Part shown: positions 1 through 64,000 of the stretch, piece by piece
Layout: every line of letters begins with the position of its first letter
How positions within the stretch are numbered: position 1 is the stretch's first letter
Assembly: GCA_014905635.1 (NCBI GenBank)
Contig: JABVCE010000028.1
Location: 310,001 to 374,000 of the forward strand
Direction: 5' to 3'
DNA from: Scenedesmus sp. PABB004
Taxonomy: Eukaryota
Length of the DNA stretch: 64,000 bases
Translations under genes and position numbers: made by a program
The notes under the pieces: generated by a model
Told to the model about the DNA's origin: nothing
What the model saw: the letters and a program-made list of their open reading frames with translations, nothing else
The model's database searches: none

Positions 1-190
1 GTGCCTCATGAGTGTGGCTGTCTTCGGCTGTGCAGGCAACAACGCACCTAGTTGAAGTGGCAGTTCACGCAACGGCAACGGCAACGACCGCACCCTGCGC
101 CTGCACTCCCGCAATTTCAACCGCAAGCGCCGCCGCCGCCGGCGGCGGCGGGCCCGCACGCAAGCTCCGATCGATCGACCGCCGCGGCGC

Positions 191-3046
191 TCACGCGCCG
201 CAGGCGGCGTTCCAGAACGCGCGGCCCCCGGCGTCGCGCCGCGCCGCCGCGTGCGCGCGCGCCGCCGCGTCGGTCAGCGTCTCGCGGTCGGGGCGGTCCA
301 GGTACGTGCGGCCCAGGAAGTCGGCCAGCGCGTACACGTCCTCAAACGTGCTGAGCGCGCCCAGCGACGCGCGCACGCTGCCCGTCGGCAGCTCCACTGG
401 CGCGAGCGCGCCGCCGGGGCCCGTCGCGCGCAGCACGGTGATGAAGCCCAGCGCGCTCACGTTGTGGCTGAGCGTCGCGGCGCGCTCCTGCAAACGCACG
501 GCGGCGGCGGCGCGCCGCCGCGTCGGGCAGGCGCGGCGCGGCGCGGCGGCGGCGGCCGCTGCAGCCGCCGGCGGCGGCGCGCCGGCCCCCGTGGCCGGCC
601 CGCCGCCGCGGGGCGTCGCCCGGGGCGGCAGCGCGCGCGCGCGGGCGCCGGCGGCACGCGGCGCGCACCTCTGCGGGCTTGATGCCGATCGCGCCGTAGC
701 ACGCGCCTGGGTTGCAGTGGCACCCGGTGCGCAGGTGGAGGCCCGCGTCGGCGGCGGCGGCCTCAACGGCGAGGAAGGGGACCACTGAGCCGTTGGGCGA
801 GTGGACCAAAAACTCAAACGTCGCGCTCTGGCGCTCCGGCGTAGCGTGCGCGCCGAAGATGGTCAGTAGCGGCTGTCCCCCGCGGTGGACGAGGCGGGAG
901 AGCGCGCCGTAGGTCCAGGCCTGCAGCGCGCGCACGTGGCGGTGCACCGCCTGCGCGGCGCGGTCGACCGCGCGCGGGCGGGCGGGCGGGCGGGCGGGCG
1001 GGCGGGCGAGCGGGCGGGCGGGCGGGCGGGCGCGTCGGCGGCGCCGTCGTGGCGGCGCCGTCGTGGCGGCGCCGCCGCCGGGGTGGCCGCCGCGCGGCGC
1101 TGCTGGGCGCGGCGGCGGCGGGCGCGCGCACGTCCATGCCGCCGAGCGTGTCGATGAGGTCGAAGCCAAACTGCAGCTGCGCGATTCCCTGGAAGTGGAT
1201 CGTGCCGTCCTGCAGCGCCGCGGGGAAGGGGGAGAGCACGCGCCACACGTCCTGCGCCGTCGCGTCGTCTACGGCGCCGCCGCCGAAGTAGACCTTGTGC
1301 AGCAGCGCCGCCGACGAGCGGCGCACGACGAGCGCGCCGAGGCCTGGCCGCGCGGCGCGGGCGGCGCGGCGCGGCCGGGCGTGCGGCGGTCGGCGCGGCG
1401 CGGCGCGGCGCGGCGCGGGGCCCCGCCCTCCATCGGGCCGCCGGCGCCCCGCCCTATGAAGGAGGCCTCCTGCATCAGGGGCTCCGCCGCGGGGCTCTCA
1501 CCGGTGGGGAAGCCCATGACTTTGTAAAAGGACAGCGCCACAAAGTCGGCGGGCACCACGCTGAGGTCGAGGCGGTGCGTCGGCGCAAAGGCGGCGGCGT
1601 CGAGCAGCACCAGCCAGCGGTGCGCGGGCGTCGACTTGGCGTGCACCTGCGGCGCGGGCGGCGGCGAGTCGCGGCGCGCGGCGCGCCGCGGGCGCCGGTC
1701 GCCGCGGCCGCGGCGCGCGCCGCGGCGGCTGGCGCGGCGGCGGCTGGCGCGGCGCGGCGCGGCGCACCTGGCGCACCCACTCCAGCGGGAAGAGCACGCC
1801 CGCGTAGTTGTCCTTGGCCGGGTAGGCCACGAGGCTGAAGCGCGCCGGCGCCTCCTCGCCGACGCCGCCGGCCGGGCGCGCAGGCGCGCCGCGCGGCGGC
1901 GGCGGCTCCGCCAGCCACGCCGCCATCGCGGGCTCGTCGACGCAGTGCAGCGCCGCGCCGCGGTCCTTGGCGTACGCGCCGACGCCGAGGACGCTCTTGT
2001 GGTTGGCCCGCGTGTACACGAAGTGGCTCCGCGCCCCGCCGCCGCCCTCGGCGTCGTCGTCGTCGTCGATGCGCAGCGGCTTGCCGCAGCTGCTCACGGT
2101 GCCCACGACGTCGTCGGTCACGCCGCCGGGGGGCGTGGACGTCGGGCAGGTCCAGTCCGGGCTGGCTGACCAGGGGAAGTACTCGCCGACCATCTTGAGC
2201 GACTCGGTCGCGCCCCTGCGCGGCGCGGCGCGGCGCGGCGCGCGGTCGGCGCGCGGCCCACACGGGCGCCAGCGGAGGGGGCCTGGCGCGCGCGCGGCCG
2301 GGCGGCCAGCCCCGCGGCGTGCCGCGCCGCACCGCGTCCAGACCAGGTCGTATTCGTCGTCGCCCGCGCCCAGCCACGCGAGCACGCGCCGCCGCGCGGC
2401 CTCCTCCGCCCGCGCCGCGCGCAGGGAGCTGGGGTTGCGGCTGTGCGGGTTGCCCCACGCCGACTCGGCGAGCAGCGCCGTCGCGGCCGCGAGCTGGCTG
2501 TCGGCGTACTGCGCTGCGCCGGTATGATCGAGATAATGCTGGCCTGGCAGCCGCACGCCGACCTCGGCCTCCCAGTGCTCGTCGGTCCAGCCGCCGTAGC
2601 CGTACTCGGGGTGCGCCTTCAGGAAGGCAGCCTTGGCCTCGGGCAGCGGCGGCAGCCTGGCCGCCGCGGCCGGCCGCAGCGCGCCGCCCTCGTCGCCGCC
2701 CGCGCGCGGCGCCGCCGGCCTGGCCGGCGGCGCGGAGCGCCCCCCGAGCCGCTTGATCAGCCCGGGGAGGCCGCCCGGGCGCGCGTACCACGGCGCCCGC
2801 GAGGCTGCGGCGCGCAGCGCAGCGCCGGCGGCGCGCACGCGGCGGCGGCGTCATGAGTGCGAGCGGCCAGCGCGCCGTCCCCACGGGTGCACCGCACCGC
2901 CAGATGTGCCCACAGCGGCGAGCGGGCCAACGGAAAGCGCAGCTGGCGCTGGGGGGCGGGCGCATCGCACCTGCTGCTGTGCCGAGCACCGCCAGCACCA
3001 GGAGCAGGCTGCGCGCCGCGGCGCTGCGCCCCACGGCCGGACGCAT
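191..3046 (-). CDS. Molybdenum cofactor sulfurase-like PLP-dependent enzyme (NifS-like domain only), with N-terminal signal peptide; multi-exon
   Basis: Spliced exons give YLDHTGAAQY, GNPHS, GATESLKMVGEYFPW, NHKSVLGV, VLLDAAAF, DFVALSFYKVMGFPTG (PLP Lys), YFGGG, QDGTIHF, LRTGCHCNPGAC (persulfide Cys) and GSVRASLG. ATG at 3046 starts MRPAVGRSAAARSLLLVLAVLGTAAA. Stop at 191, no MOSC domain follows. Confidence 0.85.
975..1031. repeat. (GGGC)n microsatellite in an intron of the MOCOS-like gene
   Basis: Run of gggc units with one interruption. Confidence 0.9.
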
Positions 3047-3086
3047 CGTTCCCCGCGCGCTGCGCGCCGGTGGCTGCCGCGTGGCC

Positions 3087-3816
3087 GGCGGGGCTGGCTG
3101 GGCGAGCTGCTGACCGCGTGCGTGCGCGTCGGCGCGCTGTGTGAGGCGGCGCGCCGCGCCGCGTTCCGCGCTCGGGATCGGCGCTGCAGCGCGCGTGGCG
3201 CGGCTGCGCGGCGCGGGCTGGCGTCGCCGCGGCGGTGTCGGCGTGGAACCTGGAAAAGTGGGGTCGGGTGTGTGCGGCGACGGGCGCGCGCGGAGGGAGG
3301 CGGGGCGCCTGAAACCGTGCCCCTGCCGGCGCTGAGCTTGCCGCCAACGCCCGCCCACCGGCCGCCGCTCGCCGCCGGCCCGCGCGCTGCACCGCGGCCT
3401 GCTGCACCGCCGTCGTGTCTCGCGCCACCACCACAGCTCCGCGCCGCCGGCGGCGGGGCTGGGGCCCGAGAGCGCGCGTCCCGCGCCGGCGCGCGCAGGC
3501 TGCCGCCGCCGGCGGCGGCACCGCGCCGGCGGCCGCGGCCGCTGCCGTGGCGGTCACCGCGCGTCGCGCCGCGGCGACCGCGCCGCGCCGCGGGCGTGCT
3601 GGGCGCGCCAGGGCGCGGCGCCAGTCCGTTGGTCAAGCGAGCCTGGCAGTGCGCGCCACGGCGCGCAGGAGCCCCGGCGGCGCCCGCGCGCGCGACGGGA
3701 GCTCGCCGGTGCTGAGCCGCGCGTCCCGGGCGCGCCGCTGCGCCGGGGGCGGCCTCGCGGGGCGCTGTCACCGGGCGGCACCGAAGGCTTCTGCGCCGCT
3801 TCGAAGCCCGCCCGCT
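3087..3816 (+). repeat. 730-bp direct repeat, copy 1 (partner 8852-9581)
   Basis: Both ends align at a constant offset of 5765, so no net indel; about 3 substitutions seen by eye. Confidence 0.95.
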
Positions 3817-3844
3817 TTGCCGCGCCGATCAGTGGTGTCAGCGT

Positions 3845-3990
3845 TGGTAATCTAGCAATCTGGGTAGTCTGGGGAGTAAGCTTTTGCGGGCCGGTAATCT
3901 GCACAGAGTACGGTTTTTTGAACGCTGGTGGGCTGTCTTAATCTGGCACAGCAGGCCGGCGGTTGCGCCGCCCTGGCCCAGATTGAGCGT
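3845..3990 (+). promoter_or_regulatory. AT-enriched putative promoter with clustered AATCT/AGATT motifs and one TTTGAA
   Basis: AATCT at 3849, 3857, 3896 and 3940, AGATT at 3980, TTTGAA at 3917; about 300-430 bp upstream of ATG 4276. Confidence 0.4.
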
Positions 3991-4275
3991 CTGCGGGCTC
4001 ATACTCTGGCTGGAGTAGGCCCCACAGCAACGCTGACACCACTGGCGCCGATTTGACACGAGGGAGACGAGCGGGCGACTCGAACGGGCGGGTGACAGCT
4101 GGCGTGCTCCAGCCAGGCCCATGGCTCACAGACGCGTCCGGTGCATTGCCAGGAGACGGGCGCGCTCACGCCAGGGCGCCAGGGGCGCAGCAGCCGGCGG
4201 CGCGCAGCCAACCGCCGGCGCTGCGCGGCGAGGCGCTGGATCTTGGCCCTCCATGCCTGCACGCACTCGCTGAAC

Positions 4276-7200
4276 ATGGCTGACAGCGATCTTCATCCAC
4301 GGGGCGACCGGCGCGGCGCGGCGCCGGCCGCTGAGCATGTGCCGAGCTACCTGCGGCCGACGCGGGCCTCCCAGAGCCGCGCCGCGGCCGTGAGGCGCGC
4401 GTCTGGCGCGGCGGCGCACGACGCGCACGCTCACGGCGACGCCGTGATCAGCGCAGCGCCACCGCGCGGCCGGCGCAGCAGCGTGGCGCCGGCGGCCGCT
4501 GCCGCCGACGGCGCGGCTGGCCGGCCGGCGCCGCCCGCAGCGCAGGCCGTCGCGCCGGCCCGCGGCAGCGGGGCCGTGCAGAAGCAACCCGGCGGCGCGA
4601 GCCCCAGGCGCCGCGCGAGCCAGGCGCCGTCGGGCCGGCCTGCCAGCGGGCCGCGCGTGTCGCTGGCCGTCGCTGCGGCGACGGCGGCGGCGGACGTCGA
4701 GCGCTCCGAGGTGGCTCGCCTGGGCTCGCCGCTCCGCGGGCGCTCGCCGCTGCGCGCTGCGCGGCCGCCCGCGTGCTCGCGCCGCTCGAGCGCGCCCTCC
4801 GGCGCCTCTGCGGCGGGCGCCGGCACCGGCGCGCGCAGCGCGGCGCCGCGAGCGCCGGCGCCCGAGCCGGCGGCGTCGCCGGAGCCGGCGCCGGCGCCCG
4901 AGCCGGCGGCGTCGCCGGAGCCGGCGCAGGCTGCGGCCACCCCCGACGCTGCGCCGCGCTGCTTCACGCTGCTGGTCACGCCAGGCGGGCCGAGCTGGCC
5001 CGCCAACGCGCGGGAGGGGCTGGTGCCTTACAGCGTCACGCCCCCGCCCGCCAAGGCCCGCACGGCCGGCGCGCCGCCGGCAGGCCAGGCGGGCAGCCAC
5101 GGCTGCGCCGCGGCGCCGGCGGCGGCGGCGCGCCGGCAGAGCCCGCTGCGGGAGGCGCGCACCCCCGCCCAGCCCGCGCCTGGCCACGCCGGCGGCGCGC
5201 GCGGCGCCGCCCCCGCGCCGTCTTCCATCCTGGAAGTCGCTGCGGCGCAGCCCGGGCGCGCCTCGTCGCGCGCCGGCGGCTCCGCGGGCGGCGCCGCGCC
5301 GAGCGCGGCCGCGGCGCCCACGAGGCCGGCGAGCCAAGGCGGCGGGTCGCGCGCGGCCAGCCGCCGCGCGAGCGCAGCCAGCAGTGGCGGCGGCACGAGC
5401 AGGCGCGGCTCTGCACAGGGGGCCGCCCCCGGCGCGGCCGCTGGACGGCGCGCCGCGCCTGGGGGCGCGGCGAGCCCCCGCCTCGTTCCGCGCCTGGCGC
5501 TCGCGCAGGCCGCGGCCGCCGCGGCGGAGGCTGAGCACGCGGCCGAGGCGGCCGCGCTGACGGCGCAAGCCGCAGCGCTCGAGGCGCTGGCGCAGGTCGC
5601 CGCGGATGCCGATGCCGCTGCGGCGGTGGTGGCGCAGGAGGCGGCAGCCGAGGCGGCCGAAGCAGCTGCAGAGGCAGCCGCTCGGGCGGCGGCAGAGGCG
5701 GCAGCACGCGAGGCTGCAGAGGCGGCAGCACACGAGGCTGCAGAGGCGGCAGCGCGGGCAGCGGCAGAGGCGGCAGCGCGGGAGGCGGCAGAGGCGGCAG
5801 CGCGGGAGGCGGCAGCGCGCGAGGCGGCAGAGGCAGCAGCGCGGGCAGCGGCAGAGGCGGCAGCGCGGGAGGCAGCAGAAACGGCAGCGCGCGAGGCGGC
5901 AGAGGCGGCAGCGCGCGAGGCGGCAGAGGCAGCCACACGAGAGGCGGCGCGGCAGGAGGCGGAGGCTGCGCTCGCCGCAGAGGCAGCCGCCGTGGCCGCT
6001 GCGGCGGCACGGGCGGCAGCTGACGAGCAGCTGGCCGTGGAGGCGGCGGCGGCGGCGGCCTCGCTGGCAGCGCAGGCAGAGGCCGTGTCGCCGCGCTCGC
6101 TCGCGGCCGGCGGCAGCCCCGCGGCCGCCCCAAGCGCCAGCCCCCGGCGCAGCCGCACGCCCGGCCGGTCGCCGGCGCGCACGGCGCAGATGGCAGCGCA
6201 GCTGCAGGACCTGAGCGTGAGCTGGAGCAGCTACAAGACAGCGCGCGAGGCGAGCCCGGCGCCGCACTCCGCCGCGCGCAGCCCGGGCCGCGGCGTGCGC
6301 GCGTCGACGCCCGCGTGGTGCCCCGGCGGCAGCCCCGAGCCGCGCGCGCAGGCGTCGACGTCGCCGCGCGGCCGCGCCCCGTCGCAGCGCAGCGCCCGCG
6401 CCGGCAGCTGCGCGTCGGTGGAGGCCATCGCGGCGCAGCACAAGCAGCTGCAGGCCACCTGGGACAGCATCAAGGAGGCCACCCCCCTGCCGCGCAGCGC
6501 GCGGCGCGCGCAGGCGGGCGGCCAGCCCCTGCGCGCGTCGTCGCCCACACCGCTGCGCAGCGCCCTGGCCGGCGAGGGCGAGGGCGAGCGCGCGGCGCCC
6601 CTGGCCGGCGAGGGCGAGCGCGCGGCGCCCGCCGCGGCTGCCGGCGTCAAGCGCCGCCTGCCCGGCAGCATGCTGCTGGCGAGCGCCGCGCACGTGGGGG
6701 GCGTCGCGGCGACAGCCTCGGCTGCGGCGCCCGGCCGCAGCGCCGTCGCAAGGGCCAGCACGCCCACCGTCCTCGGCAGCCAGCGGTGCGCCGGCGCGGC
6801 CGCCGGCGCTCGCAGCGCCAGCAACCGGAGCAGGCCTGCGGCGCAGCCCCAGCCCGAGGCGCCCAGCCCCGCGCCGGCCGGCCTGGCAAGCGTGGACGTG
6901 GAGGAGGCGTGGGGCTCAGTGGCGCAGTGGTGCGCGCCCAGCCCGGGGCAGTCGCCCACGCCAGCGCAGCCACGCCGGGCGCCCGGCGCGGCAGCGCCTG
7001 ATGGCAGTCCGGCACGCGGCGGCCGCGCGGCGCCCGCCGTGAGCGGCAGTTCGCCGCGTGCCGAGCTGCCGGCCGCCGGGGGCGCCTCCGGCGCGTCGCC
7101 GGCCGTCACGGCCGCGCACGCCGAGGCGTGCTCGCCCGCGCTGCAGGCGGCACGCGGGCGCCGCGCCCCGGTGGCGCCGCCCGCTGGCTCGCCGGCGATC

Positions 7201-8802
7201 CCGGCGGGCGCTGACATTGAGTGCGTGGCGGAGCGCCTGGCTGCGTGGTCCATTCGGCAGTTCCAGCACAGCGCCAGCACCGCCAGCACTGCCAGCGGCC
7301 AGGGCCGCTCCAGCCCCGCGAGCGTGCGCGGTGGCGGCAGCGTGGGCAGCGGCGGCAGCGCCTGGCGGCGCAGCAGGGCGGGGGCCAAGCCTGGCCGCGG
7401 CGGCGCGGCCGCGCCCTCACGCGCCGCGGCCGACGGCTCGCCCACGCTGTGCTGGATGCTGCCGGCCAGCCCGGGCACGGTGGAGGGCGGCAAGGCGGCC
7501 AGCTCTCTGCCCGCGGGCGAGGCTGGGGGCAGCGACAGCGGCTGCGGCGACGTGGACCCGCAGCAGGCGTCGTGGCTGGTGTTTGCCGCCGGCGCGGGCC
7601 AGGGCGGCGCGAGCCAGGGCGGCGCTGCGGCGCCGCGCTTCCGCCTTTCGGGTGTTGGCGCGCCAGCCGGCAGCGCCGGCGGCGCCGGCGCGGGCGGGCT
7701 GGAGCTGGGCGGGGAGGGGCGGCCGTCCGGCCGGCGCGCGCGCGCGCGCCCGCTGGGCACGCTGATGCTCAGCCCCCCGGGCAGCCTGTCCGGCGCAGAC
7801 CCGGCGGCCGCGGCGGCGGGCGAGCGCGCGGCCAGCCCCGCGGGGAGCGATGCGTTCTTCACCCCGCTGGCGGCCACGCCCGGCGCCACGCCCGGCCGCG
7901 CCACGCCCGGCGCGGCGGCGACGCCGGGCACGGGCGCCAGCCGGCTGGCCGCCGGGGCCGACAGCGGCGGTGCGACCGCGGCCGCCACGCAGGCCCCGGA
8001 CAGGTTCTTCACGCCTGCTGACGGCCTCGCTGCGGGCGACGCGGCCGGCGCGCCGACGCCCGGCAGCAGCGGCAGCAGCCTGAGCCCGCGCCCGGCGGCC
8101 GTGGCGGCGGCGGCGGCGGCGAGCGAGGGGGCGCCGGCGGACGCCTCGTGCTCCAAGCGCCAGCGGCTGGCTAGCGCGGGCGCGGGCGCCAGCGGCGCCG
8201 CAGCAGCCGCGCCCGAGCCTCCCGCGGTGGTCTCGCGGCGCCTGCTGGGCCAGTTTGATGCAGCGGGCGCGGCGGCCAGCCCCGCCAGCGCCGGCCCCGG
8301 CGACGCGACGCCGCCATCCCTGCCGCTCGCGACGCCCGTGGCGGGCCGTGGCGCGGCGGGCGCCAAGTCGCCCGGCGCGCTGCTCGCGGCGTTCTCGCCG
8401 CTCCTCAGGAGCGTCTCCGGCGGCGGCTTTGGCGCGCTGTCAGCGCGCAAGACGCCGCACATCAGCGGCGGCGCGCGGCGGGTGCTGGCGGAGCCCGCGC
8501 CAGGCGAGGAGGAGCCGGCGCGCGGCGGCGGCGTGCGCCGGAGCCCCCGGCTCGCCGGCGTGGCAGGCACGCTGGCCGGGGGGAACAGTGCCAAGGCAGT
8601 CGCCGCCCCGGCGGCGCCCGCGCCGGCGCACAGCAGCGGCGACGGCGCGGCCTGGCTGGCGGCCGGCCAGCTCAAGCACGGTGCGCACGCGTTCGCGTCG
8701 CCGCCGCCCAAGGACCAGGACCAGCAGCTGCACCTCGACGGGGCCGGCGACGGGCTGCCCGCCTCGCTGGACACGAGCTACGTCACCACCCGGCGCCGGT
8801 GA
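4276..8802 (+). CDS. Intronless 1508-aa Ala/Pro/Ser-rich protein with a central EAAAR helical repeat; function unknown
   Basis: One open frame from ATG 4276 with coding-like GC3 bias. Motifs VPSYLRPTRAS, many S/T-P-x-R sites, RRVLAE, RRSPRL. Confidence 0.7.
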   Translation: MADSDLHPRGDRRGAAPAAEHVPSYLRPTRASQSRAAAVRRASGAAAHDAHAHGDAVISAAPPRGRRSSVAPAAAAADGAAGRPAPPAAQAVAPARGSGAVQKQPGGASPRRRASQAPSGRPASGPRVSLAVAAATAAADVERSEVARLGSPLRGRSPLRAARPPACSRRSSAPSGASAAGAGTGARSAAPRAPAPEPAASPEPAPAPEPAASPEPAQAAATPDAAPRCFTLLVTPGGPSWPANAREGLVPYSVTPPPAKARTAGAPPAGQAGSHGCAAAPAAAARRQSPLREARTPAQPAPGHAGGARGAAPAPSSILEVAAAQPGRASSRAGGSAGGAAPSAAAAPTRPASQGGGSRAASRRASAASSGGGTSRRGSAQGAAPGAAAGRRAAPGGAASPRLVPRLALAQAAAAAAEAEHAAEAAALTAQAAALEALAQVAADADAAAAVVAQEAAAEAAEAAAEAAARAAAEAAAREAAEAAAHEAAEAAARAAAEAAAREAAEAAAREAAAREAAEAAARAAAEAAAREAAETAAREAAEAAAREAAEAATREAARQEAEAALAAEAAAVAAAAARAAADEQLAVEAAAAAASLAAQAEAVSPRSLAAGGSPAAAPSASPRRSRTPGRSPARTAQMAAQLQDLSVSWSSYKTAREASPAPHSAARSPGRGVRASTPAWCPGGSPEPRAQASTSPRGRAPSQRSARAGSCASVEAIAAQHKQLQATWDSIKEATPLPRSARRAQAGGQPLRASSPTPLRSALAGEGEGERAAPLAGEGERAAPAAAAGVKRRLPGSMLLASAAHVGGVAATASAAAPGRSAVARASTPTVLGSQRCAGAAAGARSASNRSRPAAQPQPEAPSPAPAGLASVDVEEAWGSVAQWCAPSPGQSPTPAQPRRAPGAAAPDGSPARGGRAAPAVSGSSPRAELPAAGGASGASPAVTAAHAEACSPALQAARGRRAPVAPPAGSPAIPAGADIECVAERLAAWSIRQFQHSASTASTASGQGRSSPASVRGGGSVGSGGSAWRRSRAGAKPGRGGAAAPSRAAADGSPTLCWMLPASPGTVEGGKAASSLPAGEAGGSDSGCGDVDPQQASWLVFAAGAGQGGASQGGAAAPRFRLSGVGAPAGSAGGAGAGGLELGGEGRPSGRRARARPLGTLMLSPPGSLSGADPAAAAAGERAASPAGSDAFFTPLAATPGATPGRATPGAAATPGTGASRLAAGADSGGATAAATQAPDRFFTPADGLAAGDAAGAPTPGSSGSSLSPRPAAVAAAAAASEGAPADASCSKRQRLASAGAGASGAAAAAPEPPAVVSRRLLGQFDAAGAAASPASAGPGDATPPSLPLATPVAGRGAAGAKSPGALLAAFSPLLRSVSGGGFGALSARKTPHISGGARRVLAEPAPGEEEPARGGGVRRSPRLAGVAGTLAGGNSAKAVAAPAAPAPAHSSGDGAAWLAAGQLKHGAHAFASPPPKDQDQQLHLDGAGDGLPASLDTSYVTTRRR
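5635..5975 (+). repeat. Coding tandem repeat (EAAAR/EAAE units), predicted helix or coiled coil
   Basis: Degenerate gaggcggcagcgcgg units translate to AAEAAAREAAEAAAR repeats. Confidence 0.85.
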
Positions 8803-8851
8803 GCCGCTGGTGGGCCGCCACCTGCAAGCCGCAGGGCAGCGGCCGTGCGCT

Positions 8852-9581
8852 GGCGGGGCTGGCTGGGCGAGCTGCTGACCGCGTGCGTGCGCGTCGGCGC
8901 GCTGTGTGAGGCGGCGCGCCGCGCCGCGTTCCGCGCTCGGGATCGGCGCTGCAGCGCGCGTGGCGCGGCTGCGCGGCGCGGGCTGGCGTCGCCGCGGCGG
9001 TGTCGGCGTGGAACCTGGAAAAGTGGGGTCGGGTGTGTGCGGCGACGGGCGCGCGCGGAGGGAGGCGGGGCGCCTGAAACCGTGCCCCTGCCGGCGCTGA
9101 GCTTGCCGCCAACGCCCGCCCACCGGCCGCCGCTCGCCGCCGGCCCGCGCGCTGCACCGCGGCCTGCTGCACCGCCGTCGTGTCTCGCGCCACCACCACA
9201 GCTCCGCGCCGCCGGCGGCGGGGCTGGGGCCCGAGAGCGCGCGTCCCGCGCCGGCGCGCGCAGGCTGCCGCCGCCGGCGGCGGCACCGCGCCGGCGGCCG
9301 CGGCCGCTGCCGTGGCGGTCACCGCGCGTCGCGCCGCGGCGACCGCGCCGCGCCGCGGGCGCGCTGGGCGCGCCAGGGCGCGGCGCCAGTCCGTTGGTCA
9401 AGCGAGCCTGGCAGTGCGCGCCACGGCGCGCAGGAGCCCCGGCGGCGCCCGCGCGCGCGGCGGGAGCTCGCCGGTGCTGAGCCGCGCGTCCCCGGCGCGC
9501 CGCTGCGCCGGGGGCGGCCTCGCGGGGCGCTGTCACCGGGCGGCACCGAAGGCTTCTGCGCCGCTTCGAAGCCCGCCCGCT
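8852..9581 (+). repeat. 730-bp direct repeat, copy 2 (partner 3087-3816)
   Basis: Starts ggcggggctggctgggcgagc and ends ttcgaagcccgcccgct, as copy 1 does. Confidence 0.95.
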
Positions 9582-10230
9582 CCCGCTGCTGCGCCCGCCG
9601 CTGCGTCCGCCGGTCCAGACCGAGCATCCGGACGGCACTGTACTCCGCAACCACGCCAGCGCCAGCGGACCGCCGCACTCGCGACCCGCGCGCACGCGCA
9701 CAGTCCGCTCGACGCGCCGCTCAGCGAGGGAATTGGTGATCGTGCCGTGGGATCGTAGGCGCCGCACGGACCCGGGAGCGCGCGTGGCGGCCCCGGCCTT
9801 CAGGCCACCTTCACGCAGTCCGCTTGGCCCGCGCAGGCGAGCCGCCGGACGGAGGCGCGCGACCGCGCAGGAGCTTCAGGTGCGGGCCCTGCATGCTCCC
9901 ACGGCTGCGCTTCGCGCGGCGCGCCGGGGGGCGGCGGATTCACTCGCCAGCGCGATGCGGGGCCCCCGCGCCCCGGCGGGCGCGCCGCAGCGGCAGCGCG
10001 CCGGGCCCGCGACCGGCGCGCGCAGGGGCGCCGCGTTCGCGCGCGCCCGAGCAGCGGCAGCGGCGGTGGCGGCGCCGGCGGCGGCGCGGAAGCAGCGAGG
10101 AGCGGCGAGCACCCAGCCCCCGCGCCGTGCCGCCACCCGCCCGCGCCGCAGGCTAGCACGGGGGGCCGCGGCAGCATGCAGCAGCCCTCCCGCCGCTGTT
10201 GACCGCCGCCGGCGAGAGAGCCGCGGCAGC

Positions 10231-13200
10231 ATGGCGCCGCGCCGCGCCCGCCTGCTGGCGGTCCTCGCGGCGGTGCTGCTGCTCGCGCCCTGGCCGGCGC
10301 CGCGCGGCGGCGCGCCGCGCCTCGCGGCGGGGCAGGGCCTGGACGTGTCGTTTGAGCAGCTCGGCGCGGGCGAGGCCGCGTCGCTCGGCGCGCTGTCAGA
10401 GTTTGAGGACCTGCTGGAGGTCGCGGACACGTTCACGGGCAAGCCCCGCAAGCGCCGCTCCAAGGCGTTCATCGACTCCACAAGCCTGCAGCAGCTGCAG
10501 CTGCAGACCTTCCACGTCGCCGGGTCGCCGGCGGTGTACAACGCGTTCAACACGAGCCAGACGCCCGGCGGGCGCAACTACCTGCCGCGCGTGCGCGACC
10601 AGGGCATCTGCTCGACCTGCGTCGGCCACGCCGTCGCGGCCGCGGTCGAGGCGAGCGTCGCGTCGGCGATGCGGCAGGACGCGGCGGCGTGGGACGTGTC
10701 CGCGCAGTCGCTCTACTACTGCAGCCCCGGCGGCCGCACGTGCGCGACCGGGTGGCAGATTGCAGACGCGCTCGACGTCGTCGCCAACGCGCCCGCGCTC
10801 GTGCGGCCGAGCAGCTGCGGCCTGAGCAACGCCGCGGTCGAGTACGAGGTCGGCTCCTGGGGCGGGCTCTGCGACGCCGCGAGCGCCGCGTGCCCCGCGA
10901 GCAACGGCAGCCTGCCCTGGATGTCGTGCACCTACAAGAGCCTCTCCACGTTCTGGCAGATCCAGCAGCACCTGCGCCAGTACGGCGCCGTCGTCACGCG
11001 CATCACGGTGCGCCGGCGCTCAGCAGCGCGTTGCAGCGCGCCGGCGGCGCCGCCCGCTCCGGCGCGGCCCGCCGCGCGCTCGCCCGCCCGCCCGCCCGCG
11101 CGCCAGCATCCGCGCACCACCCTGCGCTCACTCGCCCCCGCCGCCGCCGCCGCACGCACACAGATTTATGACGACTTCCGGCCCTTCTTTTACCCCGGCG
11201 GCCGCCCCGGCGCCTCGTACGGCGTGTACAACGTGTCGGGCAGCGCCAAGAAGCTCTACGGCCACGCCGCCGTCATCGTGGGCTACGACAACAACGCGCG
11301 CGCGTGGACGATGCTCAACAGCTGGGGCAAGGGCCGCGGCTGGACGAGCGACGGGCTCTTCCGCATCGCCATGGGCGCCGCGGGTGCGCGCGCGCGCTGC
11401 GCCAGCCGCGCTCGGCACGCGCGTGCTGCCCCGCCGGTCCGCCGCCGTGCATGCGCCCGGCGCCTCACCCGCCGCCCCGCCCCGCCCCGCCCCTCTTCCG
11501 CGCGCGCGCGCGCCGCCAGGCGTGGGCAGCCCCGACGAGACGTACGGCCTGATCTGCGAGCCCGCGCCCGGCACCGACCTGGACCCGCACGACACGCAGC
11601 CTTGGCGCGCGCAGCGCCTGCTGCCCGTGTCGCTCGCGTCGCCGGCCGACCGCGACAACCTCGCGGCGCCGTGCTACAACTACACCGCCGCGCCCGGCGA
11701 CACCGCGAGCGGGCTGGCCGACGCGTTCAGCGTCGACGTGCGCTCGTTCGTGATGGACAACACGGCCGTCTTTGTGCCGCGCCCGGTCAGCGTGGAGTAC
11801 AGCGACGCGATGAGCTCGATCCAGCTGCAGACCATCCTGCAGACGGTCAAGAAGATCGTGCCGCCCGGCACGCCAGACCCCTACTTCACCTGCAGCGGCG
11901 TGCCCACGCCGCCGGCTGCCAACGGCTCCGCCAACGGCTCCGCCGACGGCAACGCCACGGCCGGCGGCAACGCGACCGCCGACGGCAACGCCACCGCCGA
12001 CGGCAACGCCACCGCCGTCAACGTGACGTGCGGCCTGAGCGCGAGCGGCGGGCTGGCCGACCTCGAGCCGTGCGCGGTGAGCGGCCTGACCTGCCTGCTG
12101 CACTACTACGAGCCCGACGCCTCAGCCGACCCCGCGGGCGCGACGCTGCGCGTGTGCGGCATCAGCAGCGTCACGGGGCAGTTCAGCAAGGTCGCGCGCT
12201 TCGCCGACGTCGGCGTCGGCCAGGCGCGCGCGCTGCGGCTGCTGCTCGACACGTTTGGCTTCAAGTCGACGCCGGTGCCGCAAAACTACTGCAACCGCAA
12301 GGCCTGGGACAGCCTCGCGGGGCCGGGCGGCGCGGCGCCGTTCCTCACGGGCCGCTGGGTGCAGGCGTGCGACGCAGACGGCTACGTGACCAAGCTCGAC
12401 GCCGTCATCCTGCCCAACTGCGGCGCCGACTGCAACCTCGACTTTGGGCCCACGCTCGTGGCGGGGCTGCTCGCGCTGCCGCGCCTGGAGCAGCTGTACC
12501 TCATCGTGAACCGCGGCAGCCTGCCGCCGCAGCTCGGCGCGCTGTACGCGATGCGCGACCTCTGGGTGCGCTACTGGTGCATCAACGGCGGCCTGCCGCC
12601 CAACTGGTCGCGCTGGGCGGACATCACCGACGTCGACGTGCAGCCTCACGGCGACGCGACCGACGCGATGCGCGACGACGCGTGCGGCCTGACCGGCCCG
12701 CTGCCGGGCGAGTGGGGCACGCGCATGACGAGCCTCGTCAACCTGCACCTCGAGAACAACAAGCTCTCGGGGCCCCTCGCGCCCGCGCTGGCTGGCCTGG
12801 AGAGCATCAAGGAGATCTACCTCCAAAACAACCGCTTCTCAGGCGCGCGGCGCGGGGCTGCGGCGGCGGCGCGCGGCGGCGGCGCGCGTGGCAGGGGGGC
12901 TGGGGCGGCGCAGCCGCGCCGCGCGCGCGGCCGCCGCGCGCGCCGCCGAGCGCCCCGCCCCGCGCCGCGCGCCACGCGCGCAGGCCAGCTGCCGAGCCAG
13001 CTGAGCGCGCTCGGGAAGCACATGGACGGCGCGACGGCGATCAACCTGAGCGGCAACGACTTTGACGGACCCTTCCCGCTCACCTGGTCCGGCTTCAAGG
13101 GCGTCCTCGGCTACCTCTGGCTGGTGAGCATCGCCGCTGCCGCCGCCGCCGAGCGCGCCGCGGCCGGCCGGGCGTGGCGGCGCGGGCAGCGGGCCGCGGG

Positions 13201-16070
13201 CCGCGGGCGCGCCGACCCGACCCGACCCGACCCGACAACCCCCCCCCCCCCCCCCCGCGCTCCGCCGCCGCCGCGCGCAGGACAACAACCCCAGCCTGCG
13301 CGGCTGCGTGCCGCTCTCGCCGTTCACGACGCTCTCGTACGCGGGCACAGCGATCACGGGCCTCTGCTCGAGCCTCGCGAGCGAGGTGGAGCGCGAGCAG
13401 CGCGCCGCGCTCGACGCGCTGCCGGCCGTCTTTGGCGCCGACGGGCAGGGCTGGGCGGTGCTGGACCGCATCCTCACCACCGGCGGCGCGCGCCTGTCGG
13501 ACTGGGTCAACGGGCAGCAGAGCAGCACCGCGGTGTACGCCGAGGATGAGCGCGGCTCGGCCGAGGTTGTGGTGTCGGTCGTCGACGGCACGGTGTATGT
13601 GACGAGCATCACGGTCAACGGCGCGGGGCTCGACATGACGCGCCTGCCGGGCTTCATTGCCGCGCTGCCGCGGCTCGCAGAGTTCAAGGTGCGCGTGTGT
13701 GCGTGTGTGCGTGCGTGTGTGCGTGTGTGCGTGTGTGCGTGTGCGCGCGCGCGGCCCCGCCTGCACGCGCTCGAGCGGCGGCGCGGCCGCCTGCGGGTGC
13801 CGGCCTGAGCGCTGAGCCCCGCCCCGCCCCGCCCTGCCCGCCCCGCCCCGCCCCGGCCCGCGCGCAGTGCAACTGGTGTGATATGAATTCTTGGAACGCG
13901 ACGGCGAGCGCGCTGCCGGGCGCGCTCGCGGCGCGCGCGCCGGCGAGCCTGACCAAGCTCGAGATCACCAACTCCCGCCTCCCGGGCCCGCTCCCGGAGG
14001 CGTGGGGCGCGTGGAAGACGCTGTCGCGCCTCAACCTGTACGACAACGCGCTCACCGGCGGCCTGCCGGCGTCGTGGGGCGGCATGACGGCGATGGGCAG
14101 CATGGACCTCGGCAAGAACGCGCTGACCGGCCCGCTGCCGGGCGCGTGGGGCCAGGGCCCGCTGGCCGCGGCGCTGAGCGAGATGTTCCTGGCGGACAAC
14201 CCGGGCCTCACCGGCAGCGTGCCGCCCGACTGGTCGACCTTCAAGGGCGGCTTGTTCATGGCCGGCACCGGCGTCGCGGGCTGCGTGCCCGACCAGCTTC
14301 TCTTCACGGTCGTCAAGGACACGCCCAACGTGCCCTGCTCGGGGAGCAGCCCAGAGGTCGGCGCGCTGCTCGGCCTGCGCGCGCTGCTCGACCCTGCCGG
14401 CGCGGCGCTCGGCGGCTGGCGCCGCAACACCGCGGGCGGCGTCGTGTCGCCGGGGCTCGTGCAGCCCGGGTACTGCCGCAAGTGGGCGGGCGTCGCGTGC
14501 AACGCGCGCAACGAGGTCACGCAGCTGGACCTCAGCGGCCTCGCCGCGCGCGGCGTGGCGGCGCCGGGCAAGCCGCTGTCGCTCGCGGCGGTCGTGCGCT
14601 TCCTGCGCAAGCTGCCGAGCCTCGAGGTGCTGCGCCTCGGCGGCAACGCGGCGCACCTGCGCGGCAGCGCACTCGTGGGCTCGCTCGCGCTGCTGCGCCG
14701 CCTCTCGGAGCTGGACGTGTCGGACTGCGGCCTCGCCGGCACGCTGCCCACGGGGCTCGTCGCGCTGAGCAACCTGCAGTCGCTCAACATCAGCGGCAAC
14801 CCTGGCCTCACCGGCGGCCTGCCGGACATCTGGGGCGGCATGACCTGGCTGCAGAGCGTCGACGCGTCGCGCACGGGCCTGGGCAGCCGCCTGCCCGGCG
14901 GCTGGGCGTCGATGCAGCAGCTGGCGGCGTTCCGCGCCGACGACCTGCGCCCGGGGCTCGCCGGCCGCCTGCCGGACGAGTGGGGACTGCTGCAGCGCCT
15001 GCGCGTGTTCAGCGCGCGCGGCTCGCGCCTCAGCGGCGCCCTGCCCGCGGCGTGGGCGGACCCGCTCGCGATGCGCGCGGCGGCGGCGGCGGCGCTCAGC
15101 GCGGCGCGCACGAGCGCGGCGGCCGCGTCGACGGCGCTCGCCGCTGCCGAGGTGGCCGCTGCGCCGTCGCGGCGCGCCGCGGCCGCCGTCGCGATCGCCA
15201 GCTCCGCCGTCGCCGCGGAGCGCAAGGAGGGCGTGGCCGGCGCGCGCGCCGCGGCCGCCGCCGCCAAGGCGGCGCTCGAGGCGCTGGAGGCCGCGGCGGC
15301 ACGGCTCGAGGCGGCCGCGCCGCGCGCCGCCGCCGCCGTGGCCACGTCGGGCGGCGCCAGCGCCGCCTCGAGCAGCAGCGGCCTGGGCCTGGCGCAGCTG
15401 GAGGTGCTGGACCTCACGGGCAACCAGATCACCGGCGAGCTGCCGGCGACCTGGGCGGCGCTGTCGGGCCTGCAGGCGCGCGCGCCGCCGCGCGCCGCCG
15501 CCGCGCTGTCGCGCTGCGTACGCTGCGCCGCGCACGCCGCGCCGCGGCCGCGCTGACCGCGCCGCCGCCCGCGCGCCCGCGCAGGAGGTGCGCCTCGCCG
15601 GCAACGCGCTGCGCGGCTCGCTGCCGAGCGTGTGGGCGCGCCTGGGCGCGGTGCGCGTGCTGGACCTCAGCAACAACACCGCGCTCGCCGGCCAGCTGCC
15701 GTCGTCGTGGGCGGGCCTCGCCGCGCTCTCGCGCCTCAGCCTCGCCGGCTGCCGGCTGCGCGGCACGCTGCCGCCGCTGTGGGTTGGCATGAAGAGCGTC
15801 GAGGCCATGGACCTCTCGCGCAACCTCTTCACCGGCGGCCTGCCGCGGCAGTGGGGCCTCATGGCCACGCGCGCGACGCACAAGCTCACGACGCTCGTGC
15901 TGTCGGACAACCCGTGCATGTCCCTCGGCAACCTGCAGCGCAGCGTCGCGTCGTCGGGCATCACCGACGGCGGCTACGTGAGCGTCGTCACCGACTGCTG
16001 CAGCCGCCTCGCGCCCGCGTCCAACGCCTGCCCCGCGCGCGCCGCCGGCGGCGCCGGCGGGCGGCGGTGA
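10231..16070 (+). CDS. Secreted protein: papain-family (C1A) cysteine peptidase + LysM-like domain + plant-type LRR arrays; 7 exons
   Basis: Signal MAPRRARLLAVLAAVLLLA; VRDQGICSTCVGHA, GHAAVIVGY, NSWG (Cys/His/Asn); CYNYTAAPGDTASGLADAFSV; many LxxLxLxxNxLxGxLPxxW repeats; YCRKWAGVAC cap. Exons 10231-11007, 11164-11383, 11520-12842, 12984-13123, 13281-13688, 13868-15475, 15585-16070. Confidence 0.85.
13689..13750. repeat. Imperfect (TG/CG)n microsatellite in an intron
   Basis: gtgtgtgcgtgtgtgcgtgcgtgtgtgcg run. Confidence 0.85.
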
Positions 16071-16538
16071 GGCGCGGCGGGGCGCGCACCAAACGACGGC
16101 CACCGCATTTGATGGCGCGGCGCGGCAGGCGGGGGTGCGAGCGAAACTCGAAACTCAATCTCGTTGGCGTGGCTTTGATCGGCATTTGACGCGGCGCTTT
16201 GATTCGCACCGCCTCGGTCGTCGTTGGCGTCGCGGCCTGGCAGGGTTGGCACGGTGGGGCGCCCTGCGCGCCCGCCCGCCGTTGCGCGCGCCCGGGGCGG
16301 CCTGCCTGGCCGGCCGGGCCGTGCACAGCGGCCGGCGCAAACCCAATCCCACGGCCCCTGCACTGTGTCCCCGCCCAGCATCAGGCCCCCGGCCTCCCGG
16401 ACGTCGGGCCGGGCGGCGCGCGTGGCGGCTCCCCAGACCTCCACGCACCCGCGCGCGTGTCTCTCCCGACGCGAGATCCCAGAGCGTGGGCTTTTCATGC
16501 GCTTCCTCGGAACCGAGTGGGCGCGGCGGCGCTGCTGT

Positions 16539-16543
16539 TGTAA
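16539..16543 (+). terminator. Candidate TGTAA polyadenylation signal of the papain-LysM-LRR gene
   Basis: TGTAA is the established chlorophyte poly(A) signal; it lies about 470 nt after the stop. Confidence 0.5.
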
Positions 16544-16960
16544 ATGATCGCCTGACCGCGGCCGCGCAGCACAGCCTCGGCCGCGTGTCGCCACCACAGC
16601 CCGCCACGGAACGGGCGAGCGCAGATCTGACGGCTCTCGACCCTGGCCTCGCTGCAGGCGGGGCGGCTGGGCCAGCAGGCGGCGGTTCAGGTCTCTCCTC
16701 AGATTACGTTACCCGCGAGCGCTCAGACGCAGCAAGGTTCCTGGGACACTATCTCTGCGGCGCCCGCGGCTAGAGCCGCGCGCCGATGGTGTGATGTACA
16801 GCATGCGCCACTCAGCAGCCCACACGCGCGCACACGCGCGCTCCACACCACACGGCCCCGGCCGCGCAGGGCAGCAGCAGCGGCCCGCCGGCACAAGAGA
16901 CCTGCGCGCTCCAAAACGGCGCGCGCACCAGCAGCAGCAGCAGCGTCGTCGGCCGGGCGC

Positions 16961-18258
16961 TTAGTTGCCGGGCACGAACTTGGTGGCGTAGTTCCAGGCG
17001 TTGCTGCCGGAGGGGTCCGCCAGGTGGGCGTCCAGGTTGGCGATGGGGCCCTGGCCGGTGACGATCGCCTGCACGAAGAAGCCGAACATGCTGAACATGG
17101 CGAGGCGGCCGTTCTTGATCTCCTTCACCTTGAGCTCGGCCAGGGTGTCGGGGTCGTCAGCCAGGCCGAGGGGGTCGAACGCGCCGCCGGGGTAGAGGCT
17201 GTCCAGGTCCTCGCCGAAGCCGCCGGGGGCACCGCCGTTGGCGCGGTAGCTCTCGGCCGCGCCCATCAGCAGCACCTGCGCGGCAGGGCGGCGGCAGGGG
17301 CAGCGCGCGCGTCAGCGGCGGCTCGGTCAGGACTGAACAGCAGCGAGCGCCGCGCGCGCGCTGCGCTGGCTGCTGCCGCGCGCGCGCGCGCCGCCGTGCC
17401 TCTGCTGGCTGCCGGCTGCTGGCCAGCGCGCGCGCGCTGCTGGCGGTGCCGCAGCGCGCTCCGCACCTGGACGGCCAGGGTGGCGAGGATGCTCTGGGCG
17501 TGCACGAGGTTCTCGTTGCCCAGGTAGTTGAGGCCGCCGTCCTGGAAGATCTGGGCGCCGGCCTTGAACCACACGGCCTCACCGAACGGCACGCCGTTCT
17601 TGGCCAGGAGCTCGGGGGTCACGCAGCCCAGGGCGCCGAGCATGGCCCAGCGGGCGTGGATGACCTCGATCTCCCTGTACTTGGCGAAGGTCTGGGGGTC
17701 GGCGGACAGGCCGGCGGTGTCCCAGCCGTAGTCACCGGGGAACTCGCCCGTCAGGTAGGCGGGGGTGTCGCCCTCGGAGAAGGGGCCTGCGCAGGGGAGG
17801 GCGGGGCGGGACAGACCGGCGATCAGACCTGTGCGCACCAGTCGACCGGGCGAGCGCGGCGCGCTGCGGCCGCGCGAGGAGCGCTGCGACACAAGATCCC
17901 GACCAGATCGGGCGCGCCGCGCCGCGGATCGCGCACACGCGCGGGCGCGCGCGCCCCACGCGGCTCCGGGGCGCGCCAGGCGTGCCTCACCGAGGAACTT
18001 CGGGCGGTCGGGGCCGTACCACTCGATGGCGGCGCGGGGCACCACGGTGGACACCTGGCGGGGCGCGGCGGGGCGCGGGGCGGGCGGGGTGAGCGCGGCA
18101 TGCGCGGGCCGCGCTGGGGCCTGCCCGGGCGCGCGCGGCCTCGCGGCGCGGCGCGACGCGTCGGCAGCGGCGCAGGGAGCGCGCCCTCGCACCTTGGCGC
18201 CGCGCACGGGGCGGGCCACGGCGGCCTTGCCGGCCAGGCTCTTGACGGCGAACGCCAT
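16961..18258 (-). CDS. LHCBM: Major light-harvesting chlorophyll a/b-binding protein of PSII, copy A; 4 exons
   Basis: [11 protein letters not shown] transit peptide; [70 protein letters not shown]. Confidence 0.97.
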
Positions 18259-18632
18259 GGTGGTTGAGTGGGGCTTGTGTGGTGGAGAGAAGCTGGGTGG
18301 AGGGCTGGGATCAGCTTCAGACACCGGGCGCCGGGCGTGCGGGCGGCTAAGTAGCGGGGGAGCGCCGCGACTTGAAGCGGCAGGGCCGATATCTGATCTT
18401 CTGCTAGATGGTCCAAAACGCGTCCCACGCGCCGCCACGGCCCGTACGAGGCGCCCGCGTAGCCCCGGGCAGGCGCCAGCCCGGCGCGCGCGCCGCGACG
18501 GGGCCGGCAGCAGCCGGAGTCAAAGCCGCGTTGAACGGCGCGGAGGGCGCCCGCGACGGCGCACTGAGCAGCAGGCAGTCCCAGAGCAAGCCGCCTGAGA
18601 CGCCGGCGGGCGGGCGCGGTCAGGCGCGCCGC

Positions 18633-18667
<35 letters not shown>

Positions 18668-19525
18668 AGCGGGGCCCCCTCCCTCCCGCGCGCCCGACAG
18701 GGGTGGGCAGCCCGCCCGGCCTGCTGGCAGCAGGCACGCCTGGGGCGACCCACAGAGCAGCCAGCGGACGGCGCGAGGCACCCGGCGATGGCGCCCAGAT
18801 CGGCGCCGCCGCCCGGCGTGCGCGCCGCTGCCGCGCGCGCGCGCCCGCCCACTCGGCTGCTGCACGTGGTCGGTGGCCTCCCAGAGCTGCCTGCCCATGG
18901 GCTGGGCCTGTCGCCTGCGTGCGGCTGCGGCGGTCTGCGGCAATCGTCGGCCCCGCACGCCTGCCAGCTGGTTACCCTGCTCGTTCACAGCGCACCCACG
19001 CTGGCGGCGGCGTGTGCCAGGCGCTGCCGCCGGCACAGCGCACACACACACGCGCTCAGCTTTCCAGGAGGTGCCTGACGGCAGCTGGCGAGCCGCACAA
19101 CACTCAAGCATCCGCTGCACACGCCCCTCCGTCCGCACGCGCGCACGCGCGGTGCACGGGCACCGCTGCGGCTGCAGCAGCTGCGCACGCGCGTGCCGCT
19201 GCCCAAAACCTGGCGAGCCGCCAACCACCCAGCGCGCACAGCTCGGCGCCGACGCGCCCGCCAGCGCCGCGCTGCTGCGGCGGCGGCCGCGCCCCGCCGG
19301 CTGGCACGCGCGGGCGCGGGCGCGCGGCTGCAGGTCGCTGCAGCCAGGCTCGCCCCGCCCGCCCGCGCCTCCCGCCTCAGCTCCCAAGCTGCAGCAGCCG
19401 GCGCAGCGGCGCGCGCGGGGATCGCCGCCGCTGCTGCGGTCCCCGCGCGCGCGCCGCCGCGCCGGCTGCTGAACGCCGCACGCCACGCAGTGCGCGCACG
19501 CGCGCTGCACCAGACGCGGCGCAGC

Positions 19526-19588
19526 TCACAGCTTGCCCTCCTCGACCAGGCCCTCCACGCGCAGCAGCACAAAGCCGATGGCCAGGCC
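19526..19588 (-). pseudogene. Orphan copy of the PETM last exon
   Basis: GLAIGFVLLRVEGLVEEGKL* with its AG acceptor, matching 29777-29839; no upstream PETM exons in 19604-20180. Confidence 0.85.
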
Positions 19589-20182
19589 CTGCGCGGCGGG
19601 CGGGCGCGGCAGCCGCGGGGGCGGCGCGCGCGGCAGCCGCGGGTAGGCGCGCGCGGCGGTGCGGCGCACGCTGTGCACACGGCGCAGAGCCCCGCGCCTG
19701 CGACCGGTGCGGCTTCTGCGCATGTGCCGGCGCCACGGCCAGGCTGCAGGGGTGCTGGCTCCTTGCTGGTGGCACATCCAATTGGATGTGCCGCGTTGCA
19801 ACGCGGCAGCAGCGTTGCGCCGCGAGACCGCTGGCACCGTGGCCGGGACAGCGCTGCTGGCGGGCGGGCGCTGGTCCGCGCACTGGCTGAGCTGAGGCGT
19901 GGCCCGCGCGAAGCGTGTGTGCGACCTGACGCTGCTGCCAGGGGCGGCAGGCCGGGGGGTTTGCGGGCCACACGGTTACGCACAGGGCGGCGGGCCGCCC
20001 ATACGCGCCAGGCGCGCACGCTCCACTCCGCTGGCTCCACACGCTTGTCAGAGCTTGTCCAGCTCGACGCACCGGCACACGCACGCGGCACGCACGCACT
20101 CGGCGCCACGCATCCTGCGTTCTCTCAGCTTGCCCCTTGGAACTCCAAAACAAGGGATGGGCTGGGCGGCTGCAGGGTGCGC

Positions 20183-21560
20183 TTAGTTGCCGGGCACGAA
20201 CTTGGTGGCGTAGTTCCAGGCGTTGCTGCCGGAGGGGTCCGCCAGGTGGGCGTCCAGGTTGGCGATGGGGCCCTGGCCGGTGACGATCGCCTGCACGAAG
20301 AAGCCGAACATGCTGAACATGGCGAGGCGGCCGTTCTTGATCTCCTTCACCTTGAGCTCGGCCAGGGTGTCGGGGTCGTCAGCCAGGCCGAGGGGGTCGA
20401 ACGCGCCGCCGGGGTAGAGGCTGTCCAGGTCCTCGCCGAAGCCGCCGGGGGCACCGCCGTTGGCGCGGTAGCTCTCGGCCGCGCCCATCAGCAGCACCTG
20501 CGCGGCAGGGCGGCGGCAGGGGCAGCGCGCGCGTCAGCGGCGGCTCGGTCAGGACTGCTGCCACGCGCACGCCGCGCGCGCGCTGCGCTGGCAACTGCCA
20601 CGCGCGCGCGCCGCCGTGCGTCTGCGCTCGCTGCCGGCTGCTGGCCAGCGCGCGCGCGCTGCTGGCGGCGCCGCAGCGCGCTCCGCACCTGGATGGCCAG
20701 GGTGGCGAGGATGCTCTGGGCGTGCACGAGGTTCTCGTTGCCCAGGTAGTTGAGGCCGCCGTCCTGGAAGATCTGGGCGCCGGCCTTGAACCACACGGCC
20801 TCACCGAACGGCACGCCGTTCTTGGCCAGGAGCTCGGGGGTCACGCAGCCCAGGGCGCCGAGCATGGCCCAGCGGGCGTGGATGACCTCGATCTCCCTGT
20901 ACTTGGCGAAGGTCTGGGGGTCGGCGGACAGGCCGGCGGTGTCCCAGCCGTAGTCACCGGGGAACTCGCCCGTCAGGTAGGCGGGGGTGTCGCCCTCGGA
21001 GAAGGGGCCTGCGCGGCGGCAGGGGCGGCGCGGAGGCCCGGGGCATGAGGCGGGGCGCAGCAGCGATCGGCATGCCGGGGCGCGCGCCCCAGATCCAGGC
21101 CGCGCGCGAGGCTGCCCGGCGCTCCCGACGCGCTGCGCGGTCGCCGGCCCGCAAGATGCGGGCGCTGGATCGGCCAGGCGCGTCGCTGCGCGTGCGCGCG
21201 CCGGGCGCTCCCGGCGCATGCTCCCGCCCGGCTCCGGCGCGGCGCGCACCGAGGAACTTCGGGCGGTCGGGGCCATACCACTCGATGGCGGCGCGGGTCA
21301 CCTGGCGGGTGGCCTGCGGGGCGCGCGGAGGGCGCGGGTCAGCACCTGTCGGGCGTGGGCCGCGCCCGACAGCGCCGCGGCAGGCCCCCGCGCGGCGCGC
21401 GCTGCCATGCATTGGCTGCGGACGGGGGCCGGGCACCTCCCGCCGGCGCTGCCAGGGCTGGCGACGCGCGTGCAGCGCGGGGGAGCGCAGATTTCGGCCT
21501 CACCCGGGGGGCGCTGGCGCGCACGCCGAAGGTGGCCTTCTGGGACAGGATGGCAGCCAT
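20183..21560 (-). CDS. LHCBM: Major light-harvesting chlorophyll a/b-binding protein, copy B (different transit peptide); 4 exons
   Basis: [41 protein letters not shown], then the same mature protein as copy C. Confidence 0.97.
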
Positions 21561-21909
21561 GGTGACAAGCTGTGTGGAGAGGAAGCGGGGTGGAGTTGGC
21601 GCGGGGCCGGCGCGGGCGCGCTCTTGAGGGCAGGCTGCAGATGAATGCGGCGGCGACTTATGGTTTAAGGACGCCGCGAGTTAACCCCGATCCCGGGCTC
21701 CAAAAGGCCTCACGGCCGCTGTAAAACCGCTCCCGTCGCGCCAGCGACCTCTGGACCGGGCGCGGAGGCGCTGCGCCGCGAGCGGCGGCAACGGTCGACG
21801 GCGGCGTTGCCTGACCGGGGCGACCCGCCGCGCTCGTGCCGCCCGCCAGCGCCAGCGCTCACCGCTCCAGCTGCTGCTGCGACAGCGCTCACCACTCCAG
21901 CTCCAGCGC

Positions 21910-23599
21910 TCACCGCTGCTGCTGCGACAGCCCCGCCAGCTGCGCGCGGCCGGCGTCGACCAGGCTGCCCGCGGGCGCGGCCTGGCGCGCGGCAGTGCTG
22001 GTCCCCGCCGCCCAGCGCCCGTAGTCCGTGGCCAGCAGCTGGAGAAAGCTGGGCAGCAGCGCCTGCATGACCAGGCGCGCCACCAGGCCCGCCGTGCTGC
22101 TCAGCAGCGGGCCGGGCACGATGCTCAGCGGGTGCGGCAGGCGCAGCGTCATCGCGAGCTTGACCTTGCACGCGAGCGTGCTGCCGCGCCGCCACGCGCG
22201 GCCCGGCGCCTCCGCCGACGCGGCGCCGGCGCCGGCGGCGGGTGCGCCCCCGTCGGCCGTGACGTCGGCGTCGAGGCCCGCGAGCGCCGCCGCCGCGGCC
22301 GCGCCGGCGTCCGCCGGGTCCAGCGCCGCCGCGAGCGGCACGGCCGGCGCCTTGACGCGGCTCGTGAGCGTGGCGAGCAGGTCGACCTTGAACTCCGCGT
22401 CGAACGTCGGGTCGCCCACGACCAGCCGGCTCGCGCGAAACTTGACCTGCGGGCGCGCCAGCGGCGGCGCGCGGGCGTCGGGCGCGGCCCCCGCGCGCGC
22501 CGGCCAGCGGCGGCCAGCGCGGCGGCGCGGCTGCCCCCGCGGGCCCAGCAGCGCGCACCTGCGAGTGCGCGCGGTCGATGTCGACGCTGATCACGAGCAG
22601 CGGCTCGAGGTCCACGCCCAGCAGCTCGCGCATCGGGATGCGCAGCAGAAAGGCGCCGTCGGGCCCGGCGTCGCCGGCGGCCGCTGCTGCTGGCTCGCTT
22701 TCCACCGCCTGCTGCTGCTCCTGCGCCTGCACCTGCGCCTGCACCTGCTGCTGCTCCTGTTGCTGCTCCGGCTCCTGCTCCGGCTGCTGCTGCTCCGGCT
22801 GCGGCTGCTCCTGCAGCTCCCGCATCCTGGGCTCCAGGCTGGTTCCGCCATCGCCGCCACCGCCGCTGCCTTCCCTCGCCTGTTGCTGCTGCTGCTGCTG
22901 CTGCCGGCGCGCTGCCGCCGCTGCCTGTGCGGCCGCCTTGCGCGCCGCCTGCGCCGCGAGCAGCTCCGCAAGCGTGGCTTCGATGTCCGCGCCCGGCGGC
23001 AGGCGCGTGATCAGCGTTGGGTCCAGCACGGTGTACTGCTCGAGCGGGAGCGCCAGGTACGCGGGCAGCGAGCGCGCCAGCGCCTCGGCGGGCAGCGCCT
23101 CGGCGGCCTTGCCGTGGTGGTGGCGCTTCCCGTGCCGCGCGTGCTGCTTGGCGCCCGCATGGTCGCCGCCGTGCGGCGCCCCGTCGCCGTGCGGCGCGCC
23201 GTCGCCGTCGCCGCCGCCGGCGTGCAGCACCTCGGCGACGTCGACGCTGCTGGACGCCTTGGCGCTGAAGCTGATGAGCTTGCTCGGCCCGGCGCCGACC
23301 GGCAGTGCGCCCGCCTGCGCCGCGCCGCCGCCGCTCGCGCCGGGGCGGCGCCGGCCGGCGGCGCCGAGGATCTTGTTGATGGCCCCCAGAGCGACCTCCA
23401 GCGCCGCGACGCCGGCGCGGTCGGGCTGCGCCCGCAGCGGCGCGATCGCACGGCGTGCCGCAGCAGGCCAGCCGCCGGGCGGCCGCCAGCGGCGCGCCGC
23501 CGCCGGCGGCGGCTGGGCGCACGCGCCGCCGCGCCTGGCCGACGCGCTGCTGCCACGCTGCGGGCCGAGCCCGGCCCTGTGCCTGGCCGCGGGCAGCAT
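21910..23599 (-). CDS. DUF1997-family protein, probably plastid-targeted; 2 exons
   Basis: YLALPLEQYTVLDP, FLLRIP..LLGVDLEP, LRLPHPLSIVPGPLL, MQALLPSFLQLLATDYGRWA. Intron 22447-22558. Gln-rich insertion. Confidence 0.75.
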
Positions 23600-23951
23600 G
23601 GCCGCGATCGCGGGGCGCCGCGCCCTGCGCCGCTGCTGCCGCCGCTGCCGGCTGGGTGCGCCGCCGCCGGGCGCCGCCGCGGCCCGGTCGAGCGGCCTGG
23701 CGCGGCCGGTGGAGTGCCCTGGCGAGGCGGCACCGAGAACAGAGACCTTAGCAGCCTGGAGGGTTTTTTTTCGGTGGGGTTTTCGGCTGCTCTCCCCGCC
23801 GTGCACAGGCCGCGCCCGCGGGCCGCCGCCCCCCAAACCGCGACAGACACCGGCCCCCGCACACCCGACCACCCGCCGGACCGCGTCCGGCCGGCAGGCG
23901 CGGCCACCACCCTCTGCTGCTGCGGCGCGGCGGCGCGCGCGGGCACGCAGC

Positions 23952-25739
<1,788 letters not shown>

Positions 25740-25825
25740 GCGCGGCGGCGGCTGCGGCAGACCGGCGGCTGGGGCGCGCGCGGCGGCGGGCGGTCGATCG
25801 AGAGGGGCGGCCTGGCGCACGTGCA

Positions 25826-25830
25826 TGTAA
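25826..25830 (+). terminator. Candidate TGTAA poly(A) signal of NAGK
   Basis: TGTAA 87 nt after the stop. Confidence 0.6.
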
Positions 25831-26026
25831 CGCCAACCCCAAAACCGCGCCGCCCGGACGCACACGACGGGCCCCGCCGTCCAGGACAGTCCGGGTCTGC
25901 GCCGCGCCGTGCGTGGGCAGAGGGGACCGCGAGCGCCGGGGGCTCTTCCGCGCGGCGCGGCGCGGCGCCGAGCGCAGCAGCGGCGGCGCGCGCCGACCAC
26001 GTCCCAATCACCGGCGGTTGGGCGGC

Positions 26027-28206
26027 ATGGCGGCGATCATGGACACCGTGAACCGCTTCCGGAAGCTGGAGGAGGCCACGGCGCCCAAGGACGACCCTGC
26101 GCCGGGTGCGTGGGATGGCGCTTCTTTGGCGCGCCCCTCCCGCGCCCGCCCACGCCCGCCGCGCCCGGGCGGGGACGCCCCGCAGTCTACCTGCTGGATG
26201 AAATCGCGGAGCTGTCGCGGCAGAGCCCTGAGGGCGCCCAGGCGATCGCGGACGCGGTGCTGAAAAAGCTGGGCGCCAAGAGCCCGGTCGTCAAGTTCAA
26301 GGCACGGCCCCCCGCGCGGCGCCGCCGCGCCCAGACCTGGCCCACAGCGCGCCCCTCACGCCCCGCGCGGCCGCCGGGCGCAGGCGCTGCGGATCATCAA
26401 GCACCTCTGCACCAAGGGCTGCGCGCAGTTCCAGCGCTGCATGCAGCGCAACTCCTCCGCCGTCAGGCGCGGCGGCGCCCGCCGGCTGCGGCGGCGCGCC
26501 GGCCCTGTCGCGACCGCCCGCGGCGCCCGCACGTGCAGCGCCGGCCGCGCGCGCGCCCGGGCGCGCCCGAAGCGCGCCGACCGCGCCGCCGTTGCCGCCG
26601 CCGCGCCGCGCAGGGAGCTCATCCACTGGCGCGGCGAGCCCGACCCGTTCAAGGGCGACGTGCCCAACGCGCGCGTGCGGGAGTTTGCCAAGGAGGTGGT
26701 GGAGGTGCTGTTCAACGCGGCGCCCCCGACCAACGCGGCGGCCAAAAACACGCTCGCCGCGCAGGTGCGCCCGCGTGCTCGCGCGCGGGGGCCGCCTCGC
26801 GTCGCCGCGCGGCGGGGCGCCGCGTCGCCGACCCCCCGGCCGCACCACGGCCATGCCGCGGCCGCAGGGCAAGATCCAGGGCTTCGGCAGCGCCGGCTCC
26901 GCGGAGCCCAGCAGCTATGGAGGCATCGGCAGCAGCAGCGGGCAGCACCACGGCGGCTTCCGTGCCAGCGGCGGCGGCGGCGGCGGCGGCTTTGCCGCGG
27001 CGCAGCAGGCCGCCTCGCAGCTCTCCGCCGCGGCGCAGCAGGCGCTCGGGGACGGGCCGATCGCCGCGGGCATCGCGAGCGCCGCCAACGTGCTGGGCGG
27101 GCTGCTGCAGCCCGCGGGCTACGGCAGCCGCCTGAATGTGAGCGCCGCCGCGGTGCCGCGGCGCCGCCTCGCGGCGGCGCGGCGCTCGGCCGCTCGTCTG
27201 ACGCGCGCCGCCGCTCGCAGGAGGGGTACCGCGAATCCGGGGAATCGTTCGGCGGCTACGCCGGCGCGAGCAGCTACTCGGCGCCCGCCGTCACGCCCGC
27301 GCAGGCGCGGCGCCGGCGGCTCGCGGCGCGGCGCTGCGTGCCCGTGCCGCGCGGGGCCGTCGCCGCCGGCGCCGGCGCGGCCCGGCCGCCGACGCGCCGG
27401 CGCTTCGCGCAGGTCCTCGGGAGCGAGGAGGCGCTGGTGGATGACATCACCACCCCCGGCGGGCTGCGCCCGCTGCCGGACGCGGCCGACCTGCGGCGCT
27501 TCGTCGACACCGCGAGCAGCATGGACGGGCTGCGCCTGGCCGAGCTGCTGCGGGAGAAGATGGTGCGCCCGCGCCGTGCGCCGCGTGCCGCCCGCGCCGC
27601 GCCGCGCCGCTTGGCGCCCACCGCCGCGCCCGCGCCACGCGCCCGCGCGCAGGAAGGCGGTCGCTGGCAGGTCGCGCTGCGTGCGCTCGCGGCGCTCGAG
27701 GCGCTGCTGCAGCGCGGGTCGACGCAGGCGTGCGGCGAGGTGGCGGTGATGTTCCAGAGCGACCCGCAGCCCGTTCGGGCGTGCCTGGCCTCGCCGCAGG
27801 CGCAGGTCGCGCAGCGCGCCGCTGCGGTGCTCAAGCTGCTGCTGGGCGAGGAGGCGGCGCCGCCAGCGGTCGGCGGCGGCCGGCCGGCCGGCGGCGCCGC
27901 GGCAGCAGCCAGGGCGCCGGTCGCGGACCTGCTGATCGATGACGGCCCGGGACCTGAGCCGGCGGCAGCGGCCCCGGCCCCGGCCGCCAGCGGCATCGAC
28001 CTGCTGGGCGACCTGGCCGCCCCCACGCCGGCGGCGCCGGCAGCGGCGGCAGCGGCGGCGGCGGCAGCGCCGGCGCGCGGCGGCGGCGCGGACGACCTCT
28101 TTGGTGGCCTCGCCGCGCCGGCCGCGGCGCAGCCCGCTGCGGCGGGCGGGGTCGACATGTTTGGCGGCCTGACGGTCGCCGCCCCGGCGGCGGCCGCCGC
28201 CCCAGT

Positions 28207-28237
<31 letters not shown>

Positions 28238-28889
28238 CCCGCGGCCGCGGCGCCGGCGGCCGCCGCGCCGGACAAGGCCTTGGCGCCGCTGGACGAGCTG
28301 TTCAGTGGCCTGTCCGCGAGCAGCGACGCCAACCTGCTCGGCCTGAGCTCGCCCGTGGCGCCGTCGCTGGGCGCGCTCGGCGGCGCGGGGCTCGGCGGCC
28401 GGCCGGCGCGGCCGCAGCCGCAGCCGCAGGCCGACCTGCTCGGCAGCCCCACGCCGCTGCAGCCGCTCGCGCACCTCGGCGCGCTCGGCAACGGCGCGGC
28501 CCCGCTGCAGGCGCAGCTCGGCCCGCCCGGCGGCGCGGGCGCGCTGCACGGCGGCCCGGGCGCGCTGCACGGCGCGCCGCACGGCGCGCCGCCCGCGTGG
28601 CCCGCCGCCGCCGACGCGCACCACGCGCCGCACGGCGCGCCGCTCGCGCCCGCGGCGGGCGGCTCGGGCGCGTGGCGGGGGCACGACGACGTGTCCAACC
28701 TCATGCGCCAGGTGCGGGCTGGATGCGTGGGCGCGCCCGGCGCGCGCGCGTGCCCGGCGCTGCGCCGCGCCCGGCGCGCGCGCGCCCGCCGAGCGCGCCG
28801 GCCGCGAACCCGCGCGCCCGCAGGTCGGCTCGGGCGGGCGGTACGACCCCGCGTTTGACTTTGTGGCCGACGAGTTCAAGAAGCGCTGA
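26027..28889 (+). CDS. Tepsin / MTV1-like AP-4 accessory protein (ENTH plus second VHS-like domain)
   Basis: ATAPKDDPAP|VYLLDEIA, SPVVKFK|ALRIIKHL, WRGEPDPFKGDVPNARVRE, KIQGFGS, LVDDITTPGGLR, LFGGL/MFGGL/LFSGL motifs, C-terminal AFDFVADEFKKR. Confidence 0.85.
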
Positions 28890-29153
28890 GCGCGTGTGCC
28901 GGCGGGCGGCGCCGTGCGCGGCGCGGCGCAGCGCGGCCTCGCCCGCGCCACCCGCGGCGGCAGCGGGGCGGCGATCGCAGCGGAGGCCCGCGCGGCCGGC
29001 ACGCGCGTTGCGGGGGCGAGGTCGCGAGGCGACCGCGACGCCGAGTCCTGCGGTTCACGATCGCGCCGGCCCCCTCGCGACAATCCGGGCGCTGCCGGCG
29101 CGCCCACACCTTCCTCTCGCGCCCTCCTCAACGCCCCCAGCCAGCCCGCAGCC

Positions 29154-29839
29154 ATGGCCGCGCTCGCCAACAAGACCGCCCTCGGCGCCGCGGCCTGCAG
29201 CAGGAGCGCCGTCGTGCGCGTCGCCGCGCCCCGCCCGGCGCTGGTGGCGGCCGCCAGGCCGTCCGCGAGGTGGGGCGCTGCGCGCGGCCTGCAATGGCGC
29301 CCCGCCGAGCGCGGCAGCGCCCCGCATCGCTGCGCGTGCGCGGGGTCGCGCCCACCGCGCCCGCCGCCCCGCGCAGGGCCGCGCCCAAGGTCGCCGCCCG
29401 CCGCGATGCCGTGGTGAGCAAGGCGCTGCCCATGGAGGTCGCCATGGTGGCCGACGAGGCCGGCTTCATCGGGGGCGTGGCTCTGACCATGACCGCCATC
29501 ACGCTCCTGGTGAGCGGGGGGAGCGCCCCGGCGCCGGCACGCCGCTCCCGGCCGGGCCGGCCGGGCGCCAGGCGGCCGCGGCTCGGCGCGGCGCGGCGGC
29601 GGCGGCGCGGCAGCAGCGATCGCGGCGCCGGCGTGGGCCGCGTCCGCGCCAGGGGCCTGCAGCCGGCGCCTGCCTCCGAGCACCACAGCTGCGCCGCCGC
29701 GCGCTGGCGGCGAGCCCGGCCAACGCGGAGCCGCGCCGCCGCGCGCGCCGACCCTTTCGCGCCGCCCGCCGCGCAGGGCCTGGCCATCGGCTTTGTGCTG
29801 CTGCGCGTGGAGGGCCTGGTCGAGGAGGGCAAGCTGTGA
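29154..29839 (+). CDS. PETM: Cytochrome b6f complex subunit PetM precursor; 3 exons
   Basis: Transit peptide, then EAGFIGGVALTMTAITLL|GLAIGFVLLRVEGLVEEGKL. Confidence 0.93.
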
Positions 29840-30699
29840 GCTGCGCCGCGTCTGGTGCAGCGCGCGTGCGCGCACTGCGTGGCGTGCGGCGTTCAGCAGC
29901 CGGCGCGGCGGCGCGCGCGCGGGGACCGCAGCAGCGGCGGCGATCCCCGCGCGCGCCGCTGCGCCGGCTGCTGCAGCTTGGGAGCTGAGGCGGGAGGCGC
30001 GGGCGGGCGGGGCGAGCCTGGCTGCAGCGACCTGCAGCCGCGCGCCCGCGCCCGCGCGTGCCAGCCGGCGGGGCGCGGCCGCCGCCGCAGCAGCGCGGCG
30101 CTGGCGGGCGCGTCGGCGCCGAGCTGTGCGCGCTGGGTGGTTGGCGGCTCGCCAGGTTTTGGGCAGCGGCACGCGCGTGCGCAGCTGCTGCAGCCGCAGC
30201 GGTGCCCGTGCACCGCGCGTGCGCGCGTGCGGACGGAGGGGCGTGTGCAGCGGATGCTCGAGTGTTGTGCGGCTCGCCAGCTGCCGTCAGGCACCTCCTG
30301 GAAAGCTGAGCGCGTGTGTGTGTGTGCGCTGTGCCGGCGGCAGCGCCTGGCACACGCCGCCGCCAGCGTGGGTGCGCTGTGAACGAGCAGGGTAACCAGC
30401 TGGCAGGCGTGCGGGGCCGACGATTGCCGCAGACCGCCGCAGCCGCACGCAGGCGACAGGCCCAGCCCATGGGCAGGCAGCTCTGGGAGGCCACCGACCA
30501 CGTGCAGCAGCCGAGTGGGCGGGCGCGCGCGCGCGGCAGCGGCGCGCACGCCGGGCGGCGGCGCCGATCTGGGCGCCATCGCCGGGTGCCTCGCGCCGTC
30601 CGCTGGCTGCTCTGTGGGTCGCCCCAGGCGTGCCTGCTGCCAGCAGGCCGGGCGGGCTGCCCACCCCTGTCGGGCGCGCGGGAGGGAGGGGGCCCCGCT

Positions 30700-30731
<32 letters not shown>

Positions 30732-32433
30732 GCGCGGCGCGCCTGACCGCGCCCGCCCGCCGGCGTCTCAGGCGGCTTGCTCTGGGACTGCCTGCTGCTC
30801 AGTGCGCCGTCGCGGGCGCCCTCCGCGCCGTTCAACGCGGCTTTGACTCCGGCTGCTGCCGGCCCCGTCGCGGCGCGCGCGCCGGGCTGGCGCCTGCCCG
30901 GGGCTACGCGGGCGCCTCGTACGGGCCGTGGCGGCGCGTGGGACGCGTTTTGGACCATCTAGCAGAAGATCAGATATCGGCCCTGCCGCTTCAAGTCGCG
31001 GCGCTCCCCCGCTACTTAGCCGCCCGCACGCCCGGCGCCCGGTGTCTGAAGCTGATCCCAGCCCTCCACCCAGCTTCTCTCCACCACACAAGCCCCACTC
31101 AACCACCATGGCGTTCGCCGTCAAGAGCCTGGCCGGCAAGGCCGCCGTGGCCCGCCCCGTGCGCGGCGCCAAGGTGCGAGGGCGCGCTCCCTGCGCCGCT
31201 GCCGACGCGTCGCGCCGCGCCGCGAGGCCGCGCGCGCCCGGGCAGGCCCCAGCGCGGCCCGCGCATGCCGCGCTCACCCCGCCCGCCCCGCGCCCCGCCG
31301 CGCCCCGCCAGGTGTCCACCGTGGTGCCCCGCGCCGCCATCGAGTGGTACGGCCCCGACCGCCCGAAGTTCCTCGGTGAGGCACGCCTGGCGCGCCCCGG
31401 AGCCGCGTGGGGCGCGCGCGCCCGCGCGTGTGCGCGATCCGCGGCGCGGCGCGCCCGATCTGGTCGGGATCTTGTGTCGCAGCGCTCCTCGCGCGGCCGC
31501 AGCGCGCCGCGCTCGCCCGGTCGACTGGTGCGCACAGGTCTGATCGCCGGGCTGTCCCGCCCCGCCCTCCCCTGCGCAGGCCCCTTCTCCGAGGGCGACA
31601 CCCCCGCCTACCTGACGGGCGAGTTCCCCGGTGACTACGGCTGGGACACCGCCGGCCTGTCCGCCGACCCCCAGACCTTCGCCAAGTACAGGGAGATCGA
31701 GGTCATCCACGCCCGCTGGGCCATGCTCGGCGCCCTGGGCTGCGTGACCCCCGAGCTCCTGGCCAAGAACGGCGTGCCGTTCGGTGAGGCCGTGTGGTTC
31801 AAGGCCGGCGCCCAGATCTTCCAGGACGGCGGCCTCAACTACCTGGGCAACGAGAACCTCGTGCACGCCCAGAGCATCCTCGCCACCCTGGCCATCCAGG
31901 TGCGGAGCGCGCTGCGGCGCCGCCAGCAGCGCGCGCGCGCTGGCCAGCAGCCGGCAGCCAGCAGAGGCACGGCGGCGCGCGCGCGCGGCAGCAGCCAGCG
32001 CAGCGCGCGCGCGGCGCTCGCTGCTGTTCAGTCCTGACCGAGCCGCCGCTGACGCGCGCGCTGCCCCTGCCGCCGCCCTGCCACGCAGGTGCTGCTGATG
32101 GGCGCGGCCGAGAGCTACCGCGCCAACGGCGGTGCCCCCGGCGGCTTCGGCGAGGACCTGGACAGCCTCTACCCCGGCGGCGCGTTCGACCCCCTCGGCC
32201 TGGCTGACGACCCCGACACCCTGGCCGAGCTCAAGGTGAAGGAGATCAAGAACGGCCGCCTCGCCATGTTCAGCATGTTCGGCTTCTTCGTGCAGGCGAT
32301 TGTCACCGGCCAGGGCCCCATCGCCAACCTGGACGCCCACCTGGCGGACCCCTCCGGCAGCAACGCCTGGAACTACGCCACCAAGTTCGTGCCCGGCAAC
32401 TAAGCGCCCGGCCGACGACGCTGCTGCTGCTGC
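29762..32433 (+). repeat. 2.67-kb inverted repeat, right arm (partner 16931-19603)
   Basis: Starts in the last PETM intron and ends 30 nt after the LHCBM stop, in a (GCT)n run. Confidence 0.95.
31108..32403 (+). CDS. LHCBM: Major light-harvesting chlorophyll a/b-binding protein, copy C; 4 exons
   Basis: Same as copy A apart from a few substitutions (LAIQ versus LAVQ). Confidence 0.97.
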
Positions 32434-32604
32434 GGGCCCCGGGGCGGCGCGGGCGGCGGCTGCAGGCGCAGCCGCCCGCCCGGCCTGCTGCTTGTACAAC
32501 ATCGCACACAATCGCGGTGGCGCGTGTACACTGATGCATTCGCGATCGCGCCCTGCGTCGTGCGCGGGGCGCGAGTCGTGGCGTTTTGCGCGTAGTTGGG
32601 AGTG

Positions 32605-32609
32605 TGTAA
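32605..32609 (+). terminator. Candidate TGTAA poly(A) signal of LHCBM copy C
   Basis: TGTAA about 200 nt after the stop. Confidence 0.55.
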
Positions 32610-32997
32610 AGGCTCTGTGCCGGCACGGCGGCAAGGCTCCGCGCGCAGCGGCGACTGGGGGGGGGGGGGGGGGGGGCAGCAGCAGGGGTTCACCGCCGCG
32701 GCCCGGCAGCACCAGCCAGCTGCACGGGCGTGCAGTCACAGCCCGCCTCTCCTCTCAGCACCGCCCAGAGCCGCCCCTGCGTCCCAACATCAGCCGCTGC
32801 GCCGCCGCTCCTGCTGCTGCTGCGCCCCGCGCGTGCAGGCGGCCCCACCGCCGCGGCTCCGAGCGTGGGGCTGCCTGATCCTGTCTTGGGGTGCTGACCC
32901 CAGGCCGGGCCGCAGCGCAGCTGCGCGCCAGGGGGCGCAGCAGATGGCCGCAACGTCAGGCCCCGCCTGATCGCGCCGTGCGCCTCCGCGGCGCGCC

Positions 32998-35900
32998 ATG
33001 ACCAGCACTGCGCTGGCCTCGCTGCGGGCGGATGCCGGTGAGCGGGCGCGACGACGGCTGCGGCGACGGCGCGGCGCGGCAGCAGCGGCGGCGCTCGCTG
33101 AGCGCGGCACCGCGCCGCAGTGAGCGACTGGGAGGCCTGCGGCGACAGCTTCTACTGCCAAGAGCACCTCTACGACCTGCACTGGCAGGATGTCGACCTG
33201 GAGGTGCAGCGGTGAGCGGCAGCGGCCTGCCTGCGCGCCCGCTCGCGGGGGGGCCCGCCGCGGCGGCGTCGACAGCCCCCGCCGCCGCGCGGCCGGCGCG
33301 CTGCGCGTGCTGCTGCCAAACACTGCGCCGCGCCGCGCCGCAGCGTCGCGGCCGCGCCGTTTGGCGGGCCGCTGGCGGTCATGCGGGACGAGTCGGCGCT
33401 GGTCGTTGTGCCGCGCGGCGCGCCCGCGGGCGGCCGGCCGGTCGTGCGCATCTTCAGCGCGGCCGGCGCGCTGCTAGGGTCTTTCCTGTGGGAGGGCGCG
33501 CGGCTCGCGGGCTGGGGCTGGAGCGCAGAGCTCGAGCTCGTGATGGTCGACGCCGCCGGCAAGGTGGGGCCGCGCCGCGCCGGCGGCGCCGCCCGCGCCC
33601 GCCCGCCCACGCGCGCGCGCTGCTCGCGCGGCCGAGCGGCCGCGGCGCCTCTGAGTGGCCGCGGCGCGCGCCGCGCGGTGCCGGCAGGTCTACTTCTACT
33701 CCTTGCACGGCGAGTGCCTGGCCAAGCAGGTGGGCCCGGCACGCCGCACGGCACGCCTCGCGCGGCGGCGGCCCGCCGCCGCCGCAGCGGCGCGCGCCCC
33801 CGCCCGACCCGACCCGCCGCGCGGCGCGCCGCCGCCGCGCGCAGGTGAGCTTTGGGCCAGAGGTCGAGGCGGAGGGCGTGTCGCACGTCGCGCTGTACCC
33901 GGACGGCCTGGTGGTGCTCGGCGCGGCGAGCGGGCAGCTCTGGGCGGTCGTGGGCCTGGCGGCGCCGCGCGCGGCGCGCCTGCCGCGCGTGCCGGGCCTG
34001 GACGAGGCTGCCGCCGGCGGCGGCGGCGCCGACGGCGCCGGCGGCGGCGTGTGCCTTGGCATTCTGGAGCCGCGCTTCACCCTCAGCGGCGGCCTGGAGG
34101 TGCGGCGCCGGCGGCGGCGGCGGCAGGGGCGGCGCAGGGCGCCGCGGCGCGCTGGCTGGCGGCGATCTCCGCCCGTGGACGCCCGCCCGCGCCCGCGCCG
34201 CCGCGGCAGGTGCTGGTCGCGTGCGGGGAGACGGTGTGGACGGTCGACGACCACCGCGCGACCGACTCGCCGCTGCCGCCCGGCTGCGGCGGCGTGGCGG
34301 GGCTCGCGGTCGCGCCGAGCGGCACGTTTGTCGCGCTCGCCTGCGGCGACGGCCGGCTGCGTGTCATGTCGAGCGGTGCAGCCCCGCGCGCCGCGCGCTG
34401 CGCGCCGCGCCGCGGGCGGGCGGGCCGGGCCCGGCCGCGGCGGCGCGGGCCGCCGACGCTGCCCGCAGCACATGCCGGCGGCGCCCCGCTCCCCGCCCCA
34501 CCATGCCCTGCCGCTGCCCCGTCCCCTCCCTCCCCCCTGCCCTCCCCCCTCTCAGACTTCAGCCAGCAGCTTTGTGAGTTCGACACCAACAGCGTCGCGC
34601 CGACGTCGCTCGCGTGGTGCGGCGTGGACGCGGTGGCGCTCGCGTGGGCGGGCCTGCTGCTGCTCGTCGGGCCGACGGGCGAGTGGCAGCGCCTGCCCTG
34701 CGCGCCGGGCTGCGTGCTGGTCAGCGAGGTCGACGGCCTGCGCATGGTGGACGCCGGCGCTATGAGCCTGCTGCGGCGCGTGCCGGACCCGCTGGTGCAG
34801 GTGCGCCCGCGCCCCGCGTGCCGGCGTACGGGTCCCGCAGCGGCGGCGGCGCCGCCGGCCGCTGCCGGCCCAGCGCCGGGGCGGCGTGCCCGCCGCATTG
34901 ACCAGCCGGCCGCGCGCGGCTGACGCGCTGCTGCGCGCCGCGGCGCGCGCCCCCGCTCCCCCCGCGGCGCAGGCGTACCCGCCGGGCAGCACCGCGCCGC
35001 CCGCGCAGCTGCTGGACGCCCGGGACCTGTTCGACTCTGGCAGCGCCCGCGCCGACCGGCTGCTGCGCCAGCTCGGGCCGGCGCTGCCGCAGGCGGTCGA
35101 GGCGTGCGCGGCGGGCGCAGGCCTGGAGCTGGTGGTGCCGCGGCAGCGCGCGCTGCTGCGCGCGGCGGTGTTTGGCCGCGCATTCGCGCCGAGCGTGCCG
35201 CCGGGTGCGAGCGCCGCGCCGTGCGCGCCGCGCTGCCGCCGCGCCGCCGTGTCCGCCCGTCTCACCGCCGCCGCGCCGCCGCACCGCCGCCGCCAGGCCT
35301 GCTGCGCGAGACCGCGTTGAAGCTGCGCGTGCTCAACGCGCTGCGCGAGCCCAAGGTCGGCGCGGCGCCGGCGCGCGGCGGCGCGCGTGGGCAGGCGAAC
35401 CGCCGCCGGCTCTGCGCACACGGCCTCACCCCCCCCCCCCCCCCATTTCGCCTGGTGCTGCCCACCAGGTCGGCCTGCCCCTGACCATGCCCCAGCTAGA
35501 GGCGCTCACGCTGCCGGTCGTGGTGGGCCGGCTCGTGGCGCTGCGGCAGCACCTGCTCGCGTACCGCATCGCCGAGGCGCTCGGCACGGGGCAGCAGGAG
35601 GTGCTGCTCGCGTGGGCGTGCGCCAAGATCAGCGCCAGCCCCACCCTGCAGGACGGACCGCTCAAGGAGGCGGTCGCCGCCAAGATGGGGCGCCTCCCGC
35701 GGCCGCGCTACGCGCCGCTCGCCGCGCACGCGCAGGCGCGGCGCGCCGCCGCCGCCGCACGCTGCGCCCCCGGCCGCGCGCGCCTGCGGGGGCGCTCACG
35801 CCTGCGCCCGCGCGCGCGCGCCGCCGCCGTCGCCACCACGACCGCCTCCGCCGCCGCGGCGCAGGCGCTCGGCCGGCGCTCGCTCGCGATCAAGCTGCTG

Positions 35901-37312
35901 GAGGAGGAGCCCTCCCCTGCGGCGCAGGTCCCGCTGCTGCTCTCGCTCGCCAGGACGGGCGCCGGCGGTGGCGGCGGCGGCCACGGCGCGCCGCCGCCGC
36001 TGGGCGGCGACCCGGCCGACGACACGCTCGGCGCCGCGCTGCGCAAGGCGGTCGAGAGCGGTGACCCTGACCTGGTGCACCTCGCGCTGTTCGAGGCGTA
36101 CCGCGCGCGCCCGCTGCCAGAGTTTTGGGCCCTCGTCTCGCCGCGCGCGCCGGCGCGCAACCTCTTCGCCAAGTTCACGCGCCTCAAGGTCCGCCGGGGG
36201 CCCGATCCCTAACCCCTGCCCGGCCCCTGCCGGCCTGCTGCTTTGTGCGCCGCGCCGCGCAGCGCCCGCGCCGCGCCGCGCCGGTCGCCGCGCCCAACCC
36301 GCCGCCGCGCCCGTGCGGCCTCGTGGCCGCGCGCCTCGCAGGACCCTGAGCTGCTGGAGACGCTATACGTCACGCAGCACCTCAACGCGGAGGCCGGTGA
36401 GCTCGCGCTCGAGGGCGCGCTCCGCCAGCTCGTGCCGAGCGGCGGCGGCGCGCCCGGCGGCGCGGGCCGGCCGGACGACGCCGCCGTGGCGGCCTGCATC
36501 TCCGGCTTGCAGGCGGCGGGGCACAAGTTTGGGCAGGTGTGGCCAGGCGCCGCGGCGGCCGCGGCGGCTGCGCCGTGTGCATCGCCGCGCGCAGTGCGCG
36601 CCGCCGCGCATCTCACACGCGTCGGCGCGCCGCGCGCAGTGCAAGGAGCTCGCCTGGCAGGCCAAGGCCGCCGCCGAGGCGGCTGCGCTGCTCAAGGAGC
36701 AGGTACGGCTCGAGCGCGACACGGGGCAGGCGCTCTTTGTGGGCCTCCCGCTCGCCGACACGGTCGGCCTGTGCCTGCGCCTCGGGCACGCGCGCGCGGC
36801 CGCGGGGCTGCGCAAGTCGTTTGGCGTGCCCGAGCCGCGCTGGTACTGGATCAAGCTCCGCGCGCTCGCCGCGGCGCACGACTGGGACGCGCTGGACGCG
36901 TGGCTGGGAGAGAAGCGCAGCCCCATCGGCTGGGAGCCCTTCGTGCGCGAGGCGACCGCGGCGGGCGCGCCGCGCGAGGCGCTCGCGCGGTGCGCGGCCG
37001 TGCGGGGCTGCGCCGGCGGCGGCGCGCGTGGCCCGCGCGCCCCGCACCCCTCGCCCGCCCGCGCGCGCCGCGCTCGCGCCCGCGCAAGGCGCAGATCGGC
37101 CCCGCCGCGCCCGCAGGCTCATCTCGCGCGCGCCCGACTGCCGGGCCAAGGCCGACGCGTTCGAGGCGGCGGGCTGCCCGCGCGAGGCGGCCGAGGTCGC
37201 GGCCAAGCTGCGCGACGGCGACCTGCTCGCGCGCATCGGCGGCGCGGTCGCGCCCAACTCGGCCGCAGGGCTCGCGATCGCGCAGCTGCGCGAGGCGTTC
37301 CAGGCGCGCTGA
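32998..37312 (+). CDS. VPS16: Vacuolar protein sorting 16 (HOPS/CORVET core subunit, VCL1-like); many exons
   Basis: DW...FY...LYDLHW, VAAAPFGGPLAVMRD, VRIFSAAG, LAWCGVDAV, LVSEVDGLRM, QRALLRAAVFGRAF, LRVLNALR, VGLPLT, AWACAKI, QVPLLL, KAVESGDPDLV, RSPIGWEPFV. Confidence 0.93.
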
Positions 37313-37320
37313 CGGATCGC

Positions 37321-37365
<45 letters not shown>
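37321..37365. repeat. (GGC)n trinucleotide repeat just after the VPS16 stop
   Basis: About 14 perfect GGC units. Confidence 0.9.
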
Positions 37366-37366
<1 letters not shown>

Positions 37367-37491
37367 AGGGCTTGCGCGTGCGGCCGCTGTGTGACGGCGG
37401 CGCCTGGCAACGAGCCGAGTTCCCGGGCAGCCCGGGGTTGCCACGCCGGCGCAGCGCCGCGCCCGCCGCAGCCCCGCGTGCGCGCCCTCGC

Positions 37492-40400
37492 TCACATGCC
37501 CGGCGGCGGGCGCGGAAGGTGGCCGGGCATCATGCCGCCGCCGGGCATGGCGGCCGCCATCATCTGGAACTGCTGCTGCTGCGCCGCCGCCATCATCTGC
37601 ATCTGCATCTGCTGCTGCTGCCACGCCATGGCCTGCTGGCGCTGCCACAGGAGCGCCTGCTGCTGCTGCTGCAGCTGCTGCGCCTGCATGCCCGGGCCGA
37701 GCGCGCCGGGTGGCATGCCGTGCGGCGCCCAGCCGGGCGCAAAGTCCGGCGGCGGCAGCGGCGGCGGCGGGCCCTCGTCCTCGTCCGCGTCGGGGTCGTA
37801 CATGGGGCTGGTGTCCTGCGGCCCGCCGCCGCCGCCCCAGCCGCCGCCGGGCGGCGGCGGGCCCGCGGGCAGCGGCGGCGCGCCGTCGGGCGACGCCGGC
37901 TCCGGCGGCGTGCCCGCGGGCAGTGGCGGCGCGAAGCCGTCGTCGTCGTCGTCCGCCGCAAAGGCCCCGGCTCCCCGCCTGACGCGGCCAGGCGCGAAGA
38001 TCTCGCCTGCGGCGCGCGGCGGGGCGGGTGGGTGGGTGCTGTGTGTGCGGGGGCGCACGCCCGGCAGGGGCGCGCTGCTTGCGCCGCCGCTGCTCGAAAC
38101 ACCCTGTGGAGCCTGGACCCCAGAGCGCGCGCGCGCCCCAGCGCCGCACCCTCCTCCTCCTCGTCGTCGTCGTCGTCGTCCGGCGCCCCGGGCACGACAA
38201 ACCGCCGCGGCGGCGGCGCCTGCTGCTGCTGCTGCTGCTGCTGCCCGGCCGTCTGCGCGCCGGCATCGTCCGGCGGCGGAAGCGGCGGCTGCACGCCCTG
38301 CTCCTCCAGCTGCTCTCGCATCAGCTCCTCCCACTGGCTCGCCCACGCGGGCTGCTGCGGCGGCGCCGGCCAGCCGCCGCCGCCCGCGCCCGCCATGGCC
38401 GCCATGTGGTGCGGCGGCACGCCCGGGGGCTGCGGGAACGCAAAGCCAGCGGCGGCGGCGGCGGCGGCGGCGGCGGGGAAGCCAAAGCCAAAGCCTCCCA
38501 TGCCGCCCGGCATGCCGCCGGGCACGCCGCCCCAGTCGGCGTCGCTCTGGCTGCCCCAGCCCGACGCGGCGGCGGAGCCGCCGGCGGTGAAGCTGGAGAA
38601 GCCGCCGCCCTCCTCGCGCCGCGGCGCGGCGGGGCAGACCCAGCCCGACGTCGGGCTGTCGGCGGCGCCGTCCTCGCCCCAGCCCCAGCCGCCGCCGCCG
38701 CCGCCGGGCGCGGCGCCCGGCTCGGCGCCCGGCGCACCGCCGGGCGCGGCCTGCCCCGCCGCCGCAGCGGCGGCGGCGGCGGCGGCCGCGGCCTCGGCGT
38801 CGCGCGCGCGGTCGAGCGGCTCCAGCAGCTGCCGCCACGTGCCGACGCGGCGGTCAGCGAGGTGCTGCTCCGCCCAGTCGGCCTCCCGGTCGGCCTCGAC
38901 CTGCGGCGCCAGCGCGAGCGCGAGCCGCGCCGCCGCGAGCCGAGCGATGAGGCCGCCGCGCGGCAGCGCCGCGCGCGGCGCCGCGCCGCCGAGCGCCCGC
39001 GTGGCCGCGCCCGCGAGCGGCAGCTCGCGCAGGCCGGCGAGGGAGCTGTACTGGTCGAGGATGTATCCAGACACGGTCGCGGGCCCAAACAGGTTGGCGA
39101 CGCGCGGCGGGTCGCGCGGCGGCGCCGCGGCCGCGGCCGCGGCCACGGCGGCCTCCTCCGCGTCCACCTCGGCGATGAGCTCGGCGAGCATCGCCTCCGA
39201 CGGGCTGCCCGGCGCCTCGCCGGCCGGCGGAGCCGCCGGCGCCGCCGGCGCGGCCGCGGCGCCGCGGCCGCGCGGGTCGCGCGACGCCGGCCGCGCCGGC
39301 GCGCCGTTGGCGGGCGCGGGACCCGGCGGCGCGCCGGCGCCGCCGTCCTCGGGCGCGGGCGTCTCGTACCGCGTCAGCACGAGGCGCCGCACGGGCAGGC
39401 CCGGCGGGACGCCGGCCGCGGCCGCCTCGGCCGCCGCGTCCACGCTGCGCTGCAGCACGGCGAGCAGCTGGCGCGCGGGCTGCGCGTGCTCGGCCGCCAC
39501 GCGGCCCTGGCTGACCCAGAGGTCCAGCAGGTGCTGCACCTTCTTCAAACTCTCCCCGTCGTACGCGGCGACCTTGACCAGCTGCGGCAGCCCCGCCGCG
39601 ACCTTGCCCGGCAAGTCCGCCACCTGCGCGGCGCGCGCACGCGTGGGCGCGCGGGCGTCGCGCCGCGCCGCGCCGCTCCGGCCGCCGCCGCGCCGCCGCC
39701 GCGCCGCGCCGCGCAGCGCAGGCGGCCCACCTGCTGCGGCAGCTGCGCCGCCGCCTGCTTGCCGGCCTGCTTGAGCGCCGAGTCGAGCATGTACAGAAGG
39801 TTGACGCGGCCGGGGCCGGCGGGCAGCCTGCGGGCGCGGGGCCGTCAGCGGCGTCCGTGCGGCGTCCGTGGCTGCGGCGCGCGCGGCGCGCGGCGCTTGC
39901 GCGCCCGGCCCCGGCCCGCACCTCGCCATCTGGTCGAGCACCGCGCGCACGACGCGCTGCGGGCCGATGACGGCGCACATCTCCAGCGCCTTGGCGCCCA
40001 CGTCCTTGATGCCCTTGCCCGACACAGGCATCGCCGCGAGCACGCCCGCCCACGCCGCCTCGGCGCGCCGCCGCGCCTCCATGCGCGCCTCGAGCGTGGA
40101 CGCGGCGGCGCCCGGCGCGGCCGCTGGCGCTGGCGGCGCGCCGCCGCCGGAGGCCTGCTTGCCGCGGGCGCCCGCTGCGGTCGCCGCCGCCGCCGCCGCC
40201 AGCGCCGGCGCCGCCGGGCCCTGCTGCTGGGCGCCTGGGCGGGGCCGCGCGGCGGAGCTGGCCGTGGCGCGCGGCTTCGCGGGCGGCGGCGCGGCCTCTC
40301 CGCCCAGCAGAGCCGCCAGCGCAGCCGACTTCGCTGCGGCTGCTGCAGCGGCGCCGCCCGCAACTGCCGCAGCTGCTGGGGGCTTGGGCGTGGTGGAGGG

Positions 40401-41972
40401 CGAGCGCCCAGCAATGGCGGGCGAGCGGCCGGCGACGCCGGGCGACCTGCCAGCTGCCACGGTGCCTGACGAGCTGACGCGCGGCAGCTTGCCTCCGGCG
40501 CCGCCAGCCGCCGCTGCCCCAGCGCCGCCGCCGGCCGGCTGCGGCGGCCTGCCGGCCGGCGGCTGCTTTGGCGGGCCGCTGCCTCGGGGCCCGGCCTTCG
40601 CCGCCCCCGGCGCTTCGTCCAGGAGGACGGTGCGGGGCCGCGCGCCCTTCAGCTGCTGGGCCTTGGCCGCCGCCTGTTTGACCGCCGCCTGCAGCTGGTG
40701 TTCAGACGGAGCGGCCGGCCGGCCCTTGGGCCGGGCCTGCGTCTGCTGCTGTGGGGGCGACAGCAGCTGCTGCTGCTGTGGCGGCGGCGGCTGCTGTCCC
40801 TGCTCTGGCGCCTGCTGCTGCTCCTGCTGCTGCTGCTGATGCTGCTGCGCCTTGGGCAGCTGGCCGTTGGCGCCCACTGCTGCAGCCTTGCCGCGCCGCC
40901 CCGGCCCGCCCTGGCGCTGGCCCTGCTGCTGGCCGGCGCTGGCTACGCGTAGCCGTGCGGGCGGCTGCTGCGCCGTGCCGTCCGCGCCGTCGCTGCCGCC
41001 GCCGTCGCCGCTGTCGCTGCCGCCGTCGCTGCCGTCGTCGCTGCCGCTGCTGCTGCTGCCCATGCTGCCGTCCTCACTGCTCAGGCCCTGCTGCGCCTGG
41101 CCCTGGCGCTCCTGCTGCTTGCCTGCCGGCCCGCCGCCAGGCGCCGCCGCGCCGTCCTTGCGCCGCTTGGCTGCCTGCTCGCGGCCCCCGGCGACGCCAG
41201 CATCGGGGCCGCGCTGCGCCGCACGCCCGCGCTTGCGCCCGCCTGCCTCCTGCGCCGCGGCCGCGGCCGCCCTGCCCGCCGCAAGCGCCTTGGGCGTGTC
41301 GCAGCCGGGCGCCCAGGCGGGCTGCACGCCGTCCAGCCAGCGGACCTGCGTGGCCACGCCGCGGGTGTCATCCTCCTGCGAGACGGCAGTGCCAAACCCG
41401 CCTGCGCGCCGCGGCGGGCGCGGGGGCGGGGCGGGCGCGGTGTGACTCGGCGCGCGGCTGCGCGCGTGCGCGTGCGCGCCGCGCCGGCACGCCGCTGCGG
41501 CTCGCCCCGCGCGCATGGAGCTGCCGCGCTCGGCGCCGCACCCGCAAACGTGACGTCCTCGCAGTCGCCGTCGTCGTAGCGGACGTGCAGCGAGGGCAGG
41601 TGGTCGGGCTCGTCGCGCGGCGGCGGCTCGATGCGCCCCCGGAACCACTTGCCCTGGTCCGGCCAGAACGTCTGCGCCGGCGCGTGCGGCGCGTGAGCGG
41701 CGACCGCCGGCGCGCGCACGCCGCCGGGCAGCAGGCCGCAGCGGGGCGAGCAGCGGGGCGAGCAGCGCGCTGCGCTGCTGCTCGGCGCACGGCTGCAGCG
41801 GGCGGCGGCGCGGCGCGCCGCCGGCAGCGTCGCCCGTCGCACGGCCACGGTCCCGGCCACGAGCCCCGCCCACCTCTATGCGCAGCCCCAGGAGCGGGCT
41901 CGCCTCGGTGTAGAGCTGCTCCGCGCGCACAGACAGCGCCTTCGCGCCGTCGGCGCCTCCTCCGCCGTCCAT
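37492..41972 (-). CDS. Nuclear protein with Tudor-like domain, CTD-interacting (CID/RPR) domain and Pro/Gln-rich tail; HUA2-like architecture
   Basis: LLGLRIE|TFWPDQGKWFRGRI..LHVRYDDGDCE (Tudor-like); SGKGIKDVGAKAL, RVNLLYMLDSALK, LPQLVKVAA, KVQHLLDLW (CID); NLS-like RKRGR and AKRRK; PPLPPP motifs. Confidence 0.7.
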
Positions 41973-42432
41973 GGCCTCGCCGCCCCGCGCAGGGCGTCGC
42001 CGGCCCGGCTGCGGCGCCGGGGCGGCTCGAGCAGCAGCAGAAGAGATGCGAGGGTCGCCTGCTCGCGCTGCCGTGGACGCCCACGCCGCCTGCCGTGGGC
42101 GCTAGTTCGCAGCTGCTCGATCAAGGCGCCTCTCCGGCGGATCAGGCGCGCCGTCTGGCCAGGGCGGCCCACAGTCCGCCGCCCGCTGCTGCCGCCGCTG
42201 CGCGTGCGCGGCCCCTGCCGCGCCGCACTCGCCGCAGCGGGGGCTCTGTGGCGGAGACTGCTGCTGGGCCGGCTTGGTGGGGGATCGGCGGCGCTGGGTC
42301 TGGGGCGTCACGCCCCGGATGACGAGAGCGCACGACGGCCCTGCTGGGGCACCGATGCGCCCCCCGCCGCGTGAGCGCCGTTGCACCAGGCAGCCCGCAC
42401 ACACAAGAGCTTGGGTCGGCGGCTGCGGCCTT

Positions 42433-42560
42433 GCGCCCCCCGCCTCCGCGCCGCCGCCCTGGCCCGCCCCCGGGCCGCCGTCGTGCGGCGGCGCGGGTCC
42501 CCGACCGGGGGCACCCGTGCCCTCCCGCGCCGGCGCTGCGTCCGCCGCGGGCAGCTCCAT
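42433..42560 (-). pseudogene. Duplicated 5' fragment (about 43 codons) of the CCCH zinc-finger gene
   Basis: MELPAADAAPAREGTGAPGRG...AEAGGA identical to 47918-48045, then unrelated sequence to a stop at 42102. Confidence 0.85.
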
Positions 42561-43519
42561 GCTGATGCGCGGCCCTCGCGAGGCCGGCGGGGCCCCTGGC
42601 TAGCGCTTGGGCCACATGTGGGCGGCGCGTCGCGTGTCGCGCCACGGGCTGGGTCTGCGGCGCCGCGGCAGCGGGCGCGCTCACATGGGCGCGCACGGGC
42701 AGAGGCGCGGGCGGCTGTCCGGCGCCGCGCCTGCCGCAAGGCGCCGTGCGTCGCAGGCCGGCGGCCGGGCACCCCGGCGCGTGTGCCCAGCTGCGGCGGC
42801 TGCGGGCGCTCCGCGGCGGCGCCGCCCGACGTCGTCGACGTCCCCCCGCGCGGCCAGCCTCGTGCGGCAACCTGGAGCGCGCGCGACAGCTGGCCCTCCC
42901 GCGCCGGGCTGGCCCAGATCGTGGCGAGGGCTGGCGACCGCCGGGCCCGCAGCCGGGCGGCCGCCGACCCGCCGCCGAGCGCTCAACCGGGCGGCCTGCG
43001 CAGCGGCGCCCGGCGGGTGACCCGCGCCGCCGCCGGCCGGCAGCGCGCCCGGCGAACGGCCTGGGCTGTGCTGGGGCGAGAGCCGCGGCCACCGTGCGCG
43101 CTCCGCCTGGGGCCAGTCGCGTGGACCGCGACGGTGCCCGCGCGCCGGTGGCGCCGCCAGGTGCGGCCGGTGGCCCCCCACACACGCGCCGACGAGCGCG
43201 CGCGGGTTATCTCGCTCCACCCCGCGGTCCGCGCGCCCGGTGGCTGCGCGCAGGGCCAACGGCCTTCGCCCGCTCGCGCACGCCCCACCAGGCGCGCGCC
43301 CAGGTGCGTCAGGCGGACGTCCCGCCGCCACCAGGCGGGCGCCGACGGCTGGCGGGCGCAGGCGCCGCGCGGCCAGCAACAGGCCCGCGCGCGCCACAAC
43401 GCAGGCTCGGGAGCCGCCTGTTTGGCCTGCGCCGCCTGTTTGGCTCAGCGGCGCGGCCGTCGTGCTGCCCGCAGGTTCAGCACTGTGATCCGGCGATCGC
43501 GCGGCATGGCACCCCGGCG
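42433..43519 (-). repeat. 1.09-kb inverted repeat, left arm (partner 46954-48045)
   Basis: Near-identical reverse complement with a few substitutions and short indels; ends 20 nt before the CBM1 gene ATG. Confidence 0.95.
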
Positions 43520-43539
43520 CTGAGGAGGGCCAGGGGCCA

Positions 43540-46516
43540 ATGGCTCGAAAGCAGCGGCGCCGCGCCGCCGGCACGGGGCCGCAGGCGAGGCTCCCGGCCC
43601 TGCGGCTGGCACGAGCAGCCGTCCTGGTCCTGCTGGCGGCGCTGGCGGGCTGCCTGCCCGCGGCGGCCGGCGACCAGGTGGGGGGAGGCACGGCCGGCGG
43701 CGCGCGGGTGACGCCACCGCTAATCGCGCCGCCGCTGCCCGCGTGCCCGCGCCCCCGCCCTGCCCCGTCGCGCCGCCAACCCCCGCTGCCTCTGCCGCCA
43801 CCTCCGCTGCAGGGCCCGTGGGGCCAGTGCGGCGGCCTGAGCGGCTGCCCAGGCGGGCCGGCGGCCTGCGCCGACGCGGAGTGGCCGGGCGCGGCCTGCC
43901 CCGCCGGCTTCAGCTGCGTCCGCCAGGACCGCTGGTACTGGGGGTGCAGGGAGGACCGCAGCCTGCAGCCGGCGGACGCGGTGCAGCTGCAGCGGTCGCA
44001 GGAGGCCGCCGCGCGCGCGTCGGCGCGGGCTGCGTCGGCCGGCGCCGGCGAGTGGGGCCAGTGCGGCGGCATCAACGGCCCCGGCTGCGGCAGCACGCGC
44101 GCCTGCGGTGACGGCGCGTGGGCGGGCTGCCCGCCGGGCTGGGCCTGCGTTCGGCTGGACGCATTTTACTATCAATGCAAGCCCGGCAGCCAGGCGCCCG
44201 AGGGCTACGTGGCGCCGCCGCTGCCGGCTGCGGAGCCCGCGGCGGCGCCGGAGCCCGCGGCGGCGCCGGAGCCCGCGGCGCGGCCCGCAGGCGCCGCGGT
44301 GGCAGCAGCGGCAGCGGCGGCGGCGGCGGCGCCGCCGCAGCGCGAGCGCGCGCGATCGACCGGCGCGGCGGCGCCGGAGCCGGCGTCGCAGCAGGCGGAC
44401 GTGCGCCCCGCGGCGGCGGCGCAGCCCGCCGCGGTGCCGCGTGGGGCGCCGCAGCAGCCGGTCGTCGCGCCGGCGGCCACGGGTGTGCAGGAGCGCCAGC
44501 AGCAGCAGCGCGGCGCGCCCGCGCCGGCGGCGGCGCTGCCAGACAACGCGGCCGCGGCCGAGGCCCCGGCAGAGCCTGCCGCCGAGCCCGCGCCTGCCGT
44601 CGGCGCCTCCCCCCGCCGGCGCCCGTGTCGCTGGGCCTTGACTTTCCTGGTGAGCGCGCGGCGCCGCGGGCCTGAGCCGCCCGCCACCCCTCCGCGCGCG
44701 CCCCGGGTCGGCCGCCCGGCGCTGAGCTCCGAGCCCCCGCCCCGCAGGCGTGTCGGCGGAGGAGTTCCAGCGCAGCTACGCCGACGGCGCGCTCGCCGCC
44801 GTGTCCGAGGTGTCGGGCGTGTCCGCGGCCAACATCAGCGCGTCGGTCGGCGCGCCGCCCGGCGCCGGCGGCCGCGCGCGCCGGCGCCGGCTGCTGCAGG
44901 GCCCCGCCGCTGCCCCGGGCGGCGTGAGCGTCGCGTACGCGATCGGCGCCGCCGACCCCGCCGCCGCGCTCCGCGGCATCGCCGCCGCGACCGCGAACGG
45001 CGGCGCCGGCTTCTACGCCTCGCTCGCCAGCAACGGCGTGCCGCTGCGCCCCGCGATCCGGGTGAACGGCCGCGAGGCCGTCCCGCTCGTGCCGCAGCCG
45101 CCCGCCGCGCCGCGCTCCGGGCCGGCCGCGCCGCGCGCCGCCGGCTGGCCGGCCTGGAAGCGCGCGGTCGTCGGCGGCGCGGTGTCGCTGGCGGCGCTGC
45201 TCGCGCTCGCCGGCGCGGCGGCGGCGTGCGTGGCGTGCCGGCGCCGCCGGGTCGACCGCGTGCGGCGCAAGGAGGCCGAGATTGTTGCTGCGGACACGCA
45301 CGAGCCGTATCCTCACGACGACGACCGCGGCGGCCCGCACGCGGCGGCCGACCAGCTGCCCGACGCGGCGGCAGGCGCACGCAAGCGCGATGCGGCGGCG
45401 CACGCCGGCAGGTGTGCGCGGCGCTGCGGGCAGGCGGCGCGCGCCGCGCTCGCTCCACTCCGCGCGGCTGGCCGCGCGCGCCTCACGCGCCCGCCGTGCG
45501 CCCCTGCCGCCCCGCCTTGCCAGGGCCGCGCGCGCCGACCAGGCGGCGTCGCCCGACCAGGGCCGCGCCGCGATCGCGGCCGTGGCCGCCCCGGGCGGCG
45601 CGCCGAAGGACGGCAGCACGTTTGCTTCCGCGGCGGCCGCCGGCGCGGCGGCGGCCGCGCTCATGGACCAGGCAGCGCCCCGCGCCGCGGGCGGCGACGC
45701 CGCGACGCGGGCGGGCAGCAGCGGCGGCGCGCGCGCCGGCGCCGGCGCCGGCGCCGCCCTGGCGCAGCGCCCGCCCTGGGACGCCTCCACGACGCCCGGA
45801 CGGCCCCAGGACCCGCCCGCGCGGCGCGAGTCGGGCGCGGGCGTGGAGCCGTGGCGGCCGCCCAAGGCCGCCGAGCCGTGGCGCCCCGCCGCGCCGTGGA
45901 AGCCGCCGTCCGCGCACGCCGAGATCCCGCCGCTGCCCGCGCTGCGCGCGAGCGCCGCCGCCGGCGCCGGCGCCACGCCGGGGCACTCCCGGCGCGGCTC
46001 GGCAGTCGACGACTATCCCTCCACGCCGCCGGTCGGCGGCGACGCGCTCGAGTCGGGCGACGGCTTCGAGACGCCCCGCAGCAGCGCGAGCTACGCGAGC
46101 GCGCGCAGCGGCGGGAGCTTTGTCAGCGCGCGCAGCGGCGCGGGCTCCGACGCGGGCTCAGGTGCGGCGCGGCGCCGCGCCGCCGGCTGCAGCAGGGGGC
46201 GGGGGCCCGCGCGGCCGCGCTCGCGGGCGACCCGGCCCAACCCGACCCGCCGCCGCCGCCGCTGCCGCCGCTGTCGCTGCCGCGCGCAGCTGTCACTGCC
46301 GCGAGCTTCCAGACCGCCGCCAGCCGGTTGAGCCAGGGCAGCAGCGCGGCCAGCTTCCAGACCGCCGGCGGCTCGCTCGCGGGCTCGCAGGCCGGCTCTG
46401 CCGCGGGCTCGGCGCCCGGCTCTGCGGCCGGCGGCAGCGCCAACCTGCCCGCGCTCGCCGCGGCGGCGGCCGCGCCGGGCGCCTCTGGCGAGCGGCTGCC
46501 GGTCGTGCGGCCGTGA
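43540..46516 (+). CDS. Type I membrane protein: signal peptide, two CBM1-like modules, Pro/Ala stalk, SEA-like segment with RRLLQ, one TM helix, Ser-rich cytosolic tail
   Basis: WGQCGG...C...C.RQDRWYWGC and WGQCGG...C...C.RLDAFYYQC; TM AVVGGAVSLAALLALAGAAAACVAC followed by RRRR. Five exons; a 1-nt phase mismatch at intron 44650-44747. Confidence 0.8.
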
Positions 46517-46953
46517 GGGCGTGCGCGTGACGGACGTCAACTCTGTGGTTGGCATTGTGTGATCATTGGCGGTGGCCCCCGTGAGCCACAGCAGTGGGGG
46601 GACGCCAGCCCGGGGTCGCGACAGGAACTTGTGCTGCGCTGTTGACCGCCTGGACCGCGGCGGGCGGCCGCTTGCCCCACTGCCGCCGCCGTGGTGCTGC
46701 TGTGCACCACGCGCCAGCGTTGCGACGAAACGCTGGTGCGTGCAGCGCAGCAGGGCGCCGGCGGCTGGCCGGCGCACCCGAGCGGTGGTTGTTTGATTCG
46801 GCTGGCAACATTCGACCAGGTTGCCACCACACGTCAGGAGATCCGCCACGCACGCCACCAGCAGCGGTCAGCAAGGCGACCAAGCGCGCGGCCGGCCGCC
46901 GGCGGCGCGGGTCACCCACGCCGAGCGCGGCAGCGCAGGCCGCGAGCGCTCGA

Positions 46954-48045
46954 CGCCGGGGTGCCATGCCGCGCGATCGCCGGATCACAGTGCTGAACCT
47001 GCGGGCAGCACGACGGCCGCGCCGCTGAGCCAAACAGGTGGCGCCGCAGGCCGCCCGAGCCTGCGTTGTGCGCGCGGGCCTGTTGCTGGCCGCGCGGCGC
47101 CTGCGCCCGCCAGCCGTCGGCGCCCGCCGTCGGCGCCCGCCTGGTGGCGGCGGGGCGTCCGCCTGACGCGCCTGGGAGCGCGCCTGATGGGGCGTGCGCA
47201 AGCGGGCGAAGGCCGTTGGCCCTGCGCGCAGCCACCGGGCGCGCGGACCGCGGGGTGGAGCGAGATAGCCCGCGCGCGCTCGTCGGCGCGTGTGTGGGGG
47301 CCACCGGCCGCACCTGGCGGCGCCACCGGCGCGCGGGCCCCGTCGCGGTCCGCGCGACTGGCCCCAGGCGGAGCGCGCTCGGTGGCCGCGGCTCTCGCCC
47401 CAGCACAGCCCAGGCCGTCCGCCGGGCGCGCTGCCGGCCGGCGGCGGCGCGGGTCACCCGCCGGGCGCCGCTGCGCAGGCCGCCCGGTTGAGCGCTCGGC
47501 GGCGGGTCGGCGGCCGCCCGGCTGCGGGCCCGGCGGTCCCTAGCCCTCGCCACGATCTGGGCCAGCCCGGCGTGGGAGGGCCAGCTGTCGCGCGCGCTCC
47601 AGGTTGCCGCACGAGGCTGGCCGCGCGGGGGGACGTCGACGACGTCGGGCGGCGCCGCCGCGGAGCGCCCGCAGCCGCCGCAGCTGGGCACACGCGCCGG
47701 GGTGCCCGGCCGCCGGCCTGCGACGCACGGCGCCTTGCGGCAGGCGCGGCGCCGGACAGCCGCCCGCGCCTCTGCCCGTGCGCGCGCGCCCATGTGAGCG
47801 CGCCCGCTGCCGCGGCGCCGCAGACCCAGCCCGTGGCGCGACACGCGACGCGCCGCCCACATGTGGCCCAAGCGCTAGCCAGGGGCCCCGCCGGCCTCGC
47901 GAGGGCCGCGCATCAGCATGGAGCTGCCCGCGGCGGACGCAGCGCCGGCGCGGGAGGGCACGGGTGCCCCCGGTCGGGGACCCGCGCCGCCGCACGACGG
48001 CGGCCCGGGGGCGGGCCAGGGCGGCGGCGCGGAGGCGGGGGGCGC
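46954..48045 (+). repeat. 1.09-kb inverted repeat, right arm (partner 42433-43519)
   Basis: Contains the upstream region and first ~43 codons of the CCCH gene. Confidence 0.95.
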
Positions 48046-49321
48046 CAGTGATTCCCAGGTCGGCATAGAGTTGCAGAACGAGCTCGTTTACGAAGCGGAT
48101 GCCACCTTTTACACGTCCGACGACTTCACCATGTACTACTTCAAGGTCCTCAGGTGCGGGGCGCCGCGGCCCTGCGCCGGCGGCACCGGCGCCGCGGCAG
48201 CCGGCCGCCGCGCCGCTGCTCGCTCGCTCGTCCGCCGACGCGTCGTTGCCCGCTGTTGCGCCCGCGCCCGCAGATGCCCCGAGGTCAGCTCGCGTTCCCT
48301 CGGCGTCCCGCGCGGCCTGCACCCGCTGGCGCCCCGGCCGCCCGCCGAGCGCCGCGGCCGCCGCCGCCCGCCGAGCGCCGCCGCCGCCGCCGCCCGCAGA
48401 AGTGCCCGCACGTGTGGCAGGAGTGCCCCTTCACGCACCACAGCGAGCGTGCGCGGCGCCGCGACCTGCGGCTGTTCACGTACACGCCAGACATGTGCCC
48501 CGACGCGCGCAGCGGCCGCACGTGCCCGCGCGGCGACGCCTGCAGCAGCAGCCACAACACGTTTGAGAGCTGGCTGCACCCCAACCAGTGAGCCGCACGC
48601 GCAGTCACCCCCTTCCCCCCCCCCCCCCCCCACCCCTCGCCTCGCGCGCGGTGTGGCCGCGCGCCGGCTGCCGACCGCCGCGCCGACCGCGCGCCAGGTA
48701 CCGGACCCAGCTGTGCGCCGCGGGCTCGACCTGCGCGCGCCGCATGTGTTTCTTCGCGCACTCGCAGTCCCAGCTGCGCGCGCCCAACCGCGACGCCGAC
48801 CACGCCGCCGCGGCGCGCTCGGCGGCGGTGGTCGCGGGCTCCATCCCCTGCACGAGCAAGCCGGGCGTGTCGGTCGTGGGCGCGCCCTGGCTCAAGGCGC
48901 AGCGCGAGCAGCTGCTCGAGCAGGCGCGGCAGCAGCAGCTCTCGGCGGGAGGCCCGCCGCCGGCGCTGCTGCCGGGCGGCCAGCCGGGGCAGCACGTGCC
49001 CCCGGGCGTGGCGGACCTGGTCACCGCCACGCACATGCTCGCCCTGGGCGCCCGCGGCCCCGCCCCGCCCAGGGTCGGGCGCACCACGTCGGCCGTGCTG
49101 CCGCCGGGCGTGCCGCTCGCTGGCGGCGCGCGCCCCGCGCCGGCGGCGAGCGCCGCGTCGGGCGACCCGCCAGGCCTGGTGCCCGGCCCCCTGCGCACGA
49201 ACAGCGCGCCGGCCGCTGCGTTTGCGCAGCACCGCCAGCCCCACTCCCAGGCGCAGTACGGCGCGCCGCAGCTGCTGGTCGCCCCGCAGCAGCACCTGCA
49301 CTACCCACAGGAGCAGTTTGC

Positions 49322-49360
<39 letters not shown>

Positions 49361-49688
49361 GCAGCACTTTGCGCAGCAGCAGCTTGCGCAGCTCCTGCAG
49401 CTGCAGCAGCAGCAGCAGTGGGCGGCGGCACCGGGCGGCAGCACGATGGTGCTGTCGGCGCCCGTGATGCCCGCGGCAACCCGGGCGGCGGCCGCGCCGG
49501 GCGGTGACCCCGCCGGCTGGCTGCCCGCGCAGGCGCAGCCGGTGACCTCGCCCACGGCAGGCGCCGTGCCCGGCGGCGGCGCGCCCGGCGACGGCGCCAT
49601 GGCGGGCGTGCTCAGCCTCGAGCAGGCGCTGGCGCTGCTGCAGCAGCAGCAGCAGCAGCAGCAGGGCGGCAGCTGCCAGCATCAGTAG
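47918..49688 (+). CDS. Tandem CCCH zinc-finger protein (plant RR-TZF / unkempt-type) with polyQ tail; 4 exons including a 10-nt microexon
   Basis: YTSDDFTMYYFKVLR|CPE|KCPHVWQECPFTHHSERARRRD, CPRGDACSSSHNTFESWLHP, YRTQLC....TCARRMCFFAH. Exons 47918-48153, 48274-48283, 48400-48587, 48698-49688. Confidence 0.9.
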
Positions 49689-51040
49689 GACGGCAGCTGC
49701 CAGCAGCAGGCCTGGGTGTCGCGGTGCCCGGCTGGCGGCCGGACTTGCCGCGTGCGGAGCGCTGGGGACGTGCTTTGTCCGCCGAACCTGCATGCCGACA
49801 GGACTGCAGCCCGGCTCGTCCATCACTTGAGCACACACACAGTGCTCTCCAGCTGAGCGCGACGCGCACATTCATGCCCGGCTCTTGCCCGGCGTGTTGT
49901 TGTTGCTTTCGCACTGCATGCAGCTAGGGGCGTGGCATGTGTTGGCCGACACCTCCCCCGGTGCGGCGGGCTAGTCATGTGGCGGCAGCTCTGAGCACCG
50001 CCCGCCACTGCGTCGCTGCGGCGCACCTGTGCGGGCTGCTTCTGGTCGTGGCTGATTGAGTGAACGGCGCGCCGCGCCGCTGTTTGACGAGCGTTGACGA
50101 GTGCCTGTTTGATGCCACGGCGGGCCTTCACCGCCCCGCCGTGAGCTTGCGTGCGGTTCACGGCTGCTCTTGTGTCGCCTGCTTGCGGGTCACAGCGTCG
50201 CCTCGTCTGTCTCCGTCCTGTGTCCGTGGTAGGTTGGCGGTTCAACGCTTGCTGCGCACAAATCAACGGCGCGTGTGCGCCCTGGCAGGCCTCACCGAGC
50301 CCGCTGCCCCTGCCGCTCCATCCAATAACAGTGTCGGTCCCGCGGGGGCGGCGGGCACGGCCCGCCAGAGGGCCGCGCGGCGGCGGCGGCCAACGATTGC
50401 TCGCATTGCTGCTGATTGCTCACTGCCTGCGCCGCGCCGGCTGTGCGGATGACGCCGGGGGAGGGGGGAGCGGGAGGGCTCAATGCACGCGTTTCGTGCT
50501 TGTGTTGCTGTCGTCGATCGATGATGATGACTCTCTGCCTCGTGGCCGCGACGGCGCCACCGCTGCCGCTGATTGCGCGCGCGCCGGTGCTCAACGCTGG
50601 TTTGTTTGGTGAGACCACTGTTTCGTGCGGGGGCGGCCCCGCCCGCGGCGCGTGAATTGGTGCGCCGCGCGGGCGGGGCTGCGGGGCGAGTGACGCGTGT
50701 CGGCGCGCGTGGGCCGCCGCTCAAGTGTGTTTTTGCCCGCTCGCGCTCATCTGTTGCCAGTCTGTTGTCCTGTTCGCCACCACCTCCGCGGAGGTTTGGG
50801 AGCCGACACGGTCGGCGACCGGCGTGCGCACAAGCGGTCAACGCGGCGCCGTCATCTCGTCTCCCCGCCGACGAGCCGCCAGCATCCGCAGCGCGCTGGC
50901 CGCCAGCCAGCGCGCGTGCGGGACGACGCAGCAGCGCCCTTCCCGGCGCCGCAGCCCGCCGGCGCGGCAGCGCAAGCAGCACAGCGCCCGGCTCTGCAGC
51001 CCGCCGGCGCGCGATCGGCCGGCGATCAGCGCCTTCCCGC

Positions 51041-54000
51041 ATGCCCCCAGATGAGGAGCGCGCGCGGTGCGTGTGTTTGTGATGAGCGGGGCCACCTCGC
51101 TGCCCGCACACGCTGCGTCCGCCGCCGGGGCGGGCGCCGCCACGCTCGCCGCCGCGCCCGCAGTGCGCCCGCCGCAGGCGGCCTCCGCGCTGCCGGGGAC
51201 CTGCCCGACCCTGTGGCGGGTCGCGGTGGAGGAGCGGATGAGCCCGGTGGAGCGCAGCTCCCCGCCGCGCCGCCGCTTGGCGCCGCCAGCGAGGTGCTGA
51301 GCGGCCGCAGCAGCAGCTCCGGCCTCAGCCTGCACCTCCCGGCCTCGCTGCTGGCGGCCTGGGCGCCGGCGGCGAACAGGGCCGCTCCAGCCAGGGCGGC
51401 CAGCCCTGACCGCCAGGCGCCGCGACGGCTGACGCTGGAGGAGCGCCTCCTGCTGGCGACGGAGCTGCTCAGCGGCGGGGGCGACCTGGATGCCGCGCCG
51501 CCACAGCCCAGCGGCGCGCGCGCGGCGGAGGCGACGGCGGCCGAACGCAGCGCTGAGCTCAGCGCTGCGCTCGAGCGGGCTCCGTCGCCGACTGGCTCGC
51601 CGTTCCGCCCAGGCTGGTTTGATGGCGACGCGTTTGCCCAGCTGAGGCTGCGCTCACAGCCCAGCCTCGCGGGCGGTTGCAGCCCCGACGACCGCCGCAG
51701 CTCGCGCGAGGCGGGCGGCGGCGACGCGGCGGAGGGCCGGCTGCTGCACGACCGCAGCACGCAGGACTCACTGCCGGACGACCCGGACGCGCCGGAGTCC
51801 ACGAGGGGCGACGACGCGTCGCTCGCGGAGCAGCTGAGGGCGGCCGAGGTGAGGCGCGCCCAACACGCTGGCGGGCCGCCGCGCGCCGTGCACGGCGCCA
51901 CGTGGCCGCGCTCGACCGCCCGCGCGCGGCTCACTGGCGCTGCCGCGCTGCGCCGCGTGTGCGTCAGGAGCTGCTGCGCAAGCACGGGCTGCTGGACGCG
52001 TTCCGAGCGCGCGTGTGCGCGGCGCAGGCGACCGACGCAGCGCTTGCGCCCGCGCCCGACGCGGCGCCCAGCTTTGGCGGCTTTCCCGCCCAGCCGCAGC
52101 GCGGCGACAGCCAGCCGAGCGCGCCCGCGCCGCTGCTGGGCTGGCTTGTCCCGCGCCGCACGCCGCGGGGCGGCGCGGCGCCGGCGCGCCCGCGCCCGAC
52201 GCCGGACGCCGCGGCGGCGCCGGTGCGCGGCCCGCGCCCGCTCGTCACGCGCTGGTCTCCGGCCGCTTGCGTGCTGGCGATTGCGTACCTCGCTTCCACG
52301 GCGTACTACTTTTACGTCCGCGTCGCCACCAGCGCCGGCCTGGGCCCGCAGCGCTGGCGCGTGCACGCGCAAGAGGCGCCGCGCGGCGCGCGGTGACAGC
52401 GCACGCGCGCTTGCGCGCGCGCCGGCGCGCGCCGACCGCCGCCGCCACCGCCTCCGCCGCCGGGGCGCAGGTATGGGCTCACCGTGCTGGCCGTGGAGGC
52501 CCTCGGCGTCAGCAGCATGCTGCCGTGCGTGGCGCCGCGGGCCGGGCCGCGGGCCGGGGTGGGCGCAGGCCCATGCCACCGAGGTCCGCGCGCCGCCTGC
52601 CGTGCGCGCCACGCTCCCGCGCCGCCCCTGCCGCCGCGTCGTCCGCCGCCGCCGGCGCGGGTGCCGCAGGTACGCCCTGATGCTGCTGCGCTACACTGCG
52701 GTCAACCCCCAGCGCAGCGAGTGAGACCAGCCTGCGCCGGGCCACGCGCGCGCGCCGCGCGGGCCGGGGCGCGCCCGGGCGCCCCGCCCGAGCTGCAACC
52801 GCCGCCGCCACAGGGCGCCGGCCGGGCCTCAGGCGCTGGAGGCCAAGCCGTTCCACGTGCGCGTGCTCGTCCCATGCTACAAGGCGCGGCCGCCGCCGCA
52901 GCCGCCGGCCTGCCGCCCGCGCGCCTGTGCGACGCGCGCGCGGCTGCTCTCGTCGCCCCTCCCGCCTCCCCTTCCCGCCGACCCTCCTTTGTTTCCTTTA
53001 CCTCCTGTCACCGCCGCCAGGAGGGGCTGGCCATCATCATCGCCACGGTGCGCGCGGCGCTGGACGCGGAGCTGCCGCCGGGCTGCGCCCGCACCGTGTA
53101 CCTCTGCGATGACGGCGCCGCCGAGGACAAGCGCGCCTGGGCGGCGGGCGTGCCGGGCGTCGTGTGAGGCCGCCAGATGCCGCCGCCGCCGCGCGGCGCT
53201 GCGCGCCGTGCTGCGGCGCGCGTGCTGCGCGCGCGCCTCGCGCCCGCGTGCCCCGCGCGCCTCGCGCCTCGCGCGCCTCTCATTCTCCGCCCGCCCGCCC
53301 GGCGCGGCGGCGCAGCTACGTCTCTGGCCGCCCCCGGCGCGCCGGGGAGGTCAACGGCAAGAGCGCAAACCTAAACCACTGCCTCACCAGCGTCATCTAC
53401 CCAGGCGCCGGCGCCGGAGGCCCGCCGAGCGGCCCGGACGGCATCCCGCCCAGCGAGCTCGTGGCCGTGTTTGACGCCGACATGGCGGCGCGGCCCAGTT
53501 CTTCAACCGGGTGCGTGCGCAGCGCCCGCGGCGCGGGGCGCGGGGCCAGGCCGAGGCGCGGCTGCGCCGCGCAGCACGGCGCGCACCCCCACTGCACGGC
53601 GCGCACACCCACCGCCGCCGCGTCTGTGCACCAGGTGCTCGAGGTGATGCGGGACGACGACGTGGCGCTCTGCCTCACGCCCCAGGCGCGCGCACCACTG
53701 GTTTGGCGCGGCCACGCTCCCCCGCCGCCCGCGCGGCTTGAGCTTGCCAAGCCGCGCCCGCCGTGCCGCGCGCCGTCGCTTGCCTTGCTCGCAGTCGTTC
53801 CACAACGTAGACCACAGCAGCGACATCTTCAACCACGCCAACCCGCAGGTGACTGACGGCTGGCTGGCCTTGTGGCTCGCCGGCGCAGCAGCCGTTGCGC
53901 CGGCGACGGCCTCGGTCGTCAGACGCCCGACGCCCCGCCGCCCCGTCCGGGCCCGCCGCCGCGCGCAGTTCTGGGAGCTGGTGCTGCCCGGGCTCGACGC

Positions 54001-57000
54001 GCTCGGATACGTCGCGTGCACGGGCACGAACGTTGTCCTCCGCGCGCGCGCGCTCGCGGCGGTGCGGGCACGCTCCGCCGCCCGCGCAGGCAAGCACACA
54101 GCACGCACCCGCCGGCTTGTCAGTCCCGCACGCCGCCGCCTGCACTGCGCCGCAGGTCGGCTGGTTCCCGACCTGGACCATCACCGAGGTCGGTCGCGCA
54201 GTGCAGCTAGCTGCCCCGGCAGCGCAGCCGCGCCGCGCGCACGCCGCGCCCAACCCCGCCGCCGGCCTCCCGCCCGCCCCCCCCCCCCATCCTCCCTGCT
54301 CCCTTCACACCACCCTCGCTGCCGCCAGGACTACGCGCTGTCGATGCTGCTCAAGGCTCACGGCTTCAAGGGGCGCTACCTGCCTGAGTACCTCGCGGTG
54401 AGCAGAGACCACACTGATGATGTCATTCCGCGGCAGAGCTCAGCGCCGAGGCCCTCGCGGGGCAAGCGGCCGCCCCGCCGCCACCTCCGCGCGCGCCGCG
54501 CCGCCCCGCCGCCGCGCCGCGCCGCCGCGCCGCGCCCGTGCAGGTCGGCGAGGCGCCCGAGGAGGCGCGCGCGGTGATGCGGCAGCGGTCGCGCTGGTGC
54601 AAGGGCCACATGGAGGCCTTCTTTTCGCGCGCCCACTGCCCGCTGCTGCTGCGCGGGCTGGGCCCGCTGCAGCGCGTGCTCTACTTGAACGGCACGTGGG
54701 CCTATTTTTCGACGATCGCAACCAGCGTCACGTTCACGCTTGTGCCCTGCGTCTCGCTTGTCTTGGGCTGGTGCGCGCGCCAAGCACCCTCAACCCACGC
54801 CGCCGCGGCCGCCACGCAGGCGGCGCACGAACGCGGCTGGCGCAGCGCGCGCGGCGGGCCCGGGCGCGCGCGCCTGATGCCGCCCAGGACGCGCACCGCC
54901 CCGCCGCCCCGGACGCCGACGCCGCCGCCGCAGGCACCCGGTGGCGTTCAGCCGGCGCTTCGCGGCCGCGAGCAGCGCCTACCTGGTCTGCGGCGCCGCG
55001 CTCGGCGGCTGGGTGCGCCACCCGCGGCAGAGCCGGGGCATCTGGCTCAGCGGTGTGAGCAACCAGCTCCTGGCCTTCACTTACGCCAAGGCCGTGGTCA
55101 ACGTGCTCCTGTGAGCGGCGCGCCGAGGGCGGCTGGCGGCACACCGCGGCGCGGCGCGGCGCGGCGCGCGGCTCACGGGCGACGCGCCGCGCGCCGCAGC
55201 GCCAAGGCGGGCCTGAAGGCGCGGTCGGGGTTCAAGGCGACCGTCAAGAAGCAGCTCGTGCCGCTCGTGGCGGTCGTCGCGCGTGTCGCCGCGCTCAGCG
55301 CCGCCGCCGGCCGCGCGCTCAGCGCGGCCTGGGCGGGCGCGCGGCCGCCGCGGGCGGCGCCGCGGCGCGCGCGCGGAGCAGCCTCGCGCACCGGCTGTCG
55401 GTGGCCAGCGGGTGCGTGTGGCGGGGCGCGGCTGGCGCGCGTGCGCGGCGGCGGCGCAGCCGCAGCCGGGGCTCATGGCCTAACCGCCACCGCGCGCTCG
55501 CAGGCCGCCCGGCGACGGCGCGCCCAGCCTGGCGCCCAGCGCGGCGCCCGGCGCGGCGCCGGGCGGCAGCAGCCAGCCAGGTGGCGGCGTGGCCCCGCCG
55601 CCGCACCCCGGCGCATGCCGCTCCAGCGGGTGGCCAGGCCTCTTCAGCCCGCGGGCCTCCGCGCTCGCGCCCGGCCGGCCGGACCGGCAGCAGCAGGCGC
55701 CGCTGGGTGCCCAAGCCGGCCGGCAGGCCTCGCCGCAGGGCGAGGCGGGTGGCGGCGTGCGCGGCTCTCGCGCGTCGGCGGGCGCGGCGCCGGCGGCTGG
55801 CCGGCCGCACCATCACTCATCGCTGGCAGGCCACCTGGCGCCGCTGCAGGAGGGCTCAGTGAGCGGCGCGGCGAGTGGCGCCGCCGTCGCGGCGGCGGCG
55901 GTGACGGCCGTGTGCCGCCGCCCGGGGCCGCGCCGGCACCGCGTGCTGGCCGGCGCGGCTGTGCGTGGGCTGCCGCGCAGTGGGCCGCGCTCGACGGCTC
56001 CCTCGACCCCCTCGCCATCGGCCTCGGCCTCGCCATCAGCCTGTGCGCGATCGCGGCGGGCGTGCAGCAGGCGGTCGCCAAGGGCGCCTCGTTCAGCCTC
56101 GCCAGTGCCAGCAGCGTCGCCAAGGCGCGCCCGCACGGCGGCGCGGCGCACGCGCCGTGCGCCCCTCCGCGTCGGCGCGCGCGCCCGCCTGAGCCGCGCC
56201 CCGCTGCTTGCCGTCGCCCTTGTCATGACCTGATCGATCAGGTCTTTTCTACTGGCCGAATGGATGCCTTCATGCTCCTCGCCATGCTCTGGGTGGGCGT
56301 CAACGCCATCCCGCCGAGTGCGCGCGGGGGGCGCGGGGCAGCGCGCTGCCGCGCGCGCCGGCGCCTGCGGGAGGCGCGCTGCCGCGGTGGCACGTGCGCG
56401 CCGCGCGCGACGCCCCCGCCCCCGCCCTCCCGCCCCCGTCCGAGGCAGCCCTGTTCCTCATCAGCTTCTTCAGCAAGGGCCGGCCGCTGCGCTGGGCGGT
56501 CGCGGCCGGGCAGGCGCTCGCCCTGGTGCTCGCGGCAGGTGGGCCGCGCGGGCGCGCCGCACCTGTCTGCACCGCCGCCGGCTGCGCGCTGCGCCGGCGC
56601 GTGGATGCCGCGCACCAACCTGCCGCGCCCGCAGCCGCCATCGGCGCGCTGTGGATGCTCATTCCCGCGGAGCTGGACGGCGCCGCGCTGCGCGGCATGC
56701 TGGGCAGCGCGCTGGCCTTTGTCGACGCCATGCGCAGCGGCCCGGACGCTCTGCCGTCGGCAGCGGCCGCGGCCTTCCCCTGGCTGCGCGTTGGCACCGG
56801 CGGCGGGGACGCCGTGCTGGGCGGATTTTTCGTTGATGCCACGTACGTCAAGCACGGCCCGCCAATGGCCACCGCGCTCTCGCTGCTCGCGTGGAGCGTC
56901 GCGTCCTTCCCGGCCGGCTTCCGGGAGGCGGGCGTGCACGCGCAGGCCCTGGACGCGCTCGTGCACGGCGCGAAGCACCTCATCGCTGCCCACATCACGC

Positions 57001-59086
57001 CCGGCGCGTTCGTCGTCCAGGCGCGCGCGCGCGCGCCGGCCGCGCCCGCGCGCACGCGCTCACCGGCCGCACAGCGTGCCGCCGCCGGCGCGCTCTGGCC
57101 CAGCCCGGCGGCCCCCAACGGGAACCCGGGGCGCAGGTGGGCAACCCTGCCGACTATGCGATTGACTCCGCCACCGGCACCGGCAGCTGGGGCGAGCCGG
57201 ACTCGATGCCGACTGACCGGTGCGCCCACCGCCACGAAGCGCCAGGCTGCACCGGCGCCGCGACCCGGCACGCGGGCTGAGCGCCGGCGCGCGCCGCCCG
57301 CCGCGTGCCGCGTGCGGCAGGGCGGCGCGCGAGGTCACCAACTCGAGCTCCGGCGGCGCCGACGCGCTCGGCGCGGCGCGGCCGCGCGCTCGCGGCCGCC
57401 GCGCACGTGCTGCGCGCCGAGCGCGGCGCGCTGGCCGAGGCCGCGCTCTCGCACGCGCGGCAGCTCTACGCGCTGGCCCTCGCCCCGCAGCTGCAGGGCA
57501 GCTTCTGCGGCGCGGTCGCGCCCTGCGCCGGCACAACACTGCCGCAGGCCGACCCTCGCGGCGGCGCCGCCGCCGCCGCGGGCGCGGGGCGGGGGCGCCG
57601 GCGCCAACGCCCGTGCCCTGGGTTGCGCACCCCAGCGACTCCTGGTTCGACGACCTCGCCTGGGCGGCCGCGTGGCTCCACGTTGCAACAGGTCAGATAA
57701 GGCGCCTCGCGCACCGCTGCAGCCGCACGCGCTCCGCCGCCTGCCGGCGCGCCCACCACGCCGCGCACGGCCGCCGGCCGCCGGCCGCCGCGCCTCCGCA
57801 GGCTCGGCGTCGTACCTGGGCGACGCGGAGAACCACTGGCGCCAGCACCTGGCCCGCGAGGCGTCGCTCGGCGAGGCGGCGGGGTGGTGGCTGCCGCGCG
57901 CGGACAACATCGGACCCGCCGCGGGTGTGCGGGCGGCGCCGTTTGGGGGCGACACCGCCCTGCCGGGCAGCAGATGCCAGGGGTCATCCAGAAAGCCTGC
58001 CCCCCTCCTCCGCCCCGCCCGCAGGTGTGCTGCTCATGCAGCTCCTGCCGGACGCGCCGCGCCACCGCGAGCTGCCGGACGCGATGCTGCGCGGCTGGAT
58101 GACCGGCCGGGTGAGCGCGCGGGCGGGCCGCGCCGCGCCGCGCCGCGCGGCCGGCCGCCGGCGCGCAGCGTGCGTGCGTGCGAGCCGCGCCCCCACCTCC
58201 GCCGCCGCCAACCCCCGCCGCCGCCGCCGCGCCCGCAGAACAACTGGACCGCCGGCATCACGCGCCCGACGCCGCGCGGCTTCCTGTGGACGCCGTCGGG
58301 CGCGCCCGCGCACACGGTGGCCGCCGCGGGCATGCTGGCCATGCAGTGGGCGGCGGCGGCGCCCAGCGAGCGCGGCGGGCTGCGGTGGCGCGCCGTGCAC
58401 GGAGCGTGCAGTGCTTCGCGATGCGGCAGGTGCGGCGGGCGGCCAGGCGGGCGGCCCCCAGCGGCCAGTGAGCGCGCACGGCTGCGGAGACCGTGCGACG
58501 TGCGGCGCGCGACGGCATGTCGGCGCCGCCCGCCTCGCAGCTGGCCTCCCTGGTGGGCGGCGCCATGGGCGACGGCAGCAGCTTCATGGTTGGCCACGGC
58601 CCCTCGCCACCTCGGCGCCCGCACCACCGCCAGGCCAGCTGCCCCGCGGACGGCAGCGCGTGCACTGTCACGAGCGCGCTGCTGACCAGTCTGCCCAACC
58701 CGCACCAGCTCACAGGCAAGTCCACCGCCCACCCAGGAGGCCTCTCAGCAGCCGCGGCGCCGGCAGCTGAGGGCCCGCACGCCCCCGCCGCGCGCAGGCG
58801 CGCTGGTCGCCGGCCCTGCTGCGGACGATGGCTTCGCCGATGAGCGCGCCAACACCGAGCAGTCCGGCATCAGCCTCGTCGGCAACGCCTGGCTCGTCGG
58901 ACTCCTGGCCGGCCTGCTCGATCGCGGCATCACGGCGGCGCGGTGCCAGGGCGGCCAGGGTGCGGGCGCCGGCGGCACAGCGCCTCCGCCGGCGCGCGCT
59001 GGCTGGCCCCGACCTCGAGCCGAGCCCCGCCGCCGCCCTGCGCAGGGCTGCTGCAGAGCGTGATGAGCTCGAGCTTTGCGCCCTGA
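51041..59086 (+). CDS. Processive GT2 beta-glucan (cellulose synthase-like) synthase fused to a C-terminal degenerate GH9 domain; about 25 exons
   Basis: GT2: VPCYK|E, YLCDDG, NGKSANLN, FDAD, LTPQ|SF, CTGTN, ITE|D, QRSRW, FKATVK. GH9: ALAFVDAMRSG, GGFF...VKHGPPMA, VVQ|VG, WGEPDSM, DDLAWAAAWL, TPRG, SFMVGHG, PHHR, NPHQLT|GALVAGP. Stop at 59084-59086. About 4 apparent indel slips. Confidence 0.8.
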
Positions 59087-59227
59087 GCGCCTGGCGGCCG
59101 CCCAGCTCGCGGCGCTTGCATGCGGCGCGGTCCGTCGACGCGTCGCGCGCGCAATTGCCCGACAGGGGTGTTAACGCGCTCCCTCGGCGCGCCGCGCGCG
59201 CGCCCCGCGCCAGCAGCAGCTACCGCC

Positions 59228-62200
59228 TCACAGCCGCAGGCGGAAGCCGAACCGCGCCAGCAGGTGCGCCTGCACGCCCGCAGCGAGCGCGGCCGCGGAG
59301 GCGGCGAAGCGCGGGCGCGCCGCGCCCGCGGCCGCGGACGCGCGCAGCAGGCGCTGCACGGCCCCCAGGTCCGCATCCGCGCGCGCCGCCGCCCACTGCG
59401 CCAGATACTCAGCAAGCACAGCCAGCTTGCGCGCGGCGCCGCCGGCGTCGTCGCAGCCGCCACCGGCCTCGTCGCCGCCGCCCACGGGCGCGAGCGCGTC
59501 CAGCGCCGCGCTCAGCGCCGCCAGGACGTTGGCGAGCGGCTCGTCGGCAAAGAGGGTCTGCTGCGCAGCGAGGCGGCCGCCAGGCACCGCCGCGCGGGCC
59601 TGCTGCTCCGTCCGCCCGCGCGCCCCCGCCGCGCCGCCTGGGCCCGCCGCCGCCGCGGCCAGCCCGCCGCTCGCCGGCGCGGCGCTCGGCGGCAGCCGCC
59701 GCGGCTTGCCGACCAGCGCGGCGCGCAGCTCGCGCTGCAGCTCCGCCGGCAGCTCAGCGAGCACGGCGGGATCGACCTGGTGGAGGTGGGTCAGCACCTC
59801 CGGGCGCTGGGGCAGCCTGTGCACGCGCGCCGGCAGCGAGCGGGCAGGGAGCGGGCAGCGGGCGCCGCCCGACGTGAGCGCGCTGCGCACGCGCAGGTCG
59901 GGGCGCGTGCGCATGCCGCGGCCGCCGCCGCCGCGGCCCAGCCCGGTCAGCCCCACTCACCGCGTGCTCGGCGCACCCTGCCGGCCTCGCTTGTCGCCCA
60001 CGAGCGCCAGGCTGGTGCCGTAGCTGCTAAACTGCCGCTGCTGCTGCGCCTTGCCGGCAGGCCGCCGGCCGGCGCCCACCGCGGCTGCAGGCCTGCCCCT
60101 GATGCCGCCGCCGTGCTGCACTGGCGGCTGCCGCTGCTGCGGCCGCCGGCTGCCGCGGTCGCCGCCCGGTGAGGCGTTGGCGCGGCCGGCGCCCGCTGCA
60201 CCAGCTGCGCCCGCCGGGCGCTGCTGCTGCTGCTGCTGCTGCTGGTGGTACTCAGCCTCCAACTCCTTCCGGACCGATGGCGGCAGCTCCGCCAGCACGT
60301 CCGGGTCGAGCTGCGACAGCGGCGGCAGCGCCGCGACGGGCGCGGCGGCGCCGGCAGCCCGCCAGCATCGAAGAGAGCCCGCTTGGCGGGCGGGCTGCCT
60401 CCGGCCGCGGCGCCCGCCAGCGCGGGGTCGGTCTCTGGCGGCGAGGCGTCCAGCAGGTCCGCCAGCATGAGCACGTCTGCCTGCGAGGGCGACTGCCGCG
60501 GCGAGGCAGCGCCGGCGGGGCTGCTGGCGCCGGCCGGGCTGCCGCCGGCCGCCGCGAGGTGCGCGGGCAGCGCCGCCCGCGCCTGCTCCTCCAGCTGCTG
60601 CTGCCGGGCCGCCAGCAGGCCCTCCAGCGTGCGCTGGTCGCCCACAGCGGCGGGGCTGGCGCCGGCGGCCCGGCGGCGCTTGGCAGGCGTGCCGGCCTCG
60701 CCGCCCGCCGCGGCCTCGCCCGAGCTGGCGGGGCGCTTGCCCAGCTGCCGCTGCTCGTCGCCGCCCTCGGCATTATTCTCGCCGGCCGCCTGCTCGACGG
60801 TCCCTGCGCCCTGCTGCTCCTGCTGCTGCTTATTTGACTCCTGCTGCCCCACCAGCCAGCCCGACTGCTTCTGCAGCGCCGTCAGCCACGCGGGCTGGCG
60901 GTCGGGGTTGAACACGCCGTGCTTGGCGGGCGCCACCTGGCGCGGCGGCGGCACATGAGGGCGTGCTCGTGTGCCGCTGCGCTGTGCGGAGGCGCCGCCA
61001 GTGCAGGGGCCCCCGCGCCGCACCTTGGCTGGCGCCGGACCGGAGGGGCGCGCCGAGAGCGAGGCGGCGTCGGAGTCGAGCTTCGACACCTGCGGCGGCC
61101 GGCCACGGCGTGTCGGGCGGGCCTCAGCGCCCGCGCTCACTCGGCCTGCCGCCCGGCTCGCTGCCGAGGGCCGCCGCGCCATGCTGGGCAGGGCCGGGCC
61201 GGGCCGGCAGCAACGCCCAAGGCGCACCGTGATGCCGACGCCGCGGATCTCCGGCGCCGGGATGCGCATGGCAGCGAGCAGCCCCGCCGCCTGGTCGTAC
61301 AGCTCGCCTGCGCGCGGAGCAACAGCAGCGGCGCGGCGGTGAGGCAGGGAAGCCCCGCGCGCGCGCGCCGCTGGGGCGGCAGCGCGGGCAGCGCGCCGCG
61401 CAGCGCGCGCGCCGCCGCACCCGCGCCGGCGACGAACCGCCCGAGCGTGACGCTGCGGCTGAGGTTGTCGCACACGCCGTGCCCCAGGAACTTGGCGGGC
61501 TCCGGCGCGCCCGCCTGGCGGCGCTTGATCTTGAGCGTGATGCACCGCCCCCGCACGCCGCCGCCGGCGAGGCGCGCCGCGACCTCGCCGCACAGCTCCT
61601 GCGCGCGGGCGCGGGCGCGCGGGGCGGGGCGGGGCGGGGCGCGCCGCGGGCTGGGCGGCCGCGCGCGTGTGCGCCGGCACGGGCCCCGGGCGGGAGGCCT
61701 CCTCGAGAGGGGGCTGCTTGGCGGCGGGCGGGCCGCACAGCCGCGCCGCCGCCGCGGCGCGCGTGCCTTGAGAAAGGCCTGTGCGTCGGCGTCTGCCGCG
61801 AAGCGCACGCCCCAGTTGACCTCCGCGCCGACGCTGCGCCGCGCGCGCGGCGGCTCGACGCGCCGCTCGTCCAGCCCGTGCGCGTGCGCCCACAGCGACG
61901 CGCCCGTCTGCGCGCCCAGGCGGCGCATCAGCACCTCCTTGCTGCTGCTCCACACCTGCGCGCCGCGCGCGGGCGGGCGCGGCGGCGCGGCGCGTCGCGG
62001 CGCGCCCGCGTGCTGGCCGGCGGCCCGACCGCGCCTGCCTGGCCTTGGCCCGCCGGCCTGCGCGCCTGCCAGCTCCCTGCCGCCGCGGTGGCGGGCGCAC
62101 CTGGCGCACGTGCGTGATGCCGAGCTCAGCGAGCTTGCCCTTGAGACTGTAGCCGACGCCAGGCAGCTCCCCGACCTCCAGGTCGCCCAGCACCTGGCGC

Positions 62201-64000
62201 GGCGGCGCAGCGCGCGCGGGAGGCTCGCCCGCGCCCGGAGCACGCAGGGGGCCGCGCCAGTGCGGCGGCGGGGAGGCGGCGCGCACCTGGCGCGCCTCCC
62301 CGCCCGCGGCGATCAAGGCCTGGCCGTTGGGCTTGGCCGCCTTGGTGGCGAGGCGGGCGAGGAGCATGTTGGGGCCGATGCCTGCGCCGCGGGCGGCCGG
62401 CGGCCGGCGCGCTGGCCCCCATCCGTCGGCGGCGGCGCTGCTAGCTCGGGGGGGGGGGGGGGACGCCGCGCACCCGCGCTGGCGGTGCACTGCGTGGCGG
62501 CGCGGATCTCCTCCCGGATGGCCGCGACGTACGCGTGCGGGTCCTGCGCGGCACCGGCGCGGCGCGGCACAGGGTGGGGCGTGCTCCGCGACTGCGAGCG
62601 CAGCCCGCGCCGCCGCTGCCAGAGCGCGGCGCGGCGCGGCACGGGGCGCGGGGTTCAGGCAGGCCGCAGGCGCCGCGCCTGGGTGAGGCCTGTGATGTCC
62701 AGGAACGCCTCGTCGCAGGAGAGGGGCGCGACCAGCGGCGTGGCGCGCAGCAGGATGCGGTACACCTGTGTGTGTGTGTGGGGGGGGGGGCGGCAGCAGT
62801 GAGCACGAGTTGTTGACCGGCGGCGCCGCGGGCGCGGCCAGCACGCACAGCGGTTCAAGCGCCCTACAACCCCCGTGCGCGCGCGGAGGCCCCACCTGCT
62901 CGGAGACCTCCTCGTACTTTTCGAATTCGTACGGCACCACGAGCAGCCCCGGGCACGCGGCCTTGGCGGCGGCCATGAACATGCCCGCCCGGATGCCGCA
63001 GCGCCGCGCCTCGTAGTTGGCGCTCGACACCTCGCCGCTGCCCGCCGCCGACGCGGAGTGGCACACCGCGAGCGGCTTGCCTGCGCGCGGCGGCGAGGAG
63101 GGGAGGGGGCGGGTGCGGGGCGTGGAAGCGACGCGGCTCAGCGCAGGCGCGGCGTGGCGCAGCGACGAGGGCTGGCGCCGCGCGGCGCGGCGGGCGGCGG
63201 GGGCCGCCGCGCACCCGCAAACTCGGGGCGCCCCACCGCCGCCACGGCGGCAAAGAAGCAGTCCATGTCGATGTGGACCACCACACGCTCGCCGCCGGCG
63301 CCGCGCGGGCCCGCCGCCGCCGCGGGGCGCCGCTGCGCCTGCGCGCGCTGCGCCTGCGCGTGCTGCGCGTGCTGCTGCTGCTGCGGCGCCTCTGCCATGA
63401 GCGCCTCGATGCGCGCCTTCCAGCTGCCGATGAAGTGCAGCCGCGACGACCTGCGCGGCGGCCGCAGCACGGCGCGCGCGCGCGCGCGTCGAGGGCGCAG
63501 GGCGAGCAGGCGGGCCCGGGGCGGGGAGGAGGAGGAGGCAACTGCGCTCGCGCCAGCGCCGGCGGCGGCGGGCGCGGCGGGCGGTCGCCGAGGCGCCCCG
63601 CCCCGCCCCGCCTCACCTGAAGAAGCTGCCCATGAAGCCCTGGGGGTCGTCCGCGGTGGAGCGCGGCGGGCCCTTGAGCAGGTCACACGCCGCGCGCAGC
63701 CCCGCCGCGGTCGCGCGCGCCGCCTGCAGGGACGCCTGCTCCGGCTGCGGCGGCGGCGCCTGCTGCGCCGCCTGCTGCGGCTGCGGCGGCGCCGCCTGCT
63801 GCGGCTGCAGCGGCGGCGCCTGCTGCGGCTGCGGCGCCGGCTGCTGCGGCTCCAGCTCAGCCTCCCCCGCCGACTGCTCCTGCAGCCCCTGCCCCCGCTG
63901 CTCGCGCTCTGGCTGCTGCCCCTGCTGCCCCTGCTGCTGCTCCTGCTGCTGCTGCCCCTGCTGCTGCTGCGCCTGCTGCTGCCGCTGCCCGAGCGCGGGG
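59228..64000 (-). CDS. REV1: Y-family translesion deoxycytidyl transferase REV1; 5' end lies outside the window
   Basis: SRLHFIGSWK, VVHIDMDCFF, EVSSANYEARRCGIRAGM, SCDEAFLD, GIGPNMLLARLAT, LPGVG, RSVGAEVNWGVRF, KFLGHGVCD; two UBM-like DPxVLAELP motifs. Confidence 0.95.

Follow-up and report, generated by a model that had tools for sequence, protein, structure and literature searches.

A GT2–GH9 fusion locus of Scenedesmus sp. PABB004: probably a paralogue of a known chlorophyte family, with a GH9 fold lacking its catalytic residues

A locus of Scenedesmus sp. PABB004 reads as a cellulose-synthase-like GT2 enzyme running into a GH9 endoglucanase fold. Does it encode one protein, does its GH9 half cut glucan, and is the gene intact? 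The locus was studied in a window of 64,000 nucleotides, the whole stretch of DNA that was analysed. In it, over ~52232..59086 of the plus strand, a GT2 core is followed collinearly by seven predicted transmembrane helices and then by a domain of GH9 fold. A first-pass annotation had placed the gene start at 51041, which was not borne out, as homology is first detectable at ~52232 (tblastn, P0186 and P0117 as queries). The gene end at 59086 coincides with a stop codon at 59084-59086. In our overall explanation, which we consider quite probable, the locus belongs to the chlorophyte GT2–GH9 fusion family as a paralogue, with a GH9 domain that does not cut and a copy in the state described below. 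The modelled features are:

52232..52356, plus strand: exon of TM helix 1, LAIAYLASTAYYFYVRV, the first with homology support (tblastn of P0186 and P0117); GC donor (GCGCGT)
52471..52883, plus strand: TM helix 2 and start of the GT domain (FHVRVLVPCYK); exons 52471-52524, 52670-52720 and 52814-52883
53021..53163, plus strand: exon with the first Asp motif, YLCDDG
53316..53510, plus strand: exon with NGKSANLN and FDADM (DAD motif), aligned without gaps to P0182 and P0093; contains frameshift 1
53635..54397, plus strand: GT core, five exons (53635-53685, 53795-53848, 53969-54061, 54156-54188, 54329-54397)
54544..54770, plus strand: exon GEAPEE...QRSRW (QxxRW motif) and TM helix 3; Pfam PF03552, 18.7 bits
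54934..55110, plus strand: TM helix 4 exon, which also carries the interface helix ahead of the gating loop
55200..55257, plus strand: gating-loop exon, 5' part, GLKARSGFKATVKK
55258..55980, plus strand: predicted cytosolic linker; frame 1 open along the whole length
55981..56073, plus strand: TM5 exon, DPLAIGLGLAISLCAIAAGV
56242..56317, plus strand: TM6 exon, MDAFMLLAMLWVGVNAIPP
56449..56538, plus strand: exon with the first half of TM7
56635..57020, plus strand: exon with the end of TM7 (AAIGALWMLIP) and the GH9 N-terminus; GC donor (GCGCGC); Pfam PF00759, 36.2 bits; PDB alignment to 3wc3_A
57137..57691, plus strand: GH9 exons 57137-57219 and 57321-57691; contain frameshifts 2 and 3
57802..58429, plus strand: GH9 exons 57802-57924, 58025-58110 and 58239-58429; contain frameshift 4
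58541..58715, plus strand: GH9 exon with PHHRQAS kept; GCAAGT donor
58798..58959, plus strand: GH9 exon with Gly at the catalytic Glu position (PDB alignment to 1ia6_A)
59046..59086, plus strand: last GH9 exon, LLQSVMSSSFAP, with the stop codon

The model, built from coordinates, has a total exon length of 3,409 nt and 25 introns, 24 of which are 82-168 nt long. The acceptors are AG in all cases, and the donors are GT in 20 and GC in five. One intron within 53635..54397 interrupts the TED motif, between TITE and DYALSM. The gating-loop exon probably continues past 55257 in frame 1; since this frame is open throughout the linker, many in-frame splice choices exist there. From ~55876, frame 1 (GGGGDGRVPPP...RRGCAWAAAQW) is similar to the linker end of P0182, P0188 and P0189. 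Between the GT2 core and the GH9 C-terminus, the model runs collinearly with homologous ORFs that are contiguous.

The first-pass annotation joined both halves in one gene, with the last helix and the GH9 start on a single exon, and both points were confirmed. Exon 56635-57020 follows a CAG acceptor and encodes AAIGALWMLIP, with the GH9 N-terminus directly after it; as a query (~56634-57020), it retrieves the GT2+GH9 proteins P0093, P0091, P0074 and P0117. The order of GT2, membrane helices and GH9 is collinear with the contiguous ORFs P0093 and P0182, and P0004 covers TM6-TM7-GH9. Two genes would instead require a GT2 synthase ending upstream of ~56240 and a KORRIGAN-like, type II membrane-anchored GH9 protein starting from the MDAFMLL ATG (~56262). 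An ATG is present where the TM6 exon begins, and automatic annotations of relatives sometimes split here: P0001 (517 aa) and P0006 (360 aa) begin at the TM7/GH9 exon, while the annotated P0189 and P0188 stop at it. However, the homologues have no conserved Met at the MDAFMLL position, and the splice phases join 56073, 56242, 56317, 56449, 56538 and 56635 in frame. Moreover, GT2 core-TM6-TM7-GH9 is contiguous in P0093, P0153, P0154, P0156 and P0182, which are ORFs lying on short intron-free contigs or named in transcript style, and a synthase without TM5-7 would miss helices found in the BcsA/CesA structural matches. We hold the two-gene arrangement to be highly improbable.

In the synthase half, all GT2 motifs named at the outset (DDG, DAD, TED, QRSRW, FKATVK) were recovered in the three-frame translation, and the D,D,D,QxxRW set is complete, with CDDG, DAD, TED and QRSRW in the matching columns of the family alignment. 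The putative gating loop reads FKATVK as against FxVTxK, having Ala instead of Val; FK[TSA]T is the commonest form in the family. When single exons were scanned, Cellulose_synt PF03552 scored 18.7 bits on the QRSRW exon, below its cut-off of 24.7, and full-length homologues pass both PF13632 and PF13641. Hydropathy places seven helices at model residues 55-73, 91-109, 414-432, 442-460, 521-539, 549-567 and 590-608, in agreement with the earlier count of about seven. We class the protein among the processive beta-glycan synthases of the BcsA/CesA kind, its seven helices being grouped 2 + 2 + 3.

The fold was assessed on an AF2 model of the homologue P0165, not of the locus protein (pLDDT 84.7, pTM 0.79). 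Its GT2 and TM half matches BcsA at E about 1e-22 (4p00_A, E 9e-22; 9b8v_E, E 5e-22), with poplar and soybean CesA structures also among the fold matches, and its GH9 half matches GH9 endoglucanases with a target TM-score of 0.93 to 3wc3. In this model, helices 521-548, 553-578 and 583-610 run straight into the GH9 domain, which begins at 617. The earlier placement of GH9 outside the cell agrees with these helices and with the three hydrophobic helices that hydropathy finds downstream of the gating loop at the locus. The C-terminal GH9-fold domain would sit at the outer membrane face, a few residues after the last helix, and may lie over the channel.

Judged by family resemblance, the product is most likely beta-1,4-glucan, i.e., cellulose. 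Another polymer (e.g., mixed-linkage glucan, mannan or a chitin-like glycan) bound by the GH9-like domain is an unlikely alternative, which draws on the D,D,D,QxxRW cores and gating loops known in other processive GT2 synthases too and on the exon-level Cellulose_synt match under the cut-off. A passage of the Zygnema genome preprint (PMC9915684) also places non-cellulose synthases among related eukaryotic clades. Against this stand the structural matches of the P0165 GT2 half, the best of which are BcsA and plant CesA, and the action of known GH9 members on beta-1,4-glucan. In addition, Coccomyxa walls are described as Calcofluor-stained and cellulase-sensitive by Blanc et al. 2012 (PMC3446292).

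The GH9 half was first described as full, and this applies to its fold signature and not to its catalytic residues. PF00759 scored 36.2 bits in the frames over 56229-58685 (N-terminal exon; cut-off 27.7) and 26.8 bits, against the same cut-off, over 58686-59063 (C-terminal exon). Solved GH9 chains were matched at E 1.4e-7 in the PDB alignment, and both PHHRQAS and the Asp of F-A-D-E-R are retained. The base and acid residues of GH9 we take to be those corresponding to D55, D58 and E424 of T. fusca Cel9A. At the locus, the DAGD position reads VDAT (56832-56843; alignment with 3wc3_A and the family), so that V and T replace the two Asp residues, and the codon of the catalytic Glu, 58866-58868, encodes Gly (alignment with Cel9M, 1ia6_A, and the family E column).

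The loss extends to the family: TED and QxxRW are kept in 40 of the 41 alignment rows, the GH9 catalytic triad in only four. If GH9 were instead an active endo-beta-1,4-glucanase, trimming or releasing the nascent chain in the way thought to apply to KORRIGAN or BcsZ, this would fit the GH9 fold signature with its PHHRQAS and F-A-D-E-R Asp, the full triad of a minority clade (P0074, P0172, P0174, P0177), and the DAGD and Glu of the Bryopsis protein P0117. We nevertheless regard it as very unlikely, given the substitutions of both DAGD Asp residues and of the acid Glu, which were verified against solved GH9 enzymes, and the 37 of 41 rows without the triad, in which the substitutes vary by clade (R, W, Q, V, T, S, A, I, G). 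The accessory endoglucanase of the KORRIGAN/BcsZ kind proposed in the first-pass annotation fails on the same residues, missing at the locus and in those 37 rows. Going by its residues, the GH9 domain of the locus is almost certainly not an endoglucanase.

How does the locus relate to its homologues? Among 72 matches to P0093, 44 carry both PF13632/PF13641 and PF00759; about 20 of the dual-domain homologues are named proteins of chlorophytes, and ORFs named in transcript style are also among them. Collinearity with P0093, P0182, P0155 and others extends over more than 1,000 residues by tblastn/blastp. The model is 57% identical to P0182 over 341 aa of the GT2 part and 39% over 647 aa from TM5 to the GH9 end. 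FastTree placed the locus inside the family, in a five-row clade (support 100) with proteins of M. minutum and Tetradesmus, P0182 and a second Scenedesmus sp. PABB004 protein. The GT2 motifs and the GH9 catalytic loss are common to the locus and the family. The locus differs in its divergence, with at most 57% GT2 identity to any match, and in the four frameshift corrections that it needs.

The architecture is not new, given these 44 dual-domain homologues and an earlier description: a passage of Blanc et al. 2012 (Genome Biol 13:R39; PMC3446292) reports, for Coccomyxa subellipsoidea C-169, a tunicate-like cellulose synthase domain joined to GH9. The domain order of the chlorophyte fusions (GT2 core, membrane helices, C-terminal GH9) is that of the locus. 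That passage speaks of a 'cellulase domain' and, within it, does not mention missing catalytic residues. The first reading had also known of no characterised system of this kind, and our literature searches likewise found no biochemical characterisation of the GT2–GH9 fusions. The locus itself adds little, being a further, possibly broken, paralogue in a biochemically uncharacterised family known since 2012 and found in dozens of chlorophyte proteins. The retention of the synthase motifs (40/41) against the loss of the GH9 triad (37/41) changes the reading of the family proteins, which often go by the name 'cellulase' or 'six-hairpin glycosidase'. From their residues, GT2–GH9 proteins are likely wall-polymer synthases bearing a non-cutting, glucan-binding head. 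In several genomes, gene predictors split GT2–GH9 genes at the TM7/GH9 exon.

A mechanism may be proposed on this basis. The GT2 half, with all catalytic motifs and a gating-loop-like FKATVK in place, would polymerise a beta-glycan; the GH9 domain, if the residue losses abolish hydrolysis, would leave the chain uncut and might instead receive, bind or guide the glucan emerging at the channel exit, as a module without hydrolytic function. By analogy, this role may resemble that of the periplasmic BcsB domains or that of the GH6 domain, likewise inactive, in tunicate CesA. We put at about even the chance that GH9 across core Chlorophyta is a conserved pseudo-enzyme, with barrel and cleft kept and hydrolysis lost, acting as a built-in extracellular receiver or guide of nascent glucan, a single-chain eukaryotic counterpart of BcsB convergent with the dead GH6 of tunicate CesA. 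The same joint reading has Bryopsis-type and P0091-type members taking the opposite course (P0117: GH9 still active, GT2 degenerate), a reversal which suggests that each half is able to specialise on its own once the gene has been duplicated. If true, the family would offer a compact single-chain system for studying how nascent cellulose is handled beyond the channel, and, next to tunicates, a second independent example of a synthase carrying a dead hydrolase.

Tunicate CesA likewise combines a cellulose-synthase-like GT2 and a C-terminal glycoside-hydrolase-fold domain in a single polypeptide; its cellulose synthesis is backed by genetic evidence, and its gene is thought to derive from a bacterial GT2+GH6 gene pair. 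The catalytic residue of its GH6 domain is substituted, according to a passage of PMC7464555, and the algal GT2 domain is called highly similar to the tunicate one in the fusion passage of Blanc et al. 2012 (PMC3446292). Since the hydrolase fold is GH6 in tunicates and GH9 in algae, the fusions are independent. Plants also pair a seven-helix processive GT2, CesA, with a GH9 at the outer membrane face; this GH9, KORRIGAN, is a protein of its own, catalytically competent and anchored through its N-terminus. In contrast to plant CesA, the locus protein has neither the zinc-finger N-terminus nor the plant-specific inserts, and Blanc et al. 2012 (PMC3446292) do not regard the algal GT2 and the CesA of land plants as orthologues. 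Among solved folds, BcsA comes closest to the GT2 and TM half of the P0165 model. It shares D,D,D,QxxRW, and FKATVK of the locus resembles its FxVTxK gating loop, whereas the locus protein lacks its PilZ domain and c-di-GMP control. As in BcsA-BcsB, an extracytoplasmic carbohydrate-handling partner would lie at the channel exit, fused in the alga and a separate BcsB in bacteria. The bacterial hydrolase BcsZ is a soluble, active GH8 enzyme.

Finally, we asked whether the gene is intact, as it had been taken to be. The homologue-guided frame needs four single-base shifts. Three of them affect the GH9 part and the remaining one the GT2 part, and all were called from alignment to homologues at 33-57% identity:

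53494-53496, plus strand: frameshift 1, CCC run; frame 1 to ...AARP, frame 0 for QFFNR
~57379, plus strand: frameshift 2; frame 1 to frame 2
57530-57618, plus strand: frameshift 3, within this interval at the G4/G5 runs 57587-57595; frame 2 to frame 1
58377-58379, plus strand: frameshift 4, GGG run; frame 0 to frame 2, ahead of VQCFAMRQ

A search for an AG acceptor between 57548 and 57633, which would allow an intron in place of frameshift 3, found none. With four frame changes and no end-to-end translation as assembled, the locus is either an inactivated or decaying paralogue or the site of local assembly errors. The latter reading, in which the gene is intact and functional, the changes are indel errors and a full-length GT2–GH9 protein is made, falls a little short of an even chance. 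At three of the four sites, one base is missing from a short G or C run, which is typical also of sequencing errors; the corrected frame has no in-frame stop, splice sites are usable at all 25 introns, and exons (74% GC) and introns (84%) remain sharply separate. The model also retains 119 of the 126 columns conserved at >=90%, within the range of other family members. On the other hand, no frameshift occurs in the coding sequence nearby, some 4.6 kb in total (three LHCII genes, 1,938 nt; Vps16, about 2.7 kb), although the GC content of Vps16 is at least that of the locus and the LHCII genes are richer in homopolymer runs. If indels fell evenly, the chance of all four lying in this one gene would be about (3.4/8.0)^4 = 0.03. 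The FastTree branch of the locus is also long: it measures 0.71, where three of the four other clade members have 0.14-0.39. The branch of P0186 is long too, at 0.69. We lean slightly toward a recently inactivated or decaying paralogue. The retention of conserved columns is compatible with an intact gene and with a very recent pseudogene alike. At the DAD exon, an alternative GTGCGC donor at 53515 would leave frame 1 open.

The G+C content was 79% across the window and 75–84% across the GT2–GH9 locus (500-nt windows). All six frames stay open over hundreds of codons at such a composition, so open frames alone are uninformative here. Pfam searches of single frames detected GH9 over 56229-58685 (36.2 bits, cut-off 27.7), while a GH9 match over 58686-59063 reached 26.8 bits (cut-off 27.7) and a Cellulose_synt match over the QRSRW exon scored 18.7 bits, below the cut-off of 24.7. 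The motifs that the first-pass annotation had named for the locus were all visible in the three-frame translation, and exon 56635-57020 indeed encodes, as it had claimed, the close of the final membrane helix (AAIGALWMLIP) together with the N-terminus of GH9. From this reading of the DNA, an exon model was joined by coordinates with a script. Its 26 exons begin at 52100 and finish with the stop codon at 59084-59086. All 25 introns end in an AG acceptor, 24 of them span 82–168 nt, and the donors are 20 GT and 5 GC. The direct 55257-to-55981 junction is a placeholder; splice-pair enumeration for the linker 55258-55980 gave many in-frame solutions, none unique.

Upstream of TM1, frame 0 of 51255-51870 (+ strand) is coding-like, with a high content of Ser, Asp, Glu, and Leu. 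It may be a disordered N-terminus of the GT2–GH9 gene. No homology of this stretch to the N-termini of relatives was detectable, and tblastn with the first 430 residues of P0186, the Monoraphidium minutum homologue, matched TM1 only, downstream of the start at 51041 given in the first-pass annotation. The following neighboring genes were found in the window:

9481-16067, + strand, papain-family cysteine protease domain, then leucine-rich-repeat coding blocks
16964-17790, - strand, LHCII (chlorophyll a/b-binding) gene
20186-21003, - strand, LHCII (chlorophyll a/b-binding) gene
21913-22590, - strand, DUF1997 gene
24326-25540, + strand, amino-acid kinase gene, three exon blocks with intron-sized gaps
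31576-32400, + strand, LHCII (chlorophyll a/b-binding) gene
32998-37309, + strand, Vps16/VACUOLELESS1 gene
48052-48588, + strand, CCCH zinc-finger gene
59950-63612, - strand, impB/mucB/samB domain (Y-family DNA polymerase, REV1-like), the opposite-strand downstream neighbor

The three LHCII genes each have two coding blocks and one intron, and their proteins are identical wherever they could be aligned. One exon of Vps16 matches P0224, the NCBI protein VCL1 of Scenedesmus sp. PABB004, at 100% identity; the window therefore very likely stems from the genome of that organism or from one almost the same. GC–AG introns were unusually frequent in the window. They account for 5 of the 25 donors of the GT2–GH9 model (at 52357, 52884, 53686, 57021, and 58716, mostly GCGCG[CGT]), and mapping the submitter-style protein P0224 onto Vps16 (33000-37310) left about 5 of 12 exon ends followed by GC. 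GC donors are normal for this genome.

Comparative evidence argues for a single gene. A word-based homologue search with exon 56634-57020 gave no match, and HMMER with the same query returned 146 matches among 1.8 billion representatives. Pfam placed GT2 before GH9 in the homologues P0093 (1429 aa), P0091, P0074, and P0117, the last being named from Bryopsis sp. KO-2023. A search with P0093 gave 72 matches, 44 of which carried both PF13632/PF13641 and PF00759. About 20 of these 44 bear NCBI names and belong to Trebouxiophyceae and Chlorophyceae, with the following sources:

Coccomyxa, Elliptochloris, Trebouxia, Apatococcus, Myrmecia, Chlorella, Micractinium
Raphidocelis, Monoraphidium, Chlamydomonas sp. 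UWO241, C. eustigma, Haematococcus

Three more of the 44 are EukProt entries (P0154, P0156, and P0182) with names in the style of complete ORFs on transcriptome contigs. P0093 was collinear with the window from FHVRVLVPCYK through the GH9 C-terminus, P0182 aligned to the exon model in two stretches, one of 341 aa with 57% identity and one of 647 aa with 39%, and TM6–TM7–GH9 was unbroken in the homologue P0004. Two separate genes, GT2 and GH9, might be read from relatives whose annotations split at exon 56635-57020, where P0001 and P0006 begin and P0188 and P0189 stop. These splits show predictor inconsistency, not two genes, and we consider the two-gene reading highly improbable. The GT2–GH9 architecture is real on comparative evidence. 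Gene predictors seem to mis-split members of this family systematically. Models of Tetradesmus, Scenedesmus, and Monoraphidium begin or end inside the TM7/GH9 junction (P0188, P0189, P0001, P0006), and one of this group is also fused with an adjoining VHA-F domain.

The GT2–GH9 gene is not intact as assembled. Four frame changes were needed to follow the homologues:

CCC run 53494-53496, + strand, frameshift 1, between FDADMAARP and QFFNR
about 57379, + strand, frameshift 2, between GGADALGAA and GRALAAAAHV
within 57530-57618, + strand, frameshift 3, between APCAG... and ...PWVAHPSDSWFDD
GGG run 58377-58379, + strand, frameshift 4, before VQCFAMRQ

At sites 1, 2, and 4, the alignment with P0182 has no gaps or almost none. 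Sites 2 and 3 offset each other, leaving about 70 scrambled residues between them, and past site 4 the frame runs into a stop near 58683. Splicing was rejected as the cause of frameshifts 2 to 4, whose positions within exons leave no space for an intron; AG is absent between 57548 and 57633. Frameshift 1 would be avoided if splicing used the GTGCGC donor at 53515, 4 nt farther downstream, but six residues would then be altered.

As neighbor controls, the three LHCII genes (1,938 nt coding) and Vps16 (about 2.7 kb, collinear with the Tetradesmus homologue P0225) showed no frameshifts. The GC content of Vps16 is at least that of the GT2–GH9 locus, and homopolymer runs of at least 4 numbered 16.5 per kb in LHCII versus 6.2 in the GT2–GH9 gene. 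Neither GC content nor homopolymer load was supported by these controls as the cause of the frameshifts. If indels were evenly spread, the chance of all four falling in the GT2–GH9 gene would be about 0.03 by simple arithmetic. This clustering and the clean neighbors speak against an assembly error. Against decay, the corrected protein kept 119 of the 126 highly conserved family columns, and every splice site of the exon model is usable. We lean slightly toward a recent pseudogene; an assembly error is nearly as probable.

The GH9 part had been read as an endoglucanase, which was a misreading: its catalytic residues are replaced. In the alignment to solved GH9 endoglucanases, GGFFVDATYVKHG of the window pairs with GGWYDAGDHVKFG of 3wc3_A, and a Gly pairs with the catalytic Glu of Cel9M (1ia6_A). 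In GH9 enzymes such as T. fusca Cel9A, these positions hold the catalytic base and acid. The family was aligned using MAFFT at a faster setting than --auto. This yielded 59 rows, 41 of which had every motif column filled; partial models and four GH9-only reference proteins lacked a motif column and were left out of this count, as was P0117 with a gap at TED. TED and QxxRW were kept in 40 of the 41 rows, and both Asp residues and the Glu of GH9 in only four (P0074, P0172, P0174, and P0177), which form a single clade in the FastTree tree. P0117 showed the reverse pattern, retaining the GH9 DAGD and Glu and having lost the GT2 TED and QxxRW. Judged by its residues, the GH9 domain of the locus is almost certainly not an enzyme. 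P0091 has degenerate versions of both GT2 motifs, with Arg at the GH9 Glu position.

Hydropathy gave membrane segments in a 2 + 2 + 3 arrangement with the gating loop ahead of the last three; therefore, GH9 is predicted to lie opposite the cytosolic GT domain, in line with the side first proposed. An AlphaFold2 model of P0165, a Coccomyxa elongata homologue with 33% identity to the window model, had a mean pLDDT of 84.7 and a pTM of 0.79 (36-row alignment A1). Its helices span 521–548, 553–578, and 583–610, and the GH9 domain starts at 617. In Foldseek, the GH9 half matched GH9 endoglucanases of animals and bacteria (target TM-score 0.93), and the synthase half matched BcsA and plant CesA. The GH9 cleft would be positioned over the channel. 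The most likely mechanism is a synthase with its own channel and a non-cutting GH9 head. The GT2 core, whose motifs are present, would polymerize UDP-glucose into beta-1,4-glucan and push it through its own seven-helix channel. The GH9-fold head, joined to TM7 through a few residues, would bind or guide the chain outside.

The first-pass annotation knew of no characterized system with this architecture; 44 of 72 matches carry both domains, and an architecture of this kind has been reported before. The section ‘Cellulose metabolism’ of Blanc et al. 2012 (PMC3446292) describes GH9 fused to a tunicate-like cellulose synthase domain in Coccomyxa C-169 and places such domains also in Chlorella variabilis and Emiliania huxleyi. 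This was the one report on GT2–GH9 fusions or inactive GH9 in algal synthases found in the literature outside subscription journals; neither a biochemical study of an algal fusion nor a published statement of an inactive GH9 in one was found there. According to a passage of PMC7464555, tunicate CesA carries a fused GH6 domain without the catalytic Asp. The fold of the partner differs, GH6 in that passage and GH9 in the window protein, and both partners lack catalytic residues. In the FastTree tree, whose support values are SH-like only, the window copy fell within a Sphaeropleales clade adjoining M. minutum P0186, apart from P0188, another protein that bears the name of Scenedesmus sp. PABB004. 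Its branch was long.

Follow-up and report, generated by a model that had tools for sequence, protein, structure and literature searches.

Why cellulases accompany cellulose synthases is treated as an open question in two sources (PMC10334666, PMC11062476), and it is raised here by a gene of Scenedesmus sp. PABB004, which, as read from its sequence, couples an intact cellulose-synthase-like enzyme to a GH9 domain devoid of the three residues that do the cutting. The gene (ca. 50.7 to 59.1 kb, + strand) lies in a window of 64,000 nucleotides, the whole stretch of DNA analysed, drawn from an assembly of 40 Mb in 80 contigs with a GC content of ca. 79%. What such a domain might do on a synthase is addressed below. 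The reading that we favour, with a probability of roughly 0.58, is that chlorophyte GT2-GH9 fusions would be processive beta-glycan synthases carrying a dead but retained GH9 barrel as a non-hydrolytic structural partner.

The gene is an intron-rich GT2-GH9 fusion whose best named relatives are found in Sphaeropleales green algae, including Monoraphidium minutum (P0001 and P0141), Flechtneria rotunda (P0138 and P0288) and Scenedesmus sp. NREL 46B-D3 (P0146). All 25 introns modelled with a spliced aligner are of the GT-AG or GC-AG type, and the spliced model matches the complete, transcript-derived orthologue P0288 from end to end and in the same register (40% over 1317 columns). Its features are as follows.

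50697..51848, + strand: 5' coding region for a low-complexity cytosolic N-terminus, an open frame ending at a GT donor (51849)
51968..55342, + strand: GT2 synthase exons, with the N-terminal and following membrane helices and an FKATVK gating-loop-like motif
55343..55980, + strand: low-complexity loop and/or intron that separates the gating loop from the last three helices, unmodelled
55981..56696, + strand: last three predicted membrane helices, from hydropathy and the exon map
56697..58958, + strand: intron-split pseudo-enzyme domain of the GH9 (alpha/alpha)6 type, assigned by homology to GH9
56820..56855, + strand: base loop GGFFVDATYVKH, degenerate, with V for D55, D for A56 and T for D58
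57649..57675, + strand: DDLAWAAAW structural motif, retained
58619..58630, + strand: PHHR motif (H376, R378), retained here and lost in most of the fusion family
58839..58889, + strand: acid loop DERANTEQSGISLVGNA, degenerate, with G for E424, T for Y420 and G for Y429
59046..59086, + strand: probable last exon and stop codon, from the sequence, with a C-terminus similar to that of P0141

By eye, the first of these regions resembles the N-terminus of P0001. The catalytic motifs of the GT2 part are all intact (PCYKE, CDDG, KSAN, DAD, TED and QRSRW), the Pfam Cellulose_synt profile matches exon 54544-54768 (E 1.5e-5), and the D, DxD, TED and QxxRW signatures occur with flanking helices, as in processive synthases of the BcsA/CesA type. 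The segment 55306-55980 was handled as an intron by the spliced aligner, and relatives have long inserts at the same place. Since a single exon (56635-57020) holds both the final membrane helix and the start of the GH9 domain, with practically no linker between them, the fusion is no accident of the gene model. When frameshifts (see below) are read through with X, GT2, helices and GH9 stand in one frame, and the protein groups with known chlorophyte GT2-GH9 fusions. The GH9 domain follows three helices past the gating-loop-like motif and, by analogy with the topology of plant CesA, would lie outside the cell; the density of N-glycan sequons agrees with this placement, GH9 carrying 0.95 per 100 aa and the cytosolic core of GT2 0.38.

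Homology to GH9 extends over the whole domain, and the Pfam GH9 profile (PF00759) matches both motif-bearing exons (E 1.1e-9 and 6.6e-4). In ungapped alignment to solved GH9 enzymes, the catalytic Asp55, Asp58 and Glu424 (numbered after the T. fusca Cel9A chain) are replaced by Val, Thr and Gly. The base motif GGFFVDATYVKH, with its Val codon at 56832, Asp at 56835 and Thr at 56841, aligns gap-free to GGWYDAGDHVKF of PDB 3wc3/8ihx (phmmer, E 1.4e-7), so that VDAT stands in place of the DAGD of active enzymes. The exon with the acid motif DERANTEQSGISLVGNA aligns ungapped, if weakly (E 0.1-0.7), to 1ia6, 4dod, 7unp and 7v0i, and the general-acid Glu gives way to Gly at 58866; in the same column, 7v0i has Gln and its twin 7unp Glu. 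The roles of these residues, and the requirement of the region III Glu for catalysis, are stated in the relevant section of PMC6032398. Misalignment as the source of the triad loss was ruled out by the ungapped alignments and the register shared with P0288. The first-pass annotation, made from the sequence alone, had proposed just these replacements (both Asp by Val and Thr, the Glu by Gly) and called the domain a pseudo-enzyme; the alignments bear out all three changes, and the survey below supports the pseudo-enzyme as a trait of the fusion family and no quirk of one copy.

With the GT2 core of P0004 as query, 140 matches were obtained; among the matches listed, 90 of 120 GT2 relatives carried PF00759 and 30 had no GH9 annotation, some of the latter being fragments. 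The fusion family spans Trebouxiophyceae, Chlorophyceae and Bryopsidales, and complete fusion ORFs are present in transcript sets. Together with further search matches and models from the PABB004 genome, 161 of 164 sequences could be aligned, of which a gap filter set at 30% retained 133; removal of the duplicate P0138 then left 85 fusion-type GH9 domains (six assigned via their membrane tail or a degenerate GT2) and 47 stand-alone ones. With the acid column anchored by the V-x-x-x-x-N motif that follows it, 75 of the 85 fused domains have lost the acid Glu, nine keep the triad and one has a gap, whereas 41 of the 47 stand-alone controls retain the triad. The Glu is replaced by Arg (36 domains), Trp (8), Ala (6), Val (6), Thr (5), Gly (4) or others (10). 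D55 is kept in 15 of these 75 domains, D58 in 6 and neither Asp in 57, but hmmalign misplaced residues in insertion-bearing loops (many trebouxiophyte base loops, and the W313 region of the focal domain), so that the figures for D55, for D58 and for W313-Y318 should be taken as approximate. TED and QxxRW are intact in all 79 fusions checked. The triad-intact fusions, P0114 among them, comprise a Bryopsidales-containing clade and two trebouxiophyte proteins. Within the PABB004 genome, the focal gene and three other fusions (L021, L022 and L023) all lack the acid Glu, and the stand-alone GH9 models (seven loci, one partial) keep intact motifs. No GH9 domain was detected in two GT2 paralogues of this genome (L024 and L025) within the 9.5 kb examined; given these and the GT2 relatives with no detected GH9, the domain looks dispensable for some synthases. 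A word-index protein search with the first GH9 exon gave no matches, and a metagenome locus scan yielded 599 pattern matches, none of them confirmed.

Loss of the catalytic residues did not go along with faster divergence relative to the synthase. Dead pairs (n=22) had a median GH9/GT2 distance ratio of 2.2 and live pairs (n=5) one of 2.07 (Mann-Whitney p=0.55), and, the pairs being few, hand-picked and non-independent, this speaks for no acceleration and is no direct measure of selection. Between L022, which belongs to an orthologue cluster of 19 members, and its orthologue P0104, identity is 94% in both domains. These comparisons are consistent with purifying selection on the dead domains at the protein level, and the selection in orthologues that the first-pass annotation had anticipated is thus supported at that level. 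The GT2 and GH9 trees are, by eye, largely congruent, and monophyly of the fused GH9 domains was not rejected (p=0.26). At least two changes of the acid residue are forced by strongly supported branches, and four appear on a quick tree. Repeated independent loss was considered, but the AU test did not reject a single origin (p=0.07), and convergence within the family is therefore not claimed.

The focal domain is homologous to T. fusca Cel9A and to the N. takasagoensis enzyme 1ks8, and it keeps 48 of the 68 columns conserved in stand-alone GH9. At the cleft positions, which we take to be substrate-binding, it retains W128, W256, D261, H376, R378 and R417, and it lacks H125, W260, W313, R317, Y318, Y420 and Y429, with His in place of Y206. 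Compared with active enzymes, it has thus lost, besides D55, D58 and E424, most minus-side aromatics, and it keeps Trp128, His376 and Arg378 on the plus side. Across the 75 dead fused domains, R417 (100%), W128 (95%), Y206 (84%) and R378 (65%) are widely kept, whereas H376 (4%) and H125 (5%) are rare; a substrate role for the H and R of region II is stated in a section of PMC6032398. What these domains conserve is mainly core (Gly, helix Ala, D214, the W218 region and Cys pairs), and cleft aromatics mostly drift. The first-pass annotation had described both structural and substrate-contact motifs as kept; DDLAWAAAW, PHHR and GALVAGP are indeed present, DDLAW and GALVAGP being structural, but the contacts were overstated. 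An intact six-subsite groove is absent from the predicted domain, although a remnant binding surface is possible. With most minus-side aromatics gone, the further suggestion of a glucan-binding guide is unproven, and a structural organiser is the likelier reading of the focal GH9.

Whether the focal copy is simply a decaying pseudogene, with real frameshifts and with the loss of both Asp partly a product of decay, has to be weighed because its exons contain in-exon frameshifts that the earlier annotation had missed. There are three in 1061 aligned codons vs two in 7331 codons of 12 control genes of the same genome (Fisher p=0.017), near 53495 in GT2 and near 57382 and 58360-58390 in GH9, and the match to P0288 implies a likely fourth near 57590. 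This excess favours decay, as does the loss of D58, a residue that 18 of 24 close orthologue fragments retain. Yet each break could be explained by the omission of one or two bases within a G/C run, and the sites fall at the 86th-99th percentile of exonic GC; there are no stop codons, every intron has regular borders, GC3 is not reduced (GH9 exons 0.93, GT2 exons 0.94), the end branch of the focal copy (0.55) equals the tree median, and five orthologue fragments have likewise lost D58 and gained an Asp at +1. An apparent frame switch was also seen near 60345 in the adjacent REV1-like gene. A second, frameshift-free copy was sought in the PABB004 genome and discarded, only one of five matches being at 100%, and a nearby inverted repeat, used as a control for assembly indels, showed one single-base indel and was of little information. 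The frameshifts are probably assembly errors, and a pseudogene seems unlikely. The triad changes are point changes within in-frame exons and are independent of the frameshifts; loss of the catalytic residues at the level of the family stands regardless of them.

That the GH9 domain is still catalytic, through shifted or new chemistry (the Asp of VDAT with another acid) or on a different polymer, is very improbable. A candidate alternative acid does exist, three residues before the Gly of DERANTEQSGISLVGNA, and a base-loop carboxylate persists in the subfamily: in the 24 orthologue fragments, assigned to it by eye, D55 occurs in none and D58 in 18, and an Asp at +1 is found in five of the other six, possibly of one lineage, as in the focal domain, which suggests that the base loop needs one carboxylate. 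But the Glu at -3 is not common to the orthologues P0001, P0141 and P0288 or to L021, the general acid is absent from all five full-length members of the focal subfamily in the alignment, and the acid column accommodates 12 different residues across 75 domains, unlike a catalytic site; both Asp are missing in most of these, and the Glu that GH9 catalysis requires is the very residue lost. Entrenchment, in which the synthase would need the barrel merely to fold or traffic and the barrel would have no role in glucan or fibril, we hold to be rather unlikely. The mostly core conservation, the drift of most cleft aromatics and the near absence of a linker past the last helix would fit it; the GT2 paralogues with no detected GH9 in the same subfamily, the conservation of R417, W128 and Y206 at or near the cleft, and the frequent occupation of the acid position by Arg do not. 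The structural-partner reading is the one retained here.

Among solved synthases, the GT2 of the family member P0114 best matches BcsA (E 2e-23). The non-catalytic external partner of BcsA is BcsB, to which the first-pass annotation had likened the domain; in the algal fusion, the external module is a GH9 barrel, no BcsB domains were found by Pfam in P0001, P0004, P0018 and four focal exons or in PDB searches, and the analogy holds as functional likeness only. KORRIGAN is a membrane protein in its own right, separately anchored and with its triad intact, whereas the algal domain is fused and dead. The likeness is a GH9 barrel beside a synthase, with a catalysis-independent component: a review reports, in its account of this protein, that a catalytic-site mutant still complemented (PMC11062476). 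Tunicate CesA resembles the algal fusions in having a GT2 followed by a C-terminal cellulase-family domain without a catalytic residue, a free intact hydrolase occurring elsewhere; it differs in that the domain is a GH6 lacking the catalytic Asp, described as likely functionless in a passage of PMC10334666, whereas the constraint on the algal GH9 points to function. Tunicate CesA GH6 and KORRIGAN appear as the closest analogues, closer than BcsB. The fusion itself has been published: four were reported in Coccomyxa subellipsoidea, with the same architecture, their GH9 parts being counted as cellulase domains in the main account (Blanc et al. 2012, PMC3446292), whereas the four Coccomyxa proteins in the present set all lack the triad. 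Searches of the open full-text literature turned up no paper reporting that the GH9 part of these algal fusions had lost its catalytic residues (PMC10916037 is about a mannanase), and the family-wide loss is apparently undescribed.

In the structural reading, the synthase would make and secrete a beta-1,4-glycan, probably cellulose, and its last membrane helix would lead straight into the dead GH9 barrel, which would sit outside the cell adjoining the channel exit. There, the barrel may space or hold neighbouring synthases and might steady the emerging chain, at most through what is left of the cleft on its plus side (W128, R378 and R417), while any cutting would be left to the free GH9 enzymes of the same genome. 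The fused domain would then probably contribute to making the wall fibre and not to its cutting. A bolder version, which we regard as doubtful, sees the cellulose synthase of core green algae as a machine made of a single polypeptide, with the dead cellulase at the channel exit as an assembly module that would pack synthases into linear terminal complexes and set fibril size; tunicates (GH6), plants (KORRIGAN) and chlorophytes (GH9) would have converged on a cellulase fold for structure, and the frequent Glu-to-Arg swap would retune the cleft.

These observations suggest that the 'cellulase' labels given to many fusion proteins in databases are probably wrong, and the fusions single out probable synthases of wall polymers in Scenedesmus, Chlorella and lichen algae. 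Since live and dead forms of one fused domain occur naturally in the family, the catalytic and structural roles of a cellulase beside its synthase would be separable by domain swaps.

Besides the GT2-GH9 fusion gene of the window, which encodes a synthase whose GH9 domain has lost its catalytic triad, three further fusions of this type were found in the same genome assembly (G000), all of them devoid of the acid Glu:

L021, contig C67 (G000:C67), GT2-GH9 fusion, acid Glu absent
L022, contig C35 (G000:C35), GT2-GH9 fusion, acid Glu absent
L023, contig C1 (G000:C1), GT2-GH9 fusion, acid Glu absent

In L022 and L023, the DAGD base motif is replaced by DDGG, and the GT2 region of L021 carries one frameshift. 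The window synthase has a high share of GC donors (6 of its 25 modelled introns, window 51968-58958), and such introns are also common in its paralogues.

The surroundings of the synthase comprise the following features:

42430-43524 and 46949-48048, inverted repeat of about 1.1 kb, arms 96-99% identical
43540-46530, plus strand, CBM1-like gene between the repeat arms
59230-64000, minus strand, REV1-like Y-family polymerase (IMS, IMS_C and UBM matches)

Among 14 matches in G000, the inverted repeat reaches 96-99% identity at this place only. Part of it coincides with the 5' end of a gene for a CCCH zinc-finger protein (finger at 48400-48588, Pfam E 3e-5), and the repeat possibly represents a recent inverted gene duplication. 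The CBM1-like gene, about 5 kb from the synthase, has a signal-like start, two cysteine modules resembling CBM1 (matches to Pfam CBM_1 at E 4.9e-4 and 0.44) and, further on, a hydrophobic segment; its product may be a surface cellulose-binding protein. The REV1-like gene, with an apparent frame switch near 60345, ends about 150 bases from the synthase stop.

Stand-alone GH9 genes of G000 include an intact, nearly identical tandem pair (C67:279781-283988). Outside the subfamily of the window gene, the base loop reads VDHD in GH9 fragments P0154, P0162 and P0165, a further case of first-Asp loss with a shifted Asp.

Among related proteins of the Bryopsidales-containing clade, a group of fusions otherwise predicted to be active, P0254 (Bryopsis) combines an intact GH9 triad with a degenerate GT2 lacking QxxRW, P0237 is degenerate in both halves, and the acid Glu is changed to Arg in P0237 and P0245. 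Decay in this clade is reciprocal between GT2 and GH9.
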